A DNA stretch of 64,000 nt from Candidatus Heimdallarchaeota archaeon (GCA_018238155.1 JABCTZ010000003.1:64001-128000); one strand, 5' to 3'; positions 1-64,000 are shown, numbered from the stretch's first letter. Notes: generated by a model from the letters alone, not told the origin. Numbers and translations are program-made.

Positions 1-1790
1 TTGGTTATGCAATTGACTTTAAGAGTAATAGAATTAGCTCACCATCTAATTATAAGAAACGATCTTTAGAGATAATTGAATCTTTTGAGACCAATTTAAT
101 AATAGCTGATTTAGTTATTGGTGGTTCTATTGAAGATAACTCTCAAAGAATTGAAAGTGTATTGTCATTTAAGGAAACATTTGATTCATTAATTCTTTTA
201 GTTTCATTTATTGCTATTCTTCTGGCTCTTTGGTTAAATGAGTTTTTCACTGACAATTTTATTAATAGAATAACTCCAATTATTGACAAACTGATTAATA
301 GAGGGTTAGATTTACGAAGGAAAAATTCAGTGACTATTCTATTACCAAGCCTAACTGATTTATTTACTTTCTTGGTTATTGGAATAGCTCTATTAATACT
401 AAATTTCATTATAAGTTTAAACCTTATTCCAACAGCAATAATTCTTGGGCTATTTTGCTTGATATTAACATATAAAAACTATAGGAAATACAAAGACTCT
501 AATCAAGTTGCTTACAATTCAAAATCTATTGTGACCTTCATAGTAATTTTGCTGATTGTATCCTTACTACCAATACTTGTCAAACAATTTACCTATGAAC
601 TAATACCTGATATAATCTTTTCATATCTTGTACTTTTTTCTCAAACCGTACAATATTTCATACTGACATTGTTGATAACAGAGCTTTTCATTCAAAAAGT
701 ATTCAATAATATTTTCAAAAAGAATAAAATCAATAATTTGGTGTACAAATTAATAAGTTTGAAGGAAAATTGGGTTAGACATTTGTTTCACTCCACCTTA
801 CTTTTAATATGGGGGACAACAATTATTACTGGAAGTTTTCAAACCTTTACCGTTAATTATGATTTAAACTATAATTTGGAACATCCAACAGATATGGTTG
901 TTGAAACTGATGTTTTTCTATTCAATGTTTCACAAATACAGACTAGCTCTTATTTTGCTCAAGTGCTTCCAATATCACATACACAAGAAAATTTCTTTGT
1001 GGATTATGACCTTTATCTAATGGATTTCACGATTTTACCAGAAATTGTTCCCAATTACAAAAGATATTATGATTTAACTGAACTAGAAGATGGAATAACT
1101 TACATGTCAAAAGATTTTGCTAAGAAATTTCATTTTGAAGATGGTGATTTTTTCCTTACAAAATTTGGCGATAATGGTTCTAGTTTATATGTTAATCAAG
1201 AGATACAAACAATAAATTATTTCCCTCTAATTAAGCAAATAGAAAATCGCCCATTTATTGTTTCTTCATATAATAAACTATTTTGCAATATCTCATCTGT
1301 TACTACATTATATCTTAATTTAAACACAAACATAACCAAGAAGGATGCAATCAATACTCTTGATATATTACTCAATACTGAATTTCAACTTAAAGAATAT
1401 AACTCTCGAATAAATTATACTCCATTTATTCTTGTATATCAGTTATATTTTATACTGATTGTTACGATTAATATTTTGCTATGCTTAAAACAATTACTAA
1501 ATCAAACAATGAAATCTTTTGCCACATTATATCAAAGAGGAATGAGACATAGAGATATCATGAAACGTCAATTTGATAGCTTATTTCCATCCTTACTAAT
1601 AGCAATTTTGTTAGGAGTATCACTGGGATTTCTGTATTTGAAGCTTCAACTTCTTGCTGCAATCTATACTTCTCCTTTATATGCTCCAATTCGCATTGCT
1701 TTTGGCTATAGTTTTTTGTTGATTCTAATAATACCCATTCTCTATGTTTTGACAATATTTTCACAAAATCAATTTAATATTGATAAATGA
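1..1790 (+). CDS. FtsX/MacB-like ABC permease-type membrane protein (5' truncated by window edge)
   Basis: Frame is open from position 3. Two clusters of TM helices flank a large extracytoplasmic domain; C-terminal FATLYQRGM motif resembles the FtsX permease domain. Confidence 0.55.
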   Translation, partial: GYAIDFKSNRISSPSNYKKRSLEIIESFETNLIIADLVIGGSIEDNSQRIESVLSFKETFDSLILLVSFIAILLALWLNEFFTDNFINRITPIIDKLINRGLDLRRKNSVTILLPSLTDLFTFLVIGIALLILNFIISLNLIPTAIILGLFCLILTYKNYRKYKDSNQVAYNSKSIVTFIVILLIVSLLPILVKQFTYELIPDIIFSYLVLFSQTVQYFILTLLITELFIQKVFNNIFKKNKINNLVYKLISLKENWVRHLFHSTLLLIWGTTIITGSFQTFTVNYDLNYNLEHPTDMVVETDVFLFNVSQIQTSSYFAQVLPISHTQENFFVDYDLYLMDFTILPEIVPNYKRYYDLTELEDGITYMSKDFAKKFHFEDGDFFLTKFGDNGSSLYVNQEIQTINYFPLIKQIENRPFIVSSYNKLFCNISSVTTLYLNLNTNITKKDAINTLDILLNTEFQLKEYNSRINYTPFILVYQLYFILIVTINILLCLKQLLNQTMKSFATLYQRGMRHRDIMKRQFDSLFPSLLIAILLGVSLGFLYLKLQLLAAIYTSPLYAPIRIAFGYSFLLILIIPILYVLTIFSQNQFNIDK

Positions 1791-2093
1791 AGATATACAA
1801 TATCGATATGAAATTATGTGAAGTGGCTTCAAAAAGATTAGTGTTCTGCCACAAGCAATCGATATTTTTCTCTAAAAATTAAGAATGAGTAATGCTTCTT
1901 TAAAGTCTAATGAAAGAGTTTCAATACTCTCTCATTATTTAAATGATTTATTGATATTTGCCAAAAAAGTTGCATTAATTATTTTGTTAAATAGTACACT
2001 ATGAACACTTGAGAGAGTTATCTTGAAAATGATTTTCTGATTTCATTTCTTTTAGTAATAAAATTTTAGTACTTTAGTGTATAATATTTCATT

Positions 2094-2918
2094 ATGTCAT
2101 TAATTGTGGGTTTAGTTTATTTTTCAGCTACAGGAAATACTAGAACAATTGCTACTGTCATGAAAAATGAATTAGAAGCAAAAGAAGTAATTGTGAAAGA
2201 ATTTGATATTACTTCATTAACAGACAGAGAAACAGAGATTCCATTTTCAGAGTTCAATTATATTATTTTTGGATTTCCAATTTATGGTCGAAAAATACCT
2301 GTAGTTACCAAAAAATGGCTTGCAACTATTTCAGGAAATAATCAAAGGTGTGGTATGTTTTTCACTTATGGTGGACCTATGCGAGGGGGCATCCATAATG
2401 AAACAAGGGCTTTACTAGAAGCACGAAACTTTGTTGTTATTGCTTCTGCTGAATTGTTAGGAAAACACTCATTCAATGTAGCAAAAGGTTGGGAGCTTTT
2501 GAAAGGTCATCCTAATGTTGATGATTTCGATATCACAAAAGAATATACACATAAGCTGCTCGAGAAATTTACCAGAGCAATTATTGAACCAATTGAATTT
2601 CTAGTTGCTGAAGATAATTTACTACCACTTGATCCAAATAGAAAGCGTATAAGAATGATAACTCAACATCCAACTAGACGTGATAAAGAATGTTGTATGT
2701 GTCGTGATTGTGAAGAATTGTGTTCTACTGGCGCATTTAGTGCTGATTTTGGAAAAGCCGATACTGAAAAGTGTATTCTTTGCATGAGATGTGTAAGCAT
2801 TTGCCCTGATCAGGTAATTGAGATTAACGATATGACTGAATGTTTTCAAGATTTTGTTGAGAGTTTGGGATTAACTCCTGAATTACTTGCTAGTAGAAAG
2901 AGTCAATATTTCATCTGA
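2094..2918 (+). CDS. EFR1-family flavodoxin-ferredoxin fusion
   Basis: N-terminal flavodoxin motif YFSATGNT; two CxxCxxCxxxC(P) 4Fe-4S motifs. Confidence 0.85.
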   Translation: MSLIVGLVYFSATGNTRTIATVMKNELEAKEVIVKEFDITSLTDRETEIPFSEFNYIIFGFPIYGRKIPVVTKKWLATISGNNQRCGMFFTYGGPMRGGIHNETRALLEARNFVVIASAELLGKHSFNVAKGWELLKGHPNVDDFDITKEYTHKLLEKFTRAIIEPIEFLVAEDNLLPLDPNRKRIRMITQHPTRRDKECCMCRDCEELCSTGAFSADFGKADTEKCILCMRCVSICPDQVIEINDMTECFQDFVESLGLTPELLASRKSQYFI

Positions 2919-3184
2919 ATCATGTTGAAGTTACATAAAAGTAACTTATAATAGCCTTTTTTTTCATTTTTTTTTGTGTTGAACATCTTCCCAATAAGAA
3001 AAATGATGGACTGTAACTCTATCGACAAAACGTTGAAAATGGAATTATCTTTCTGAAACAACAATAATTCTAATATATGAGATAAATCATCAAACATAAT
3101 GTTGTTTAGAGAACTTTAGGGGAAGTTCATGTATTGCTTTCTTCAATTATTTTTTAAATAGCTTGAAAAACTGGAGAATAGATT

Positions 3185-3712
3185 ATGAGGAGAAAAATAA
3201 TAAATGCTTATTTGCTAATTTTTATGATAGGAATTAGTTTCGTGTTTCCAAGTTCTATGAATGCTATGGCAACTGATACTGATAGAATAATAAAAGTGAG
3301 GCTCACCTGGCTAGAGTTTAACTGTACTAATTCACGTGATGGCAACCAAGATAATGGTGAATTTTATCTACAAATAAAATATTATAAAGACCGTAGGTGT
3401 TGGGTAAAAAGAAAAACCACTATTGAGCGTATATGTGTTGGTTTAGCAACTGATATTAATAAAAAAATCACTCTACGAAAATTAACCCTTGGTAGTGAAA
3501 TGTTTGTTCGTCTATTTGATAGAGATTTCTTTAATTGTGATGATTTGGTTATTAATGGTAGTGTCGAGAATCATGGTCGTAGAGGTGATGATAATGATTG
3601 GGCATCTGTGAAGATCCCTTCAAGTTTAATCATTAATATGCTTTATTCTTTCACTATAAAAAGTGAAGATACTGATGAATATATTATTTTTACAATTGAA
3701 CGATTAAAATAA
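3185..3712 (+). CDS. Secreted protein, possible C2-like beta-sandwich
   Basis: Signal peptide; acidic loops RDGNQDNGEFY and VRLFDRDFFNCDDLV resemble C2-domain Ca-binding loops. Confidence 0.45.
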   Translation: MRRKIINAYLLIFMIGISFVFPSSMNAMATDTDRIIKVRLTWLEFNCTNSRDGNQDNGEFYLQIKYYKDRRCWVKRKTTIERICVGLATDINKKITLRKLTLGSEMFVRLFDRDFFNCDDLVINGSVENHGRRGDDNDWASVKIPSSLIINMLYSFTIKSEDTDEYIIFTIERLK

Positions 3713-3843
3713 TGTAATTGCTTATTTTTTCTCTTTTTTGACTTCTGTGTGAAACTAAAGAGTAAAAAGAGAAATCTCATTATTTAGGTATATTGCTTGA
3801 GAAGGCATTTGCATTTGGCCATCCTTCTCGCTCGAGGGCTTTG

Positions 3844-4130
3844 TCAAGACATCTTAAGAATTTTTAAAACTTTGTGACGACAAATAAACGTATGAGGTAC
3901 GGGACCTAAGTATTCACCCATTGCGTGACCATATACCGGTTTCTTAGAATTAGAGCTTATGATGTCTTTTTTCCCTTGAAGTATCTCAACTTTTTTACGA
4001 TGAACATGCGACCCATTTCCAAGTTTCGAAGAGGTAATTAATGAATCTATTAAGGATGTGTCTCCTACAATCATAATATCCAATAATCCATCATCAATAT
4101 GGAAATGTCGTGGGCGATACCTGAATATTG
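3844..4130 (-). pseudogene. C-terminal remnant of a YegS/diacylglycerol-kinase-family lipid kinase
   Basis: IDDGLLDIMIVGD...H...V...GEYLGPVPHTF matches the DAGK/YegS C-terminal domain; the N-terminal catalytic domain is absent. Confidence 0.6.
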
Positions 4131-4184
4131 AGTTTACTAAAGCAAAATAATAAACAATGATTTTGTAAAAAGAAACGTTAGTAT

Positions 4185-4715
4185 CTAGCTTGTGTATTTC
4201 TTCTTCTCTTTACTAGCTTTACTTTCAACTTTTTTAATGAATTTAGCTTTTCCTTCTGAGTAAGCAATTTGATCGTCTTTGTATTTTTTTGCTAATTCCA
4301 CTTTAAGCTTATTGTACTCTTTTGCTGTTTCAGGGTGACCACGTAAATACTCTCTAAGAAGAATGTTCCTTTTCCAACTTTCAGTATTCATTTCAACTAA
4401 GTAAAGCTGGACTTTTGTTCCATCTATTGATTTAACAAGTGCTTTTCTTTCTGAATCATCCTCTGCCTTTTTTACCTCAAGAGAGTAACCAATTCCCTTA
4501 AGCAAAGTAATACATTTATCGATATCACTTAGACTTTCTATGCCAACCATAATATCTATTATTGGTTTTGCACCCAGTCCTGGTACCGCTGTACTACCAA
4601 TATGTTCAACATGAATTCCAAGTTCACTTATTTTTGTTGAAATTCTTTCTCGTTCTTCCCTAAATAACTCTGGCCATTTGGGATTGTATTTAACGATGAT
4701 TACTGGAGCACTCAT
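4185..4715 (-). CDS. GrpB (UPF0157) family nucleotidyltransferase-like protein
   Basis: YNPKWP, EHIGSTAVPGLGAKPIIDIMV, LREYLRGHP and Y..GK motifs. Confidence 0.9.
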   Translation of the reverse strand: MSAPVIIVKYNPKWPELFREERERISTKISELGIHVEHIGSTAVPGLGAKPIIDIMVGIESLSDIDKCITLLKGIGYSLEVKKAEDDSERKALVKSIDGTKVQLYLVEMNTESWKRNILLREYLRGHPETAKEYNKLKVELAKKYKDDQIAYSEGKAKFIKKVESKASKEKKKYTS

Positions 4716-4935
4716 ACAGAATTTTCCGCTCTACTCTTATTTCAAGTTTACTAAAGTGGAAAAAGATTTCAATATTGGATTAAATCTATCAAATTTCTAA
4801 CTATCATTATTTTAAATCCATTTCTAAAATCTTTTTACTTTCAAATGCTCTCAAGATAGAAATATCTGAAACCTTTTTAATACACCTTTTAATGAATGAT
4901 TGTAACGGAAAAAGCTTGTTGAGGGATACATATCG

Positions 4936-7638
4936 ATGTCATCAAAGTCCACGCCAATGATGAAACAATTTTCCAAATTTAAACGTAAATATCCTGATTG
5001 CTTTATTTTATTCAGAGTAGGTGATTTTTTTGAGCTCTTTGGTGATGATGCTAAATTAGGTGCCAAGATCTTAGGTATTACTCTCACCGCACGTTCTGGT
5101 CTTCCTTTAGCTGGTGTTCCTGCAAAAGCTGTTGATGGATACATGTCTACACTTGTTAAGCATGGTTACAAAGTAGTTATCGTTGATCAATTAGAAGATG
5201 CAAGTGAAGCTAAAGGTCTAGTTAAGCGTGGTGTAACTCGCATTCTTACCCCTGGTACTCTCACTGAAAGTGCCATGTTAGAGTCGAGCGAAAATAACTA
5301 TATTATTTCAATCTTTGAAAAAGGGAGAAATTTCGGTCTTGCTTTAGCTGACGTTTCAACTGGTGAGTTTCGAGTTACTCATTTCATTGAAGGCGTTCCT
5401 TTAGATGAGCTTATTCTTGAATTAAATCGTATCTCTCCCACTGAGTGTTTAGTTCCTGAGAAAGGAAATTTCCCAGAAACCATTTTTACTTGCTTAGAGG
5501 GAACAATGATCTCTCATCTGGAACCTTATCGTTTTTCTCATGATAGTGCTTATCAACTTTTAACAGAGCATTTCAACACAAAAACTCTCGAAGGTTATGG
5601 TTGTGAAAATAAACCTCTTGCGATCTCTGCTGCAGGTGCTCTCTTAGATTACCTTATGGAAACCCAGAAAACAAAATTAGACAACATTCGGCAATTATCA
5701 TTGTACTCCACAAAAGGGTTTATGGTTATTGATCCCGCATCATTCCGTAGTCTTGAATTGACTAAAAATGTTAGAGATAACACTTCCAAAGGAACTCTTG
5801 TAGAAATCCTCGATAAAAGTTGCACTTCAATGGGTGGTCGGTACATTAGAAGGACTGTTCGAAGACCATTACTTGATCCTAAATTAATCAATGAACGTTT
5901 AGATGCTGTTGAAGAATTTGTTGACAATTCTTTTGCTCGAGAGGATTTACGAACCGCAATGAAATCCATCCAAGATTTAGAGCGCTTAGCTAGTCTCGTT
6001 TCTTTGAGGCGTGCTAATGCTAGGGATATTGTTTCAATTAAAAATTCGCTCAAAATTATTCCTTCAATTACAAAAATCTTGAAAACATTGACTACTACCG
6101 CACCAAAAAGAATAATCAAAGAATTTGATAAATTGAGTTCATTAGTTAAGCTTATTGAATCTGCAATCAAGGAATCTCCTTCTCCAACTTTGAAGGACGG
6201 TGGGATAATAAAAAGTGGTTACAACATTGAGCTTGACGCTCTTCGAGATATATCTGAGGGTGGGCGTAAATGGATCATTCAATATGAACGGGAAGAAAAA
6301 ACAAAAACAGGTATTAAATCACTTAGAATCGAATATAACAGAGTGCTTGGATATTATATTCAAGTCGGAAAGAATTATCTCAATTTGGCTCCAGAAAACT
6401 ACGTTCAAAAACAAGAAGTTACAAATGGCAAACGATATTTCACCTCCGAACTGAAAGAATATGAAGCTAAAATACTCAATGCTAAAGAACAAATTAATGA
6501 TTTAGAATACAAACTCTTTGGTGAAATTCGCGATAAAGTTCATGATGATATTGGCAAGATTCTCATTAATGCTGAAAAGATTTCTGAAATAGATTGCTTG
6601 ACTACTTTTGCAGCTGTATCACGAAATAATGCTTATGTTAGACCGACTGTAAATAATTCATTCAAACTAGAAATCAAAAATGGACGGCACGCAGTAGTAG
6701 AAAAAATGCTTCTTGATCAACCATTTATTCCCAATGATTCCAAAATGGATAATAAATCAGATCAGTTATTGATCATTACCGGACCGAATATGAGTGGCAA
6801 ATCCACATACATCCGGCAAGTAGCCTTAATTACTTTGATGGCTCAAATGGGTTGTTTTGTTCCAGCTGATAAAGCAACAATCGGTGTTGTTGATAGAATT
6901 TTCACTCGAATAGGAGCTTCTGATGATATTTCAAAAGGGTTATCTACTTTCTTAGTTGAAATGAATGAAACCGCTAACATACTCAATAATGCAACCAAAC
7001 GCAGTCTAATAATTTTGGATGAAATCGGTCGAGGAACTTCAACTTATGATGGTGTAAGCATTGCTTGGGCTATTGCAGAATATATTCATAACTCCAAGAA
7101 TTTGGGCTCAAAGACATTGTTTGCGACTCATTATCATCAATTAATTAACCTTGAACAATATCTTGAACGCGTAAAGAATTATAGTGTTCAAGTAAAGAAA
7201 AAGGATGATCAGATACTTTTCTTACACAAAATCGTTCCAGGTGGAACTGATAAGAGCTATGGTATTCAAGTAGCAAAACTCTCTGGTATGCCTGATGCTG
7301 TCATAAATCGTGCAAAAGAAATTCTGCACTATCTCGAATTACAGTCCAATAATTCAGATGAAACTACTACTAAAAAAGATCTGCCAAAACTTGCTTCAAT
7401 TCAAACCAATCTATTCGGATTGGTAGCAGCAGGTAACACTCAAAACGCTACTACAAATGTCGCTCTGACAAAAAGTATCTTTAACCAATCTCAGCGAGAC
7501 GAAAAAGATAGAATTAATGACGAAATCGTTGAAGAATTAAAAGAGTTAGAAATAGATTCTCTTACTCCATTAGAAGCTATGAATAAACTCAATCAAATTA
7601 TTGAACGTGTGAAGAAAAGCTTTGAAAATTTAAAATAA
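4936..7638 (+). CDS. mutS: DNA mismatch repair protein MutS (MutS1)
   Basis: TPMMKQ, FRVGDFFELF mismatch-binding motif, Walker A GPNMSGKST, DEIGRGTSTYDG, FATHYH, SYGIQVA. Confidence 0.98.
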   Translation: MSSKSTPMMKQFSKFKRKYPDCFILFRVGDFFELFGDDAKLGAKILGITLTARSGLPLAGVPAKAVDGYMSTLVKHGYKVVIVDQLEDASEAKGLVKRGVTRILTPGTLTESAMLESSENNYIISIFEKGRNFGLALADVSTGEFRVTHFIEGVPLDELILELNRISPTECLVPEKGNFPETIFTCLEGTMISHLEPYRFSHDSAYQLLTEHFNTKTLEGYGCENKPLAISAAGALLDYLMETQKTKLDNIRQLSLYSTKGFMVIDPASFRSLELTKNVRDNTSKGTLVEILDKSCTSMGGRYIRRTVRRPLLDPKLINERLDAVEEFVDNSFAREDLRTAMKSIQDLERLASLVSLRRANARDIVSIKNSLKIIPSITKILKTLTTTAPKRIIKEFDKLSSLVKLIESAIKESPSPTLKDGGIIKSGYNIELDALRDISEGGRKWIIQYEREEKTKTGIKSLRIEYNRVLGYYIQVGKNYLNLAPENYVQKQEVTNGKRYFTSELKEYEAKILNAKEQINDLEYKLFGEIRDKVHDDIGKILINAEKISEIDCLTTFAAVSRNNAYVRPTVNNSFKLEIKNGRHAVVEKMLLDQPFIPNDSKMDNKSDQLLIITGPNMSGKSTYIRQVALITLMAQMGCFVPADKATIGVVDRIFTRIGASDDISKGLSTFLVEMNETANILNNATKRSLIILDEIGRGTSTYDGVSIAWAIAEYIHNSKNLGSKTLFATHYHQLINLEQYLERVKNYSVQVKKKDDQILFLHKIVPGGTDKSYGIQVAKLSGMPDAVINRAKEILHYLELQSNNSDETTTKKDLPKLASIQTNLFGLVAAGNTQNATTNVALTKSIFNQSQRDEKDRINDEIVEELKELEIDSLTPLEAMNKLNQIIERVKKSFENLK

Positions 7639-7773
7639 TCATTATTAAATTCAGAATTCCGTTTACATTAACCATTTTTCTTAAACAATCCAAATCTATT
7701 TTTTCTCCTCAGTGGTTCTTGTCCACAAAGATAAATAGTATTTCAAAAAATTCAGTTGTATTGTAATTAGATA

Positions 7774-7790
7774 GAAACGGTTTTTAAATA
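7774..7790 (+). promoter_or_regulatory. Archaeal BRE/TATA promoter of mutL
   Basis: GAAACGG-TTTTTAAATA about 45 nt upstream of the ATG; the same motif recurs at 16498-16512. Confidence 0.55.
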
Positions 7791-7834
7791 CTGATTTCCA
7801 TTGAATTTAAACAGAAAGCTTTGGTGCTATTACC

Positions 7835-9658
7835 ATGAGTAAAAAAAAGAGACCCATCGTTCAATTAGATCAAAAAACCATCAATAAAATTGCTGCTGGG
7901 GAAGTAGTCGAGCGTCCAGCATCTGTAGTAAAAGAGCTAATAGAAAATTCAATTGATGCTCAAGCTACCGAGATTTCAATCTTTCTTGAAGGGTATGGAT
8001 TGGATTTGATACGTGTGGTTGATACTGGCATCGGGATGAATTCTAAGGATGCTGCTTTAGCTTGGAAATCACATACAACAAGTAAGCTAAAAGCTATTGA
8101 GGATTTAGATACTATTGTCTCATTAGGCTTTCGTGGAGAAGCATTAGCAAGTATTGCTTCTGTGTCTATGATGGAAATAATCACTCGAGAAGAAACTGCT
8201 CCCACAGGAACAATCGTTCGTGTTAAAGGAGGGAACTTAGAACTAATTGAAGAACGGGAATGCCCTATTGGCACCTCTATTACGATTAAGAACTTGTTCT
8301 ACAATGTTCCTGCTAGAAAGAAATTCTTGAAAACACCTACAACAGAATTGGGTCATATAATGGAAATTGCTAATCGACAAGCATTAATTCATCCGGAAAT
8401 TCACTTTAAATTACAACATAATAAAGCTATTTTACTTAATAGCCCCAGAAGCTCAAACCCATTAGAACCTTTCATATCAATATTTGGTGTAGATTTAGCA
8501 AAACAAATGCTTCCGGTAAATTTTGAGAAAGACGGTATTCAGATTACCGGCTTTACTTCAACACCTAGTCTCTCTCGAGCATCTCGAGACCATGAAATCC
8601 TCTATGTAAACAAACGATACATTCGTAGTAAAATTATTTTTGAAGCGATAGAAGAAGCATATAAAACACTCTTGATGAAACATCGCTATCCTGTTGTACT
8701 ATTAAATATCAACATCGAAAGCTCAAAAGTAGATGTAAATATTCATCCTACTAAACGTGAAGTTCGATTTGGTGAAAGTAGAGTAATATATGATATTATC
8801 AAAGAGGCAATAACTCATACTTTAGAAAATAGTGAATTATGGCGCGAAAACAAAGGGCTACTAAAAAATTCTTCAAATATTGTTGCCCATGCTCAAACTA
8901 GATTGGATGGCACGACTAGCGATACATCAGCTAGTTCTCCAAATAAGAAATCTTCTGCACTATTGAAACCACTAAGTAGTGTTGATTCAAAATTAAGGTT
9001 TGATGATAGTTCTACAGATTTATCTAAAGCAAGTATACTTACTATTTCACCAACTGCAGTTGCTTTATCAGATAATTTTTGGATACGTCCTTTAGGGCAA
9101 GCACATCTCCTCTATATTTTATGTGAATCCAGCGAAGGAATAGCCATTGTGGATATTCATGCAACTCACGAAAGAATCATGTATGAACATTTGCTTGAAT
9201 TGTATCTTAGCGCAAGTTTCGTTACTCAAGAACTCTTACAACCAATAACATTTAATCTCACAGCAGAAGAACGTCTATTTTTAGAAGAAAATATCCCTCA
9301 ATTAGAAAAGGTAGGATTTAATTTGGAGCACTTTGGAGGAAATACATTCATTATTCGTCAATTGCCTGTAATAATGGACTTGATAAAAACTACAGAGGAT
9401 ATCAAAAATCTTATTGATGAAATGAGAAAAGATGTTGCAACTATTCCTGATGTTAATGAACGCTTAGACCTTATACTTAAAACAATGGCTTGTCATTCGG
9501 TTGTAAGGAGTGGAGATCCTGTATCTATTGAAAAAATAAGCGCCATTTTGGAACAATTAAGCAATTGTAAACAACCTTTCACTTGTCCACATGGACGCCC
9601 GACAATTATACGTATAACTGAGAAAGATTTAGAGAAGGAATTTGGTCGTATTGTTTGA
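7835..9658 (+). CDS. mutL: DNA mismatch repair endonuclease MutL
   Basis: IAAGEVVERPASVVKELIENSIDA, LGFRGEALASI, VDVNIHPTKREV, DIHATHERIMYE, ACH and CPHGRP. Confidence 0.98.
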   Translation: MSKKKRPIVQLDQKTINKIAAGEVVERPASVVKELIENSIDAQATEISIFLEGYGLDLIRVVDTGIGMNSKDAALAWKSHTTSKLKAIEDLDTIVSLGFRGEALASIASVSMMEIITREETAPTGTIVRVKGGNLELIEERECPIGTSITIKNLFYNVPARKKFLKTPTTELGHIMEIANRQALIHPEIHFKLQHNKAILLNSPRSSNPLEPFISIFGVDLAKQMLPVNFEKDGIQITGFTSTPSLSRASRDHEILYVNKRYIRSKIIFEAIEEAYKTLLMKHRYPVVLLNINIESSKVDVNIHPTKREVRFGESRVIYDIIKEAITHTLENSELWRENKGLLKNSSNIVAHAQTRLDGTTSDTSASSPNKKSSALLKPLSSVDSKLRFDDSSTDLSKASILTISPTAVALSDNFWIRPLGQAHLLYILCESSEGIAIVDIHATHERIMYEHLLELYLSASFVTQELLQPITFNLTAEERLFLEENIPQLEKVGFNLEHFGGNTFIIRQLPVIMDLIKTTEDIKNLIDEMRKDVATIPDVNERLDLILKTMACHSVVRSGDPVSIEKISAILEQLSNCKQPFTCPHGRPTIIRITEKDLEKEFGRIV

Positions 9659-9923
9659 TTTTCGGACTAAATTTCCACCACTAAAGTCAAAATTCTTCAT
9701 TATTTGTTCATTCTATTCTGAACAGTTCATGAACAGTTTCTTTCCTCGACAAAACAATACATTTAATAAACCATTAACTAATTTAATAAAACAATAGTTT
9801 AAAATATAGGTACTTCTTTAAGTCACCCAAAAAGTATATATTTCGTTATAATAAATAAAATACAACTCTATATTCCTATGCAAATTAGGAGTACTAGATT
9901 TGGCCTAATAATATTATAGGAAG

Positions 9924-11573
9924 ATGATTCGAATTATGAAAAAAAGCAAAATTTTAGCTGCAGTATTGTTACTTGCAATGTTTTCAAGCGTGTTTACAGT
10001 TGGAACAGTAACATTACCAGCACAAACTGGTTCTGCATCAGCTCCAGTTACCGAGTCTGAAATATTCACTCCTGACGCAATGGGAGACCCAATGGGTAAC
10101 AAAGGTATACTAGCTGATAACGCAACTGGACATAGTTTCACCGCAGATGGTGATTTAGCCGATTGGGTTGGTATGTCCTTTGAAATGTTCGGTGGAGTAA
10201 ACGTCTCTTTAGCTTTTGACGCCACTAATGTTTACATTGCATTACAATGGAAAGACACAACTTATGACGTTTCCGTTGGTCAATGGAATAAGACAGGTAT
10301 GCTCAATGATACACTCGTTGATTGGCAATTTGTTAATGGTGCTGATGATGTTGTTCAAGTTGGTTTCTCACAAGGAGCCTATACAGATCTTATGGTCTGG
10401 ACTACCTCAACTAGAACCAATGATGTCTATGCATTTGAATGCAACGCTTCTGGACAAGCAGATTTGGGTGTTCTCCCATACCTTATGAACACAAACGTAA
10501 CAGGCACTTTTGATGGTGCTAAACCAACACTTCAAAACGATTTCGCAACTCCAATTACAAATGAAGTTACAGATGCTAATGGTACTATGTATCATGCTTG
10601 GTACAATACTACAACCCCATCTACACTTGGTCAAACAGATACTGACGTTTCCGCAGATTGGAATTCTACCTTAATGGATCATTACACTGTTGAAATGACT
10701 CGTGCATTAGACACTGGTGATGCCACTGACTTTGCTCTTAACTTTTCAGAAGCTATGACCTTCCATGTCGGAGCTGCCAGCCAAGATAACACATATGATA
10801 TGCTCATTTCAACAAGCTCATATTCTGTTGCTTTAACAAATGACGCAGCCGCTCTAACATTCACAACAATTACTGGCGCAGTTCAAAACGATGCACTCGT
10901 AATAACTGGTGGTGTGTTTGATGACTTTTCAGATTACACATTAACTATTCAATTAACTGGATGGGCTGACACTTATGGACCTGGTGCATGGTTTGCTCCT
11001 GATGTCAATGCAGTAACTGGCAACTATAGTTTCTTATTCTTCTTTGATGAATGGGATATGCCTTTAGGTACACATACAATCTTTGTTACACTCTATACAA
11101 TGTACGAAGCTCCAATTCAATTAAATCAAACAATTGTAATTGATGATACCAAAGCTCCAACTATTCAAGGTATTGTAGATATGCAAGAAAGATATCCAAC
11201 TGGTGTTCCTCTAGACGAGGATTACGTTATTGTAACTGTTGGTCTCGATGATGATTACTGTCACAATAATGATATTTCTGCTTTCCTTTACTCATGGGTA
11301 GATGATAATGTCGCAAATCCAACTGATATGGTACAATTCGCTCCTGGAAGTACAACTTTCACAGCAAACATAACAATTCTCCATACAGTTGGAGTAGTAA
11401 GCAATTACACATTCTTCATACAAGTCTGGGATACAAACTACAACAAATTTACTACTCAGCACTACTGGTTCTTAGATGGAAACCCAACAGAGACTGTACC
11501 AGCATTTGGTATAATCGCCGGTTTATTCGGTTTAGCTGCTTCAGCCTTTATTATTAAGAAGATCAAGAAATAA
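9924..11573 (+). CDS. Secreted surface glycoprotein with DOMON/CBM9-like domain and PGF-like (PAF) C-terminal sorting signal
   Basis: Signal peptide; DGDLADW, FDATNVYIALQWKD and YTVEMTRALDTGD; many N-x-S/T sequons; C-terminal VPAFG + TM + KKIKK. Confidence 0.7.
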   Translation: MIRIMKKSKILAAVLLLAMFSSVFTVGTVTLPAQTGSASAPVTESEIFTPDAMGDPMGNKGILADNATGHSFTADGDLADWVGMSFEMFGGVNVSLAFDATNVYIALQWKDTTYDVSVGQWNKTGMLNDTLVDWQFVNGADDVVQVGFSQGAYTDLMVWTTSTRTNDVYAFECNASGQADLGVLPYLMNTNVTGTFDGAKPTLQNDFATPITNEVTDANGTMYHAWYNTTTPSTLGQTDTDVSADWNSTLMDHYTVEMTRALDTGDATDFALNFSEAMTFHVGAASQDNTYDMLISTSSYSVALTNDAAALTFTTITGAVQNDALVITGGVFDDFSDYTLTIQLTGWADTYGPGAWFAPDVNAVTGNYSFLFFFDEWDMPLGTHTIFVTLYTMYEAPIQLNQTIVIDDTKAPTIQGIVDMQERYPTGVPLDEDYVIVTVGLDDDYCHNNDISAFLYSWVDDNVANPTDMVQFAPGSTTFTANITILHTVGVVSNYTFFIQVWDTNYNKFTTQHYWFLDGNPTETVPAFGIIAGLFGLAASAFIIKKIKK

Positions 11574-11575
11574 GA

Positions 11576-11610
11576 ATAGGAACCAAGTTCCTATCTTTTT
11601 TTATTTTTTT
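11576..11610 (+). terminator. Hairpin plus U-tract terminator
   Basis: ATAGGAAC-CAA-GTTCCTAT followed by T runs directly after the stop codon. Confidence 0.75.
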
Positions 11611-11791
11611 AGTCTGTAATAATGAATTTGAGATTATCTCCTATTTTTTTAGAGATAAAAAACGCTTTTAATGTTAATTGAGTGAATTTATATAATGCAT
11701 TCGTATCAAAACTTTTATCTAATTTTTATTTTATCAGTAAGAATTAATAAGAGAACAAGCTCTGTTTGATAGATAGATAGGAGAACACAAG

Positions 11792-12973
11792 ATGTCTAAA
11801 GATAGTAAAAAGAAAGCCCCCTCAAAGAAGAAAACAGCTTCAAACAAAAAAACAACCACTAAAAAAGTGGCTACAAGCTCGAAGTCAGCTAAGAAAAGTA
11901 CAACTGGAAAAAAACCTTCCGCAAAGAAACCTACTAAGAAATCTGCTGCAAAAACAACAGACTCTAAAAAAGGACTAACAAAAGCTAAAGCTACCACAAA
12001 AAGAGTTGTTAAAAAGAAATCAGTGGCAAAAAAAGTTGTTAAAAAGAAAGCAGTAGAAAAATCCGAAAAAGAAGGTCCTTTAGAGAAATATCTTCAAGCA
12101 GGAGAAATTTCAATTAAAGTAAAAGAATTGCTAAGGAAGAAAGTGAAAATTGGTGCTTCTGTTTTAGAATTATGTGAAGCAGGTGAAGCTTTGATTACAG
12201 AATTAGGTGGGAAATGGGCTTTTCCATTGAACGTTTCTATAAATAACATTGCGGCACACTATTCTGCTCCTCCTGATGATAATCTAGTCATTAAAAAAGG
12301 AGATATTGTTAAGATTGATTGTGGAGTCCATATGGATGGTTATGTTGCAGATACTGCTTTCACTGTTTCATTTGGAAGTGATCATGGTGACTTGATTAAA
12401 GCTTCTGAAGAAGCAACAAAAGCAGCAATTGATATGATTCGTCCTGGTATTTTTACTGATAGGATTGGAGAAGAAATAGAATCAATAATTAAATCATATG
12501 ATTATCGACCTATTCGTGACCTAACAGGTCATCAACTAGATCAACACCTTTTACATGGATCAATTACTATTCCAAATATTAGTGGCACGAAAGGAATCAA
12601 ACTAGAAGAGGGGCAAGCTTTTGCCATAGAGACTTTCGCAACTTCAGGAACAGGAAGCATTCACCCTGATGAAGGCAGATGTTTCATTTTTCATTTAGTA
12701 CCATTTCAAATCGGTTTACGTTTAGATGCTTCCCGCAAAGCTCGAAAAGTAATTTTAGCTAAATATCGAGACTTTCCATTTACAACTAGATGGATAGCAA
12801 ATGAAATCACTACTCCAACAGCAAAAGTTGCTATTAGAGATTTATCAACTAAGGGACAAATAAAGCGATACCCGGCTTTGTGTGATGTTAAGGGCTCTTT
12901 TGTTTCTCAATCTGAACACACGGTTTACTTAACAGGTAATAGTAGAGTAATCACTACAATGCCAAATCAATAA
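11792..12973 (+). CDS. map: Type II methionine aminopeptidase with Lys-rich N-terminal extension
   Basis: AFPLNVSINNIAAHY, KIDCGVHMDGYVADTAFT, LTGHQL, FAIETFAT and SQSEHT; first ~95 aa are K/A/S/T-rich. Confidence 0.95.
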   Translation: MSKDSKKKAPSKKKTASNKKTTTKKVATSSKSAKKSTTGKKPSAKKPTKKSAAKTTDSKKGLTKAKATTKRVVKKKSVAKKVVKKKAVEKSEKEGPLEKYLQAGEISIKVKELLRKKVKIGASVLELCEAGEALITELGGKWAFPLNVSINNIAAHYSAPPDDNLVIKKGDIVKIDCGVHMDGYVADTAFTVSFGSDHGDLIKASEEATKAAIDMIRPGIFTDRIGEEIESIIKSYDYRPIRDLTGHQLDQHLLHGSITIPNISGTKGIKLEEGQAFAIETFATSGTGSIHPDEGRCFIFHLVPFQIGLRLDASRKARKVILAKYRDFPFTTRWIANEITTPTAKVAIRDLSTKGQIKRYPALCDVKGSFVSQSEHTVYLTGNSRVITTMPNQ

Positions 12974-13116
12974 TAACGAACAATAATGAAAATGAGTTGC
13001 TATCCGAAATTACGGCTAAACTGATTTTCAGTTATTATTTATTTTCCAAGTATATTTCGAATAAGTCACAAACAAAGGTTTCTTAAAGTATTTTTTGTAA
13101 ATAATCTATACTAAAG

Positions 13117-14376
13117 GTGAATAGAAGTTTGAATACAGCTGCCTTGCTATCTGAGACAAAAATATTCTATTTTGATGAATTTAGAACAAATTTACAACAA
13201 GCTTCCATTTCTATTGATGAGAAGATTAAATCACTAAAACAAAAAGATGACGATGGAGATCAAGTCGCCAAAGTTCTTCTATATCTCTATAGAGGTGCCT
13301 TTTCAATAATTGAAGGCGAAAAGAAATACCGTAATGAAGATTATATTGGTGCTTCTGTTGAATATATAGAAGGAGAAAAGATGCTTACTCGATTCCAAAG
13401 GATGAGTACTGGTTTCTCTTTGGAATTTCAACAAGATGCTGAACGAATGGACCTTTTCTCTAAAGGTAGAAATTCTGAATGTCTCGCTTTGAAAAAAGGA
13501 ACATCACATGCTGATCAAACTGCAGCATTGTTGGAAGCTGTAAATTCATACACTTTAGAAGTAAAAATTGTTGAGAATTATAGTAACCCACTATTGAAAT
13601 ATAATGCTAAAGCAAGAAAAAATTTCACTAAAGGTTTATCCTTAAAATATAAAGGAGAACAAGCTTTTGATAATAAGAATTTACAATTAGCAAAAAAAAT
13701 GAATTTAGAGGCATACAGATCATTTGTAATTGCAGCTTATTACAATCCTTCATATTCTATTTGGGTTAAAGAACAAGATAACGTTTTGAAAACTATTGTA
13801 CAAATGATTATTGAGAAAAAAGCATCTATTTTGTGGAAAGAAGCTTTTAAACATTCAAATGATGGACAGTTTACTGAAAGTAGCGTGAAATGTAATCTTG
13901 CTTCTAAATTATATCGACGAGCAAGTAAATTATCACTAGATGAAAAAAATGTTAAGCTGTTCACATCCTATTCTTATATGCTAAAATCAAGTATGTATGA
14001 GGCAAATGCAAATGAATTTCTTAAAAATCTCAATGATTCAAAGAAAGCTACACGACAATTTGAAATGGCTGCAGATTTATTGAAACAAGCTATTCAAATA
14101 TTCCCAAATAAGGAAAATGATTTAGAAACTGTGAACAGATGGGAAGCACAGCAAGAATATTATTTAGGGCATTTTTATCAATCTCAAGGGATTTTTAATT
14201 TAGACTTAGAGGAGTATCAAGAAGCATTAAATTTGTTTTTTCAATGTGAAAAAATTTTTGAGAAAGCTTCACTAAAAGCAGAAAAAATTACTGATAAAGA
14301 TTTATATGATTTAATTCAGAAATCAATAACTGAGGCACAAGGATACATTGGTATGTGTAATACAGTTTTGGATTAA
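13117..14376 (+). CDS. All-helical TPR-like/alpha-solenoid protein
   Basis: Long ORF with repeated Ala/Tyr/Leu amphipathic helices. Confidence 0.5.
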   Translation: MNRSLNTAALLSETKIFYFDEFRTNLQQASISIDEKIKSLKQKDDDGDQVAKVLLYLYRGAFSIIEGEKKYRNEDYIGASVEYIEGEKMLTRFQRMSTGFSLEFQQDAERMDLFSKGRNSECLALKKGTSHADQTAALLEAVNSYTLEVKIVENYSNPLLKYNAKARKNFTKGLSLKYKGEQAFDNKNLQLAKKMNLEAYRSFVIAAYYNPSYSIWVKEQDNVLKTIVQMIIEKKASILWKEAFKHSNDGQFTESSVKCNLASKLYRRASKLSLDEKNVKLFTSYSYMLKSSMYEANANEFLKNLNDSKKATRQFEMAADLLKQAIQIFPNKENDLETVNRWEAQQEYYLGHFYQSQGIFNLDLEEYQEALNLFFQCEKIFEKASLKAEKITDKDLYDLIQKSITEAQGYIGMCNTVLD

Positions 14377-14407
14377 AGAAAAAACTAACTAGAATGATTA
14401 ATAGGAA

Positions 14408-14707
14408 ATGAAAAACATGGCTGAACAACCTCTCTGCCCCGAATGTGATCGTCCAATGAATTTTGTTGTTGCAAAATTAACGGAAGATGAAACACCAAAT
14501 GCCGCTGATGTTAAATCAGGTTGGTACTGCCCTGATTGTGGTATTTTCAAACCAACAGAAATGTCAGGAGAAATAGATCTGAGCACTTTGGATATCGATG
14601 TAAAGGATGCAATCAGAATAACTTCTTCCGCTGCATTTTTCATACCTGATGATTGGGTTCTCGAAGATAAAACGGAAGAAGTGAAGAAAATATTAGAGGA
14701 ACTCTAA
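14408..14707 (+). CDS. Small zinc-ribbon protein
   Basis: CPECDRPM...WYCPDCG. Confidence 0.65.
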   Translation: MKNMAEQPLCPECDRPMNFVVAKLTEDETPNAADVKSGWYCPDCGIFKPTEMSGEIDLSTLDIDVKDAIRITSSAAFFIPDDWVLEDKTEEVKKILEEL

Positions 14708-14768
14708 AAAAACATTTTTGGTTAATGCTCAAGCAGTAACCATTATTCTAATTTAAAATTTATTTCTT

Positions 14769-15026
14769 TTATTTTTCTAGCTCTTTTTGATGACAATCGC
14801 TTAAGAGAATTTGTGCAGTCATGAAAGAGACATCAAGTTTTTCAGATAACAGATTTGCATCTATATCGGGGCAATCAGATAAAATAATTTCCTTCAAATA
14901 TGCTAGTTGTCCTTTGTACAGAGGATTATTTCGTATAATGTTACCATCACTATTTATTATTGAAGTGTTTTTTTGTTTAGTAGTCGTGTTTTGAAATTGT
15001 TCATATGCCATAGTTTCTTCAACCAA
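14769..15026 (-). CDS. Small hypothetical protein with HTH-like C-terminus
   Basis: 85-aa ORF with LLSEKLDVSFMTAQILL. Confidence 0.4.
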   Translation of the reverse strand: MVEETMAYEQFQNTTTKQKNTSIINSDGNIIRNNPLYKGQLAYLKEIILSDCPDIDANLLSEKLDVSFMTAQILLSDCHQKELEK

Positions 15027-15266
15027 AGGGTGTTAATTTGTGCTCTCTCTTCGCCTAGATGTCAATCAGATGCTTTTGCTTTTAAAGTAGGATAATAACC
15101 AGAGCATACTCTCGTTTAAAAGCAGTCTTTTTTGTGCTACTCGATAGCTTATAAAACTAATCATTGTGATAGCTTTCTTCTTTACCCGATAGTAAAGGTT
15201 TTTTTAGCTCTGTGTACAATTTAGTATTAGATATTAATTATTACAACTATTTGAAGTGATTAAAAA

Positions 15267-15821
15267 ATGGGTTATATTGAACGTTCATTCGGTCGCGGAA
15301 ACCTCTGGACCTTATCATTTGGTATAGGCTTCCTAATTTGGGGTATAATTGCAGTAAGATTTCCAAATACTCCTGGAAGTTATTGGATGTTTATTCCAGG
15401 TGGAATACTTCTAATTGTGAGCATTTCTAATATTCTCAGTTATCGCTATAATCGCGAGAAAGTATTGGGTGCATTAAAATCTTACCAGAGAGTGCAGTTG
15501 AATCAGCTTAGTGAAGAATTACGGATGAAAAAACGTGATTTAAAAGAGATGATTGTTGATTTACGAGCAGAAGGAAAACTTAAAGCTTCGTTTGATCCTG
15601 AAAGCGGTGAGGTAGTGGTGTTTGAAGTAAAAGGACAACCACCAATTGGAGTAGCAACTCCACCACCTGTAAATACCAGTAAGAAAATGAGTGAACTTGA
15701 AGGTATAGAGATTACTCCAGTTATGCAGAATATACAAGATCAAGGTTATTGTCCATATTGTGGTTCAAGGGCCACTTCCAAGGATAAATTCTGTGTTACT
15801 TGTGGCTCAGCATTACAATAA
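15267..15821 (+). CDS. Membrane protein with PCI-like winged helix and C-terminal zinc ribbon
   Basis: Two TM helices; YQRVQLNQLSEEL...IVDLRAEGKLKASFD; CPYCG...FCVTCG. Confidence 0.75.
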   Translation: MGYIERSFGRGNLWTLSFGIGFLIWGIIAVRFPNTPGSYWMFIPGGILLIVSISNILSYRYNREKVLGALKSYQRVQLNQLSEELRMKKRDLKEMIVDLRAEGKLKASFDPESGEVVVFEVKGQPPIGVATPPPVNTSKKMSELEGIEITPVMQNIQDQGYCPYCGSRATSKDKFCVTCGSALQ

Positions 15822-15924
15822 ATGAAAGAAATCTAACAATGGACAAGTCACTTTGCCTTGTCATTTTCTATTTTTAAGCAAGCTTTTTTATTCTGAACAT
15901 CTGCATACAGTACATGATGATAGA

Positions 15925-16200
15925 ATATGCCTTCTAGAGAGTTGGTGATAGTTAGAACATTCTTGCGATGATCACCAAAGCAAGGGGAGGCGCACACTGG
16001 ATTCGCACGAGAGCATAGAATTGACTATCGACGATTTTAAACGGCTCTTTTCCTAGCTTATGCATGTTGCTTTGCGATGAGGAAAAAGTCAACCCAAGTC
16101 GCCCACACAATCGAGCTGCTTTCATCCCGAAGAAATGACTACTACTCCCACCTCGAGAGACCACGGTTGAGGAAGAATAATTCTAGTCGGTGATACAAGT
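15925..16200 (+). ncRNA. Candidate structured ncRNA, possibly a multi-hairpin box H/ACA guide RNA
   Basis: 47% GC by hand count over 15961-16200, with no credible ORF. Nested stems, repeated TTGCGATGA motif, and ACA triplets 3' of hairpins. Confidence 0.45.
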
Positions 16201-16208
16201 GTGTTAGT

Positions 16209-16436
16209 GTGTTGGGGGACATTGTTTCTTCATTAATTATTAAATCAAAAGAATTTATTGATGGAAATAAAATCTCAGGAGAACTTTATACTTTTATTAA
16301 AAAAGAGCCAGAGCCCACAACACCACCTCTAACAGAAATTTCTCTAAACCTGTCTGCGACTTCCACAATAATCTCAATTTGCTATTTGATTTTCTTCTCT
16401 CTAAAAATAAATACTATATATAAAAGAAGAACGTAA
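16209..16436 (+). pseudogene. Probable C-terminal fragment of a membrane-anchored protein
   Basis: PEPTTPP linker, hydrophobic segment and basic tail, without a plausible N-terminus. Confidence 0.3.
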
Positions 16437-16497
16437 GCACACTATATAACAAGTCACCTCTAAAAATTCCTTTAAACACTATATTGTTGAAAGATTA

Positions 16498-16512
16498 GAA
16501 ACGGTTTTAAAG
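16498..16512 (+). promoter_or_regulatory. Archaeal BRE/TATA promoter
   Basis: GAAACGG-TTTTAAAG about 40 nt upstream of the CDS; matches the mutL promoter motif. Confidence 0.5.
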
Positions 16513-16552
16513 TAGGTTATTTTATGATTATATAATATCAGAAGATAGTTAG

Positions 16553-17290
16553 TTGATGTTAATGTCTTGGTGGCGCAATTTTAAATTAAGAACAAGAGGC
16601 GGATACAAAAAGATAATGCTTCCATTTGGTCGATTTATTGGGAAAATGGGCATATCTCCAAATGCTATATCAATGATTTCTGCAGTGTTTGCAATTGCAT
16701 CTGCTACTATGTATGCATTCAATGGCAGAGTGGGTACATTCGAGTATTGGTGGGCAATTGGTTTTCCATTAATGTTCATCGCCGGAATGCTCGATGTAGT
16801 AGATGGTTCTGTTGCAAGAGCAATGGGTAAGACAACTAAATTTGGTCAAGTATTAGATCCAGTAATGGATAGATTCGTTGAATTTTGTTACCTGATTGGA
16901 ATTGCTATTGGAATTTATACCTTCGAACCTCTCGAGACTCTTTGGCCAGGAATCGCAACAATTTCAGTAGCAGCATGGTGCTTTTTCTCCTTTGCAGGAA
17001 TGATCTTTGCGAGTTACTCTCGAGCACGAGGCGAAAGTGTTGCCCAGATGAGCGTTGAAAGTGTAGGAATTATGGAGCGCAGAGAAAAGATACTTATTCT
17101 GATGCTTGGTAACATACTTTTCATCTGGTGGCCCGTAGCATTACCCATTGGAATAATATTGGTAGGTTTCTTATCATTTATAACAACCATTCAAAGAATG
17201 TTCTTTATACGCAAACTAATGATTGAAATTGGGAATGAAGTTAAAATACAAGAACCAGAAGAAGATATTGAAAAGGAACCAGAAGAGTAA
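16553..17290 (+). CDS. CDP-alcohol phosphatidyltransferase (archaetidylinositol-phosphate synthase/PgsA-like)
   Basis: PNAIS, DVVDGSVARAMGKTTKFGQVLDPVMDR, SYSRARGE and VGIMERRE. Confidence 0.92.
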   Translation: MMLMSWWRNFKLRTRGGYKKIMLPFGRFIGKMGISPNAISMISAVFAIASATMYAFNGRVGTFEYWWAIGFPLMFIAGMLDVVDGSVARAMGKTTKFGQVLDPVMDRFVEFCYLIGIAIGIYTFEPLETLWPGIATISVAAWCFFSFAGMIFASYSRARGESVAQMSVESVGIMERREKILILMLGNILFIWWPVALPIGIILVGFLSFITTIQRMFFIRKLMIEIGNEVKIQEPEEDIEKEPEE

Positions 17291-17344
17291 AAAATAATCA
17301 CATAGAGAAATGAATAACAGATAGATTTGGAGCGAAGAAGATAA

Positions 17345-17989
17345 ATGTCCTTTATTGTTGAACGATCACATGTAATTTTCAAACATCTCATTCATGTCGG
17401 GCCCGAAGTTGATGTTGAAGCAGTTGCAGATATAGCTACTAGAAGAGATTATACAAAAACCACTAGAACAATAAACACTCCAAGAGGTCCTTTGAAAGAA
17501 TATCTTTTCCGTCCCAAAACAAATCCTCAATCCCTAATTGTCTTTTCTAGAAAAGGATTTGTAATAGATGCTCAACCTGCAGATAACGTTTTAGCTTTGT
17601 TTAGAGATGCATATGATTTTTATGAAAAAGTATTGGGTGATCAAGCATTAACTGCAACAGTTGTTATGGAACTAAATTCAAAGTTTGAAGTCTTTTCTCC
17701 CACGCCTGTCAAAGAACTATTTACCAAATTGTACAGTGAGCAAGCATTCAAATTTAGCTGGAGTGGTAAGGAACTCCGTCCAAGTGGTTTTACCCTTGCA
17801 GCCGGAACAGGAAAATTCCCAGAAGAGTCAGTGCAATTTACCATTCAACCATTTCCTAAAGATCCGGAAAGACGCCTTATTGCAGTTGTAATGTATCGTT
17901 CTACTGAATTGGATGACGCTCTCAAATTCATTGAGACTATTGATGCTGATATAATAAAAATACTAAGTAAAATTTCTAAAGTAAAATAG
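17345..17989 (+). CDS. Hypothetical protein
   Basis: 214-aa ORF in an apparent operon; no motif recognised. Confidence 0.7.
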   Translation: MSFIVERSHVIFKHLIHVGPEVDVEAVADIATRRDYTKTTRTINTPRGPLKEYLFRPKTNPQSLIVFSRKGFVIDAQPADNVLALFRDAYDFYEKVLGDQALTATVVMELNSKFEVFSPTPVKELFTKLYSEQAFKFSWSGKELRPSGFTLAAGTGKFPEESVQFTIQPFPKDPERRLIAVVMYRSTELDDALKFIETIDADIIKILSKISKVK

Positions 17990-18018
17990 TTCATTAATAT
18001 TGCAGGTTATTAATTGCT

Positions 18019-18582
18019 GTGAACAAAGTGAGTGAAGAAAAACCAGATTGGAAGGTCGCTCAAACAAAAGTTGCTGATTTTTTACAACAACATCACTTTG
18101 CAGTAAAACAAGAGGTTTCTTTGAAAAGTGGCAAACGAGTTGATGTTGTAGCCTTGAGAAAGATTTCCGGGCGTATTTTACATGTTCTTGTTGAAGTAAA
18201 GGATTGGAATAAAGTATCTAGAAAACAAGAGGCTGAATTTTGCAAACAAATTATTCGATATATTATTGAATACTCAATAGACGATGCTCGAAAACACTCC
18301 ACAAAAGATAGATGGAATTCTACCGCCAAAAATACGGTTGACCTTTTTTTGGGCATCCTTTGTTTGACTAAAGATGCGCATTTCTCCTATCGGAAAATTT
18401 CTCAACATTTTGTAGCAAAAAATGAAAATATTCTAGGCATTCCTTTCCGAGAACAACTTAGTAATAATATCAAGTTATTCGTAACTCATTTTGATTACTT
18501 GCCAAAAGTGTTCGATGAAATTGGTTTTCCTTTGTATAGAGAATCTCCACTTACAGAATGGATGACTAAAGAGCTAATGTAA
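18019..18582 (+). CDS. PD-(D/E)XK superfamily nuclease
   Basis: Q..V..FL...QEV...RVDVVA...LVEVKDW catalytic pattern. Confidence 0.7.
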   Translation: MNKVSEEKPDWKVAQTKVADFLQQHHFAVKQEVSLKSGKRVDVVALRKISGRILHVLVEVKDWNKVSRKQEAEFCKQIIRYIIEYSIDDARKHSTKDRWNSTAKNTVDLFLGILCLTKDAHFSYRKISQHFVAKNENILGIPFREQLSNNIKLFVTHFDYLPKVFDEIGFPLYRESPLTEWMTKELM

Positions 18583-18665
18583 GATGCCTGTCTTTGTCAA
18601 ATCACTCCACAATATTGTAATACAAAGATTAAAAACCTTAATCATAGTATTCTCCAAAATAGAAG

Positions 18666-20615
18666 TTGGTTTCAGATAAAATGACTCCCTTAAAAATCCC
18701 CGCTGAAATTATAGACATTTTTCCATATGGTGACATTAGACCCATTCAAGATGAGCTAATCTCCACTATTTATTCTGCTCTGAAAGAAAAGAAAAACGTA
18801 GTAATAGAAGGAGCAAATGGATTAGGCAAAACAGTTGCAGCACTAACAGCGTGCATACCGATTGCACGAGAACGGGATTTGCAAATAATACATGTTTGTA
18901 GAACAAATAAACAAGCAGATCGTGTTATTTCCGAATTGAAGGAGATTGCCAAGAAAACGGATGTGAGTGGTGTTTCAATTCGTGGTAGACGGGAAATGTG
19001 CCCTCATCCCATAATAGAAAAACATGCTGATGATGCTGCTACGGCTTCAGTTTTATGTAACCAATTAAAGAAACTACGAAAATGTGAATACCACAATCGA
19101 ATGGATGAAAAATCACCTAATTTCCGTAATGTTATGAAAATTCTCGAAGAAGTGCCTTCAACAAGTACCGAAATAAATAATCTTTGTAGGGAAAATAGAT
19201 TATGCTCTTATGAACTGATTCTAAAATTAGTTGAAAAAGTTGATGTAGTCGCTGCAAGCTATCAATATCTATTCAACCCACCAATTCGCGATATTTTTCT
19301 AAGCAAAGTAGATCGTGGTATGAGTGAGTTATTACTAATTGTAGACGAATGTCATAATATTATCGATGCCTCTCTAAATATCTCTAGTGATCAACTAAGT
19401 ATTTTCTCACTACGACAAGCATTGAAAGAGATAAAAGCATTTAATCATCCACAGTTTCTAAGACTTGTCAGGGGATTAACATCAGTTCTTGAAGAAGAAC
19501 AAGTACGTTCAGATATTGAGAAAAAAGTTGATGCAAGAGCAATTTTACTTAGTCTTTCTAGAGAAATTGGAACATCCATTGATTTAGACTATGTTGATAA
19601 GTTAATCAGTGCCGGTATGAAAATACAACGTGAGTATTTATCTAGAAATAAACCTCCAAGATCATACATTCATCGTATCGGACAATTTTTGCGTAGATTT
19701 GTATTAACAAAAAGTAGAACGGAATTTCTACATTTAATTACTAGCTATCGAACACGTACGGAAGGTTGGAGCGTTAAATTTGAGGTTGTTTCTCTTGATG
19801 CACGTTTTACTACAAAGCATGTTCTTGAATATGTAGGTAATAGTGTACATATTTCAGGAACAATAGAACCAATTGATTCATATTCAAAAATAGTTGGGCT
19901 AGATAAACTTCCACTAGTCTCCAAAGTTCTTGATTCACCTTATTCAGAAAAAAATGTCCAAGGATATGTTATTGATAGAATTAGTACAAAATTAGCTGAT
20001 CGTACTCCTGAAAATTATAAAAAGATGTGTGAAATTATCGGTGAAGCAGCTAATAATACACCATCTAATTCAGGTATTTTTGCTGCTTCATATGTTGTTA
20101 TGAAAGGATTGTTGGATGCAGGTGTTGAAAGTTATCTTGACAAACCATTCTTTTACGAACAAAGAAAAATGACTTCCTCTGCTAATGATAGATTAATTGA
20201 CGAATACAAAAATCTCTCTACAAGAGGGGGAGCAGTGCTAATGGGTGTTTTAGGTGGAAGAAGCTCAGAAGGAGCTGATTTTCCCGGAAAACAAATGAAT
20301 ACTTGTATGATTGTTGGTATTCCATATGCACGACCGACAACGAGGATAGAATCGCAAATTGGTTATCTGGAAGAGCATTTTCATAGGAAAGGAAGAGAAT
20401 ATGGCTACGTCATCCCAGCGATACGTCGCGCATCTCAAGCTGCTGGTAGACCAATTCGCTCGATAAATGATCGCGGTTTAATACTTTTCTTAGATTATCG
20501 TTTCGGTCAAAGCTATACCGCGCGATTCTTACCTGCATGGTTAAGACAAAATACTCGACCACTACAATATGAACCTGGTCGAATAGCAAAAATTGCTCAA
20601 GAATTCTTCGACTAA
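18666..20615 (+). CDS. xpd: XPD/Rad3-family Fe-S DNA helicase
   Basis: Q motif RPIQ, GANGLGKT, Fe-S cysteines, DECHN, SGTIEP, SEGADFPG and QAAGRPIR. Confidence 0.93.
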   Translation: MVSDKMTPLKIPAEIIDIFPYGDIRPIQDELISTIYSALKEKKNVVIEGANGLGKTVAALTACIPIARERDLQIIHVCRTNKQADRVISELKEIAKKTDVSGVSIRGRREMCPHPIIEKHADDAATASVLCNQLKKLRKCEYHNRMDEKSPNFRNVMKILEEVPSTSTEINNLCRENRLCSYELILKLVEKVDVVAASYQYLFNPPIRDIFLSKVDRGMSELLLIVDECHNIIDASLNISSDQLSIFSLRQALKEIKAFNHPQFLRLVRGLTSVLEEEQVRSDIEKKVDARAILLSLSREIGTSIDLDYVDKLISAGMKIQREYLSRNKPPRSYIHRIGQFLRRFVLTKSRTEFLHLITSYRTRTEGWSVKFEVVSLDARFTTKHVLEYVGNSVHISGTIEPIDSYSKIVGLDKLPLVSKVLDSPYSEKNVQGYVIDRISTKLADRTPENYKKMCEIIGEAANNTPSNSGIFAASYVVMKGLLDAGVESYLDKPFFYEQRKMTSSANDRLIDEYKNLSTRGGAVLMGVLGGRSSEGADFPGKQMNTCMIVGIPYARPTTRIESQIGYLEEHFHRKGREYGYVIPAIRRASQAAGRPIRSINDRGLILFLDYRFGQSYTARFLPAWLRQNTRPLQYEPGRIAKIAQEFFD

Positions 20616-21628
20616 GAAAAGTACTCAAAAATAGTGGGCGCATTCTCAGGGAAGAACTTGAATATTTTCTTTATATCAACTTTACAGCAAATCTTTCCAT
20701 TTGTTCCTTGTACTCCTCCGGGAACTTTGAGTACTCGTCTAATATCTATTGATACCTTTCTATCAATGCGTGGAAAACGATATTTAATAATATGTGTGAA
20801 AATATTATCACGATTTTTTTTACTATCTAAAATGGTGTCATATGTAAAATGAAATGGTCGAGAACTATTCTTGAGATTATAACGCAATCTTTCAATTTGT
20901 TTTCCAGTAAATCTGAATGGCTCTACTCGAAGCTCTTTATCTGTTGCTCGTGTAAAGAAGGACTTAGCAATCATCTCAATAATTCGATCTCGTAAAGGTA
21001 TGACGTTCTTCAAATCTTTCTCAACAGCTTGAGTACGAGTCTCATCTTTAATTAGCGTTAAATATCTAACAATACTGTTTCGCTGTAATTGTGATAATTT
21101 ACCCCCAACTGCATCGCGAACCCAAGCATGAAAACCTCTTCTACCTGAAAAAATCCATACGATGTCCTTGAAACCGAAATCCTCTCGAAGGGATTTGTCA
21201 AGGAAAGCTGCTGCATCTTGAACTAAGGACCAACACTCAGAACAATACTGTTCTTTTCCTTGGCAACCACAAACTCGAACAAGGTCATAATCATTTATAT
21301 CTAAATCAAAACAAAACTCTCGAGATTCCCACAGGATTCTTTGTATGCTAAGCTGTTTTGATGGAGGGGTTTCGTAAACAGCACCAACATAAGAAAGTCT
21401 AATTGGATTTGTAGTCATATATCGAATCAATTCTCTTGTATCTTTGAAAGAGATGTTTCTAACAAAGATATTGCGCTCAAGTAGAAATGCAAACTCTCTT
21501 CGATAAAAAGTAGATAATCCTATTATTGATATTAAATCGCCGGGATCAAAAATCTCTTTGTAATATCTTTGGATAAGCTCTGTAGGAATTTTAGGTTGTT
21601 TTTTATCACTGTTTTTTGTTTTGGTCAT
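20612..21628 (-). CDS. priS: DNA primase small (catalytic) subunit
   Basis: RREFAF, EFCFDLDIND, Zn knuckle CGC...CSECW, FSGRRGFH and IDRKVSIDIRRVLKVPG. Confidence 0.96.
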   Translation of the reverse strand: MTKTKNSDKKQPKIPTELIQRYYKEIFDPGDLISIIGLSTFYRREFAFLLERNIFVRNISFKDTRELIRYMTTNPIRLSYVGAVYETPPSKQLSIQRILWESREFCFDLDINDYDLVRVCGCQGKEQYCSECWSLVQDAAAFLDKSLREDFGFKDIVWIFSGRRGFHAWVRDAVGGKLSQLQRNSIVRYLTLIKDETRTQAVEKDLKNVIPLRDRIIEMIAKSFFTRATDKELRVEPFRFTGKQIERLRYNLKNSSRPFHFTYDTILDSKKNRDNIFTHIIKYRFPRIDRKVSIDIRRVLKVPGGVQGTNGKICCKVDIKKIFKFFPENAPTIFEYFS

Positions 21629-21650
21629 TTTTCTACCTCAGAGCTACTAC

Positions 21651-22955
21651 TTATTTCTTGTTACCTTCCTTCTTAGCTTGTTCTGAAAGGTCAATTATTT
21701 TCTTTACTTTTGCTGCCCATGTGGAATAGCTAATTGGATGTACTACAGGACGACAACCTCGGTTATATCTTAAACTAAAAAGTGCAGCACATGCTTCACT
21801 AGGTTTATTGTCAACAACCTTGCTTTCCAAGAGCCGAATTGCGTTCTCTGTTTTATTTGATGGATTCTTAAATTCATTCCGAAGGCGTTTATCGATTACC
21901 TCTACTGCTTGATGCATAAAGGTGCAATAATACTCAAATTGCAATTTATTACATGCAGGAGCATTATAATCTATTTCTCCCCCTTCCATTCCGTACATAT
22001 GTCGTATGATATATCCCGGATTGCCACGTGCAAATTGTTCATACGCCATTCCAGTATTATCAACTGCATTATTATACCAAAAGTGTAACTGTTCGTCCAC
22101 AGACATTCCCAATCGTTTGAGATATAATCCAAGCTGGAATCTTTCAGTGTGGTTCAAATGTCCTTTGCTCATGATAATATTGTATAAATCTAACATACAT
22201 TGAGGAAAGATGTCTTGTCGATTGTATAGATTATAGTCTTCTAGATCGACTTTACCTTTAGCAGAAGCTACTGATTTAATTAATCGCCCTAAATCATCCT
22301 GAACTTTTTTGACTGCTTCCCGTGTCGCCGGATCCAAACGTGTGATAGTTTCTTTTATTCTTCTCCTTAACGTTTCCTCAAAGGCTATTTTCACTCCATT
22401 AGAGAAATCATTTACAGTACTGAGAACCCAACCATCACGTAAAAGAGCAGAACGAATGCTCACAATTTTAGGAACACAAGTGAAATGTAATCCCATAGCA
22501 CCTGTCCGTTTATTTCCCATTTTAAAATCTTTGAAATATTTATTGTCAATCTTGAATCGTGCCCAAAGTTCTCTTGGACCTATAACTTTGTCTTCTCCGA
22601 AGAAATACTTGGCAATGGCAACTTTTTCTTGGATTGTTTTAGCATGGAGATAGCGCCACTCGAAAAGGTCACCCTCTTGCTCAATAAGCCAACCAAAAAT
22701 GCGCGTGTTGTCTGCTGCAGCAAGTCTAAGTAATCCATGACCGGCAAATTCTTCGTAAATTTCTTGCTCGTAGCTTCCTCTGGAAGCACTATGAGAAGGA
22801 TACCAACGGACATCTTGAATAAACTTGTTAACTCGCTCTCGAGCAATTCTGGGCCAGCTTTCCATATCTATCTGAAATTTCTCTCTAGAGATAGAAACTT
22901 CATTTAAACGTTTAATCACAACCCAATCTGGAATCAAGCTGGTCTTCCTCATCAA
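21651..22955 (-). CDS. priL: DNA primase large subunit with C-terminal Fe-S domain
   Basis: FPQCM, HLNHTERFQLGLYLKRLG, YIIRHMYG...YNAPAC and YCTF; adjacent to priS. Confidence 0.92.
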   Translation of the reverse strand: MMRKTSLIPDWVVIKRLNEVSISREKFQIDMESWPRIARERVNKFIQDVRWYPSHSASRGSYEQEIYEEFAGHGLLRLAAADNTRIFGWLIEQEGDLFEWRYLHAKTIQEKVAIAKYFFGEDKVIGPRELWARFKIDNKYFKDFKMGNKRTGAMGLHFTCVPKIVSIRSALLRDGWVLSTVNDFSNGVKIAFEETLRRRIKETITRLDPATREAVKKVQDDLGRLIKSVASAKGKVDLEDYNLYNRQDIFPQCMLDLYNIIMSKGHLNHTERFQLGLYLKRLGMSVDEQLHFWYNNAVDNTGMAYEQFARGNPGYIIRHMYGMEGGEIDYNAPACNKLQFEYYCTFMHQAVEVIDKRLRNEFKNPSNKTENAIRLLESKVVDNKPSEACAALFSLRYNRGCRPVVHPISYSTWAAKVKKIIDLSEQAKKEGNKK

Positions 22956-23017
22956 GAGAATAGAAAAGAATGTTTAATAAGTTAGCTGTCTTTTCTTTTT
23001 TTTATTGAATTAGTATT

Positions 23018-23809
23018 TTGAGTGATAGTATGAATTTTCCAAATCAAATTAAATCCAGATGTACAGAGCTAGAGGAAGAATATGATTTTACTATTCTCTT
23101 TGCTGTAGAAAGCGGCTCAAGATTATGGAGGATGGAAAGTAAAGATAGCGATTATGACGTACATCTTGTTTATTATTATCCAATTGAGAAATATCTCGAA
23201 ATTCAGAAACCTGATGATACTTTTACTTGGATGAGTAATGACAGAGTGCTAGATTTCAATGGATTTGATATTTACAAGTATGCCAAATTGCTGCTAAAAT
23301 CAAATCCTAATATGATAGATTGGACAATGAGTGATATTATCTATTTTGGAGACAAAAGCAAAATCACCGAATTTGTTGATTTCGCAAAAAAACATTACAA
23401 TCCTTTCACATTATATCATTCCTATATTGGCATTTCTAAAAACGCTCTTAAATTAATTAAGAAAGGGAAAAATCATTACAAGAAATATTTCTATGTTCTT
23501 CGCGGCATTTTGAATGCTCAATGGTTATCTGAAATGGAAACCCTACCTCCTTTTCAATTTGAAACTGTTGCAACGGAATTGGATTTGTCTCCTCAAATAA
23601 GAAATAGTATCTTACATTTACTTGAAAAGAAACGAAATGCTTCTGAAAATTCCGAAGTAAAAGAAACCCTTGATATTATTCGTCCATTTGTAGAGGAACG
23701 ACTGGAAAAGATTGAAAGTGAAACGGTGAAACTACTTAGAAGAAAACCTGATGAATGCCATTACAAAGCTTTCAATTCTACTATTCAAAAAATCATCAGT
23801 TACAAATAA
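23018..23809 (+). CDS. YcgL-like predicted nucleotidyltransferase (Pol-beta superfamily)
   Basis: ILFAVESGSRLW...DSDYDV, KSNPN and KKYFYVLR. Confidence 0.85.
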   Translation: MSDSMNFPNQIKSRCTELEEEYDFTILFAVESGSRLWRMESKDSDYDVHLVYYYPIEKYLEIQKPDDTFTWMSNDRVLDFNGFDIYKYAKLLLKSNPNMIDWTMSDIIYFGDKSKITEFVDFAKKHYNPFTLYHSYIGISKNALKLIKKGKNHYKKYFYVLRGILNAQWLSEMETLPPFQFETVATELDLSPQIRNSILHLLEKKRNASENSEVKETLDIIRPFVEERLEKIESETVKLLRRKPDECHYKAFNSTIQKIISYK

Positions 23810-24000
23810 GACTAATTTAGTCACAGGTTTACGTTACAATACTACATTCCTTACTAATTTCTTTTTTTTTCACTTTCTTCACTTCTGTTGATTCTCACTT
23901 AGCAACCATTTCTTACTATCTTATCTCAATAATCGCCACTTATTCCTATATATAGGAATCAAGTGAGCCTTTATAATAAAAACCACTAAACTAGATTTGG

Positions 24001-24858
24001 TTGATAAGAATGGGATACAAAAAAGTAAAAGAAAATATCTATCTTTATACCGATGAAACATTTCACGATGTAGTTGCCGGAGCAATTGAATTACCAACAA
24101 AACTAGTTATGATTGATACAGGACTAAATCTAATTGAAATCAAAGAATTTAGAGAGTGGGTGGAAAAAACTACTGGAAAGAAATTTGAGATTTTATTTCC
24201 AACACACTTTCACGGTGATCACACATATGGCAATCAAGTCTTTTCTGATTGTCGAATTATCTCTCCAAAAATCCATCTCGAGTATATGAAGATGGTAAAA
24301 GAGCTTCTTACTCCTGAAAATCTTGAAAAAGAACAAAGTCGTTTGAAAGATCCTCGTGCTTTGGAGGGGTTAGAAATTACTCTTCCAACTGAAACTTTTG
24401 AGGGGCAATTTGAAATACAAGATGGCGGTGTAAAAATTGTCATTAAGAATACAGGAGGACACACAATTGATTCCTCATATATCTATTGTCCAAATTACAA
24501 GGTTCTCTTTGCTGGAGATAATCTCTTTGTGAATTCATCTCCCTATGGTGGTCACTCAACTTGTAATCCGGAAACTTGGTTGGAAGTTTATAGAGAATTC
24601 TTAACACTTGATGCTGAAACCATTATCCCTGGTCATGGTCCTGTAGCTGATAAATCATATATTGAAAAAGAAATTTCCTTTATGGAATCTTTCAAAGAAA
24701 CTGCAAAAGAGCTTGCATCAAAAGGAGTTGCAGAAGAAGAAATATTGGAAAGTTGTTATCAGACATTTTTCCCACCAAAAGATTCAGAGGAAGATGATTC
24801 ATTTCAAAGAAACACTGTAAAAAGATGGTATGATGTTTGGATTAAAGGAGCAGAATAA
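24001..24858 (+). CDS. Metallo-beta-lactamase-fold hydrolase
   Basis: THFHGDH, GGHT, LFAGD and IPGHG. Confidence 0.9.
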   Translation: MIRMGYKKVKENIYLYTDETFHDVVAGAIELPTKLVMIDTGLNLIEIKEFREWVEKTTGKKFEILFPTHFHGDHTYGNQVFSDCRIISPKIHLEYMKMVKELLTPENLEKEQSRLKDPRALEGLEITLPTETFEGQFEIQDGGVKIVIKNTGGHTIDSSYIYCPNYKVLFAGDNLFVNSSPYGGHSTCNPETWLEVYREFLTLDAETIIPGHGPVADKSYIEKEISFMESFKETAKELASKGVAEEEILESCYQTFFPPKDSEEDDSFQRNTVKRWYDVWIKGAE

Positions 24859-24943
24859 TACCTCCTTTTTTCATTTCGCACCCCATATGCAATTTAAACA
24901 TTCAATACGAATAATTTATTATCTTAAATGATTTTTCTATTTA

Positions 24944-25129
24944 ATGGTGTTTTTGAAAGTGCCTGTTGAAATCGATTACAAAGTTTGTGGATTCTGTTTA
25001 GGTTGTGCAACAATTTGTCCTGAGAATCTCTACTATATTGAGAATAATAAATTGGAGATTAGTGAAGGATGCACTGATTGTGGTCAATGTATTGAATGTT
25101 GCCCTGTAACAGCGATTTCTGAGGTCTAA
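24944..25129 (+). CDS. 2[4Fe-4S] ferredoxin
   Basis: CGFCLGCATICP and CTDCGQCIECCP. Confidence 0.9.
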   Translation: MVFLKVPVEIDYKVCGFCLGCATICPENLYYIENNKLEISEGCTDCGQCIECCPVTAISEV

Positions 25130-25188
25130 TTTATTTAAATCACTTTTTGAATTATTATAATTTAAATGAAGAGCATAGGTGATATGAC

Positions 25189-25497
25189 ATGACTGTTTCC
25201 GAAGGCGATCGAGTATTAGCAAATTGGCGTCAAGATGATTATTGGTATGCTTGTACTATTCAAGAAATAGATGAATTGAATATTCAAGTAATTTATGATG
25301 AAGGCACTGTTGAAATATTAACTATTGAATATATTAGACCAATAGGAATTGAAAATGAGGATTCTATTGAAGGTCGATGGGTGGGTGGGGAAAACTATTA
25401 CCCAGGTTCTGTTCTCAAAGTCAAAGGCGAAAATGTTAAAATTGAATATCGTGATGGAAAAAAAGAATGGTTACCAATGAGTCTCGTGCGATTTTAA
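25189..25497 (+). CDS. Stand-alone tandem Tudor/Agenet-like domain protein
   Basis: Two repeats of G/D-x-V-x-A/G-x-W-xxxx-Y-[WY]...V-x-Y-x-[DE]G. Confidence 0.7.
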   Translation: MTVSEGDRVLANWRQDDYWYACTIQEIDELNIQVIYDEGTVEILTIEYIRPIGIENEDSIEGRWVGGENYYPGSVLKVKGENVKIEYRDGKKEWLPMSLVRF

Positions 25498-25611
25498 TAG
25501 CTTTTGCTCCATTTATTCTCTAGCTATTTTCTCAGTACTATGCGCATATTCTTTGTATTTTAATGTAAGAAGCTGAATAATATGTATTGGTAATTCATGG
25601 AGGATTAACAA

Positions 25612-26037
25612 TTGGCTATATTAACAGCTTTAGGAATTATTGGTGTAGGTACAATTTTAGGCTCATCCGCCTTCTTCCTTTTTAGAAGGAAAACAAGAGA
25701 CCATCTTCAAAATCTCGAGCAAAAAGAGGTGTTAACTTTAACACTCCGGGGTTTACACGATGTAGATATGATTTGTGATACAGTTTCAAGGGGTAATGTA
25801 GTTATTCTCGGAGTACGAGACCTTGCACGATTGGATATGATTCGTCTCAAGCGTTCTATTCAACAATTGAAATCGTTTACAAGAACCTATGGCGGAGATA
25901 TCGTTGCTTTAGGTAAGGATTTTGTGGTTGTCGTTCCTCCAAACATGAAATTATCATTGATCAAACGACTGCTTGAAAATGAAGACTCAGATGAAATCAC
26001 TCCACCTGAACCTCCAACAGAGGTAGGAACTATATGA
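25612..26037 (+). CDS. sepF: SepF-like (DUF552) cell-division protein with N-terminal hydrophobic helix
   Basis: GNVVIL...LKRSIQQLK...GGDIVALGKDFVVVVPP core. Confidence 0.75.
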   Translation: MAILTALGIIGVGTILGSSAFFLFRRKTRDHLQNLEQKEVLTLTLRGLHDVDMICDTVSRGNVVILGVRDLARLDMIRLKRSIQQLKSFTRTYGGDIVALGKDFVVVVPPNMKLSLIKRLLENEDSDEITPPEPPTEVGTI

Positions 26038-26444
26038 ATTCAATCATTGCTAATCGTATCTATAATTTAGTTGCTGCCGATCAAGCAAAAATAGCTCTAT
26101 TGAATTTACTTTCAGATGGAAAATGGCACACGAGTTTTGAGTTGGAATCTACTGCAAAAGATCAACGACCAACCATTGGTCTTGTGGGCATTTGTATAAT
26201 ACTAAAAGCATTACAAGATGCAGATGCAGAACTCTTTGAAGTATATGATAATGACTCAGGACGATTCTATCGTTTGAATCCTCAAAGAGCATCCATGGTT
26301 AAAAAAATCGTCGAGCATAAAATGAGGAACAAAAAAGAAGTACACTCTTCTTCAGCGAAAGAATTCAAGAAATTCAAAGAACGATCGCGAACCACAAGAA
26401 AAGAAGAAAAAGATTTCGATGAGGAACTAAAACAATTTTTGTAA
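26034..26444 (+). CDS. Winged-helix-like protein
   Basis: LLSDGKWHTSFEL...YRLNP; overlaps the sepF stop (ATGA). Confidence 0.55.
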   Translation: MNSIIANRIYNLVAADQAKIALLNLLSDGKWHTSFELESTAKDQRPTIGLVGICIILKALQDADAELFEVYDNDSGRFYRLNPQRASMVKKIVEHKMRNKKEVHSSSAKEFKKFKERSRTTRKEEKDFDEELKQFL

Positions 26445-26531
26445 CTTCTTCCTCATACTTTTATTTTTGCTACTTTTTTTTAACGAAAAAGATATGTGAG
26501 ATTAGAGTCACAAAATCATTTCGTGAAATCA

Positions 26532-27761
26532 CTATTTGAATAAAGCATCGGTAATAAGCTTAACCAAGGAAGGATCCTTTTTCATAAGTTTCGTACCAAG
26601 TTTGATTTGTTTCCAGCGACCTCTTATTGCTTTTATCAAATCTTCACCATCTAAGGCTTCAATAATGTTGTTCATTTGTTCATTGGTGATTTTATCTAAT
26701 ATTTTTCGCGCCTTTAATCCCATGCCAAATGAAGCACCATAAACTTTCTGCCAATAACCTTCATACTTCTTTCTCAAAAAGCTCTCACTAAAATTCTCTT
26801 TCTCGAATGCTTCAACCAAAGTATCACTTATCATCTTCCCGGCTTCCATGCCATAAGCAATTCCGCCACCTGTAAGCGGATTAACTTGTCTAGCAGCATC
26901 ACCAACCAGAAGTACTCTATCAGTAGCGAATTTGTCTAATACTCCTCCAACTGGGATTGCTCCTATGCGTTCTTCGATAATAGTAGCATTTTTGAAGCGT
27001 CTCTTCCCTTCTGGATGATTGAAAATAAAGTCGTCAAGATATTCTTTAACAGGTTTCTTAGCAAAACCAACACCTATTCCAAGACCAACATTAGCACAAT
27101 GCTCTCCTTTGGGGAAAACCCAAATATATCCACGCGGAACAAGCTCTTCTCCAACGTAAAGATCAAACATACTCTGTTCTGGAAAATCTACACCAACCAT
27201 TTCATAACCTACTGAAGTATCCAAATCGATAGGCTCAATTGGTTCAGCAAGCCCAACATCTCGAGCAACAGTACTATAAATACCATCAGCGCCAATAACA
27301 ACTGGTGCCGTATAAGTAATTTTTTTTCCTTTACATTCAGTTTTTAGAGTAACACACTTTTCTTTGTCAATTTTTGTATGTAATACTCGAGTGTTTAAAT
27401 CGATTTCAGCTCCTTCGCGAACAGCAGCAATGAGCATTTCTTTATCAAAAACTCTCCGATCAACAACCCACCCCTCACCTGTTGGAAGCCTATAATCAAT
27501 GCTTTTCATATTGGGGCTGAAAACTCGGAACCCTTCAATAACAGCTCGAACAGCATTTTCTGGCATAGGTATTTTTAAGATATCCTCAAATGTATCTCGA
27601 GCAACAGCCTCACCACAACGAACAGGAATACCTACATGACTTTTTGCTTCAAGAATCTTCACACGAAATCCTTCTTGGGCCAAAAATCTCGCAGTCGTTG
27701 ACCCTGCAGGACCGCTTCCTACAACTATAATATCTGTTTTACTTGAATTAGAATCGCTCAT
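26532..27761 (-). CDS. Digeranylgeranylglycerophospholipid (geranylgeranyl) reductase
   Basis: GSGPAG, PVRCGE, YIWVFPKG, LVGDAA and PLTGGGI; likely start at MSDSN (27761). Confidence 0.92.
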   Translation of the reverse strand: MSDSNSSKTDIIVVGSGPAGSTTARFLAQEGFRVKILEAKSHVGIPVRCGEAVARDTFEDILKIPMPENAVRAVIEGFRVFSPNMKSIDYRLPTGEGWVVDRRVFDKEMLIAAVREGAEIDLNTRVLHTKIDKEKCVTLKTECKGKKITYTAPVVIGADGIYSTVARDVGLAEPIEPIDLDTSVGYEMVGVDFPEQSMFDLYVGEELVPRGYIWVFPKGEHCANVGLGIGVGFAKKPVKEYLDDFIFNHPEGKRRFKNATIIEERIGAIPVGGVLDKFATDRVLLVGDAARQVNPLTGGGIAYGMEAGKMISDTLVEAFEKENFSESFLRKKYEGYWQKVYGASFGMGLKARKILDKITNEQMNNIIEALDGEDLIKAIRGRWKQIKLGTKLMKKDPSLVKLITDALFK

Positions 27762-27844
27762 TATACAGCTTCCTCGGTGTTTAGGATAATTTTTGTCTTT
27801 TAACTTTTCGATAAGAAAAAGAAAAACTTGCTTCAAATTAGGGA

Positions 27845-29308
27845 TTAGATATCAGTAATCTTCTTGATATCAAAATCAGAAAATTTGAAGTTTTTAGCTA
27901 ATTCTTTGATCACATCATCCTCTAATGATATTCCAGGATATTTTTTGATTAGTTTCCCTACTCTCTCTTTTGCTCGGTCTCCTATAGACTTTCGACCATT
28001 TGTTATCCATTCTTCTTTCGTTCCTCGATCAACAATAGAGCTAGGAATGTACTGCTCTTTTCTGAACCATTTTAGAGTATGGTCATGTGCTAATAGATGA
28101 GTTGTTTTCTCATCAAAGAGATTCAATAGATCTTTAGCTATTGGTTCATCTCTTTGAGTAATCCCTTCAATAAACTTGTAAGTCATACCGCAGATTTCGT
28201 TATCTATGATAACCTTCTGAATGCTTTGTGTGGTCTCAAAATCTATCATACCAGCTCCTGAAATCATATTCACGCCCTTAATCCCTGCTAACAATGCACC
28301 CATACCTGTTTCAAAACCAGCTTGCATGTCGAGTATTTTTGCATCAGACATACCTAAATATGCGTGAGTAGGAATGTTAAGATATTTCCCAACCTCAGTA
28401 TAGCCTATGTCAAGCATCATCGTATCAATAGAACCCATTGGCGTTGTTCCTTTTCTCATATCAAAAACTGCCGGAGAACCACCCCAAATTACTGGAGCAC
28501 CAGGAGAAACAAGCTGAGTAATAACAACTCCAGCCAAGGTTTCAGCTGCATGTTGGACTATTGAGCCTAAAATTGTTACAGGAGCATTAGCTCCGGTCAT
28601 TGGCATTGAAATGAACTCAGAGGGGATGCCATATTTTGCTGCATCAATAATACTTTGACAGGTTAGGTCGCTCCATTTAAGTGGTGGGGAAGGACAAGCA
28701 TCAAATATTGCCAAAGGTTTTTCGCGCAATTTCTGCTCACTACCTCTAATAGTAACAAGCATGTCTTTCATTTTTGTAAATGATTCTTTTTTGAAAGTAC
28801 CAGTTATAACAGGTTTCTTTGAAAATAATAAACAAATCAAAAGACGATACATGTCCGACACATTTTCCGGAACATCAGAACAAATAATGGCTGTACTTTG
28901 AGCATGGATATACTCTAATTGTTCTACCACTTTTGTAAATTCAACAAAATCCTTGGTGTATGCCTCTCGTATTTCATTTGTTTCTGTATCCAGTACACGT
29001 AATGCTGCAGAACCAGGGTCAAAACAAATATTATCTCCTTCTAAAACAGCTGATTGATTTCCATCTCTATCATACAGTGTTATGGAAGATGGGACACTTT
29101 TCAAAGCTTTCTTGGTAACATCAATAGGTATTTTCGCTCTTCTGCTTTTGGAGTCAACCTCCAAACCATTCTTCTGAAGAAGCTCGATTGCTTCTTTGTT
29201 TTCAGCAAAAAAACCTATTTCTGCAAGGATTTCCATTGCTTCATTAATAACTTTCTTTGTGAGTTCTTTTTCTAGTACTTTTATTGTAGGGCGAATAGCT
29301 GCTTTCAT
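27845..29308 (-). CDS. MttB-superfamily (trimethylamine/betaine) corrinoid methyltransferase, non-pyrrolysine
   Basis: A.EILAEIG, SPPLKW, GANAPVT..G, FDMRKG, DAKILDMQAGFE and IIDNEI; no in-frame amber codon. Confidence 0.9.
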   Translation of the reverse strand: MKAAIRPTIKVLEKELTKKVINEAMEILAEIGFFAENKEAIELLQKNGLEVDSKSRRAKIPIDVTKKALKSVPSSITLYDRDGNQSAVLEGDNICFDPGSAALRVLDTETNEIREAYTKDFVEFTKVVEQLEYIHAQSTAIICSDVPENVSDMYRLLICLLFSKKPVITGTFKKESFTKMKDMLVTIRGSEQKLREKPLAIFDACPSPPLKWSDLTCQSIIDAAKYGIPSEFISMPMTGANAPVTILGSIVQHAAETLAGVVITQLVSPGAPVIWGGSPAVFDMRKGTTPMGSIDTMMLDIGYTEVGKYLNIPTHAYLGMSDAKILDMQAGFETGMGALLAGIKGVNMISGAGMIDFETTQSIQKVIIDNEICGMTYKFIEGITQRDEPIAKDLLNLFDEKTTHLLAHDHTLKWFRKEQYIPSSIVDRGTKEEWITNGRKSIGDRAKERVGKLIKKYPGISLEDDVIKELAKNFKFSDFDIKKITDI

Positions 29309-29316
29309 TTTTTTCT

Positions 29317-29976
29317 TTATCTCCTATAATTACAATCGACTAAATCGCATGTATTACACTCTTTTATCCCTAAGTCTTTTTCTACCTTTTTTCCAATGTT
29401 AATTGCAAACGAAACCGATTTTCTTGGATTCATCATAAATGAAGGCGATAATTTCACATTTATCTTATTAACTGGTAGTAAAGAGAAAATAAGTTGTTGG
29501 CCTTCTTTTACAGACCATCGGCAGTAACCAGGGCTAAATCTTGCAGTATGCTTATTCTCTTGAAGGATCTCTGTATTTTCCTCTAGTATTATTTTAGTTA
29601 ACTGTGAAGCGGTTTCTTCTGCTGCATTGGAAGCGATTGCATCTAAAATCACTCCTTTTGCGAGTTCACCCTTACTCATCAATTTTGAAATTCCATTTTC
29701 TAATGTTTTTGATATTGTACAAACGGCAATAATCGTTCTGTCAGATAGGTCAAAGAGATGTCTTGGCAACAAATCTTTACTCAAGAATATGTCATATATT
29801 GCTTTTGTTTCAATCAATTCTAGAGCCTCTTTTTTCATAACTTCAATGTCTTCTAACAGCTGAGGAGAAGCCTCCTTTGGGACTTTGCCTTTTTGTGAAG
29901 AAGAATTATTACTTCGTAATAATTGAAGTATCTCTTGATTATCTAGCGATATTCCAATTTGCTCTAAAATTCTCAA
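29317..29976 (-). CDS. B12-dependent methionine synthase reactivation (AdoMet-binding) domain protein
   Basis: VCTI, LDAIASNAAE, RFSPGYCRW and MMNPRKSVS; C-terminal CxxC-x3-CxYR. Confidence 0.85.
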   Translation of the reverse strand: MRILEQIGISLDNQEILQLLRSNNSSSQKGKVPKEASPQLLEDIEVMKKEALELIETKAIYDIFLSKDLLPRHLFDLSDRTIIAVCTISKTLENGISKLMSKGELAKGVILDAIASNAAEETASQLTKIILEENTEILQENKHTARFSPGYCRWSVKEGQQLIFSLLPVNKINVKLSPSFMMNPRKSVSFAINIGKKVEKDLGIKECNTCDLVDCNYRR

Positions 29977-29980
29977 ATCA

Positions 29981-30868
29981 TTATCCCTTCAAAATTTCAG
30001 CAATCTTTCTAATATATCGTGGATCAGTTCCACAACACCCTCCAACAACATTTGCTCTGGCATTCACTATCTGAACAATGTCTCGAGCAAAATCCTCTGC
30101 ATTAGTTGGATAGACGGTTTCTCCATTCCTTAACTCAGGCATCCCTGCATTTGGTTTAGCACAGATAGGTAGTTTCGTAGCATCTCGTAATTGAATAATC
30201 AACTTAATCATATCATCACTGCCAATGGTGCAATTTGCTCCAATAACATCTGCACCTGCTTTTTCGAGAATGGTTACACATTGTTCTATTGAGTTGCCCA
30301 TCACAGTGAAGTAGCCACGCTTGGTTTTTTGATAAGTAATCGAAGCAAAGATAGGTATGTTTCCTACTTTTCGCGCAGCAAGAACAGCTGCTTCAGCTTC
30401 TTTGATATCCATCATTGTTTCAATGAAAAAGAAATCAATACCGTTTTCAGCTAAAATCTTCGCTTGTTCTAAGAAATTCTCTGAAAAATCATCAATAGTA
30501 GCTTTCCCTACAGGTGGAAGGAACTTGCCTGTCGGACCGATATCTCCTCCAACAAAACAATTTTCAGGGCAAACACTTCGGACAATTTCCACTGCTTTAG
30601 CGTTATATTCTTCTACTTTATCTCCATGCTGTTGAGCATCAAGCTTGATTCTAGTTCCACCAAAAGTATTGGTAAAAACCGCATCTGAACCTGCATCAAA
30701 GTAGCTCTTGTGAATTTGCTTTACTTTTTCTGGCGCAGTAACATTCCAGCTTTCGGAAGGAGTGCCAGCAGGTAATCCAGTAGAAATAAGCTCAGAACCC
30801 ATTGCACCATCTAATAAAACAACATGTTCATTGATGAGATCAAGTATTGATTTCCTAGCAGTCAGCAA
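29981..30868 (-). CDS. Homocysteine S-methyltransferase domain protein (MetH N-terminal module)
   Basis: LDGAMGSEL, TNTFGG, GDIGPTG, IETM, GANC, KPNAGMP and GGCCGT. Confidence 0.92.
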   Translation of the reverse strand: MLTARKSILDLINEHVVLLDGAMGSELISTGLPAGTPSESWNVTAPEKVKQIHKSYFDAGSDAVFTNTFGGTRIKLDAQQHGDKVEEYNAKAVEIVRSVCPENCFVGGDIGPTGKFLPPVGKATIDDFSENFLEQAKILAENGIDFFFIETMMDIKEAEAAVLAARKVGNIPIFASITYQKTKRGYFTVMGNSIEQCVTILEKAGADVIGANCTIGSDDMIKLIIQLRDATKLPICAKPNAGMPELRNGETVYPTNAEDFARDIVQIVNARANVVGGCCGTDPRYIRKIAEILKG

Positions 30869-30877
30869 GATCCCGCC

Positions 30878-31543
30878 TTAATGTGCCATTAATTCTTTAG
30901 CAAGTTTAACAGCACTAATTGCATTCTCTGCAGTACCATCTGCACCTATTTCAGCAACCCAATTCTTTGATACAGGAGCACCACCAAGAAGCACTTTGAA
31001 ACGGTCGCGGATGTTTTGTTTCACTAATTGGTTTATGAGCTTCTTTTGACCAACCATTGTTGTAGTTAGCAAAGCAGAGATGCATATCAAATCAGCATTA
31101 ACCTCTAATGCTTTCTCAATAAAAGCTGTAACAGAAACATCTGCACCCAAATCATAAACTTCAAAACCTTCTGCAGCAAGCATAGAGGCAACTAAGGTTT
31201 TGCCAATATCATGAATATCGCCTTCAATTGTACCAATTACAACAGTTCCTAAAGATCGGGTTTCAACTTCACTAGAAGATAAATGAGGGGTTAAAATTCC
31301 CATAGCTGCTTTCATAGCCTCAGCACTACGCATCAATTCAGGTAAGAAATATTCTCCTTCATCAAACAAGCTACCAACATGGCGAATGGCATCAGAATAA
31401 GCATCAATAACCGTATTTAGATTCAATTTATTAGCTAGAGCTTGATTAGCTAATTCGCTTGCTTTCTCGATATCTCCTTGAACAATCGCTTTTTTACACT
31501 CATCAAAAATTACCAAATGTTTGTTCCACCTTAAATTTCTCAA
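30878..31543 (-). CDS. Corrinoid (B12-binding) protein, MttC/MtbC-like
   Basis: FDEGEYFLPEL, GDIHDIGK, SALLTTT and GGAPV. Confidence 0.92.
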   Translation of the reverse strand: MRNLRWNKHLVIFDECKKAIVQGDIEKASELANQALANKLNLNTVIDAYSDAIRHVGSLFDEGEYFLPELMRSAEAMKAAMGILTPHLSSSEVETRSLGTVVIGTIEGDIHDIGKTLVASMLAAEGFEVYDLGADVSVTAFIEKALEVNADLICISALLTTTMVGQKKLINQLVKQNIRDRFKVLLGGAPVSKNWVAEIGADGTAENAISAVKLAKELMAH

Positions 31544-31608
31544 ACAAAACTATTAAGTTAAAGCATCTGTGATAGTTTACCACAATAGAAATAGGTACCA
31601 ATGCTTAA

Positions 31609-32355
31609 CTATTTAGCTTTCGCTCTCTCAAGATAGTCTTGAACCATATGTTCAACGGAGTGATAGTGAAGAGCAATTGACAATTCTTCAAGAGTTCTAT
31701 ATGCAGCATCTCGAATTTCCTTGTTGGAATCATTTTTGTACACATTATGAAGACGTGGGATAAAGCTTACATCATCAATTTTCCCCATAGCCAATGTAGC
31801 AATAAGTCTAAGTTTATCATCACAGGCAGGTTCAAGACACTTTACTAGCAGATCTTTTGTTTCAGGAGTATCAAACGAGCCGATGATTTCCAATAAACAA
31901 GCTTGAATATCACTTGATTTTTTATTATACAATTCCAAAAGCTTTGGTACAATACTCTCTTCTCTCAAATAAATAACCGTTCCAACAAGAACATTGCGAA
32001 TATCATCATCATCTTCTTTCAACAATAAGGGTAGGATCTCTTCAGACTTTATTTGACCACCTAAGAATCGCAATCCACCTGCAGCATTTCTTCTTGTCTC
32101 GAGATCATTGTCTGTCTTTATTATTTCAAGCAAAGTTGGAAGAATGCCTTTTCCTCCTAAAAGCGAAAGAGACATAACAACCGCTCTTCTAACCTCAACA
32201 ATCGTTTCATCTTTAAGGAGAGCTAATAAAAGAGGAACAGCCGATTTTGTCATATTTCTACCAAGCGCTTCAACTGCTGCTCGTCGCTTGTTGGGGTCAG
32301 AATCTTTAAGCAAATCAATATTCTTAGCAACATTAAAACTTGGCATAATAATCAT
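31609..32355 (-). CDS. HEAT/PBS-lyase repeat protein
   Basis: Repeats of D...[VR]RxAAxxALG. Confidence 0.85.
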   Translation of the reverse strand: MIIMPSFNVAKNIDLLKDSDPNKRRAAVEALGRNMTKSAVPLLLALLKDETIVEVRRAVVMSLSLLGGKGILPTLLEIIKTDNDLETRRNAAGGLRFLGGQIKSEEILPLLLKEDDDDIRNVLVGTVIYLREESIVPKLLELYNKKSSDIQACLLEIIGSFDTPETKDLLVKCLEPACDDKLRLIATLAMGKIDDVSFIPRLHNVYKNDSNKEIRDAAYRTLEELSIALHYHSVEHMVQDYLERAKAK

Positions 32356-32535
32356 CTGCTAAAATAAAATATACTACACTTTTTTAGTTTATCCTTTGTG
32401 ATGCATAATTTAATTCTCTTTTTTAGTCACTGATGATTATTTGGATAAGGAAATCTGCGAAACAAAACTAAACTAACTGCTTTTTTTCTGCCATAATAAC
32501 TAATTCAGTTAATCAATAGTTAAGATATATTAAAC

Positions 32536-32817
32536 TTAAGGAAACAGAGGAGGAAAGTCACCCGGTAAATTACCAAACATCTTTACCATAAACACTATTA
32601 TGAATATAACAACAACAATAGAAAGAATAAAAAATAATATTTTAAAAATAGTTGAGGTTTTATTACACTCAGGACAAAGCCATCCTCCTCCTCCACCATC
32701 TCTACTACTTCGATGAAAAGCATGATCTTTACAAATATCCTTTTTACATCTCACACAGATCATCCTACTTTCATTTTCACAAAATTCACATCTATGATTC
32801 GACATTGTAAAATCCAA
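32536..32817 (-). CDS. Small Cys/His zinc-finger protein with C-terminal TM helix
   Basis: CxxC-x7-CxxC-x4-CxxH...CPEC followed by a hydrophobic helix. Confidence 0.7.
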   Translation of the reverse strand: MDFTMSNHRCEFCENESRMICVRCKKDICKDHAFHRSSRDGGGGGWLCPECNKTSTIFKILFFILSIVVVIFIIVFMVKMFGNLPGDFPPLFP

Positions 32818-32954
32818 TTAATAATTAATATCGATGATATTTAAAGATAATTAATTTTAAATCCATATTTCATTATTCAAAAAAATGATTAAAGCATAAT
32901 TGAAAAAAAATTGTTCTGAAGCAATCTTCAAGATATTTCTAATTATAATATATT

Positions 32955-33629
32955 CTATGACATAGTAACACATCTTTCAAAAGTAATAATTAATAGTGGT
33001 TGACCAACATTATTACAGATTATCTTGCGTTCGATAGATGTGTGTATCGTAGAAAGAAAATCTCGTCGTTCTAATTCATCTAATTTATGTGTAATAAAGT
33101 AATACCCATCATCAAGTAAACCTGTGTTGTTGATAATTTGTATTTTATCATTAATCAGAGATGGAATATTTGCAATACAATAATATCTGTCATCTGTAGA
33201 ATTGTAATAAGATAGAATCATACTGGAAATAGATAGTTCAGTTGTATTGAATTGAGTCAAGTTATTATTACTAAAAGCACTAAGAGATGCTGAATAGCTT
33301 AGCTCAAACTCTCTAAGTATTCTTCTCACTTTTGTATCTGCTTCTAATAACATCTCAGATATATTGCGTACAATATCATGACCACTTTTAAATTCAACAT
33401 ATGAATAATAACTTGAAGTAGTGCTAATCTTTTCTAAATCATGGATAATTGATTTTTCTTGTACTGTATCATAATTGTAGCTTATATCAATGCTAGGTGG
33501 AGCAGTACTAAAGTACAATCCCAATGGAATACTAACTGTAGGTACCAATATAATTAGAATAGCCAAAACAATGCCCACATATTTGAGTGGGTGCACTTTT
33601 CTTGTCATAATTACTTCTATGACAATCAT
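32955..33629 (-). CDS. Hypothetical membrane-anchored protein
   Basis: N-terminal TM helix; 224 aa. Confidence 0.6.
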   Translation of the reverse strand: MIVIEVIMTRKVHPLKYVGIVLAILIILVPTVSIPLGLYFSTAPPSIDISYNYDTVQEKSIIHDLEKISTTSSYYSYVEFKSGHDIVRNISEMLLEADTKVRRILREFELSYSASLSAFSNNNLTQFNTTELSISSMILSYYNSTDDRYYCIANIPSLINDKIQIINNTGLLDDGYYFITHKLDELERRDFLSTIHTSIERKIICNNVGQPLLIITFERCVTMS

Positions 33630-33670
33630 ATTTAAAAGGTAATTTAATTAAGGAAATAGAGGATTACTAG

Positions 33671-33986
33671 GAAAATTATTCGTGGTTTATACATTTTCAT
33701 TATGAAAAAGAGAAAAGTAAACTCATTTTTACTACTAACGTTTTTGTTGATGGAAATCAAATAATAACTAAAAAAAAGACGGCAAGAATTTGGCACAGAT
33801 AACTGGCTATTCAACATTAGATTGGGAATTTTCGGAAAAAAAACAGGTGACTTCACATTTACAGAAGTAAAACGGGTAAAAGTTTTCGGAGAATTTGGTG
33901 TGGAACTGACATTCATACCTGATCTTGAACATAAATGGAAGAAGGAACTTGTTTGGAGTGCAGGAAGCGATTTACTAGAGAAATAA
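33671..33986 (+). pseudogene. Startless, frameshifted ORF remnant
   Basis: Two open segments joined at an A8 run (33770-33777); no start codon. Confidence 0.3.
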
Positions 33987-34012
33987 TAGAAACAATTTAC
34001 AAATCAAATATC

Positions 34013-35110
34013 CTATTGCCTTCTTTTATTTTTTAATTCTCGTCTCATAAGCAATAAATCCGTAAACGCTTCTAATCTGGTTTGAAACCCAGCCTCTCCA
34101 GTATGTTCATCCAAAACAAGAGATAAAACCGGCATATCATGTTCTCGACTAACTTGTGGAAAGATACTCCTTGTAATAATCTCTGGCATGCAAGTGAACG
34201 GATAAAGATGGATAATTCCATCCCAGCCTTGTTTTTTATAATTAACAGCATCGCCAAGATTCTGTTGAGTTTCACCACCAACAGTGTGGGGGACATAGGT
34301 CTTTCCCGCACAAATAGCTTTTTCATGATCCATTTTAGCAAAAGGATTTACCTTGTGAGGAAGATCAATAAACTGTCTTAATGAAATAGGTGTTTTGGCT
34401 ATTACTCCAAGATTATTCAAGCTCTTGAAAATATCTAAATTTAAAGAGGGTTCCAAAACAACGTAAATCTCTCCATTAACAATAATTTTCAAAGGCTCTA
34501 AGGTTTTATCAACTTCAACGTTCTCAGAAAACATTTTTGTTATCGTTTTACCTAGCATTCTCAATTTAAACATTCTATCAGTAGCAACTATTTTTTGGAA
34601 TGCTTGTTTAGCAATGCGTTCAGAATCTCCTGTTTCAATTTCGATTGCTCGATATTTACATAAAAGCCTGTCAACTAAATCTGTTAGTCGATTTGTTACC
34701 CACCCATATTGAAAAGCTCTAATTGTTTGGAGGTAGTTTAAACCAACACTAACTTTCTTTGCTTGTCTGATAATATCCAAAGGGCTTTCATAATCAAATT
34801 TAATAAATTTAAAGTCATAACCCAAATCTTCAAGAATAAATTTTTGTGCTTGCCAATAAAACCGAAATCTACAATAACCGCATCCAGCACTCATACCCAA
34901 TTCTGTTGCTCCTCTCTCCAATCCTTCGATAAATGTTCCTAAAGTCATTTTGAAAGGTGTACAAACAAATTCAGGTGAATATCTAGCACCAATTTGAAGA
35001 GTATTCTTACTGGGTTTATTTGGCATGAGAATATCAGTTCGTCCTAACTCACTAAATATTCTTTGAAAGACATATCTAAGGGACCCGAAGGACGGGAATG
35101 TTAACGGCAT
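34013..35110 (-). CDS. 2-hydroxyacyl-CoA dehydratase/CoA-substrate activase-related protein
   Basis: SPEFVCTPFK..LG, GYCRFRFY, GEIYVVLEP, PFTCMPE and DEHTGEAGFQTRLEAF. Confidence 0.85.
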   Translation of the reverse strand: MPLTFPSFGSLRYVFQRIFSELGRTDILMPNKPSKNTLQIGARYSPEFVCTPFKMTLGTFIEGLERGATELGMSAGCGYCRFRFYWQAQKFILEDLGYDFKFIKFDYESPLDIIRQAKKVSVGLNYLQTIRAFQYGWVTNRLTDLVDRLLCKYRAIEIETGDSERIAKQAFQKIVATDRMFKLRMLGKTITKMFSENVEVDKTLEPLKIIVNGEIYVVLEPSLNLDIFKSLNNLGVIAKTPISLRQFIDLPHKVNPFAKMDHEKAICAGKTYVPHTVGGETQQNLGDAVNYKKQGWDGIIHLYPFTCMPEIITRSIFPQVSREHDMPVLSLVLDEHTGEAGFQTRLEAFTDLLLMRRELKNKRRQ

Positions 35111-36101
35111 TTATTTCTTTCCTCCTCTGAAGCATGTCAATAAATGCTTCTAATCTTGTTTTTAATCCTGCTTCTGCAGTCAAATCATCTAAAACAAGCT
35201 GTAATATTTGGATATTGGGCATTCGTTTAGAAAACCTCATAGCCAAATCTCCGACTAAAGAATCAGGACCACAACCAAAAACCATTAAATGAATTATTCC
35301 ATCAACTGACTCTTTCTCAAGAAAATACATTATTGATCCAAGAATTTCTCGCTCAAAATCGAAATAGAGTCTATTCTCTAAGATAGATAATTGTTGATTA
35401 ATAATCGATCTTGGTATCTGTTCAGAAGTAATGACATTAACTCCAAAATTCTTAAGCTTCTTTCTGATATCTAACGAACAGAACTCATCATTAATTACAT
35501 ATGAATGTCCTATTAATGCAATTTTTAGAGGTTTTTCGCCGGGAATTTTTTCCGGTTTAGCATTAAGATGAAAATCATCCCTTGCTTCCCACTCAGTCAA
35601 TGTATCCAAATTAATAATCAAATCTTCATAATGTTGTTTATAGACCTTTATTGCTTTTCTGAAAGCTGTAATGAGTCTGAAAGGATTTTTAGTAAAGATT
35701 AAACCAACCTTGAGTGCTTTGAGAAAGAAAGTTATTTTATTATCTCGACCCTTGGCTATGTTATAATGAGGCATGATAATCGTAGGAAGATCAGGAAACA
35801 TAGAACGTAAAACATCAGCCAAGCCAATAAATTTAGGACAACCCATATCGGTTTTATGTTTGCTCCCAAAACGAGGGATAAAGAGAAAATCAACATCATC
35901 CTTTAGTTCTAAAACATGACCAAAGAAGATTTTAGTTGAATAACAATCCTCGTCAGGTGCAATTGCAATTGCCTTTTCCCTTATCTGTTTATTAGTTAAA
36001 GGTGAAACTACAACTTCAGCTCCTAATTGCTTGAAGAAAGTATCCCACATAGGGAAAAATTTGTAGTAAATCAGTGCACGGGGTATACCCACTCGTTTCA
36101 T
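35076..36101 (-). CDS. Acyl-CoA dehydratase activase-related protein (DUF2229-like)
   Basis: VGIPRAL, CYSTKIFFGH, CPKFIGL, GHSYVIND, FGCGPDS and AGLKTRLEAFIDML. Confidence 0.85.
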   Translation of the reverse strand: MKRVGIPRALIYYKFFPMWDTFFKQLGAEVVVSPLTNKQIREKAIAIAPDEDCYSTKIFFGHVLELKDDVDFLFIPRFGSKHKTDMGCPKFIGLADVLRSMFPDLPTIIMPHYNIAKGRDNKITFFLKALKVGLIFTKNPFRLITAFRKAIKVYKQHYEDLIINLDTLTEWEARDDFHLNAKPEKIPGEKPLKIALIGHSYVINDEFCSLDIRKKLKNFGVNVITSEQIPRSIINQQLSILENRLYFDFEREILGSIMYFLEKESVDGIIHLMVFGCGPDSLVGDLAMRFSKRMPNIQILQLVLDDLTAEAGLKTRLEAFIDMLQRRKEINAVNIPVLRVP

Positions 36102-36390
36102 TGGTATTAATCCTCTTACGGTTTTTTCAAATTATTCTTTAAAATAATGTGCCACATAATTTCAATGGAGTTAAAAAAGGTATTTTATATAATCAAATTC
36201 TTACTAGTACTTGTCATGAGATTTCAAATTAGTTATCCTATAATTAAATCGAAATCAGAAAAAATTTTGTTTTAGTGGAGCAAATGAAGTGCATTATGAA
36301 GTAGCTTTACAATATTCAAACGGTTCAATAGTTGATTTTTTTTATGAATAATTAGGATAGAGAACACTTGGTTAAAAAAAGGGTGAGAAA

Positions 36391-36940
36391 TTGAGCAGAG
36401 AAAGTGAAAGGGAAAAATATCTTGAAACAATTCAACCTTTCATTGGTAAATTTCTAAAATTGTTGCTACAACAGATAATTGGAATGAATCTAAATTTATT
36501 CTCGATTTACTTCAAGAATTAGAGAAAGAGCACCAAGATTTTATTACTCCATTTCTATTTTTATAGAACTCTTACTGTCAATAATTCTGGGGCTGAATTT
36601 TGAACAAGAGGTGTTTCAGATACTCTCAGTTGAAGGATTTGACATAGCACAAAATCTAGTTATTTGTTATAATAATCGCAGAATGGAATTAGATATGATA
36701 GTTTTTCAAGATGAAGAATTGATGGTCATAAGTTGTAGAAATGCTGTAAATGTAAATTGCCTTAGTAGCTTTAAATCAGATATCAAGCAAAAAGCACATA
36801 AGATAGAATATCGAATGCGATTGCTAAATGCAGCTTCTGCTCGACTGTATATCAAAGTGACCAAAGAGAATTATGATCAATTAGTTGAATTCGAAGGAAC
36901 TTGGGTAAATTCGGTAGAAATAATATTTATTGTTATTTAA
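36391..36940 (+). pseudogene. Frameshifted PD-(D/E)XK-like nuclease gene
   Basis: TTG start after GGGTGAG; two frameshifts; C-terminal frame GLNFEQEV...ELDMIV...VISCR has a degenerate ExK motif. Confidence 0.55.
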
Positions 36941-36970
36941 ATTAATTTCTTTATATTTAATAGGATAGAA

Positions 36971-36984
36971 AAAAGATTTAAATA
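36971..36984 (+). promoter_or_regulatory. BRE/TATA promoter of the tRNA gene
   Basis: AAAAGA-TTTAAATA ending 29 nt upstream of G1. Confidence 0.7.
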
Positions 36985-37012
36985 ATTAATATTCTCTGCA
37001 TACATAAGCATA

Positions 37013-37152
37013 GGGCCGTTAGCTCAGCTTGGTAGAGCAATAGGCTCATAAGGCTTGCACTTGCGAGTTCCTGCCTGATGATACCTATTGGTCACTGGTT
37101 CAAGGGATACAAATTGCGATTTGTATCTGAACAAATCCTGTACGGCCCACCA
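37013..37152 (+). tRNA. tRNA with CAU anticodon, probably tRNA-Ile2, with two introns (37051-37082 at 37/38 and 37104-37134 at 58/59) and encoded CCA
   Basis: Spliced form GGGCCGT-TA-GCTC-AGCTTGGTA-GAGC-A-ATAGG-CTCATAA-CCTAT-TGGTC-ACTGG-TTCAAAT-CCTGT-ACGGCCC-ACCA. The GGGCC acceptor and A73 fit archaeal Ile2 better than Met. Confidence 0.93.
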
Positions 37153-37233
37153 TTTTCTTCTTGTTTTGATACAAAATCTGTGTTCTATTTTCATTACTGG
37201 TCGTGTGAGATTGATGGTTGTGTTCCCTTTTTC

Positions 37234-37262
37234 CGCGAATTCAAATCGCGCTGGGCCCACCA
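37234..37262 (+). repeat. tRNA 3'-arm repeat, family 2
   Basis: CGCGAATTCAAATCGCGCTGGGCCCACCA. Confidence 0.75.
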
Positions 37263-37284
37263 AATTCTTACTTTTTATTTTATA

Positions 37285-38361
37285 TCAAGATGTTTCTTTA
37301 ATCCCATCTTTACCGTTTTTATACTTCTTTTCTTCAATGGTAATTTGTTTTTCGAGTTTATTCATTTGTTCAATTGCTAAATTTATATTATCAACTAAAA
37401 CTAATCCATTTGTAAGACACTCTTCAGCACACCATTTCCCTGCAATTATTAAGTAAGGTTTCATAAATTCGGTGATTTTCTTAATCTTTTGGATGTAATT
37501 GTTGATTTGTTTCTTAATTGCATTAAAGATTAATTCTCTACTTTTGTCCCAAATTAATAATGATACAAAAACAATACCTAGGATTATTTTCCATTCATTT
37601 GGTAATGCAGAAACAAAATCATAACCTTTCTTTAGAATATTGACAATTTTATCAATAAACGATATAATAAAAACTAATAATCCCCCAATTATTAATGCTC
37701 CCAATTCAAATGTTAAAATTCCTAATAAGGGGATACTTGTAGCAAGTATTACAAAAGAAGCTGATCCTTGTTGGTAAATACTAACTATTTCACAAGATTC
37801 CTTTGTACCTTTCCATGATTTTACACCATCAAGATCGAGCATATCCTTATCTGTTGTTATTATCGCATGTTTTCCTAATTTCAAGAAAAGAGCTACATAC
37901 TCTACATCTTCTTTATCTCTTTCAGCTATCATAGCTTCTGCTTTTTGATAAGCTACGTCATCATCTAAATTTTGATATGTGATCTTGGTTAAAAATTTGG
38001 AAGCTATAACTTCAATTTCTTTGGTATCTTTATTACAATATTCAGCGATACTTTCAATGTGTTTGTTAATCTCATTTTTTATTTTATCAGGTGCTACACC
38101 TAAAACAAATGGTGATTCAAGTAATTCCAATAGAAACGAATGATTATATTTTACATAGGCTCTAATATGCTTATTTAAAATGCTTGCATCGATAATGATT
38201 TGCAATGATATGTTTTGACCCATTTCCAAAATATTGTCTTCAAAAAAACCTTTGATTTGTTCCATAATACTTAGATCTATGTGTTTTACTATTTCCTTAA
38301 TTATCTCTTTTCTATTGTCAAATTTCTTTCTAATTCGTTCCCAATCCTTTTCGTTAAACAT
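37285..38361 (-). CDS. PIN-domain protein with C-terminal TM helices
   Basis: IIIDASIL, RDKEDVEYVAL and IITTDKDML acidic PIN motifs; hydrophobic C-terminal half. Confidence 0.8.
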   Translation of the reverse strand: MFNEKDWERIRKKFDNRKEIIKEIVKHIDLSIMEQIKGFFEDNILEMGQNISLQIIIDASILNKHIRAYVKYNHSFLLELLESPFVLGVAPDKIKNEINKHIESIAEYCNKDTKEIEVIASKFLTKITYQNLDDDVAYQKAEAMIAERDKEDVEYVALFLKLGKHAIITTDKDMLDLDGVKSWKGTKESCEIVSIYQQGSASFVILATSIPLLGILTFELGALIIGGLLVFIISFIDKIVNILKKGYDFVSALPNEWKIILGIVFVSLLIWDKSRELIFNAIKKQINNYIQKIKKITEFMKPYLIIAGKWCAEECLTNGLVLVDNINLAIEQMNKLEKQITIEEKKYKNGKDGIKETS

Positions 38362-38444
38362 TTTATCTCAAATCCTTTCCCAGTTTTTCTACACATTTCT
38401 AGCATAAAAAACCTTTCGAGATATTACATTCCATAAAATAAGTG

Positions 38445-38478
38445 TTGGTCACTGGTTCAAATCCTGTACAGCCCACCA
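38445..38478 (+). repeat. tRNA 3'-arm repeat, family 1 (33/34 to spliced tRNA)
   Basis: TTGGTCACTGGTTCAAATCCTGTACAGCCCACCA. Confidence 0.95.
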
Positions 38479-38497
38479 CTTCATATTTATGAAGAAA

Positions 38498-38746
38498 CTA
38501 AATATCTGAAATTATTTCTTTAATTTCTGCATGAGAGGGAATTCCCTCAAACTTTATTTCACCATCTACAACAATAGATGGTACTGCTTTAATGTTATAC
38601 TTCTTTGCTAATACAACAGCATCAGCTGATTGATTTAAATTATATTCAATGACCTGACATTTTTCACATATTGCTTCTTTTAGTTGTCTTAATGCTGTTT
38701 GGCAAAGAGAACAACCCGCTGTGAATATCTCAAATTTATGACCCAT
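38498..38746 (-). CDS. Small thioredoxin/glutaredoxin-fold protein
   Basis: CSLC, AKKYNIKAVPSIVVDG and FEGIP. Confidence 0.85.
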   Translation of the reverse strand: MGHKFEIFTAGCSLCQTALRQLKEAICEKCQVIEYNLNQSADAVVLAKKYNIKAVPSIVVDGEIKFEGIPSHAEIKEIISDI

Positions 38747-38847
38747 TAGTGAAAGTCTCCATTATGCTTGGTTACTAAAAGTAACTAAGTTTACATAAGT
38801 ATTTAAATTGGTGGTTTCCAAGTAGAAACAAAGTATTCAGATGGAAA

Positions 38848-39225
38848 GTGATTCCGATTAAAGAGGAAAAAATAATTTGTCCATTATGCAATATTATGAA
38901 TATTGTTAGTAAAAAATGGTCTTTACTTATAGTTAATACAATAGGCAATACTGCAACAATTAGGTTTAGTGAAATAAAGAGAAATCTGCGAACGATAAAT
39001 TCCAAAGTTTTATCTGATAGATTAAAAGAGCTCGTACAAGCAGAGATCATAAACAGGAAATCAAAAGACTCAGTACCACCACATGTTGAATACTCTTTAA
39101 CTGATAAAGGAAAATCATTACGCAAAGCAATAATGCCACTTCTTGATTGGTTTTATTCCTACAATGAGAAAGGAAGAATAACCCCATGCGATATAGCATA
39201 TCAGATTGAAAGGGTTGAGAAATGA
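38848..39225 (+). CDS. HxlR-family winged-helix regulator
   Basis: CP...KKWSLLI, RFSEI, KVLSDRLKEL and VPPHVEYSLT. Confidence 0.92.
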   Translation: MIPIKEEKIICPLCNIMNIVSKKWSLLIVNTIGNTATIRFSEIKRNLRTINSKVLSDRLKELVQAEIINRKSKDSVPPHVEYSLTDKGKSLRKAIMPLLDWFYSYNEKGRITPCDIAYQIERVEK

Positions 39226-39375
39226 AATCACTATCCCTACCCGACGAAAAAAGTATATCATATTTTGGCATGTTGATTTTTCCTAGTAATCATTGAGCAT
39301 TAAATTTCAAAACATTAATAGTATCTTTGTAGATAAAGTCGACTTCATAACTGATCGATTTAAGTAACAATTCTG

Positions 39376-39409
39376 TTGATCACTGCTTCAAATTCTGTAC
39401 GGTCCACCA
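39376..39409 (+). repeat. tRNA 3'-arm repeat, family 1 (30/34)
   Basis: TTGATCACTGCTTCAAATTCTGTACGGTCCACCA. Confidence 0.9.
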
Positions 39410-39421
39410 GTTTTTTCCTTT

Positions 39422-40048
39422 CTAGGTTTTTTGCACAATGTAATCTATTGTGATACTTTGGCATTGTTTCTCATTGTGAACGTAACCAAAGCTTGTTATT
39501 CCTTTGTGAAGTAGTTTTAATCCAGTAAAGAGTTCATCCGCTTCATCAATGTTATAAAAGGAATGAAAAGTATCTTCAAATCCATATTTACCTGCTTTTG
39601 AGATATCTAGCATTTCATTATCGCCAATATCTTTTCCCTCTTTTATGAAAGCTGAATCAGTTGATTGAAAATTAATGTACAGTAAACCACCTTTCTTTAG
39701 CACTCGAAGCATTTCTTTGACCGCTTTTTTAGTACCTGCTTTCGTAAGATGCTCAATCGTGTTATAAGAATATGCGAAACTAAATGACTCATCTTCATAT
39801 GACAATTCTCGTATATCTGCTTTAATTATTTTATAATCAAGGTTATTTTCTTCTGCATATTTTTGTGCTCTCTCTCTCTGAGTATCAGAAATTTCCACTC
39901 CGTGTGCTTCATACCCTCGTTCACCAAAGACTGTTATTTTAGGCTCGGATCCACCAGCACCACAATCCAAAATCCTTTTTTCAAAATCACTTTTTTCTGT
40001 GAATTCCAAAAATCTCTCTATTTCTTGTGGGATAGTAAAAGTAACCAT
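39422..40048 (-). CDS. Class I SAM-dependent methyltransferase
   Basis: ILDCGAGG, ADIREL, SF...YSYNTIEH and RVLKKGG. Confidence 0.9.
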   Translation of the reverse strand: MVTFTIPQEIERFLEFTEKSDFEKRILDCGAGGSEPKITVFGERGYEAHGVEISDTQRERAQKYAEENNLDYKIIKADIRELSYEDESFSFAYSYNTIEHLTKAGTKKAVKEMLRVLKKGGLLYINFQSTDSAFIKEGKDIGDNEMLDISKAGKYGFEDTFHSFYNIDEADELFTGLKLLHKGITSFGYVHNEKQCQSITIDYIVQKT

Positions 40049-40092
40049 AATCCATTATTTAGACTGGTAAATTATTAAATATTTTACAACTC

Positions 40093-40126
40093 TTGAAAAC
40101 TGGTTCAAATCCTGTACGACCCACCA
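40093..40126 (+). repeat. tRNA 3'-arm repeat, family 1 (30/34)
   Basis: TTGAAAACTGGTTCAAATCCTGTACGACCCACCA. Confidence 0.9.
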
Positions 40127-40283
40127 CTTCTTCTATTAATACCGACAAAGATAATCACGTTACAAAAAAAGCAACCGATTTTTTTATATAAAACCTTGAA
40201 ATAGGAAGTTTGTGAATAGTAGCAACTAATTTTTCTCTCTATAATACTGATTATTACAATTCAAACTTCAGAATGCTCTCTGA

Positions 40284-40508
40284 TTACTTAGCTAATTTGA
40301 AAAACTCTTCTTTTGATAATTTGGAATCGTTGATGATTTTTAACAGTAGGCCTTTTCCTAATGTTTCTCCTTTGTGATCTGGAACTACAATTAATCTGCC
40401 GTCTGGGTGTTTTAAAATTACATGACTTCCTTTTCTTCGAGTAACCACAAAACCGATTTTTGTTAAAGTTTTAATAACTTTTGTTGCTGTTAGAGGTTTC
40501 AGTTTCAT
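40284..40508 (-). CDS. hicA: HicA-family toxin
   Basis: L.KIGF...RRKGSHVILKH...VVPDH...LGKGLLLKII. Confidence 0.92.
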   Translation of the reverse strand: MKLKPLTATKVIKTLTKIGFVVTRRKGSHVILKHPDGRLIVVPDHKGETLGKGLLLKIINDSKLSKEEFFKLAK

Positions 40509-40741
40509 TCAATTGGAACCTCTATGAATTGAATGCCTACAAAATCCTTTTGTAAATTTCTTTTGAATTCAGAATCAACAGTTTCCAAATAAAGATCTAC
40601 TGCTTCTTCCATTCTTTGAATTAATTGATTTAGTGATTTTGCTTGTGTATAACAACCTGGCAGTTCTGGTGCAGAAGCAATAAAATAGCCATCTTGATCT
40701 TTTTCGATTAGAATGGTGATTTTCTTCATATCTGTTGTCAT
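40505..40741 (-). CDS. hicB: HicB-family antitoxin (short form)
   Basis: IEKDQDGYFIASAPELPGCYTQA...MEEAVDLYLE; overlaps the hicA start by 4 nt. Confidence 0.9.
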   Translation of the reverse strand: MTTDMKKITILIEKDQDGYFIASAPELPGCYTQAKSLNQLIQRMEEAVDLYLETVDSEFKRNLQKDFVGIQFIEVPIE

Positions 40742-40993
40742 TTCTTTTTTGCTCCTTGATACTATTACCCAAATATAATATATAAATAAGATTATTTCTT
40801 TAGCTAACATTTTTTATCTATTTATGCCTATCTTTACCTAAATGACTTTCAAATTTTTTATGTAGGGTATTTAGAAGAAGTTGGACACTCCTTTCAATCT
40901 TGTTAGCAAATAAAACTGACACTTTCTTTTTCAGATAATGCTGCAAGAGAACTCCCGTCACTTGAGCGCGTGAAGTTTAGTGTTGTTTTCCCT

Positions 40994-41023
40994 TTGGTCA
41001 CTGGTTCAAATCCTGTACACCCA
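40994..41023 (+). repeat. tRNA 3'-arm repeat, family 1 (first 25 nt identical, eroded end)
   Basis: TTGGTCACTGGTTCAAATCCTGTAC-ACCCA. Confidence 0.9.
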
Positions 41024-41254
41024 TGAAATTCTCTCTTGAAAGAGCTATTTTCGAATAATAATTGGTAAAGCTATATGAGCTATAGTTTTATAAAGGATGG
41101 ATAAAAGTCTTCTATTGTATACATTTAATGAAACATTGAGTTAGGAATGAATAAATTTTTGGTAATTAGTAACTTTCAAGTTTGAATTCTCAAATCTTAT
41201 CTTTTAATTTCTTTGCAATATTTAATGTATAACAAAATAACAAGTGAATCAAAA

Positions 41255-41407
41255 ATGATTAACGGCTATAACCGCGAACCAAGAGAAATGCACAAAGTTA
41301 CTTGTGCCGAATGTGGAATTGAGACTGAAGTACCCTTCAAACCTGATGGCGAACGACCTGTTTACTGTCGCGACTGCTACCAAAAGCGCAAACCAAGTAG
41401 ATATTAG
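41255..41407 (+). CDS. CxxC-x17-CxxC zinc-binding protein
   Basis: REMHKVTCAECG...VPFKPDGERPVYCRDCY. Confidence 0.9.
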   Translation: MINGYNREPREMHKVTCAECGIETEVPFKPDGERPVYCRDCYQKRKPSRY

Positions 41408-41501
41408 AATTAACTAATCTACGAATCATTCCTAGTTGAATTATAATTCATTTTATATTTCAAACTAGTTTTTTTTTATTATTAGCTTTAATTTAATACA
41501 A

Positions 41502-41533
41502 GGTTGACTGCTCAAATCGTACTGGGCAAGCCA
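41502..41533 (+). repeat. Degenerate tRNA 3'-arm repeat, family 2-like
   Basis: GGTTGACTGCTCAAATCGTACTGGGCAAGCCA; sits 24 nt from a minus-strand stop like the other copies. Confidence 0.55.
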
Positions 41534-41556
41534 GTTTACTTTTGATTCTCCAAAAG

Positions 41557-42150
41557 TCAAAAATCTGTCTTTAAAGAAAATCGTTTATCAATCCACTTCT
41601 TGATATCTTCTGCCGAATCAGATTCGGGATAATATCCTTTAGGATCACCATCTTTGTTTCTTGCTTCTTCGGCTTTATCAGAGACATCTTCAACTTTTAT
41701 CAAATTCCCTTCTTCAAAATCAAATTTTAGTACAGTTTGAAAAGAAGTAGGGCTTGGATATCCCATATGAACGTATTCCTCTAGAATAGGTTTATTACCT
41801 AATAACAATGATCCCGTGAATGGGAGTTTCAAGTATACATCTTTGTAATAATATCTGAAACCCAGACCACGTAATCCCCCTGGATTATATTCTTTTGTTA
41901 TCTTTAAAGGGGCAGTATTATTTATTATTGGAGGTTTTATTCCATCAGCTGTTCGTACCCAAAATCCTTCCATAAACAATTTATTATCCTTTATTTCATA
42001 TCTCATGATATACCCCCTCCAACAGCCTGTAGATGCAGACCTAGTTTTAATTTCAAACGTTTCCGCAGTATCTAATTCGGAGCCTGTGATTCCCACAATC
42101 ATTAATTGATTTCCTTCATAATAGAATAGATCTGAAGCTTGTTGTGTCAT
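41557..42150 (-). CDS. Conserved hypothetical protein
   Basis: MTQQASD...STGCWRGY...FTGSLLLG...YVHMG pattern of a bacterial/archaeal uncharacterised family. Confidence 0.75.
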   Translation of the reverse strand: MTQQASDLFYYEGNQLMIVGITGSELDTAETFEIKTRSASTGCWRGYIMRYEIKDNKLFMEGFWVRTADGIKPPIINNTAPLKITKEYNPGGLRGLGFRYYYKDVYLKLPFTGSLLLGNKPILEEYVHMGYPSPTSFQTVLKFDFEEGNLIKVEDVSDKAEEARNKDGDPKGYYPESDSAEDIKKWIDKRFSLKTDF

Positions 42151-42248
42151 GATTTAATACCAGTTCTTATTTATGTTTAATTCTCCTTAAATTTACCGAT
42201 TTTCGCAGATAAAACACGCACAGATTCACTAGATTCTTTCTTTATTTC

Positions 42249-43382
42249 TCAGAAAATAAATATCTCTGTCAGAACATCTGTCCATGTTCTTCCAAATTTA
42301 GTATTGAGGTGTGCTATTGCTGATATGGTATTTTCTGATCCTTTTATTAGCAAATTAGTTGGAACCCAAACACAAATACTAACTGTTTTTTGTCCTTCAA
42401 AATTGTATATAGCTGTCCAAATTCCTTCTCCAATGATATGACTTGTATTATCCTTTATCTGCAGGTCAAAGCTTCTGAATTCTTGGTGCCAGTGCCCTGG
42501 ATTGTTAATTGTTACATGTATAATAATTGAAGTGGTATTAATTTCTCCATGCAAAAAGAAACTGTTTGAATAACCTTCTTTATAATTTACATCAACGACT
42601 CCAAAACTGCTTCCCCAATTAGCGTTGGTTGTATCAATAATCGGGACTAGAATAATGATGAAGAGAATGAATCCTGGCATTACAAAATGCTTTTGTTTCC
42701 TTATCTTTTTGAAGGTGATTGCAAAGAAATTGCGAACCCTCTTTTCTTTATCCTCCACCTTCTCTGCTTCCTTTTCCTCTTTACGTTTGAGTAAACCAAA
42801 TGTTGTTACCATTAGAAAAATAATTACTGCACCAACAAGTAGTATGTAACGTCCCATCTCTCCTTGGAAGTAATAGAATATCCCTCCAATGAATGGTATT
42901 TTTCCAATAATTTTACCCACAACCCTGCTTTCATGGATGTTCAATTCATCTACTCGTCCAGTAGGAATCTCAATTACAAAAACATTATTAGAATTCGGGT
43001 TGTCTCCTTTTGTAGAAAACCAAAAATCTCCTGTTTTATTGTCTTGATAAACTCTCGTTACTCGGTGGACTATCGGAATATTCTCTTCTGTGTGGTTGAT
43101 ATAATTAAAAACTATTACATCACCTACTTTTATTTCTGAAGAATCAACTCCTCGTACTATCAACATATCTTTTCGAATGTCGCCAAATTTTCCTCCTTTG
43201 TCAAGTCTTCTTGAACCGTAGTACGTAGGCTCCATTGATTCGGAAGTTACTACTACGAGAGGAGAATTTGTGTTAAGTGCTAAACAAAGTACTTGATTGA
43301 AACTTAGAATGCCTCCCACACAAATTATTATTAATGCACTAATTGCAATAACATCTTTCCGCCAGCTCGTTTTCTTAGACAT
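42249..43382 (-). CDS. Signal peptidase I (archaeal/ER-type S26B) with C-terminal extension
   Basis: VVVTSESMEP, VGDVIVF, PIVHRV, TKGDN and VVGK...IPFIG. Confidence 0.9.
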   Translation of the reverse strand: MSKKTSWRKDVIAISALIIICVGGILSFNQVLCLALNTNSPLVVVTSESMEPTYYGSRRLDKGGKFGDIRKDMLIVRGVDSSEIKVGDVIVFNYINHTEENIPIVHRVTRVYQDNKTGDFWFSTKGDNPNSNNVFVIEIPTGRVDELNIHESRVVGKIIGKIPFIGGIFYYFQGEMGRYILLVGAVIIFLMVTTFGLLKRKEEKEAEKVEDKEKRVRNFFAITFKKIRKQKHFVMPGFILFIIILVPIIDTTNANWGSSFGVVDVNYKEGYSNSFFLHGEINTTSIIIHVTINNPGHWHQEFRSFDLQIKDNTSHIIGEGIWTAIYNFEGQKTVSICVWVPTNLLIKGSENTISAIAHLNTKFGRTWTDVLTEIFIF

Positions 43383-43467
43383 TTATCTTTCTCTTCCCTT
43401 ATTTTTCTACGTAGCTTTCTCTAATTTGGATAAAGTATTTTCCTTTATATTAAATATTAGAATCAAG

Positions 43468-43497
43468 TTGTGTGTTCAAATCGCGCTGGATTCACCA
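43468..43497 (+). repeat. tRNA 3'-arm repeat, family 2
   Basis: TTGTGTGTTCAAATCGCGCTGGATTCACCA; shares TTCAAATCGCGCTGG with 37240-37254. Confidence 0.75.
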
Positions 43498-43604
43498 CTC
43501 CTTCTCTCTAGATTTCACAAAACATAGTATAATTAAGTAAGAGGTTGATTTTTTGTTCCTTTGTAAACTGTTAGATTTTAATTACTTACTTTCTATTCTA
43601 AATT

Positions 43605-43802
43605 ATGAACAAAGTAACTCTTCAATCAACTATTACTTGTCCGGATTGTGGATTCAAGAAAGAGGAAACAATGTCAACAAATTATTGTCAGTTCAAATAT
43701 AGATGTACAAATTGTGGTTCTATCCTCTCCCCTAAATCTGATGATTGTTGTGTCTATTGTTCCTTTGGAACAGAGAAATGTCCTCCTTTACAAGGAAAAT
43801 AA
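43605..43802 (+). CDS. GDCCVxC-domain small Cys-rich protein
   Basis: ITCPDCG...ETM...CQ..Y.C..CG..L.PK..DCCVYCSFG...CPP.Q. Confidence 0.9.
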   Translation: MNKVTLQSTITCPDCGFKKEETMSTNYCQFKYRCTNCGSILSPKSDDCCVYCSFGTEKCPPLQGK

Positions 43803-43984
43803 TGATGATGGATTAGTATGTCTTCTTTGGTTGCGAGTCGTATTTCGACTACCGATTTTTTATTCTTTATTATGTTATATTTTCGGTTTGACCTTTCCTC
43901 GTAGGTGGTTTGGACATCTAATCTTAGTGCTGTTGAAAACAATAAAAAAAAAAGAATTTCCTGCCAATTATAATTAGCAAAAAA

Positions 43985-44213
43985 AATCAGCTTATTTTTT
44001 CTTTCCTATCCAAGATGTTAAAAATTGATGCCATAATTCCTGATACTACTGATAATGGTAGAATATCTGTTAATGACTCCCATAATAGGGTGGTTGTTGC
44101 TTGGCCTACTGCTAAATTTACCCCTTATATTACTCCAATTATTCCTAATATAAGGAATACTACAGTATAGTTGAAAATATTATGGATGCTTTCTTTTTGT
44201 TTTCTGGTTGCAT
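43985..44213 (-). pseudogene. Degraded small membrane-protein gene
   Basis: Hydrophobic reading frame interrupted by a stop and a frameshift. Confidence 0.3.
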
Positions 44214-44249
44214 TTTAAATTTTCCAGCGTATAATTACATCATTTATTA

Positions 44250-45038
44250 TTAAATTAACTGCACCAGTTGCCCGATTCCTGTTGCAGGTGGAACAAAATA
44301 GATGGTAAAATTATCAGGCACAATTGCTAAAGCAGATAAGTACTCGTAATAGCTTTCAGATAGCTCATATGATTTGAAATTACAAACAAGAATAATTTTC
44401 CTTTTATTGTAAGCGCACTGAATGGCTTTAACAAACTCAATAACCTGTGAACTAGTTTTGCATGCTGATCCTAGCATCAGACCTTGTAAATTTTCATTAG
44501 CTAAAATCTCTACTGCCCTTTCAGGAGAGGAAACTTCACCAAACATTAGAGAAACTTTGAATCCTTCTGATCCTAACCTTTCAGTTAGGAAATTACGCAT
44601 TTTGTTTGTTACCCTAGTGATGAGTTTAGGACTGGGAGGTAATTGCTTCTCTCTATCCTTAGAAGATACAACCCACTTTGGCTCATAAATGAATAACGCT
44701 TGTTTAATGAATTCATTAGGAATATCTTTGAACATTTCAGCACAACGATCTTTTAATAATTGAGCAATTTCATGTAGAGAATGTTCAGAAAATTCTTTGA
44801 ATGTTTCTCCCATCATTATTACATTGAAAGGTAGAGCTTCTGGATGAATTTTCTGAAGAGCAATGATTTCTTTGATTTTCTTATTTGCTGTTTGTAAATC
44901 ATCTTTTATTTCAGGATGACCTATAAGGATTCCAGAGGCATTTGCTTGATAGAGATGCTTACAAGTTATCTTTCCTGTTTGCGCTTCTTCAACAACATCG
45001 AAATTCTGTGCCACAACTTTGAAGATTGCCATAACCAT
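44250..45038 (-). CDS. Circularly permuted triosephosphate-isomerase homologue
   Basis: AQN...TG, IGHPE, YEPKW and GLMLGSA, then RKIILVCNFKSY...FVPP (normally N-terminal) at the C-terminus. Confidence 0.75.
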   Translation of the reverse strand: MVMAIFKVVAQNFDVVEEAQTGKITCKHLYQANASGILIGHPEIKDDLQTANKKIKEIIALQKIHPEALPFNVIMMGETFKEFSEHSLHEIAQLLKDRCAEMFKDIPNEFIKQALFIYEPKWVVSSKDREKQLPPSPKLITRVTNKMRNFLTERLGSEGFKVSLMFGEVSSPERAVEILANENLQGLMLGSACKTSSQVIEFVKAIQCAYNKRKIILVCNFKSYELSESYYEYLSALAIVPDNFTIYFVPPATGIGQLVQLI

Positions 45039-45404
45039 TTGAAACCGTTTACAATTGTTCAGTGAGTATAGAACTCAAACAAGTATTTTGAAAGTTTTCA
45101 TTTAAAATACTCATACGTAATATAATAAAAAAATAGACTATAAAAAGAAGTAAGATGAAGATACAATATAAATAGTAGAAAATAATATCCTATAATCAAG
45201 AAATCTAGTTGAGATATAATCACTTATGGTTATTTTTCATTCTAGTTTTTTTTCTATTTTTATTTATTAAATCATTTTTCAGCAGAAGCTATAAAACACA
45301 TTACACTTACCAAAAAAAACGTTTTGAGAAATATGTATTTCAAGCACACTCCTCAGGTAAATTGATATTTACCCTCTCATATTTGATTAATTACCCACAT
45401 TTCC

Positions 45405-45545
45405 TTAATCAGTACCTGTATTTCCTGGTGGATTTGGATCTATTGTTGGATCTCCAAGTCCTTCCTGGAGTGCCCTACTACCTGCTATTAGAGACGATAG
45501 TAGTAACATAGCAATGCCTATTAATTTCGGATTGATTTTTTTCAC
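45405..45545 (-). CDS. 46-aa secreted peptide (not in ORF track)
   Basis: AAGGTG RBS and GTG start; MKKINPKLIGIAMLLLSSLIAGSRALQEGLGDPTIDPNPPGNTGTD. Confidence 0.6.
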   Translation of the reverse strand: MKKINPKLIGIAMLLLSSLIAGSRALQEGLGDPTIDPNPPGNTGTD

Positions 45546-45919
45546 GTTTTAACACCTTAGTTTTTTTTAGAGTTTTTGCCAAACCTTTCGTTGTGATTAA
45601 TTATTGTTTAAGTGATGTGTTTTGGCAATTTGTGAGTAATTAAACTCTAAGCTTCTAATTGACAAACGCTAAAAATAGTTTTAAGGTTTTAATTCACCTT
45701 CGTTTAAAACGACGAAAATAGCTTTTTAAATCCCTAAGAATCGAAAATAAAGCTCTTAGATAGATGTGTGAAAAAAGCCTTCATTTTTCACTAGGAATTA
45801 GGTCTATACTTTAGATAGTTATTTAAGTAAATGAGCTTACTATTGGAATAATTTGCTTGATTTGCTGATTAATTTTCTACTAATTATAGTGATAATTAAT
45901 TAAATTATGTTGATTTACA

Positions 45920-47698
45920 ATGAGTAATGTTCTCAGAGGGAAAGTACTATATGCAATTGAAATTATAAACGAGATTGCAGAAAAAACTGAGGTTGAAATT
46001 TCTGATAAGCTCAACTCCTTATCAAAGGAAATTGTTCCTTTATTGTCATCTTCCTTGAAGAAACCAATAATTAATAATGAGTTTAAATGGTCTTTCGGGA
46101 AAGTTATTATGGATAATAGACCAAATTTTGGTTTAACTCATACAAAAGAGAAAATTATTATTGCCAAATGGTTATTAGATTTACAGCATAACACAAAAAG
46201 ATATTTGTTCTCTTTATTTCTTATAAAGGAAAGTATCAAACAATTTTTCAAACTAAGCTTTAGCGAAGAAATTGAAGCTATTCTTAATATTATTTCTATT
46301 GTTCTATTAACAGATGCGATAGGAATTAAAACTCTTGATAATCCAATGCTCTCTGCAATAAGAGCTAAAATTTATTCAGAAGAAATTGCCGGCCTAAGTT
46401 ATATGTATTGGGATAATTTACTTATCCTTCTAATATCAAAAGATATTCCATTCACTGAAATTTTCGGTGAATTTTTTTTGCTAGTAAATGATGACTCAAA
46501 ATCTAAGAGCGAGAAAGTTAGACTTTTCTCTCAATGGGTCATTTCAACTACAGTAAAGGCAGAAAATGTTATTTCACCAATTTATACAAATACAAAATTG
46601 ATCGAGCTTATTGAAACTCTTTTTGAACTTGGTTATGAAAAGAGCTCAACTTCTATTATCGCAAAGAAAGATAAATTAACGCAAAAGACAATCACTAAAC
46701 GATTCAAAGCTTTAAATGAAAATTATTCAACCATTTGGGTTCCCTACATAAATTATGAAGAAATGAACCTTCATAATTACTTTGTAAAAATTGCTACCAC
46801 GAAAGATATTTTTGTACCGAAAATAAATTCTCTGCTTGCCAAGATTCCATATTTAAAATCACTTTATAACGGCTTTGATGATGTGTCTCAAATAATCTAT
46901 TCTCCTTCTCTTATCTGCCCTCATATAATTAGTAATCAACTTAGTATGCTCTTGAGGAAACTGAAAAATTCCGGGGCGATTTCTAAGTATACAGTTCAAC
47001 TAGTAAGAGAAAAATATCGTTATTTTACTGTTACGAATTTCCCCTATTCTCCTAAACCAAATCTTTTCAAGAAACTAATCACTCAAGGGGATAAATATTT
47101 AAGAAAATTTACCTTCTCACATGAAAAACGGAGTTCTGTTATCCCGATATCGGATAAACCTGTTATTCTTGATTATAATCTTCTTTACTTTCTTTCGGTT
47201 CTAACTGGCAAATATCTTCTACAAGCGAGATATGCCGTAGCAATTAATGAATTCAAAAAATTCTGTTTAGAAAAAAAAATTCCTTTAACAGATATAAAAT
47301 CTCAAACCGATTTGCTATACCAAAATGAGTTAAGAGCTCTGAGAAAAGGCTTACTGTCTTTCTCTCTATTTATGAGAAATTTCGGTCAATTTAACTCTGA
47401 CGTTTTAGTTTTTGAGCTTCCAGTATTAGATGAAAAAACAAATGGAAAACTTCAAACCATTATTGATAAATTGCGAGTATTCGGTTTTATGGGACAAATA
47501 AATTTATATGACAGGTTTGCTTTTCAAATACCTGGGATTTCTCATCAACACCCAATTCGAAAAATCATTGAAGAAGTATTAACTGAATTGGATTTTTCCC
47601 CTTCTTTTTATACAGTAAAACTGCTTAAATCTAATTTTGTACCATTACATGACTTGTATGATTATGATAATCGGAAATGGAAAATAACAGATATTTAG
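45920..47698 (+). CDS. Large protein with central HTH and Lrp/AsnC-like region, putative regulator
   Basis: STSIIAKKDKLTQKTITKRFKAL HTH followed by PYINYEEMNLHNYFV. Confidence 0.55.
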   Translation: MSNVLRGKVLYAIEIINEIAEKTEVEISDKLNSLSKEIVPLLSSSLKKPIINNEFKWSFGKVIMDNRPNFGLTHTKEKIIIAKWLLDLQHNTKRYLFSLFLIKESIKQFFKLSFSEEIEAILNIISIVLLTDAIGIKTLDNPMLSAIRAKIYSEEIAGLSYMYWDNLLILLISKDIPFTEIFGEFFLLVNDDSKSKSEKVRLFSQWVISTTVKAENVISPIYTNTKLIELIETLFELGYEKSSTSIIAKKDKLTQKTITKRFKALNENYSTIWVPYINYEEMNLHNYFVKIATTKDIFVPKINSLLAKIPYLKSLYNGFDDVSQIIYSPSLICPHIISNQLSMLLRKLKNSGAISKYTVQLVREKYRYFTVTNFPYSPKPNLFKKLITQGDKYLRKFTFSHEKRSSVIPISDKPVILDYNLLYFLSVLTGKYLLQARYAVAINEFKKFCLEKKIPLTDIKSQTDLLYQNELRALRKGLLSFSLFMRNFGQFNSDVLVFELPVLDEKTNGKLQTIIDKLRVFGFMGQINLYDRFAFQIPGISHQHPIRKIIEEVLTELDFSPSFYTVKLLKSNFVPLHDLYDYDNRKWKITDI

Positions 47699-47832
47699 TT
47701 GTTTAATAAGTTTCAATAATGAACGACTATTTTTCATAATTCATTTTCGATTACTGAAGCTGTTTTTATATTGTTGATTGCCATATAAAATCACTACTAA
47801 ATTTAATTACTAATAATCTCAAGTGATGTGCT

Positions 47833-48696
47833 ATGAAAATCGGTTTTGGTTTGGAACCTATTCGAGGGTTATCTATGGATCTTATTGTTCGTCTTATGAA
47901 GATGACGCTTATTCAGCACTTTGAATTTAATTGGCGCATAATTCCTAAAGTGCAGTTGGTTATTAAATCGCTGGGAAGGTCAACTACCACTTTTCATTTG
48001 CCAATTTTCAATAGAGATCGATTTGATTTTTCCACAAAAAGTGATACTTTCGAAGTCCAAATGCAAGAAGTGACTTCGTTTATTAATAGAAGAAAAAAGG
48101 ATATCAATATCTCTTATACTCTTGCTCATTTTCCCGAAGATCCTAAGGGTTCATATGATTTAATGTTTAGCCGGCTCGCACAGATAGATACTCCAATTGT
48201 GCTTGAAAATGTTGTCGGACCAACTGACGATGAGTTTTTAGATTTCTATTTGCAAGCCAAGGATTATTTAGGCAGTCATTTAGCAGGTCATTGTTTAGAT
48301 ATTTCCCATCGTTACATCAATAATTGGAAAACTTGGTTAGATCTTCCCAAAGAATTAGAGAAAGATATTGAATATGTTCACATTTCAGATTGCACAAAAA
48401 CGGAGGATTTACATCTTCCCCTTGGTCTTGGAGAAATGCCATTTAACGTTTTTTTTGATTACCTCAAGAAAATTCGATATAATGGTGTCATTATGCAAGA
48501 ATTAAAACCAAATGGCGATCAAGCAGAAGAGATTATGGCCTCTGGTTTACATTGTGCTAAACCATTTAGTAAAATAAAATATTTTCGGATGTTAATTCGA
48601 CGTGCAATTCTTCGTCCAATTTTGCGATACCGCCAAAAAGATTTCGAAGATTTATTGGATAAAACTGCTGAAGAAATAGGTTTTGATTTTGTTTAA
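47833..48696 (+). CDS. Xylose-isomerase/AP-endonuclease-2-like TIM-barrel protein
   Basis: FHLP, VLEN, CLDISH, VHISD, HLPLGLG and QE metal ligands. Confidence 0.85.
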   Translation: MKIGFGLEPIRGLSMDLIVRLMKMTLIQHFEFNWRIIPKVQLVIKSLGRSTTTFHLPIFNRDRFDFSTKSDTFEVQMQEVTSFINRRKKDINISYTLAHFPEDPKGSYDLMFSRLAQIDTPIVLENVVGPTDDEFLDFYLQAKDYLGSHLAGHCLDISHRYINNWKTWLDLPKELEKDIEYVHISDCTKTEDLHLPLGLGEMPFNVFFDYLKKIRYNGVIMQELKPNGDQAEEIMASGLHCAKPFSKIKYFRMLIRRAILRPILRYRQKDFEDLLDKTAEEIGFDFV

Positions 48697-48812
48697 AATT
48701 TGATTTGAAAACGAATATAAATCATTAACCGAATTAACTCTGTAACTCAATCTAATGAAAAACTAAATGTGATTAAGATTATATTTTACTGATATTTCTT
48801 GGGTGTAAAAAA

Positions 48813-49580
48813 ATGTCAACAGAGAAACAAACTGAAGTTGTTAACAATAATTCTTCTATAATAGTTAAAGTCGAGGATTTACATAAAGCATATTTCTTAG
48901 GTCGAACAGCGATACCTGCTCTTCGTGGTGTAGATTTGGAATTAAAACGTGGAGAGTTTTGTTCCATCATGGGCCCATCTGGTTGTGGGAAAACCACTCT
49001 GTTAAATATCATTGGTGGAATAGACCGTCCTGATAGAGGTATAGTTCAATTTGAAGGCGTTGATCTATCCCATTTATCAGATAATGAGCTAGCTGACTTG
49101 CGTTTAGAAAAAGTTTCTTTTGTATTCCAATTTTATAATCTTCTACCTCTATTAACTGCTGAAGAAAATGTTGAGGTACCTATGGTTTTCCGTGGTGATT
49201 CAAAATCTGCGAGAGAACAAAGAGCGAAAGAACTATTAGCATTAGTCGGTTTGAAAGGTCGAGAAAATCATCTGCCAACTGAATTGTCTGGTGGAGAACA
49301 GCAGAGAGTTTCAATATCTCGAGCAATGGCAAATAATCCTGATTTAATGATTTGTGATGAACCCTCAGGAGATTTGGATTCTGCTTCTGCAAAAGTAGTC
49401 TTGAAACTTCTTTATGATTTAAACAAAGAAATGGGTATGACCATTTTAATGGTTACACATGATCGCAAAACAGCAAAGGTCTGTGATCGTATTCTTCATA
49501 TGTTAGATGGAAAAATCATTCAAGAAGAAACAACTCCTGGTATTGAAGGATCTATTTTAGATGATTCTGTTGAGGAATAG
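48813..49580 (+). CDS. ABC transporter ATPase (LolD/MacB-like)
   Basis: GPSGCGKT, FVFQFYNL, LSGGEQQR, CDEP and VTHD. Confidence 0.95.
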   Translation: MSTEKQTEVVNNNSSIIVKVEDLHKAYFLGRTAIPALRGVDLELKRGEFCSIMGPSGCGKTTLLNIIGGIDRPDRGIVQFEGVDLSHLSDNELADLRLEKVSFVFQFYNLLPLLTAEENVEVPMVFRGDSKSAREQRAKELLALVGLKGRENHLPTELSGGEQQRVSISRAMANNPDLMICDEPSGDLDSASAKVVLKLLYDLNKEMGMTILMVTHDRKTAKVCDRILHMLDGKIIQEETTPGIEGSILDDSVEE

Positions 49581-49591
49581 AGGGGAACTAG

Positions 49592-52333
49592 ATGGTGAAA
49601 CTTCTTTCATACCCGAAATATGCACTGAAATCAATCCGTGCAAAGAAATTCAGGTTCTTCCTTGGAATACTAGCGCTAGCTATTGCAATCGGAATGTTTG
49701 GTGTTTCTAATGTTATTGTAGATGCAATATCTTTGTCATATCTTCCTAGGATTTCAGAACAAACCGGTCAAGTTGATATTCGCGTGGAAAATTACAATAT
49801 AACCGATATTCCGCCAATTTATGATTATGAATCTTTAATTGATGAGATAAACACCATTTCAAAAGTTGCTGGGGCAGCTCCTCGTTATGAATTGCCTGGT
49901 GCTCGCTTTCAAGGAAAGAATAAGAATTTTACCGTGACTTTTTTAGGAATTAATCCTACTCAAGAGAAAGCAATAGGTTTTGGTGACCTTGAATTATCTT
50001 CTGCAGCAGATCTAGGTATCCTTCCTGTTAATCATTGTTGGGTACGTGAGGAAATTGCTCAAGCCTTAGAATTAGAAATTGGTTCACAATATACAATTGA
50101 AATCAGCTTTACCAAGATAAATATTACATTGGATGCTACTTTTGTAAACAAAGGTATGCTCCCTTCTGATAAAGAAAACATGGTTCTGGTTAATATTGAA
50201 ACATTGGAGCCTTTTGTTGGTGGTCCTGGAATTGCTACTGAAATAGTTGCTCAATTTGCTAATCGAGATGAAATCTATGACATCAATAAACCTGATGAAA
50301 CTATCGCCAAAGCAAAAGAGATTGGTGTACTTGTTCAAGACACAATTGGAACAGGTTATCAAGTATATTTACCAATTGCTAGTGCCTTGGAAAATAGAGG
50401 AACAGGATTAGTTTTTCTCCGGATTTTGTTTAATTCCCTTTCAGCTTTAAGTTTGATTGTAAGTGGTTTTCTGATTTTCTCTCTAATGACTGTTAGTGTT
50501 GAAGAAAAGACTCGAGAATTTGCTTTGTATAGAACCATTGGCGCAAAACGAAGACAAATCTTCATCTTGGTTCTTTTTGAAGCAAGTTTTACTTGTTTAA
50601 CGGGATCTGTTATTGGTATTGGTTTTAGCTATTTGCTTGCTTATTTTGTGAAGTTGTTCCTTCAAAGCAGTGACATCGATATTTCCTTCACTCTCTCACC
50701 AATAATGGTACTATATTCTGTACTTCTGGGCATTGGAGTGGCGATACTTGCTTCTCTCTTTCCTGCTTTACGAGCAATGAGAAAGAGTATTATTAGTGGT
50801 TTAAATCCTTTGAAAGCTGATGCACCTGATTTAAAGCTTGTAAGAGATCGAGGTCCTAACAAAACATTGTTTTTAGTAGGTTTTTCAATATCAGTTGCTT
50901 CAGGGCTAATATTTTTATTGATTCCAATCATGACTATTTCTTCTTCAGATACTTTATTTTTCACTATCCTCTTAATGTTGTTCTTTGGCTTTGGTTTTGG
51001 CCTTTCTTTAATTATCGTTGGGGTTATTGAACCCGTAGTTGAAAATTTCTTTTTATTTATCATCAAACCTATTTTCAAAAAGACGAACAAAATCGTTCAT
51101 ATGTTTCTAAAACGAAATCGAAGAAGAAATGCGATAACTGCAATGATGTTTATCATTTCCTTTGGAACAACTATGGTCATTTCAACTACTTTTCTAGTTC
51201 AGGACCAAGGCTTAATTGAGAACATCGGTTCACTAACCGGGTCAGATATCACTCTATTTGATTCTACCTATGATATTAATGGTTCTGAAATAATGGATAC
51301 AATTGTTGAAGAATTCGATGATGTGATTTCAGGTTCATTTAGCACTCTGCCCATTAGCTCTGTTTTGACTGGTTTATGGAGTGTTGCTGGTGATCAGATA
51401 TTCTTTGAATCGTATGGTGTTAGTGTACTAGGTGTGCCGTCTAATTTTATTGAACCACTTTATGATGATTTGATAGTTTATTCAGAAGGAACAGATGCAA
51501 TGTTTGAGGATTTGCAAGAGAATAATACTGTAATAATTAGTACTGCTTTAGCAAAAGAATTAGAACTAGGCATAGGCGATACACTACGACTCAAACTATT
51601 AACTCTAAACCCTGTATTGATTGAATTAGGATATACTCATGATGTATTTCTAGACATTGTTGGAGTAGCATCAAAAATACCTGGGATGACGGGTATTCAT
51701 GAACAAGAACGCTTTGCCTCACGCTCAACTATTCTTATTGGCGAAGATACTTGGTCGTATTTAACCGATTTAGATTTCCAAGATAGTGCCTATAGGATCT
51801 TCTTAGAAACTTCTTCACCAGAGGTAGCTGAAACTGTGGGTCAAGAATTACGAAGAAGATATGAAAGTAATGCTTTGTACGTGCTTATCGAAAAGGAATT
51901 AGTTGACAGAATTGCAGAAGATAATCAAACAAGAGTAATTCTGGTAAATGTTATGATGGTATTTACAATTGTAATTGCTCTATTTGGTGTCTTTGCTTCA
52001 ACATATAGTAATGTTGCTGAATCCCATAAAACCATTGGAATCCTCAAAGCAATTGGCTTGAAAAATCGAGATGTCGATGGAATATTCGTCCTGGAATCAA
52101 CAATTCTTACTGTAAGCTCTTGCGTGTTAGGAGGACTAATGGGATACTTCCTTGGATATTATCTTTACCTTATCGATGCTATAGAACATGAATGGAAAAT
52201 CCCTCTGGTCACTCCACCTTTGATAAGCATTCTTTCTCTTGTTTTTGCTATGTTATTAGCTGGACTTGGAGCATTTATAGCTACTCGAGTCATTTCAAGA
52301 AAATCTGCTAGTGAATTAATTAGAGTAGAGTAG
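49592..52333 (+). CDS. FtsX/MacB-type ABC permease (duplicated)
   Basis: Two FtsX domains (EKTREFALYRTIGA; IGILKAIGL) with large extracellular loops. Confidence 0.9.
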   Translation: MVKLLSYPKYALKSIRAKKFRFFLGILALAIAIGMFGVSNVIVDAISLSYLPRISEQTGQVDIRVENYNITDIPPIYDYESLIDEINTISKVAGAAPRYELPGARFQGKNKNFTVTFLGINPTQEKAIGFGDLELSSAADLGILPVNHCWVREEIAQALELEIGSQYTIEISFTKINITLDATFVNKGMLPSDKENMVLVNIETLEPFVGGPGIATEIVAQFANRDEIYDINKPDETIAKAKEIGVLVQDTIGTGYQVYLPIASALENRGTGLVFLRILFNSLSALSLIVSGFLIFSLMTVSVEEKTREFALYRTIGAKRRQIFILVLFEASFTCLTGSVIGIGFSYLLAYFVKLFLQSSDIDISFTLSPIMVLYSVLLGIGVAILASLFPALRAMRKSIISGLNPLKADAPDLKLVRDRGPNKTLFLVGFSISVASGLIFLLIPIMTISSSDTLFFTILLMLFFGFGFGLSLIIVGVIEPVVENFFLFIIKPIFKKTNKIVHMFLKRNRRRNAITAMMFIISFGTTMVISTTFLVQDQGLIENIGSLTGSDITLFDSTYDINGSEIMDTIVEEFDDVISGSFSTLPISSVLTGLWSVAGDQIFFESYGVSVLGVPSNFIEPLYDDLIVYSEGTDAMFEDLQENNTVIISTALAKELELGIGDTLRLKLLTLNPVLIELGYTHDVFLDIVGVASKIPGMTGIHEQERFASRSTILIGEDTWSYLTDLDFQDSAYRIFLETSSPEVAETVGQELRRRYESNALYVLIEKELVDRIAEDNQTRVILVNVMMVFTIVIALFGVFASTYSNVAESHKTIGILKAIGLKNRDVDGIFVLESTILTVSSCVLGGLMGYFLGYYLYLIDAIEHEWKIPLVTPPLISILSLVFAMLLAGLGAFIATRVISRKSASELIRVE

Positions 52334-52409
52334 GGGAATTCTTTTCTATTTTCTACTGTTTTTTCCCCTATTTCACGAACTCTTAAATAATCTCAAAATT
52401 AATGTTGAA

Positions 52410-53003
52410 ATGAATAAGTACAAGGTATGCTTAATTATGCGATTCCATAAGAAATTAGTTGGGAAAAAATGTTATCTCTCTTCCATTAGCTTGGATGATG
52501 CAGAAAAATGGACTGAATGGTTTAATGATTTAGAAGTTACTATACCACTTGGTGATGAAGCTTATTTACCAACTTCTGTTGACAATCAAAAAGCAACAAT
52601 TGCTGAATTACTAAAAAACAATTCTTATTTCTTCAATATTGTTGTCCTAAAATCAGATGAGCTTATTGGTCGAGTGGGCTTATTTCAGGTTAATAAAACA
52701 GATCGCTGTGCTATGTTTGGTATTGTAATCGGAGAAAAAAATTATTGGAATAAGGGTTATGGACAAGACGCCACTAAATTAATGGTAGATTACGGATTTA
52801 ATCTATTGAATCTACATAATATAATGCTTGGAGTTTTTGCTTACAATATACGCGCCACTAAATGCTACGAAAAAGTCGGTTTTAAAGAAATCGGAAGACG
52901 CCGACAAGCAAGAATCATTGGTGGTAAGAAGTATGATGTAATATTAATGGACATTCTTGCAGATGAATTTACCTCGGTCTATGTTAAAAAGTTGATTGAA
53001 TAA
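52410..53003 (+). CDS. RimJ/RimL-type GNAT acetyltransferase
   Basis: IGEKNYWNKGYG, LNLHNI.L.V...N.RA..CYEKVGF. Confidence 0.92.
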   Translation: MNKYKVCLIMRFHKKLVGKKCYLSSISLDDAEKWTEWFNDLEVTIPLGDEAYLPTSVDNQKATIAELLKNNSYFFNIVVLKSDELIGRVGLFQVNKTDRCAMFGIVIGEKNYWNKGYGQDATKLMVDYGFNLLNLHNIMLGVFAYNIRATKCYEKVGFKEIGRRRQARIIGGKKYDVILMDILADEFTSVYVKKLIE

Positions 53004-53179
53004 TCATTATTGTTTTTAGTAGAAATAAGTCATAGCTTATTCTCTTTCTTTGCCAAATTAATTTATTGATTCACTCTATTATGACATTCGAATGGAATTC
53101 GATTCTCATTTTAATGTTCTTACCTTCTTAAAAAAATGAGCTATATCGTTTCACTATCATTCAACTGAACGTGGTTAGT

Positions 53180-53640
53180 ATGTACAAAAAAACAATTTGA
53201 CTATTATGCTAATTATTTTTGGATGTGGTCTTTTTTTCTTTAGTAATTCTTACAGAGGGAACACAGCTCAAGCAGTTAATCTAAATACTGTTTCAAAACA
53301 GATGATCAATGAATGAGAAATATCAAATCATCTTAACTTTTCCACTTTTTTTGGAGGAAGTAGTGATGATATTGGTCAAAAGATAGCTGTTACCTCTACT
53401 GGAAATATTGTTGTTTCTGGTTATACTACCTCTGGAAACTTTCCAGTAGCTGATGCTTATCAAGACACAAATGCAGGAAGCTATGATATGTATATTACCA
53501 TGTTCAATCTAAATCTAACCCGTCCACCTGAAACACCAAGCACTTCAACAGGTTCTTCAATGATTTTTATTGCACCACTTATAATACCTTTAGTTCTATT
53601 CTTTGGATTTCTATATAATCATCAAAAGAGTCGAAAATAA
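53180..53640 (+). pseudogene. Interrupted surface-protein gene with one SBBP beta-propeller repeat and C-terminal TM anchor
   Basis: Frameshift in an A7 run after ATG; in-frame TGA at 53314; FSTFFGGSSDD...GYTTSGNFPV.DAYQ...G.YD. Confidence 0.7.
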
Positions 53641-53649
53641 TCTTTTTTT

Positions 53650-53669
53650 GAGGTAGAACTATCTACCTC
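53650..53669. terminator. Hairpin between convergent genes
   Basis: GAGGTAGA-ACTA-TCTACCTC flanked by T-rich tracts. Confidence 0.55.
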
Positions 53670-53791
53670 TTCCTTTTCTTTTCTAACCATTAATTTACAA
53701 CTAGCTCTTTTTTCAAACTTAAAATTAATGCTTATAGTTAATAAATAAATAAAAAAATTAAAAAGAAAAATGCTTTTCCAAAAAACCAAAT

Positions 53792-55045
53792 TTAACCTGA
53801 TTTTTTAGAAATTCTTTCTTTTCGTTTTTCTGCTTTAGCAAATCTTTTCTCTTCTTTTTCTTTGCTTCTCTCTTCCAAATATTTTTTATGTTCCTTTGGA
53901 TTGACTATGTATTTTTCACCACTAATTAATCCTATTAACCAGCTTAGGAATGCTAAGAGCAATATCCCATTTGCAAACCCTATTATGAGGAGTACTATTG
54001 GGTAAACAAGCGCTTCATTAACTATTTCATTTCCATCTATTGCATTGGCGATAACTAAAGTTATCACAGTAGCAATGATCCAAAATGTTACAATTGTACT
54101 ATAGAGAACAACTCTGTAGAAGAATCGCTTTTGATAATGTATGAGTTTGTCATTCCCAAAGGTAAACTTGGAAATTCCTTTTTGAAATGTATGATAGACA
54201 TTTTTCATCCATCCCCAAACAATCTTTGGAAAAGTAAAAATTGAAATAAAGAATGCTTTTACTTTCTTCATAAATTTCCCTGCGAAATCTACTTCGCTAA
54301 ATATGACCGCTAAAATGACTATTCCAACACCCAATACAATTAGTATTACTAATGGAACCCAAAAGCTGTCTCCAGAGAAGAAAAAGGTAAAAGCAGCTGC
54401 AATCCCTTTCCCGATGTTCACTAAGATAAATTCCCAGATTACTGTAACAAAAATTGCGTTAAGAATAGCGACAAAGAGTGCCCAGGCAATACTCCATTCG
54501 AAATTAACAAAGAAATTTCTAAATGATAACCAAACTTCGTCCATGAAATCAAATGAAATGAATATTGCAATTACTGCTCCTAATGTTCCCGCAATAAAAT
54601 AAAACATTGGAAGTGATCTTAAGAATCCTACTTCATTGATATATCCTTCTGGTATTGTATCACCATCTTCTATTTCAAATAAAGTACGATCTAAATCTTC
54701 CTTATCGTTTCTAGATAGAAATTTGAATGTATCTCTGATTTTCCAATAAGCGTAAATATATGGAAACATGATGATTTTTATTATTATCCAGAAGAAAAGA
54801 CCTATGCCACGTAAAATTCTCAAAGGATGATAAAATTTCTTTTCTTTGATTTTTTCCTTTCTTTCTCTACGTTTTTGTGCTCGTCCTTGTTGTCGTTTCG
54901 TTCTTTTTTGAGCTCCAGTAAGTTCTTCTGTATCTTTGTTTTTCTCTTCTTTTTGCTCTTTTTTGGCTTTAACTTTCGTTTCTTCCTTCTCCGTCTCATC
55001 ATTTGTCATAATTATTATCTCCTGAGATTTTACAAAAAATATCAA
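53792..55045 (-). CDS. Polytopic membrane protein with charged termini
   Basis: Several TM helices; K/E/R-rich ends. Confidence 0.75.
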   Translation of the reverse strand: MIFFVKSQEIIIMTNDETEKEETKVKAKKEQKEEKNKDTEELTGAQKRTKRQQGRAQKRRERKEKIKEKKFYHPLRILRGIGLFFWIIIKIIMFPYIYAYWKIRDTFKFLSRNDKEDLDRTLFEIEDGDTIPEGYINEVGFLRSLPMFYFIAGTLGAVIAIFISFDFMDEVWLSFRNFFVNFEWSIAWALFVAILNAIFVTVIWEFILVNIGKGIAAAFTFFFSGDSFWVPLVILIVLGVGIVILAVIFSEVDFAGKFMKKVKAFFISIFTFPKIVWGWMKNVYHTFQKGISKFTFGNDKLIHYQKRFFYRVVLYSTIVTFWIIATVITLVIANAIDGNEIVNEALVYPIVLLIIGFANGILLLAFLSWLIGLISGEKYIVNPKEHKKYLEERSKEKEEKRFAKAEKRKERISKKSG

Positions 55046-55473
55046 TTTTTTACGTACAAATTTGCTATTTTTATAGTTGAATTAAAGTTCAAAAAGGTTA
55101 TGTGTTTGATTAGCATAATTTTGTTTTTTTTAAAATCGAGATGAATAGTAATAACCAAATCTCAAAATAATTTTCTTGGAACAATCTTGTATTACACTTT
55201 TTATTCTTGCTTTAGCACTCTTTGTAGACACACTTCTCAATTGTCCTATACTCTGAGCAATCATTTGTTTTTAAAATAGTTCTACATCGTAGTAGCCTTT
55301 CTCGAATTGTTGGTTTTAGTAACGGCAAAAATAATTTCAGCTCTAAGAGGACCAGAAATTCATTTATGTTTCTCTAGCAGTTATGGGTTTTCTTGTTGAA
55401 GAAACGTATTCCCATAATACTAAATAAATAACTAAATATACACCTGACTAAAATCTTTCACAAGGTTAGTACA

Positions 55474-56535
55474 TTGCCTTACAAATCAGAGATATTAATT
55501 ACAAAGAAACAAGTTGATTCCATATTTCTCTCCCGCTTTCCACAAGAAAAAATAGTTGCTATTCAAGAGCTTTCTCAATCATTCATCAATCCTGTTTATA
55601 GTGTTACTCTGAATAATTCACAAGATTATATTTTGAAAATTAATAACCCTCATTGGCCAACCAAACAGAGAAGAGAACTATTTGCTATGGAATTAGCAAG
55701 AAAGAAAACTACTATTCCAATCCCTAAAATTTACCTGTCAAGCTTTGATAAATTATTAATTCCATTTAATTATATGATTCAAGAAAAGCTGCCTGGTAAT
55801 GAATTGAGGGCAAATATTAGCTCACATCTTCACTCTGAGAAAGAATTACTGACCATTATCGAAAAGCTAGGCGCTTATCTAGGAGAATTACATTCAATCA
55901 AATTTGATCTCTTTGGTGACTTCACTCATTTTGATTCTGAAATTATTTCACAAGAAGGATCAAGAAGAGATCTGTTTTGGAATAATCAATTCTCAGATTG
56001 GCGTTCTTGTTTCAAAGCTTTCTGTTATGATAATTTGAATTGGGTGGATACTTCTAGCTTTCCACAATATAGACGAAAAATAATTTCTAAAATTGATTAT
56101 TATTCAAAGAAAGTACACAATGCTGAATCAGCTTGCTTTATTCACTCAGACATTCAACCTTCAAATATATTGATTGATGTAAACAAAATTACCGGTATTA
56201 TTGATTTTGAATGGTCTTTTGCCGGATCTGCTAGTTTTGAGTTTGCTTTGGTGTTAGCCGGAATATGTTTCCGTTCATTTCCTTCTCTAGAACAAAGTTC
56301 GTTCTTGTCTTCTTTTTCCGGATCAAAAACAGGTGATATCAAGAAATACTTTACTAGAGGTTATCGTACTACATCCAAAGAGTCACTATATGAAGAACCT
56401 GAAGATTTAACAAATTTCATTTGGCTTCTATTTATGCTTGGTTCTTGGGATTGGTCTGTAAAATCATCGACAACTGATGAAGTTCATGAACTTGAAAAGA
56501 GCATTCATAAATTGTTTAAACAACTAATTGAATAA
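55474..56535 (+). CDS. Aminoglycoside-phosphotransferase/choline-kinase family protein
   Basis: YILK, IPIPKI, FIHSDIQPSNILI and IIDFEW. Confidence 0.9.
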   Translation: MPYKSEILITKKQVDSIFLSRFPQEKIVAIQELSQSFINPVYSVTLNNSQDYILKINNPHWPTKQRRELFAMELARKKTTIPIPKIYLSSFDKLLIPFNYMIQEKLPGNELRANISSHLHSEKELLTIIEKLGAYLGELHSIKFDLFGDFTHFDSEIISQEGSRRDLFWNNQFSDWRSCFKAFCYDNLNWVDTSSFPQYRRKIISKIDYYSKKVHNAESACFIHSDIQPSNILIDVNKITGIIDFEWSFAGSASFEFALVLAGICFRSFPSLEQSSFLSSFSGSKTGDIKKYFTRGYRTTSKESLYEEPEDLTNFIWLLFMLGSWDWSVKSSTTDEVHELEKSIHKLFKQLIE

Positions 56536-56588
56536 TCTATTTTTTTAACATAACAAATAATTTTATATTCTCTACTATTGATGGGCTA

Positions 56589-56614
56589 TATTGGGGGGTT
56601 ATAAATCCCCAATA
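56589..56614 (+). promoter_or_regulatory. Inverted repeat upstream of the thiB-like gene
   Basis: TATTGGGG-N10-CCCCAATA. Confidence 0.4.
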
Positions 56615-56636
56615 ACTATGCGAAGGATAAGTAAAA

Positions 56637-57896
56637 ATGCACCAAAGACAAATGAAAATTTTTTTGATTATTGTATCAGTACTAATTCTCCCTTTGAATA
56701 ATTCTAAGTTAACTCATACTAACAACATTTCTGGTTGCTCTAATTCTCCCATGTTTCAACAAATAATAATTAATGCTGACGGAACTCAAGAGCTAATTAT
56801 TTATACTCATGATAGTTTTTTAGCGTGGGGTTTGGATCCCGAGACGACACTAAATACCGCTTTTTATGATTGGGGTGTTGCTAACGACGTTACAATAAAC
56901 CTTAAACTATTTAGTGGAATGGTTGATGCTCTTAACAATCTTATTATTGAGAAAGATGCTCCGGTAGCTGATGTTGTTATTGGTTTGGATTCAATAATGA
57001 TCAATCGAGCTAAAGAAGCTGAAGTTTTAATGCCTTATACGGATGCTAATTTAGAGAATATTACAACTTCACTTATTACTGCTCTTGATTCGGAAAAATA
57101 TCTACTACCAATTGATTATGGATTAATCGCTTTTGTTTTTGATACTGAATTTATTACTGCAGCAAATTATCCTGAAATAACCGATTTAACTTTTGATCAT
57201 CTCCTATCAACTTTTGGCAAAGATTTTGTCGTTCAAGATCCAACTTTAAGCGCAACTGGCATAAACTTCCTTCTCTATCAAATTCTCTTTTATGAAGAAA
57301 TATTGGGTCTAGATTGGAAGAGTTGGTGGGAGGCAGCAAAAGGATCAGTAACTATTAGTCGAAGCTGGACTGATTCTTGGGGTCGTGTTTTTGATACCAA
57401 GGAAGATCACATGATGGTTTCTTATGGAACAGACCCTGCTTATAATGCTCATATATGGGGCATTTTCGAACAAAATGCTGCAATAATTAGTAAAGATTCC
57501 ACAAAATATAGTTGGATGCAAATTGAAGGGATAGGATTAGTTAATGGTGCAACAAATGTTACTTTAGCGAAATCCTATATTGATTTTGCTCTAAGTCCAG
57601 ATATGCAAAATCTTATCGCTCAAAATAATTGGATGTTTCCGGCTAATACCGAAGTTGTATTACCTTCTAGCTATGCTTATGCTATTACAGCTGAAAACGT
57701 CACTATTTTGAATGATCTTGTTACATCGGATTACATTGGTGCTAATTATCAAATATGGTTGAATGAATGGGAACAATTAGTATTCGATACTGGTTTCTGG
57801 TGGCTTTGGGTACTAATACCTGCTGTTGTCGTATTTATTGCAATAGTTACTACTGTTGTATTATTCACTCGTAACAAGAAATTAGATATTGAATGA
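56637..57896 (+). CDS. thiB: Thiamine ABC transporter substrate-binding protein (ThiB/TbpA-like) with C-terminal TM anchor
   Basis: IYTHDSF, PVADVVIGLD, PIDYG, QDP..S.TG..FL, MVSYGTDPAY, QIEG and NWMFPAN. Confidence 0.85.
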   Translation: MHQRQMKIFLIIVSVLILPLNNSKLTHTNNISGCSNSPMFQQIIINADGTQELIIYTHDSFLAWGLDPETTLNTAFYDWGVANDVTINLKLFSGMVDALNNLIIEKDAPVADVVIGLDSIMINRAKEAEVLMPYTDANLENITTSLITALDSEKYLLPIDYGLIAFVFDTEFITAANYPEITDLTFDHLLSTFGKDFVVQDPTLSATGINFLLYQILFYEEILGLDWKSWWEAAKGSVTISRSWTDSWGRVFDTKEDHMMVSYGTDPAYNAHIWGIFEQNAAIISKDSTKYSWMQIEGIGLVNGATNVTLAKSYIDFALSPDMQNLIAQNNWMFPANTEVVLPSSYAYAITAENVTILNDLVTSDYIGANYQIWLNEWEQLVFDTGFWWLWVLIPAVVVFIAIVTTVVLFTRNKKLDIE

Positions 57897-57926
57897 AAAG
57901 AAAATGAAAGACAATCTTTCATTTAC

Positions 57927-58751
57927 TTATTTTTTCCCTGCACGGTTAATTTTTTTCCTTAATATTGGTCTTAATACGGCGTATCTTGCTTTCAATTGAA
58001 AATAGCGAACTTTTGAAAATGGTTTAACACAATGAAGACAAGAATCCATTATGCTCTCGAGATCTAATCCTTGTGGTTTTATCTCCTGATTTATGACTCC
58101 TTTGAATCCGATTCCTTTTAAAAAAAACAAAAAATCATTAAAGGGCATTTCTCCAAGACCAAGGGGGAGATGTGAATCGTCTTCTTTTGTGCCATCTTGT
58201 AGGTGTACGTAAACAATTTCTTTTACTAATTCTTTCGGTACATCTAACCAGTTTTTCCAATCAGTCAAGTATCGATGAGCAGCATCAATTGTATGCCCTG
58301 CCAATTTCTTCCCTAAAATATCTTTAGCTTTGAAATAGAAATCCATGAATTCATTATCAGGTTGCCAAGGGATGTTCTCTAAGACAATTGGTGTGTTTAT
58401 TCTTTGCAAACGTTCTATTAATAAATCAAAATTAGAATCTGGTGATTCAGGTGGATGCGAAAGAGTAAATAACATATTCATTTCTTTGTGATGTTCATTT
58501 ACAAAATCAATTACATTCTCTGCTTTCATTGCATTCTCTTTTTTTGAGGAACCTAAATCATATCCTTCTACTCCAAAAATGGGTAAATGAAAAGTTGTTG
58601 TTAACTTGCCTAAATTATTAATAACTCCAGCAATATCTGGAATAATCCTTTCATTTACTTCAACATGATCTAATTTTATTGCATGTGCAAATGGAATCAA
58701 ATCACCCGCAGTTATTCCCTCATAAGGTTCTATGGTTATTCCTATTTTCAT
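57927..58751 (-). CDS. Xylose-isomerase/AP-endonuclease-2-like TIM-barrel protein, paralogue of 47833-48696
   Basis: TTTFHLPIF, TPIVLEN, LAGH..D..HRY, YVH..D and HLPLGLGEMPFN. Confidence 0.85.
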   Translation of the reverse strand: MKIGITIEPYEGITAGDLIPFAHAIKLDHVEVNERIIPDIAGVINNLGKLTTTFHLPIFGVEGYDLGSSKKENAMKAENVIDFVNEHHKEMNMLFTLSHPPESPDSNFDLLIERLQRINTPIVLENIPWQPDNEFMDFYFKAKDILGKKLAGHTIDAAHRYLTDWKNWLDVPKELVKEIVYVHLQDGTKEDDSHLPLGLGEMPFNDFLFFLKGIGFKGVINQEIKPQGLDLESIMDSCLHCVKPFSKVRYFQLKARYAVLRPILRKKINRAGKK

Positions 58752-58822
58752 AATGAATTAAATCTGAATACTAAAAATAAAAGAGTTTTCGGTCAGCTTT
58801 ATACTGACCTTTTGTTAGATTA

Positions 58823-59503
58823 TTACAGTTTGATATATTTCTGAAGTTCGTTATGAATTTCTTTACAACGCTTATCTTCTGTTGCTGATTGATTAGCAAC
58901 AAAATTCAGAACATTACGAATTTTCTCTTCAGGAATATTTCCCTTAATGCTTTTAGCTATTTTTACATAAATACTATGTCGTCGAGAAGCCAATTCATTT
59001 GCTAGTTTTTGTGCTTCAATCAATTCTTTTTCTGAAAGGTTAAGCATAAAACCTTTATTTACAAAATACATCAGAGGTTCTATTACAAGACCTTCCTCTC
59101 TTTCAATCTCATCGATTGTACTTGCTAATACAAAAGCAGGTGCTGTTCGCTCATAATAAGTGATAGAAGTTCTCTTTTTCTTTTCTTCTTTTGCAATCCG
59201 AACAAAACCGTTTTCTAAAAGAAGATCCAAGTGATGATAGCATTTTGGTGCTGATACTCCCAGTTTTCTAGCAATTTCCGGAACAGTTATTTCTTTTCGA
59301 ATTGTTCCATCTTCGTTTTCAATCCCTTCACGCATTGTTCGTAAAATCTTACGTCTCATCGGATCTACAAGGATTTTGATTTTTTCTGGATCAGAAACAA
59401 CTTTAACTATATTCTCAGATATTTCGTCAACACTTTTGTTGGGGACCATTAATACTATTCCATCCTTTTTAATGTAAAATGTTTTTATTTTTTCTACTAC
59501 CAC
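58823..59503 (-). CDS. ArsR-like winged-helix regulator
   Basis: L.DPMRRKIL, TVPEIARKLG.....YHHL..L...GFV. Confidence 0.85.
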   Translation of the reverse strand: MVVEKIKTFYIKKDGIVLMVPNKSVDEISENIVKVVSDPEKIKILVDPMRRKILRTMREGIENEDGTIRKEITVPEIARKLGVSAPKCYHHLDLLLENGFVRIAKEEKKKRTSITYYERTAPAFVLASTIDEIEREEGLVIEPLMYFVNKGFMLNLSEKELIEAQKLANELASRRHSIYVKIAKSIKGNIPEEKIRNVLNFVANQSATEDKRCKEIHNELQKYIKL

Positions 59504-59620
59504 TTTCAGAGATGATGTTTCGCTATTATATATCTTGCTTTAGTAATTAATTTTGATTATTGCTTTAAAATGGTTTAACATTTAATATAATTTAAACGTT
59601 TTTTTCCATTCTGTTCATTT

Positions 59621-60634
59621 TTATCGTTTTTTAAGGTGCTTTACAATGATTTCAACTTTTTCATCAGGAACATTGATAGGTATTACACATCCTGGTGCGA
59701 TTATCAATCTTCGTCCATTTACAGAATCAATTACTTTTTGAATTGTATTTCTTAATTCCTCATCTGTTGAATTGAGCAAAAAGGTTTGTTCTTCTATTCC
59801 ACCCATTAATACACCATCAAATTTGGTGAATGCATTCTGAATTCTGGGTGTTGTTAATTGATCGTGCCAATTCAATGCTTCTGCCGGATAATTTTGTGCT
59901 ATGAGATCAAACATAATGTTGTTTCCATGAATGTGAATCATGTTGAATTTTGATTTGTTCTTGATTGCTTCTAGTATTTTTAAATCGTTTTTCATACCAA
60001 ATTCTTTGTACTGTTCTTCTGTTAAGAAATCATATGTTGCTTCTTGCGTTGCAATGAACATACCAATGGCTCCTTTCTCAACTGAAATTTGGGAGAATTC
60101 AATCATAGCCTTAGTAATAATTTTTAACCCTTCTTTTAAGGCAGAAGGGTTTTCCAACATTGTTTTCTTTACTAATTCTCTATTTTCCGCCAATTTTCCG
60201 GCAATCATTAGTGGATTGAATATTGTTTCAACAAAAGGAGTATCGTCCTTCAACCCTTCTCGAATTAAATCTAACGTTTTTAATTGTTCTCCAAACATAC
60301 CATCATTAACATCAAGCTCTTCTAAAGTTGCCCAATCATCCATAGTTTTTATTCTATAGCTTGTACAAAATGCAGAACCAGATACTTTCTTTTCATCAAA
60401 ATCTATTTCACATCCCCAATCCATGACGCAGTATCTTCCATTTGGACTAACTTTCATAATGATTGAATTGAATTTTTCATTGTATGCTAGTTGTTTTTTT
60501 GCTAATCTATCTGCATACAAATCATCTATTGGGAAATGCCTCCAAACGGCAAGCGGAGTTGTTTCTAATTCTTCTCCATTAATAACATCATTTAGCAATT
60601 CTCTCTTAGATTTCTTCATTGGTTTCTCTCTCAA
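59621..60634 (-). CDS. Uroporphyrinogen decarboxylase/cobamide methyltransferase (URO-D) family protein
   Basis: WRHFP, TIFNP, IHIHG, LNWHD, MGGI and IIAPGCVIP. Confidence 0.85.
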   Translation of the reverse strand: MREKPMKKSKRELLNDVINGEELETTPLAVWRHFPIDDLYADRLAKKQLAYNEKFNSIIMKVSPNGRYCVMDWGCEIDFDEKKVSGSAFCTSYRIKTMDDWATLEELDVNDGMFGEQLKTLDLIREGLKDDTPFVETIFNPLMIAGKLAENRELVKKTMLENPSALKEGLKIITKAMIEFSQISVEKGAIGMFIATQEATYDFLTEEQYKEFGMKNDLKILEAIKNKSKFNMIHIHGNNIMFDLIAQNYPAEALNWHDQLTTPRIQNAFTKFDGVLMGGIEEQTFLLNSTDEELRNTIQKVIDSVNGRRLIIAPGCVIPINVPDEKVEIIVKHLKKR

Positions 60635-60646
60635 AATAAAGCTCTT

Positions 60647-61117
60647 TTATTGGATTTCTACTTGAATCTTTTTTGCATTTCCTTTTTCTGCAATAATAGT
60701 GTATTTTCCTTTCTTAAGGTCTATTACTTCAATAGCTGAATTAAATGGTTTCAGTGCTTGTCCTGCCATTGTTCCTGCTTTCTTTGCTCCGATAACTGAA
60801 ACGATGATTTTATTTTCTTGGACGTTTGCATAGCTTCCATCAAGTTTGTATCCTAAATCAGAGAAATTCCCATTAACTGAAATTTTCAATACTTCCCCTC
60901 TTTTTATTGAACTTGGTGCAGATATCTTATCTATCCACGCTGATTTTTTCGTAAAAGTGTCATTTTTCTTTTCTGGAGTTTTTACGGATTTACCTTTACC
61001 ACTTCTGGGAATTGGTTGTGATTGTTGGTCGTTTGATTGCTTCTTCTCTTTTTTTGAAAACCATTTCTTAATAAAGGACATCTTTTTTTTCACCTTGTTG
61101 TTGTATCTACGATTCAA
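60647..61117 (-). CDS. Hypothetical protein
   Basis: Basic low-complexity N-terminus followed by a beta-rich domain. Confidence 0.6.
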   Translation of the reverse strand: MNRRYNNKVKKKMSFIKKWFSKKEKKQSNDQQSQPIPRSGKGKSVKTPEKKNDTFTKKSAWIDKISAPSSIKRGEVLKISVNGNFSDLGYKLDGSYANVQENKIIVSVIGAKKAGTMAGQALKPFNSAIEVIDLKKGKYTIIAEKGNAKKIQVEIQ

Positions 61118-61260
61118 TTATTGTGATTCAAATTTAAGGTTTCTCTTGCAATAAAATACTTCATTTCTGATTGAATTAGAGATAATAATTTACACAAAAC
61201 TTTAATTTAGATAATTTTCCTCAATTCATAGGCAGATATTTGCTCTTAGGTTTGATACGA

Positions 61261-62922
61261 ATGCCAGTCATAGATATCCCACTCGCAAAACTCAACAAAC
61301 TACTTGGTAAAGTCCTCACAGTAGATGAGATTGAAGAATACTCACTACAATTGGGTACCAAAATTGATGATAAACGTGAAGATAGTATTAAAATTGAATA
61401 CGATCCAAATAGACCCGATTTTTGCAGCATTCCCGGTTTTGCTCGAGCACTTAAAGGTATTATTGGAATAGAAAATGGCTTGCCTAAATACCTGTTGAAA
61501 GACAGTGGCATTATTGTTAAAGTTGAGAAATCTGTTGAAAAAATACGCCCAATAATTAAATGTGCTGTAGTACGGGGTGTTGATTTAGATGCAGATGATA
61601 TTGCTAATTTAATGCAAACACAGGAAACTCTTCATTGGGTTATCGGTAGAGATCGCAAGAAAGTTAGTATTGGCATTCATGATATGAAAGAATTAGTTTC
61701 TCCATACAAATACTATGGTGTTAAAGCTGATAGTCATCCATTTGTTCCTCTTGGTGAGGACGAGGAAATGACTCCTCAACAAATATGTAAGGATCATCCT
61801 AAAGGGTCAAAGTATGCCCATCTAGTTCAACTTGATGGTATTGTTCCTTTTCTAGTGGATAATAATGAAGGTGTTTTATCGTTCCCTCCAATAATAAATG
61901 GCATTTTAACACTTGTTACAGAAAAAACAAAAGATATCTTCATTGATGCTACAGGCACGGATGACCGTGCTGTAACAGATGCTCTTGAAATTCTAACCTC
62001 TTCCTTTGCTGAAAATGGTTATCAGGTTGAAACAGTAACAATGGAAACCTCTGATGGAAAGAAAGTTATCACACCAACCTTTGCAGCACCCATAAAACAA
62101 CTGCACCCAAAATACGTTACTGATATTCTGGGTCTAGAATTTACTCAAGATGAACTCATAAAATATCTTTTAAAAGCTAGATATGGTATTGATAAGTCGG
62201 CAAAAGAAGGGAAAACTATTCCAGTTAAAGTTCCTTCCTATAGAGTTGATGTTCTCCATGAGGTCGATCTTATTGAAGATATTGCTATAGCTTATGGTTA
62301 TCATCTTATGGAACCCGAAATCGATGATATTGTTTCATTCGGTTCTCAACATCCTGTATTCAGAATGCAAAATAAATCCAGAGAAATCCTAGTTGGATTG
62401 GGGTTCATTGAAATGGTTAGCTATACACTCGTTTCTAGAAACTGGCATTATTCAAAAATGCTCACTGAAGGAAATCCAATCGAGTTATTAAATCCTGTAA
62501 GCAGTGAATTCAATATTTTCCGTGATAGTATAGTTCCTAGTTTAATCAATATTCTACAAAAAAACAAACCCTACTCTCTTCCACAGAAGATATTCGAAGT
62601 AGGGGACATTTCAAGAAGAGATGATTCTCTAGAAACTAAAGCTTCTCGAGAGATTTTCTTAAGTGGTGCAATTATTCATCCTAAGATGAATTTTGTTGAA
62701 ATTAAATCAAATGTAGAAGCAATCCTAAAAGCTCTTGGAGTTAAAAAATACAAGCTTCAAAGTGCATCTCATCCAAGTTTCTTCGATGGTAGATGCGCAA
62801 AGATAATGGTCAAAAGCTCAAAGATTGGCATTTTTGGCGAAATTAATCCTAAAGTTCTAACAAACTTTGAACTTGAAAACCCTGTAGGCGCATTCGAAAT
62901 CGAAATAGAGAAACTCTTCTAA
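61261..62922 (+). CDS. pheT: Phenylalanyl-tRNA synthetase beta subunit (archaeal/eukaryotic type)
   Basis: MPVI, PNRPD, GRDRKKVSIGIHD, LSFPPIING, VPSYRVDVLHEVDLIEDIAIAYGY and GEINP.VL.NF.L. Confidence 0.97.
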   Translation: MPVIDIPLAKLNKLLGKVLTVDEIEEYSLQLGTKIDDKREDSIKIEYDPNRPDFCSIPGFARALKGIIGIENGLPKYLLKDSGIIVKVEKSVEKIRPIIKCAVVRGVDLDADDIANLMQTQETLHWVIGRDRKKVSIGIHDMKELVSPYKYYGVKADSHPFVPLGEDEEMTPQQICKDHPKGSKYAHLVQLDGIVPFLVDNNEGVLSFPPIINGILTLVTEKTKDIFIDATGTDDRAVTDALEILTSSFAENGYQVETVTMETSDGKKVITPTFAAPIKQLHPKYVTDILGLEFTQDELIKYLLKARYGIDKSAKEGKTIPVKVPSYRVDVLHEVDLIEDIAIAYGYHLMEPEIDDIVSFGSQHPVFRMQNKSREILVGLGFIEMVSYTLVSRNWHYSKMLTEGNPIELLNPVSSEFNIFRDSIVPSLINILQKNKPYSLPQKIFEVGDISRRDDSLETKASREIFLSGAIIHPKMNFVEIKSNVEAILKALGVKKYKLQSASHPSFFDGRCAKIMVKSSKIGIFGEINPKVLTNFELENPVGAFEIEIEKLF

Positions 62923-62956
62923 ATAAAAATATTTTTTGAAAGCTAAAAACCTGCTT

Positions 62957-64000
62957 TCAAAATATTATTGGTGTGTTTCTTAGTCTATCAATATTGGTAC
63001 TATAGACTTCTCTAATATCATCAAGATCAAGCTTTAACATTACCAAACGATCTAAACCTTGCCCCCAAGCAAGGACTTTTTCTTTTACTCCAAATGGCAA
63101 TGTAACTTCGGGTCTAAATATTCCCGAACCTCCCATTTCAAACCATGTTTTGAATTTATCTACATAAATTAGTGTTGACATTGACGGTTCTGTGTACGGA
63201 TAAAATGATGGTGTTAATCGTATTTTTTTGAAACCCATTTTTCCATAGAAAGTTTTAATCGTACCCATCAAATTTCTTAGTGTTACATTCTTATCAACGA
63301 TGATCCCTTCAAATTGCATAAATTCAGCTAAATGTTTGAAATCGATTGCTTCATTTCGATATGTTCTGTCAATTGAAAAAACTTTTTCAGGAGGAGTCCA
63401 TTCTTTGTAAGCTTTTGATAGATGTCTTACAGTAGTTGCTGTTGTGTGTGTTCGCAAGACTAAACGTTCAGCTTCTGTTAAAGACCATTTGTATCCCCAA
63501 CCTTTACTTTTTGTTTTCCAACCATTTTCGTGTGTTTCAGCTACCTTTTTTACAATTTCTTTTGGAGGTAAATCTGCTTTATTTGGTTGGTTTAGTTTAA
63601 AAGTATCATGCATTTCTCTGGCTGGATGATCTTGAGGTTGAAATAAAGCATCAAAGTTCCAAAATTCGGATTCTACAATCGGTCCTCGAATTTCATGAAA
63701 ACCCATTTCAAAAAAGATTTCTCGCATCTCATTTACTACTTCAATTACAGGATGTCTTCTTCCAAAATAAGTGACTGGTACTTTTTCTGTAGGGTCATAT
63801 GCTTTGAATTTCTTTTTACTCCAACTCCCAGTTATGATCATTTTAGGAGTTAATGTTGTTTCCAATTTGTCTTGGATTTTCAACCCTTTTTTCAATACTT
63901 GTTGTCCATCACTGGTCAATTTAGCAATGCGTATTCTCTTTTCATTTATAATCAGAATCTTTCTTTTACTGAGATTTTTAATACTTTCTTGCACTTTTGG
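62957..64000 (-). CDS. pheS: Phenylalanyl-tRNA synthetase alpha subunit (5' part beyond window)
   Basis: FWNFDALFQPQDHPAREMHDTF, LRTHTT, YRNEAID..HLAEF.Q.EG, FYPYTEPS and AWGQGLDRL. Confidence 0.97.
   Translation of the reverse strand, partial: PKVQESIKNLSKRKILIINEKRIRIAKLTSDGQQVLKKGLKIQDKLETTLTPKMIITGSWSKKKFKAYDPTEKVPVTYFGRRHPVIEVVNEMREIFFEMGFHEIRGPIVESEFWNFDALFQPQDHPAREMHDTFKLNQPNKADLPPKEIVKKVAETHENGWKTKSKGWGYKWSLTEAERLVLRTHTTATTVRHLSKAYKEWTPPEKVFSIDRTYRNEAIDFKHLAEFMQFEGIIVDKNVTLRNLMGTIKTFYGKMGFKKIRLTPSFYPYTEPSMSTLIYVDKFKTWFEMGGSGIFRPEVTLPFGVKEKVLAWGQGLDRLVMLKLDLDDIREVYSTNIDRLRNTPIIF

Follow-up and report, generated by a model that had tools for sequence, protein, structure and literature searches.

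How do single accessory genes come to stand behind one tRNA gene, each fenced by a copy of that tRNA's own 3′ end? A tRNA(CAU) gene of a Candidatus Heimdallarchaeota archaeon raises this question, which bears on a wider one: the genomes of Asgard archaea are large, rich in genes and hold much imported DNA, and little is known of the routes by which it arrives. The locus lies within a stretch of 64,000 nucleotides, referred to here as the window, which is numbered from its first letter. The original prediction offered two readings, a platform accumulating small cassettes mobilised in trans, by analogy with an integron, or a graveyard of serially integrated elements each pared down to its cargo.

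The tRNA(CAU) anchor and its tail repeats

The anchoring tRNA gene is missed by default searches with ARAGORN and Rfam. It is interrupted by two introns, located in the anticodon loop (37052-37083) and the T-loop (37104-37134), and forms a clean cloverleaf of 77 nt once both are removed. The segment repeated in the array is itself interrupted, within the tRNA(CAU) gene, by the T-loop intron. Next to the gene lies the remnant of a NERD/PD-(D/E)xK-like protein, which is intact (~650 aa) directly upstream of tRNA(CAU) in two related genomes (G005 and G008) and is a standard component of the Cas1-like elements discussed below.

36611..36940, plus strand: NERD/PD-(D/E)xK-like protein, C-terminal remnant, 109 aa
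37013..37152, plus strand: tRNA(CAU) with two introns, anchor of the array

Seven copies of the tRNA 3′ end follow downstream, all on the same (plus) strand. The repeats that had been predicted here are real and non-random, as a 25-mer of the tRNA 3′ end has four matches in the window and none in 100 shuffles, but they form two sequence classes and not one. The four type-A copies correspond to the spliced 3′ part of the window's own tRNA(CAU), and the three type-B copies to TTCAAATCGCGCTGGGCCCACCA.

37197..37262, plus strand: repeat B1, type-B tRNA 3′ half, composed of CTGGTCGTGTG, a 32-nt insert and TTCAAATCGCGCTGGGCCCACCA
38444..38478, plus strand: repeat A1, 1 mismatch in 34 against the spliced tRNA 3′ part
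39375..39409, plus strand: repeat A2, 4 mismatches
40099..40126, plus strand: repeat A3, 27-28 nt clearly of tRNA origin
40994..41020, plus strand: repeat A4, truncated ahead of the acceptor strand and without CCA
41500..41533, plus strand: degenerate type-B repeat, weak when taken alone (nhmmer E 0.6)
43467..43497, plus strand: repeat B3, the last clear copy

The insert of B1 falls in the T-arm, with the TTCAAATCGCGCTGGGCCCACCA portion at 37240-37262, and insert-bearing copies of this type are also present in G005 and in metagenome contigs. A piece of type-B T-stem and insert-like sequence lie 5′ of A4. The degenerate copy at 41500-41533 is in register with the strong repeats that close off eight further copies of the homologous ~490-nt cassette. 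An eighth repeat, predicted at 42211-42231, was not borne out, with about 12 of 22 bases matching, which is not significant. Neither type was found outside this locus in a search of the 4.08-Mb genome.

The type-A copies of the window carry a host-specific CCTGT T-stem and thus arose, or were homogenised, in this lineage. Because B1 is flanked by two type-A copies, the order of the repeats is not a simple chronology. Their 5′ edge is not constant, with classes beginning CTGCTGGTC, GCTGGTC and TCAAATC, and this fits att-type identity blocks better than a target duplication of fixed length. The origin of the two types is given by a relative, G003, with a complete type-B tRNA(CAU) whose upstream genes match those of the type-A tRNA in G007 and G010. 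The two types represent alternative alleles, in different species, of the 3′ half of one orthologous tRNA(CAU) locus.

Cassettes of the window

37285..38361, minus strand: PIN_2-domain protein, 358 aa
38498..39271, minus strand: two-gene cassette with a thioredoxin-like gene, 82 aa (38498-38746, minus strand), and an ORF of no known identity, 116 aa (38775-39125, minus strand)
39422..40048, minus strand: SAM-dependent methyltransferase, 208 aa
40284..40810, minus strand: HicA/HicB toxin-antitoxin cassette (HicA 40284-40508, HicB 40505-40810)
41028..41499, plus strand: ~490-nt cassette, found in almost all arrays of the genus, encoding a treble-clef zinc-finger protein, 50 aa (41255-41407, plus strand)
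41557..42150, minus strand: cassette gene without a family, 197 aa
42249..43382, minus strand: membrane protein, 377 aa, weak MFS match
43498..45900: probably the distal part of the island, with small ORFs and a TIM-like gene (44250-45038); approximate boundary

The conserved flank begins at 45920. Many of these genes recur in the arrays of relatives. The PIN_2 gene in G008 follows the same kind of B repeat (78.5% amino acid identity by global alignment, 83.7% nucleotide identity), positions 38890-39281 match an array contig of G002 at 91% identity, and the 197-aa gene has a split homologue within the array of G010. The methyltransferase gene occurs in eight arrays and shares 95% nucleotide identity with the copies in G004, G006 and G008. 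Among the products of the modules at this site are methyltransferases, NTPase-repeat proteins, small metabolic enzymes, nucleases of the PIN and Schlafen/AlbA kinds, and toxin-antitoxin pairs.

The predicted proximity of minus-strand stop codons to the preceding CCA was confirmed, with gaps of 22, 19, 12 and 23 nt. As a general rule, however, this regular geometry of gene and att site describes the window and not the genus. Across 46 intervals between repeats (median 1.09 kb), 28 cassette genes lie on the minus strand and 30 on the plus strand, and many array genes are 100-200 nt away from the preceding repeat. With genes on both strands, an array could not be read in its entirety from one platform promoter.

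Distribution and exchange between species

Arrays with type-A or type-B repeats occur in 9 of the 11 genomes of the genus and on nine metagenome contigs. That of G008 extends over 17.7 kb, while that of G010 holds few cassettes bounded mostly by weak repeats. The site is empty in G007, where the orthologue of 47833-48696 follows directly after the tRNA. All genomes are MAGs, that of the window being 90.7% complete with 5.9% contamination; several array contigs are short, and some small ones could be mis-binned. An artefact of assembly or binning is nevertheless exceedingly improbable as the source of the arrays, given that the window is part of a 228-kb contig, the contigs holding the G008 and G010 arrays measure 43 and 256 kb and have core flanks that have diverged, and the same architecture was assembled independently from many samples.

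Comparison across relatives upheld the prediction that cassettes bounded by repeats would be gained, lost and reordered, and the cassettes are also exchanged between species. At fourfold sites, the methyltransferase cassette of the window is 93% identical to that of G004 or G008, and these two are 96% identical to one another, whereas core flanking genes show 35-47% identity, which is saturated. Between clades, core DNA is 68-70% identical (one locus) and cassettes 84-96%. G004 and G008 share a whole unit at 95.5% identity, from a repeat to at most 44 nt before the next, against 69% for core DNA. The sister genomes G004 and G005 have core DNA that is 95% identical, yet their arrays share only two short tracts at 88% nucleotide identity or above, in differing positions. 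One and the same cassette was found in at least five distinct neighbour contexts. Related species thus hold differing sets of these modules, and accessory genes are exchanged among them at this common site.

These observations weigh on the graveyard reading, in which large elements would have inserted serially and each been deleted down to its att-proximal gene, leaving vertical and immobile units. Some features do have the look of decay: the degenerate or truncated copies at 40994-41020 and 41500-41533, repeat pairs only 14-19 nt apart in relatives, and the remnant of an element gene at 36611-36940. It is also the accepted reading of Prochlorococcus islands with scattered partial tRNAs and decayed elements (bioRxiv 10.1101/2020.12.28.424599). 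Immobile units do not, however, account for cassette synonymous-site identity between species far above that of core genes, the nearly identical whole unit of G004 and G008, or one cassette in differing neighbourhoods, and integrase fragments were not found in the island. This reading is disfavoured and regarded as highly unlikely. Of the two original readings, cassettes mobilised in trans on a platform are favoured over a purely vertical graveyard, on the grounds of repeat-bounded exchange in relatives, the empty site and the lack of an integrase in cis; the integron analogy that accompanied it holds only loosely.

The ends of the exchanged tracts introduce another alternative. High-identity tracts shared across clades have 78 ends, of which 46 map to within 30 nt of a repeat where 6.4 are expected, a count equalled in 0 of 5000 permutations, although the ends are non-independent events and the likeness among repeats draws alignments towards them. 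Such ends could also arise with no dedicated enzyme, if the 35-nt repeats and shared genes served as short homologies for homologous recombination or gene conversion with imported DNA. Many tract ends fall inside repeats, and an entire tRNA allele has been swapped between lineages. Moreover, the 95%-identical methyltransferase tract of the window covers little beyond the coding sequence, starting 20 nt past the CCA and stopping 46-50 nt before the next repeat, so that it ends at coding-sequence borders and not at repeats; its extent suggests gene conversion, and not whole-cassette insertion, in this instance. Homology alone leaves unexplained the origin of the first tail copies, the strict same-strand order of all copies, the presence of arrays only behind tRNA genes, and autonomous elements with the same repeats. 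As a full account of the arrays it is improbable.

The reading considered probable is that of a genus-wide, hypervariable array in Heimdallarchaeia, anchored at tRNA(CAU), whose cassettes are mobilised in trans. Modules with one or two genes and a length of ~0.5-4 kb (median 1.1 kb) would insert site-specifically, either into the 3′ part of the tRNA gene or into a copy left there before. Every insertion would add the terminal 22-39 nt of the tRNA once more, from the variable loop or T-loop through the CCA, along with a T-rich trailer. In the resulting array, cassettes would be separated by tRNA tails of current and former sequence, with types A and B being tails from two alleles of one locus. 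As the cassettes are without a recombinase, their movement would occur in trans, and they would be swapped between species and shuffled. The anatomy, the distribution, the empty site, the transfer between species, the repeat breakpoints and the lack of an integrase in cis are directly observed, while we infer the chemistry of insertion and the enzyme. Neither circles nor excised forms of the cassettes were observed.

Candidate integrases

No tyrosine or serine recombinase is encoded within any of the arrays. PF00589 matches in this genome were restricted to contigs C8 and C19; none was found on the array contigs of the genus, and PF00239 had no match in this genome. Split halves of SSV-type integrases (PF16795) likewise had no match in the genome, a search that very short N-terminal stubs would escape.

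A classical tyrosine integrase could still be responsible, encoded by a tRNA(CAU)-targeting virus or plasmid that the MAGs fail to include, in which case the cassettes would be satellites or remnants bearing an attP-like tail. The att sites of tyrosine integrases are typically direct repeats of this kind, which take in the 3′ part of a tRNA and vary at the 5′ edge, one class here starting in the T-loop (Williams 2002, as cited in PMC8813620), and mobile elements with tyrosine recombinases are known to build arrays through re-use of one site (PMC6563490). Foreign tails borne by such elements would also explain the mixture of types A and B and the turnover of tRNA alleles. Against this, no array contig has a match to PF00589 or PF16795, and type-A and type-B sequences are confined to the arrays in the 11 genomes. 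IMG/VR holds no type-B match and a single type-A match, at 40% GC. Furthermore, the autonomous tRNA-abutting elements of this genome carry a Cas1-fold gene and no tyrosine recombinase. The tyrosine integrase of the original prediction is unsupported, and we judge it rather unlikely to be the enzyme. The only repeat-linked integrase-like genes of this genome are of the Cas1 fold.

These elements, 8-11 kb in length, adjoin other tRNA genes of this genome and are bounded by tRNA-tail repeats like those of the array. They encode a Cas1-like protein fused to wHTH and Zn-ribbon domains, alongside LAGLIDADG, PD-(D/E)xK and NERD genes. The genome has three close Cas1-like paralogues, all within such elements and bounded by tail repeats of 26-47 nt. 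The only structures matched by an AF2 model of the Cas1-like protein (pLDDT 87) are those of Cas1 and casposase (4n06, E 1e-7; 6opm, E 2e-5), and two homologues pass the Pfam Cas1 cut-off. A His, an Asp and a Glu are invariant in 27 sequences and, together with an upstream conserved acidic residue, align with the Cas1 catalytic motif in hhalign. In one locus (L087), the array continues beyond such an element with an RHH/PIN cassette of 0.85 kb, which has further repeats on both sides. Terminal inverted repeats were absent at three element ends, and no family B DNA polymerase was present among the called genes of seven loci. The tRNA(CAU) arrays themselves contain no Cas1-like gene; a nearby one in G005 (contig C29) is on the 5′ side of the tRNA.

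We tentatively infer that this Heimdall-specific wHTH/Zn-ribbon/Cas1-fold family, encoded on the tRNA-abutting elements, may be the source of the enzyme, for which it is the best candidate. A further and unlikely proposal is that a Cas1-family integrase inserts kilobase modules at tRNA 3′ parts with a duplication each time, such that the tRNA body would resemble a CRISPR leader, the tail a repeat and the genes spacers. The result would be a gene-capture array between casposons and CRISPR, with the tRNA(CAU) array as a non-autonomous form served in trans. This family probably belongs to the highly diverged Cas1 homologues of Asgard archaea that Makarova et al. (2020, as summarised in PMC8730458) describe as "possibly associated with novel MGE".

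Comparison with known systems

Like an integron, the locus is a fixed platform with small, mostly single-gene cassettes that lack a recombinase, are bounded by repeats and are shared between species. It differs in having no integrase beside the array (PF00589 is on no array contig), in repeats that consist of the terminal 22-39 nt of tRNA(CAU) alleles and are not attC-like, and in an anchor that is a functional tRNA gene. Classical tRNA islands share the direct repeat of a tRNA 3′ part downstream of an intact tRNA, as well as occupied and empty sites; here, however, the island is without an integrase gene.

The tycheposon islands of Prochlorococcus are similarly hypervariable behind a tRNA, with partial tRNA copies between elements and dispersed within the island, accessory and defence cargo, and older elements displaced inward by newer ones. 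Tycheposons are elements of several kb with a tyrosine recombinase that leave fragmented integrases in the islands (bioRxiv 10.1101/2020.12.28.424599). In contrast, the units here are ~1 kb, a repeat recurs roughly every 0.8-1.1 kb, neither integrases nor pieces of them were found, and the host is an Asgard archaeon. The tycheposon hallmark, a deep-branching tyrosine recombinase with replication genes, is absent, as no tyrosine recombinase lies in or near the arrays.

The Cas1-like elements resemble casposons in their Cas1-family enzyme, insertion at tRNA 3′ ends and flanking direct repeats. Casposons target tRNA 3′ ends in Aciduliprofundum and Methanosarcina and insert in tandem in vitro (PMC9939771). 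They have PolB, terminal inverted repeats and target duplications of 14-15 bp, whereas the elements here have repeats of 26-47 nt and no inverted repeats, and the tRNA(CAU) array has no Cas1-family gene inside it. SSV-type and tandem elements likewise re-use one tRNA site and keep captured genes in the chromosome (PMC7253208, PMC8371274). Insertion of SSV-type elements leaves the integrase gene split in two, with the halves at the borders; PF16795 detects neither half here.

Implications for gene import

Archaeal gene capture by SSV-type integrases was reportedly described by She et al. in 2001. The tRNA(CAU) locus is a concrete import route: a conserved tRNA site at which single-gene modules accumulate and move from one species to another much more quickly than genomes diverge. 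Earlier tRNA tails, some with introns, also survive there as a kind of fossil record, which bears on the old idea that tRNA introns shield genes from integration. Should the Cas1-fold proteins prove to be the enzymes, these arrays would be a living analogue of a step between casposons and CRISPR arrays.

The array and its anchor tRNA

The seven tRNA-tail copies of the original prediction are all present on the tRNA strand, behind the tRNA(CAU) gene at 37013-37152, and the array as a whole is confirmed; an eighth copy, proposed at 42211, gave no significant match and is dropped. A 25-mer of the tail has four matches in the window versus none in 100 shuffles. The copies belong to two classes, neither of which was found elsewhere in a search of the source genome (G000).

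Copies of the tRNA tail in the window
37240-37262, + strand: type B repeat, TTCAAATCGCGCTGGGCCCACCA class
38444-38478, + strand: type A repeat, spliced tRNA 3' part
39375-39409, + strand: type A repeat, spliced tRNA 3' part
40099-40126, + strand: type A repeat, spliced tRNA 3' part
40994-41020, + strand: type A repeat, truncated, spliced tRNA 3' part
41500-41533, + strand: type B repeat, degenerate, TTCAAATCGCGCTGGGCCCACCA class
43467-43497, + strand: type B repeat, TTCAAATCGCGCTGGGCCCACCA class

The window corresponds to G000:C21:64001-128000, and the source genome is metagenome-assembled (4.08 Mb, 33% GC, 90.7% complete, 5.9% contamination). Default ARAGORN and Rfam searches returned no tRNA in the window, and an ARAGORN run allowing introns wrongly paired the tRNA 5' half with the copy at 38445. 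The gene is interrupted twice, and removal of 37052-37083 (anticodon loop) and 37104-37134 (T-loop) yields a 77-nt cloverleaf, which ARAGORN then recognises. In four congeners (G005, G007, G008 and G010), the orthologous tRNA is intron-less or carries an anticodon-loop intron only; thus, the T-loop intron is seen in G000 only. This intron interrupts the att-like repeated segment near its centre, and every type-A copy is intron-less, a placement consistent with the hypothesis that introns may protect tRNA genes against insertion. The 5' side of the tRNA has been rearranged too, since the gene at 31609-32355, whose counterpart immediately precedes the tRNA in G003, G007 and G010, is parted from it in the window by 32536-36940, a block that includes two DUF2229 CoA-enzyme-activase-like genes.

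Two alleles of one locus

In G003, the tRNA(CAU) gene behind orthologues of window genes 30001-32355 is a complete type-B copy and contains a D-loop intron. Because these orthologues also flank the type-A tRNA of G007 and G010, types A and B are the tails that belong to two alleles at the same orthologous locus. In the acceptor stem, only pairs 6:67 and 7:66 distinguish the two, with G010 intermediate. The arrays contain tails of the tRNA itself, in earlier and in foreign versions. A longer type-B 3' half, at 37197-37262, ends in the copy at 37240 and has a 32-nt insert that separates T-stem from T-loop; this insert-bearing copy recurs in G005 and on metagenome contigs. An insert of ~30 nt (…GGTTGTKTTCCC…) is conserved among type-B 3' halves, at L053:3520-3586, L073:1032-1099 and L078:100-170 as well as in the window, and is probably a former T-arm intron, displaced along with the tail. 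Part of the insert is also found just before the truncated copy at 40994.

Distribution and exchange of cassettes

Of the ten other genomes in the genus, seven have clustered type-B copies; 30 genomes from outside the genus have none, and type-A copies are confined to the same array contigs. Type B also occurs on nine metagenome contigs, six of which hold at least two copies within the stretches examined. Across all loci, strong and moderate copies lie on the tRNA strand without exception, and the 46 inter-repeat intervals have a median of 1.09 kb (range 14-3750 nt). The G008 array is 17.7 kb long, G010 has a few cassettes behind the tRNA, bordered mostly by weak copies, and G007 represents an empty site. 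The regular unit proposed earlier, with gene stops close to the preceding CCA, holds in the window; genus-wide, 28 array genes are on the minus strand and 30 on the plus strand, so this spacing is no general rule.

Clades were defined from one core locus as {G000, G001}, {G002, G003, then G008, then G010} and {G004, G005}, with between-clade nucleotide identity of 68-70% at that locus. The window methyltransferase cassette shares 95% nucleotide identity with its copies in G004, G006 and G008, and 87% with that of G010. At fourfold-degenerate sites its identity is 93% (96% for G004 versus G008), the PIN gene stands at 68%, and flanking core genes are at saturation (35-47%). The cassette occurs in at least five distinct neighbour contexts. 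G004 and G005 have core DNA that is 95% identical, yet their arrays have only two short tracts in common at ≥88% nucleotide identity, each at a different position. Between G004 and G008, a tract of 95.5% identity starts at the left repeat, stops 44 nt short of the next and hence spans an entire unit. Among 78 distinct cross-clade tract ends inside arrays, 46 fall no more than 30 nt from a repeat (6.4 expected; reached in 0 of 5000 permutations), a statistic in which the ends are not independent events and repeat similarity itself draws alignments toward the repeats. The window methyltransferase tract is almost limited to coding sequence, which suggests that gene conversion is at work too.

The comparison of relatives thus bears out the expected gain and loss, with cassettes in different contexts, an empty site and tract ends at repeats. 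The proposal of cassettes mobilised in trans is favoured by the exchange, the whole-unit tract, the breakpoints at repeats and the lack of a recombinase in cis; the likeness to an integron is not supported as homology.

Cargo

Window cassettes encode a PIN_2 protein, a thioredoxin-like protein with an ORF of unknown function, a SAM methyltransferase, HicA/HicB, a 50-aa treble-clef zinc-finger protein in a unit of ~490 nt, a 197-aa protein of unknown function and a membrane protein. Other arrays carry Schlafen/AlbA_2 proteins, a WD40-Roc-PNP protein, Mrr, a beta-lactamase-fold protein, an amine oxidase and a creatininase, among others. PADLOC detected nothing in the cargo beyond HicA and a partial mad2-like match; the latter, to the methyltransferase at 39422-40048 (E 8e-14, profile positions 281-400 of 492), hints at a defence-linked methylase. 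The WD40-Roc-PNP protein (1214 aa; G008 array, L019:11220-14864) joins a Roc/Ras-type GTPase and a PNP_UDP_1 phosphorylase domain to WD40 repeats, an NLR-like layout.

In the zinc-finger cassette (41028-41499), the non-coding stretch upstream of the gene is strongly conserved, and a 9-nt inverted pair, TAGGAATGA / TCATTCCTA, lies on either side of the gene. A 94% identical copy of the protein is encoded at G000:C1:93230-93373, with no repeats nearby. The TIM-like gene at 44250-45038, residues 6-205 of which align with Pfam TIM profile positions 55-244, has an 85% identical nucleotide copy in G009, 2.7 kb from a type-B repeat.

Cas1-fold elements at tRNA genes

No recombinase was found among the window cargo, and tyrosine, SSV-type and serine recombinases were not found at or near the arrays. 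PF00589 has no match on array contigs of the genus and only two in G000, on C8 and C19; the weak 525-aa match on C19 was ruled out, as it has no flanking tRNA-type repeats. A genome-wide search of G000 found no SSV-type or serine recombinases. A scan of IMG/VR for the att sites gave no type-B match and one type-A match, of 40% GC.

A different candidate enzyme is encoded at other tRNA genes. Close behind tRNA-Val(GAC) lies the gene for a 627-aa protein (C13:165603-167480), with one gene of ~190 aa between, whose ORF ends 2 nt beyond the tRNA. Pfam identifies only an N-terminal wHTH in this protein, as does a profile search of PDB sequences, and the sole Pfam Cas1 match in G000 is the canonical CRISPR Cas1 on C15. 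Two homologues exceed the Pfam Cas1 cut-off. One His and an Asp..Glu pair do not vary across 27 sequences, and hhalign places these and a conserved upstream acidic residue in line with the Cas1 catalytic motifs, despite a low probability (6.6%) against one Cas1 sequence. The AlphaFold model (pLDDT 87, pTM 0.84) matches Cas1 and casposase only among its top 50 structures (best 4n06, E 1e-7; Methanosarcina casposase 6opm, 2e-5). In a collection of 5.8 billion proteins, every named family member is from Heimdallarchaeota, and most matches are nameless. The family is multi-copy in the genus, with up to 16 matches per genome.

The gene belongs to a conserved module, in the order NERD (~700 aa), ~230 aa, LAGLIDADG (~550 aa), PD-(D/E)xK (~250 aa), ~200 aa, Cas1-like and ~190 aa, that adjoins tRNA-Val, tRNA-Ala, tRNA-Leu or tRNA-Pro genes. 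For the elements with an identified distal copy (C43, C6 and L087), the borders are 26-47-nt copies of the adjoining tRNA's tail.

Cas1-fold elements in the source genome
C43:1-13400 (L080): behind tRNA-Ala(GGC); tail copies at 3020 and 128
C6:39858-47965 (L081): between tRNA-Leu(TAG) and a 42/47-identical tail copy
C13:165003-180948 (L061): tRNA-Val(GAC), then element, Rad51-like gene and tail array

Beyond the element in L087 come a further repeat, an RHH/PIN cassette of 0.85 kb and one more repeat; autonomous element and mini-cassette thus stand together in one array. The array of L061, which continues to the contig end, contains four or more tail copies from a different tRNA-Val allele. 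The tails of this orphan array (C13:175525-180797) are those of another tRNA-Val(GAC) allele (L092), which parallels types A and B at tRNA(CAU). Fragments of the ~190-aa element gene directly follow two of the array's repeats.

At tRNA(CAU) itself, the NERD gene of a fully visible module abuts the 5' side in G005, the NERD gene alone was identified in G008, and window positions 36611-36940 are a C-terminal remnant of the same gene. From these associations we infer that a Cas1-fold protein may be the enzyme of the tRNA(CAU) array. No Cas1-like gene lies within any tRNA(CAU) array, no terminal inverted repeats were found at the element ends, and in G000 none of the window cassette genes was found next to another tRNA's repeats. 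The repeat 5' edge differs from copy to copy, which suits att-type identity blocks better than ruler-set duplication. The LAGLIDADG and PD-(D/E)xK proteins, encoded in the same module, are alternative or additional actors to the Cas1-like protein.

Relation to known systems

Tandem elements and partial tRNAs behind tRNA genes are known from archaeal MGEs (PMC6563490), and the scattered partial tRNAs and tandem units seen here resemble the tycheposon islands of Prochlorococcus, where such elements also lie behind tRNA genes (bioRxiv 10.1101/2020.12.28.424599). Casposases use tRNA 3' ends as targets, with tandem integration observed in vitro (PMC9939771), and Asgard genomes are known to carry Cas1 homologues of great diversity, described as "possibly associated with novel MGE" (PMC8730458). 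Elements at tRNA genes have been described in Heimdallarchaeum, with no such arrays (PMC8813620). In the literature covered, which is incomplete, no description was found of dense arrays of ~1-kb, integrase-less cassettes fenced by tRNA tails. Within that coverage, the array is a tRNA-anchored integration hotspot of a previously undescribed form.

Follow-up and report, generated by a model that had tools for sequence, protein, structure and literature searches.

Tandem arrays are found at tRNA genes, and integron cassette arrays (attC/IntI) are reported also in Archaea. Williams is said to have described in 2002 that elements with tyrosine recombinases integrate into tRNA genes and that the T-loop is one of the crossover sublocations. 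Introns of tRNA genes can themselves be mobile: non-canonical bulge-helix-bulge (BHB) tRNA introns transpose between tRNA genes in Thermoproteales (Sugahara 2008; Fujishima 2010; both cited by preprint 10.64898/2026.10.13.758758), and the preprint gives intron copying between tRNA types as 28% in Thermoproteales versus 1.5% in Asgard archaea. For tRNA-Thr(GGU) of Caldiarchaeum subterraneum, intron gain and scattering of tRNA fragments were tied to an integrating element (Sugahara et al. 2012, PMC3293823); this 1.8-kb element encodes its own recombinase and was proposed to have carried the intron in its attP, and possible blocking of further integration by the intron is also discussed there. 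The same article relates the hypothesis of Randau and Soll (2008) that tRNA genes are shielded from integration by introns or by being split. Both the protection idea and the tie between intron gain and a mobile element are already published, and intron protection of archaeal tRNA genes has stood as an open proposal since 2008, with very few loci for testing it.

In this study, we found that a tRNA(CAU) gene of Candidatus Heimdallarchaeota archaeon carries a second intron in its T-loop, inside the block of sequence that recurs in attachment-site (att) copies downstream. The gene lies in a stretch of 64,000 nt (GCA_018238155.1, JABCTZ010000003.1:64001-128000; the window), from the first letter of which positions are counted. 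The best explanation, to which as a whole we give a probability of about 0.6, is that a portable BHB intron was gained late, that the repeats are DNA-level att copies from integrase-free cassettes, and that the recombination core is now split. Like the Caldiarchaeum case, the locus combines a second intron gained in one lineage, displaced tRNA fragments and mobile DNA alongside; unlike it, the array here has ~1-kb cargo-only cassettes without a recombinase, and the intron seemingly moved between tRNA types on its own. The locus is a natural test case for the published intron-shield idea, not evidence of reverse transcription.

The gene (37013-37152, plus strand), which specifies elongator Met or Ile2 and encodes its CCA (ending at 37152), stands at a syntenic locus. 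It was detected with Rfam RF00005 at 42.3 bits, the full model being covered with anticodon-loop and T-loop inserts of 34 and 33 nt, respectively, and was missed by ARAGORN. Direct reading places intron 1 at the canonical 37/38 position (37051-37082, plus strand, 32 nt, boundary +/-1); its homologues in G007, G010, L069 and L070 have 30-31 nt. The 5' strand of the T-stem, ACTGG (37094-37098), is followed by TTCAA (37099-37103), and the T-loop resumes with AT (37135-37136) before the 3' strand CCTGT (37137-37141). Between them lies intron 2 (37104-37134, plus strand, 31 nt), assigned to position 58/59; because CAA is repeated, the splice point could slide by up to 3 nt by sequence alone, and it is the BHB register that fixes it. 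Removal of intron 2 leaves a complete cloverleaf with an exact 7-nt T-loop and the junction TTCAA+AT (Rfam and direct reading).

In intron 2, a 10-bp hairpin capped by a UGCG loop precedes GAAC, which pairs with exon G53-T-T-C56. Its centroid fold comprises the 4-bp helix GTTC/GAAC, a 3-nt bulge AAG and the 10-bp outer hairpin, and both predicted cuts fall 2 nt into bulges, the 5' one as AA/G. The 3' bulge is non-canonical, with 5 nt unless G52 pairs with U60, and the motif would therefore be of the relaxed HBh' form, not the strict hBHBh' form. Across three homologues the central helix is 100% paired and the hairpin 87%, with one compensatory pair, and two changes in the focal intron convert U-U mismatches of the hairpin into Watson-Crick pairs. 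The genome encodes two EndA paralogues (tRNA_int_endo genes, 211 and 194 aa), consistent with a putative alpha-beta heterotetramer able to cut non-canonical introns; PMC5829648 relates substrate range to endonuclease type. Judged by sequence and predicted fold, the 31-nt insert is a genuine archaeal splicing-type intron of the relaxed BHB class, predicted to be removed from the transcript.

A search of 83 genomes of the class gave only three matches to this T-loop intron family, and none with a reversed control pattern. Besides the focal intron, the same genome (G000) holds one at the same site in a tRNA-Val 3' fragment (contig C26, 46243-46298, minus strand), which equals the focal intron at 24 of 31 positions; the third, in a complete two-intron tRNA-Val(CAC) gene of the congener G008 (contig C46), equals the C26 copy at 28 of 31. 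Every member carries GAAC or GGAC, the complement of the invariant G53-T-T-C56, so that the splice motif could form in any tRNA and the intron would be portable. In all three, the exons flanking the intron are specific to the respective tRNA, and thus the jumps between tRNA types, at least, would have moved the intron alone. Like the introns of Thermoproteales, this one is short, occupies a non-canonical T-arm site, combines a 4-bp helix at its centre with a 3-nt bulge and an outer hairpin, has related copies in different tRNA types, and occurs together with two EndA paralogues, consistent with a putative heterotetramer of broad specificity. Unlike them, it resides in a Heimdall-group Asgard archaeon, it pairs with the invariant T-loop itself and is thereby portable, and all three members are in tRNA types with att-copy fragments. 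A single tRNA intron family across three tRNA types of Asgard archaea is a clear case where a recent census found almost none and did not settle how the introns arrive.

The intron is absent from all six related tRNA(CAU) genes with a readable 3' part (G005, G007, G008, G010, L069 and L070). Two of these, from metagenomes (L069 and L070), share with the focal gene its exact 5' exon and the upstream flank, and lack intron 2. Gain in the focal lineage after its split from the nearest sampled relatives forms part of the favoured explanation and is probable to the same degree; as identity to the two nearest metagenome relatives is no higher than 77-81% in the upstream flank, even a "recent" gain covers a long time.

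The part of the gene repeated downstream falls into two halves, positions 44-58 (TGGTCACTGGTTCAA, 37089-37103, a 15-nt exact match to copies 1 and 4) and positions 59-76 (37135-37152, repeat families D1/D2), both on the plus strand. The 19-mer ACTGGTTCAAATCCTGTAC recurs without mismatch at 38451, 40099 and 41000 and with 2 mismatches at 39382; four matches were obtained in 0 of 100 shuffles. These mark the four family-1 copies, all intron-less and on the plus strand: copy 1 (38446-38478, positions 44-76, one mismatch, A68), copy 2 (39377-39409, five mismatches), copy 3 (40099-40126, positions 49-76, one mismatch) and the most distal copy 4 (40995-41023, acceptor/CCA end degenerate). Direct reading confirms what the earlier note had described, a gene interrupted by a 31-nt T-loop intron and four family-1 copies with uninterrupted TTCAAAT. 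The note had also tied the copies to this tRNA by the T51:T63 mismatch, and rightly so: T63 is kept in all four, copy 2 included, and the mismatch is lineage-specific, relatives reading CCGGT or CTGGT. The stem strands ACTGG...CCTGT are kept in three of the four copies, the one at 39382 having ACTGC...TCTGT. Family 2, interleaved with family 1, is the 3' end of another tRNA(CAU) type, of which a full donor-type tRNA exists in G063. Its copies, on the plus strand, lie at 37194-37262 (copy at 37240-37262 with degenerate partial copies upstream, 87 nt past the gene), 41511-41533 (degenerate, family-2-like) and 43475-43497. The att types in a single array derive from three tRNA(CAU) species.

The intron-less copies of the tRNA(CAU) 3' part bound cassettes of ~1 kb, which by Pfam encode a PIN-domain protein (37285-38361, minus strand; PIN_2, E 1.7e-10), a thioredoxin-like protein (minus) with an HxlR regulator (plus) (38498-39225), a SAM methyltransferase (39422-40048, minus), and HicA toxin with HicB antitoxin (40284-40810, minus). 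No integrase was found among this Pfam-annotated cargo; Phage_integrase has only two matches in the genome (C8 and C19) and none on the array contigs of G008 and G010. The sites are empty in two relatives: in G007 the tRNA is followed directly by the orthologue of the gene at 47833-48696 of the window, and L070 has no att copy within 5.4 kb. Like insertions by tyrosine recombinases, then, the array has direct repeats of the tRNA 3' part that bound DNA absent from relatives, and an identity block that starts at the variable loop or at T54; unlike them, it has no integrase found in or near it, and its units are single-gene cassettes common to several species, with mixed att types. The array is reminiscent of integrons in that its single-gene cassettes are poor in promoters, a recombination site follows each gene, and the units are shuffled between genomes. 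It differs in that tRNA 3' ends take the place of attC hairpins, a tRNA gene serves as anchor, and no IntI-type integrase is adjacent.

Sequence comparison indicates that the cassettes clearly moved between species. The methyltransferase cassette is 95% identical in DNA to its counterpart in G008 and 87% to that in G010, against 65-70% for core genes, and is flanked by other att types in other species. The PIN cassette is 84% identical to one in G008, which there stands behind a family-2 copy, and the HicAB cassette together with att copy 3 recurs, 95% identical, in a Logan contig (L090), where its left neighbour differs. We suggest that cassettes without integrase were inserted site-specifically, presumably moved in trans, and that the downstream repeats would be the DNA-level att copies left by these insertions. 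As DNA copies, the repeats would record an intron-less gene or the cassettes' own att sites, not spliced RNA. The original observation that the repeats match the spliced tRNA thus stands as regards their intron-less sequence, and their source is better sought in older intron-less DNA, since all six related tRNA(CAU) genes have no intron 2.

Junction comparisons suggest a crossover in the T-arm, for which we infer an interval between about positions 47 and 62. In distal copies of L069 the variable-loop part is of a foreign type, and the reciprocal holds for G008. The methyltransferase cassette is homologous at its right end up to T54 in both G008 and G010, where its right att is local in type from position 61 on, and T63 travels with the HicAB cassette in the unrelated contig L090. 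Some junctions do not fit a single crossover: the methyltransferase cassette is 95% identical to that of G008 and yet has a different left att type. With the crossover inside the T-arm, intron 2 would be within the probable recombination core and probably splits it, in agreement with the initial proposal that the intron interrupts the core. The att block of the gene is divided into 15 and 18 nt, and the gene would be expected to be a poor recombination partner, with the four intact downstream copies still available.

The most probable order, we infer, is that the last cassette had already inserted at the gene itself when the intron arrived. In a second array of the same genome, the most distal copy bears the intron and the five nearer copies do not, and the crossover would then lie 5' of position 59. 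Applied to the window, this would make the four intron-less distal copies former ends of the gene, left one after another. The join of contigs C13 and C26 is an end overlap of 106 nt that is also common to C38, and this counts against the main reading. Three origins of the repeats had been offered in the earlier note. Intron arrival after the integrations fits best, although its corollary of a closed hotspot is overstated: four intact att copies remain downstream, the second array ends with an intron-bearing copy, and the array around the same tRNA in G008 has at least eight att copies and no intron. The copies may instead come from intron-less donors, because the 5' part of a distal copy comes from the incoming element; late arrival of the intron fits better.

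It is unlikely that the intron predates the present array and that integration occurred at an intron-bearing gene by crossover 3' of the intron (59-76), the gene keeping its intron and each distal copy receiving the intron-less 5' part of the incoming att. This is what the incoming origin of that 5' part would allow, and the 18-nt 3' block ending GGCCCACCA is common to all att types. In addition, the focal intron differs from its nearest homologue at 7 of 31 positions (23%), compared with 1 of ~30 (~3%) for att copies 1 and 3 against the gene, so that the intron could be older than these two copies. However, T63, which lies 3' of the intron, goes with the cassette on its right in L090, which, like the local-type sequence of the right att in G008 and G010 from position 61 on, puts the crossover 5' of 61-63; the intron in the most distal copy of the second array also needs a crossover 5' of the intron.

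Delivery by a mobile element with an intron-bearing att site, whose crossover 5' of the T-loop replaced the 3' part of the gene, we consider quite improbable. It has a precedent in the Caldiarchaeum tRNA-Thr model (PMC3293823), and a homologous intron does occur on an att-type fragment that is no gene. Furthermore, the two T-loop introns of G000 are in the two tRNA types richest in 3' fragments, of ~5-6 types with any, and the intron-bearing tRNA-Val(CAC) gene of G008 has two intron-less 3' fragments elsewhere. Against it, the tRNA-specific exons of all three members indicate that the intron alone passed between types, the counterpart of the PIN cassette in G008 is intron-less beside an intron-less gene, and viral contigs yielded no free element bearing an att site of this kind.

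Very improbable is an inactivating insertion scar, the functional tRNA then lying outside the assembly. With a completeness of 90.7%, the assembly yielded two CAU tRNAs (the initiator and the 37013-37152 gene) where three are expected, and the 3' bulge is non-canonical. A scar would hardly restore an exact T-loop on removal, have a homologue in a complete tRNA-Val(CAC) gene of another species, gain Watson-Crick pairs in its hairpin, and sit in a gene at a syntenic locus. Scarcely credible is the third origin in the earlier note, copies reverse-transcribed from mature spliced tRNA before their insertion: the copies are intron-less and end in CCA, but CCA is already encoded in the gene and in those of relatives, the copies are 3' fragments only, which start at 44, 49 or 54 and never span the 37/38 junction, the assembly has no RVT_1 match whereas control genomes gave matches, identical array architecture surrounds intron-free genes, the same cassettes lie between other att types in other genomes, and preprint 10.64898/2026.10.13.758758 also reports no sign of reverse transcription behind Asgard tRNA intron gains.

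The position of the intron bears on the hypothesis of Randau and Soll, which is a hypothesis rather than a system and for which the data are mixed. The intron is inside the att block of a demonstrable landing-site tRNA gene, as the hypothesis would have it; against it are the equally long intron-less array at the same tRNA in G008 and the intact att sites beside the intron-bearing gene. A rather unlikely, tentative extension is that the portable T-loop intron acts as a lock on the att site, kept or spread specifically at landing-pad tRNA genes, and that it guards a gene with no detected second copy from forming a dead chimera with a neighbouring foreign att, such as the family-2 copy 87 nt downstream. 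No second, intron-less or other, copy of the gene was found in the assembly, where its 5' half is unique, so the paralogue that the earlier note named as a possible refutation did not turn up. Such a lock, if true, would give the intron-protection hypothesis its first natural demonstration by comparison, and tRNA intron spread in Asgard archaea a concrete route. For such comparisons the locus offers natural matched substrates, the same tRNA with and without the T-loop intron in related genomes, intact and split att sites side by side, and a second array with the intron in a displaced copy. The T51:T63 mismatch of the working gene may be a scar of replacement of its 3' end by a cassette att site; if so, integration can degrade a tRNA gene, which is the cost that the protection idea assumes.

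The genome studied here (4.08 Mb, 33% G+C, 46 contigs, 90.7% complete) carries a tRNA(CAU) gene at 37013-37152 (+), which the Rfam tRNA model aligns end to end with 42.3 bits when two long insertions are allowed, and for which ARAGORN gave no call. With its CAT anticodon the product would be an elongator Met or Ile2 tRNA, and Ile2 is plausible because the first 40 nt of the gene are 83% identical to tRNA-Ile(GAT) of the same genome. The first insertion, at 37051-37082 (+), is an intron at the canonical 37/38 site, and the second, 31 nt at 37104-37134 (+), lies between TTCAA and AT of the T-loop. Downstream are four copies of the 3' part of the gene (family 1; 38446-38478, 39377-39409, 40099-40126, and 40995-41023), all with an uninterrupted TTCAAAT and T at position 63, and none of 100 shuffles gave four matches. 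The observation reported in the earlier note, an intron-split gene followed by four uninterrupted copies, is thus correct as written. In the whole assembly, two tRNAs with a CAT anticodon were detected where three are expected (the initiator at C7:363895 and the gene described here), and ARAGORN counted 25 tRNAs, so many tRNA genes of this genome are heavily interrupted or unassembled.

The 31-nt insert is predicted to be an intron. In the centroid fold, G53-T-T-C56 of the exon pairs with GAAC close to where the insert ends; A57, A58 and the insert's initial G form a 3-nt bulge, and a 10-bp hairpin is closed by a UGCG loop. Cuts placed 2 nt into each bulge yield exactly TTCAA joined to AT, and since the 3' bulge is relaxed the splice motif has the HBh' form. 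The genome encodes two EndA paralogues, which fits a broad-specificity heterotetramer by the enzyme typing set out in PMC5829648. Two homologous inserts occupy the same site. One lies in a tRNA-Val(GAC)-type 3' fragment (C26:46243-46298, minus strand; 24 of 31 intron positions shared with the insert described here), and the other in a tRNA-Val(CAC) gene of the congener G008 that is complete and has two introns (28 of 31 positions shared with the C26 copy). A degenerate pattern search of the 83 species genomes collected for the host class recovered only these three members, although more diverged ones would be missed, and a reversed control pattern had no match in the same genomes. The central helix is paired in all three introns and the hairpin in 87% of cells, with one compensatory pair, and two changes in the tRNA(CAU) intron convert U-U mismatches of the hairpin to Watson-Crick pairs. 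Because it pairs with the invariant T-loop, such an intron would import its own splice motif into any tRNA, which fits the presence of the family in three tRNA types. The C26 fragment was also considered as part of a split gene, but neither Rfam at a relaxed threshold nor acceptor-stem scans found a 5' half, and it was treated as a displaced fragment.

The repeats are separated by small cargo cassettes encoding a PIN-domain protein, thioredoxin with an HxlR regulator, a methyltransferase, HicA/HicB, a zinc-ribbon protein, and others. No integrase was found in the 64-kb window, and both Phage_integrase matches of the genome, the tyrosine recombinases at C8:50428 and C19:71490, lie outside its contig. 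The methyltransferase cassette (39422-40048) is 95% identical to that of G008 and 87% to that of a second relative, G010, and the PIN cassette shares 84% identity with a G008 counterpart, compared with 65-70% for the core genes of these genomes. Across species the methyltransferase cassette occurs at 87-95% identity (L036:10422-11042, L031:10784-11440, and the stretches L074, L076, and L077); it is present in three Heimdall-group assemblies beyond G008 and G010, in two of the three among family-2 repeats, which derive from the 3' terminus of a different tRNA(CAU) type whose full gene is seen in the related genome G063. The same cassettes are flanked by other att types in other genomes. Together with the excess of identity over core genes, this indicates that the methyltransferase cassette has moved horizontally and recently, as a single gene without its own recombinase. 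Exact scans of viral contigs recovered no free elements with family-1 or family-2 att sequences. Relative to a G008 copy (L036:14968-15002), the family-2 copy at 37194-37262 is longer by 32 nt, which lie between the 5' strand of the T-stem and the T-loop; as a candidate second intron these were rejected, as they form no hairpin and resemble a further partial att copy. Elsewhere in the window, the Pfam triosephosphate isomerase model aligned to the product of 44250-45038 (-) from profile position 55 at protein residue 6.

Comparisons among relatives appear to place the crossover in the T-arm. In L069, one of the two nearest metagenome relatives, the distal copy has the variable loop GTGTC, of G008 type, and the gene has TGGTC, with the reciprocal arrangement in G008, so the att part 5' of about position 47 is supplied by the incoming element. 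Where the methyltransferase cassette ends on the right, homology between G008 and G010 reaches T54, and the copy is of local type from position 61 onward. A Logan contig carries the HicAB cassette at 95% identity with the same CCTGT att despite another left neighbour, so T63 travels with the cassette on its right. From these observations we infer a crossover between about positions 47 and 62, with the intron inside this interval, which supports the premise that the intron interrupts the recombination core. One fixed crossover does not account for the left att of the methyltransferase cassette, which varies among the genomes; a stepwise array history with a single crossover point likewise failed on the flanks of this cassette. 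The att site of a cassette may have been the source of the unusual T51:T63 mismatch in the working gene.

Three origins had been proposed for the intron-less copies. Templating from mature tRNA by reverse transcription finds no support, since an RVT_1 search of the assembly (90.7% complete) was without match. The copies may instead come from intron-less donors, as the 5' part of a distal copy is supplied by the incoming element. Fuzzy scans of the whole assembly (19-nt 3' core with at most 4 mismatches; 27-nt 5' half with at most 5) recovered only the gene and the array copies, and no second, intron-less paralogue. The remaining proposal, that the intron came after the integrations, is favoured. 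The same tRNA type has no intron in G005 and G008 (contig C89); in G007 only the 37/38 intron is present, and this is also the case for a paralogous type in G010. When metagenomes were scanned with the exact 39-nt 5' exon, L069 and L070 were recovered, whose upstream flanks are 81% and 77% identical to the window. In both, the 37/38 intron is the sole one and CCGGT or CTGGT stands in place of the window's CCTGT, so the T-loop intron and T63 are derived in the lineage of the window.

The order of events can be approached through a second cassette array of this genome (C13:175531-180797 and C26:46243-46298). Its limits are set by 3' ends from an old tRNA-Val(GAC) type, the gene of which is absent from the assembly; the present tRNA-Val(GAC) gene (C13:164894-165002) has another acceptor stem and T-arm, yet its downstream flank is that of one array copy. 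Five intron-less copies stand at the end of C13, and the intron-bearing fragment follows as the next copy, 1.8 kb into C26. The last 106 nt of C13 overlap the end of C26 perfectly, and C38, a contig of 2 kb, shares the same overlap. The usual model takes the most distal att copy to be the original gene end. Since this copy bears the intron in the second array, an intron-bearing gene would once have been a target there, with the crossover 5' of position 59. By the same rule, the four distal copies in the window would be successive former gene ends, and as all are intron-less, the T-loop intron of the tRNA(CAU) gene would have been gained after the last insertion. This argument is weakened because the nearest relatives are only about 80% identical, which leaves a wide time window, and because copies 1 and 3 are closer to the gene than the intron is to its nearest homologue. 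A near-identical contig (L091:3560-3878; GCA_018238085.1, JABCUA010000170.1) parts from the window 33 nt upstream of the tRNA start and continues as unrelated coding sequence with a higher G+C content; it is either a chimeric assembly or another arrangement, uninformative on locus variants. Exact-protein look-ups for strain-level variants (PIN, HxlR, methyltransferase, thioredoxin, and upstream ORFs) gave nothing or contigs ending before the tRNA.

Integration into tRNA genes, with tandem arrays, is of a known kind. The novelty lies in the host group, in a self-pairing T-loop intron that is portable and present in three tRNA types, and in the joint occurrence of this intron and integrase-less cassette arrays. 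Non-canonical BHB introns and transposition between tRNA genes were already known in Thermoproteales, as cited in preprint 10.64898/2026.10.13.758758; the same preprint reports that introns have hardly been copied from one tRNA type to another in Asgard archaea, and leaves their route of arrival open. In Caldiarchaeum, a described case ties intron gain to an integrating element (PMC3293823), and the protection hypothesis of Randau and Soll is already published, as summarised there. The intron splits the att block of the gene into 15 and 18 nt and should stop crossover there in the T-arm. The gene is followed 87 nt downstream by a family-2 site, and crossover between the two would by inference yield a chimeric, non-functional tRNA, which, for a gene without a detected second copy, gives a rationale for protection. 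In this genome about 5 or 6 tRNA types have extra 3' fragments, with both T-loop introns in the two types richest in them, and two intron-less 3' fragments of the intron-bearing tRNA-Val(CAC) gene lie at other places in G008, these counts being small and made after the fact; no contig-end overlaps joined that G008 gene to its fragments.

The further suggestion that the intron closed the hotspot overstates the case, as four intact copies remain, G008 has a long intron-free array, and an intron-bearing gene was apparently used once in the second array. Nor did array length correspond to the intron across relatives: there is no array at this tRNA in G007 and L070, one cassette in L069, and at least 8 att copies in G008. 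The locus is chiefly of value as a well-defined system in which the protection idea can be tested.

Two further observations concern other tRNA loci in these genomes. In G008 (C192:22080 onward; L004/L035) and G063 (C42:201 onward; L044), a tRNA(CAU) 5' half and the start of a 37/38 intron run into conserved T/C-rich non-tRNA sequence with no 3' half nearby, which may reflect a split or disrupted gene or a very long intron. In the genome studied here, one or more displaced 3'-end copies also lie 2-25 kb downstream of other tRNA genes (Ala, Pro, and Lys; C43:128-13302, C11:65383-90414, C39:8704-21576, and C19:11521-14158), and integration at tRNA genes is thus common in it.
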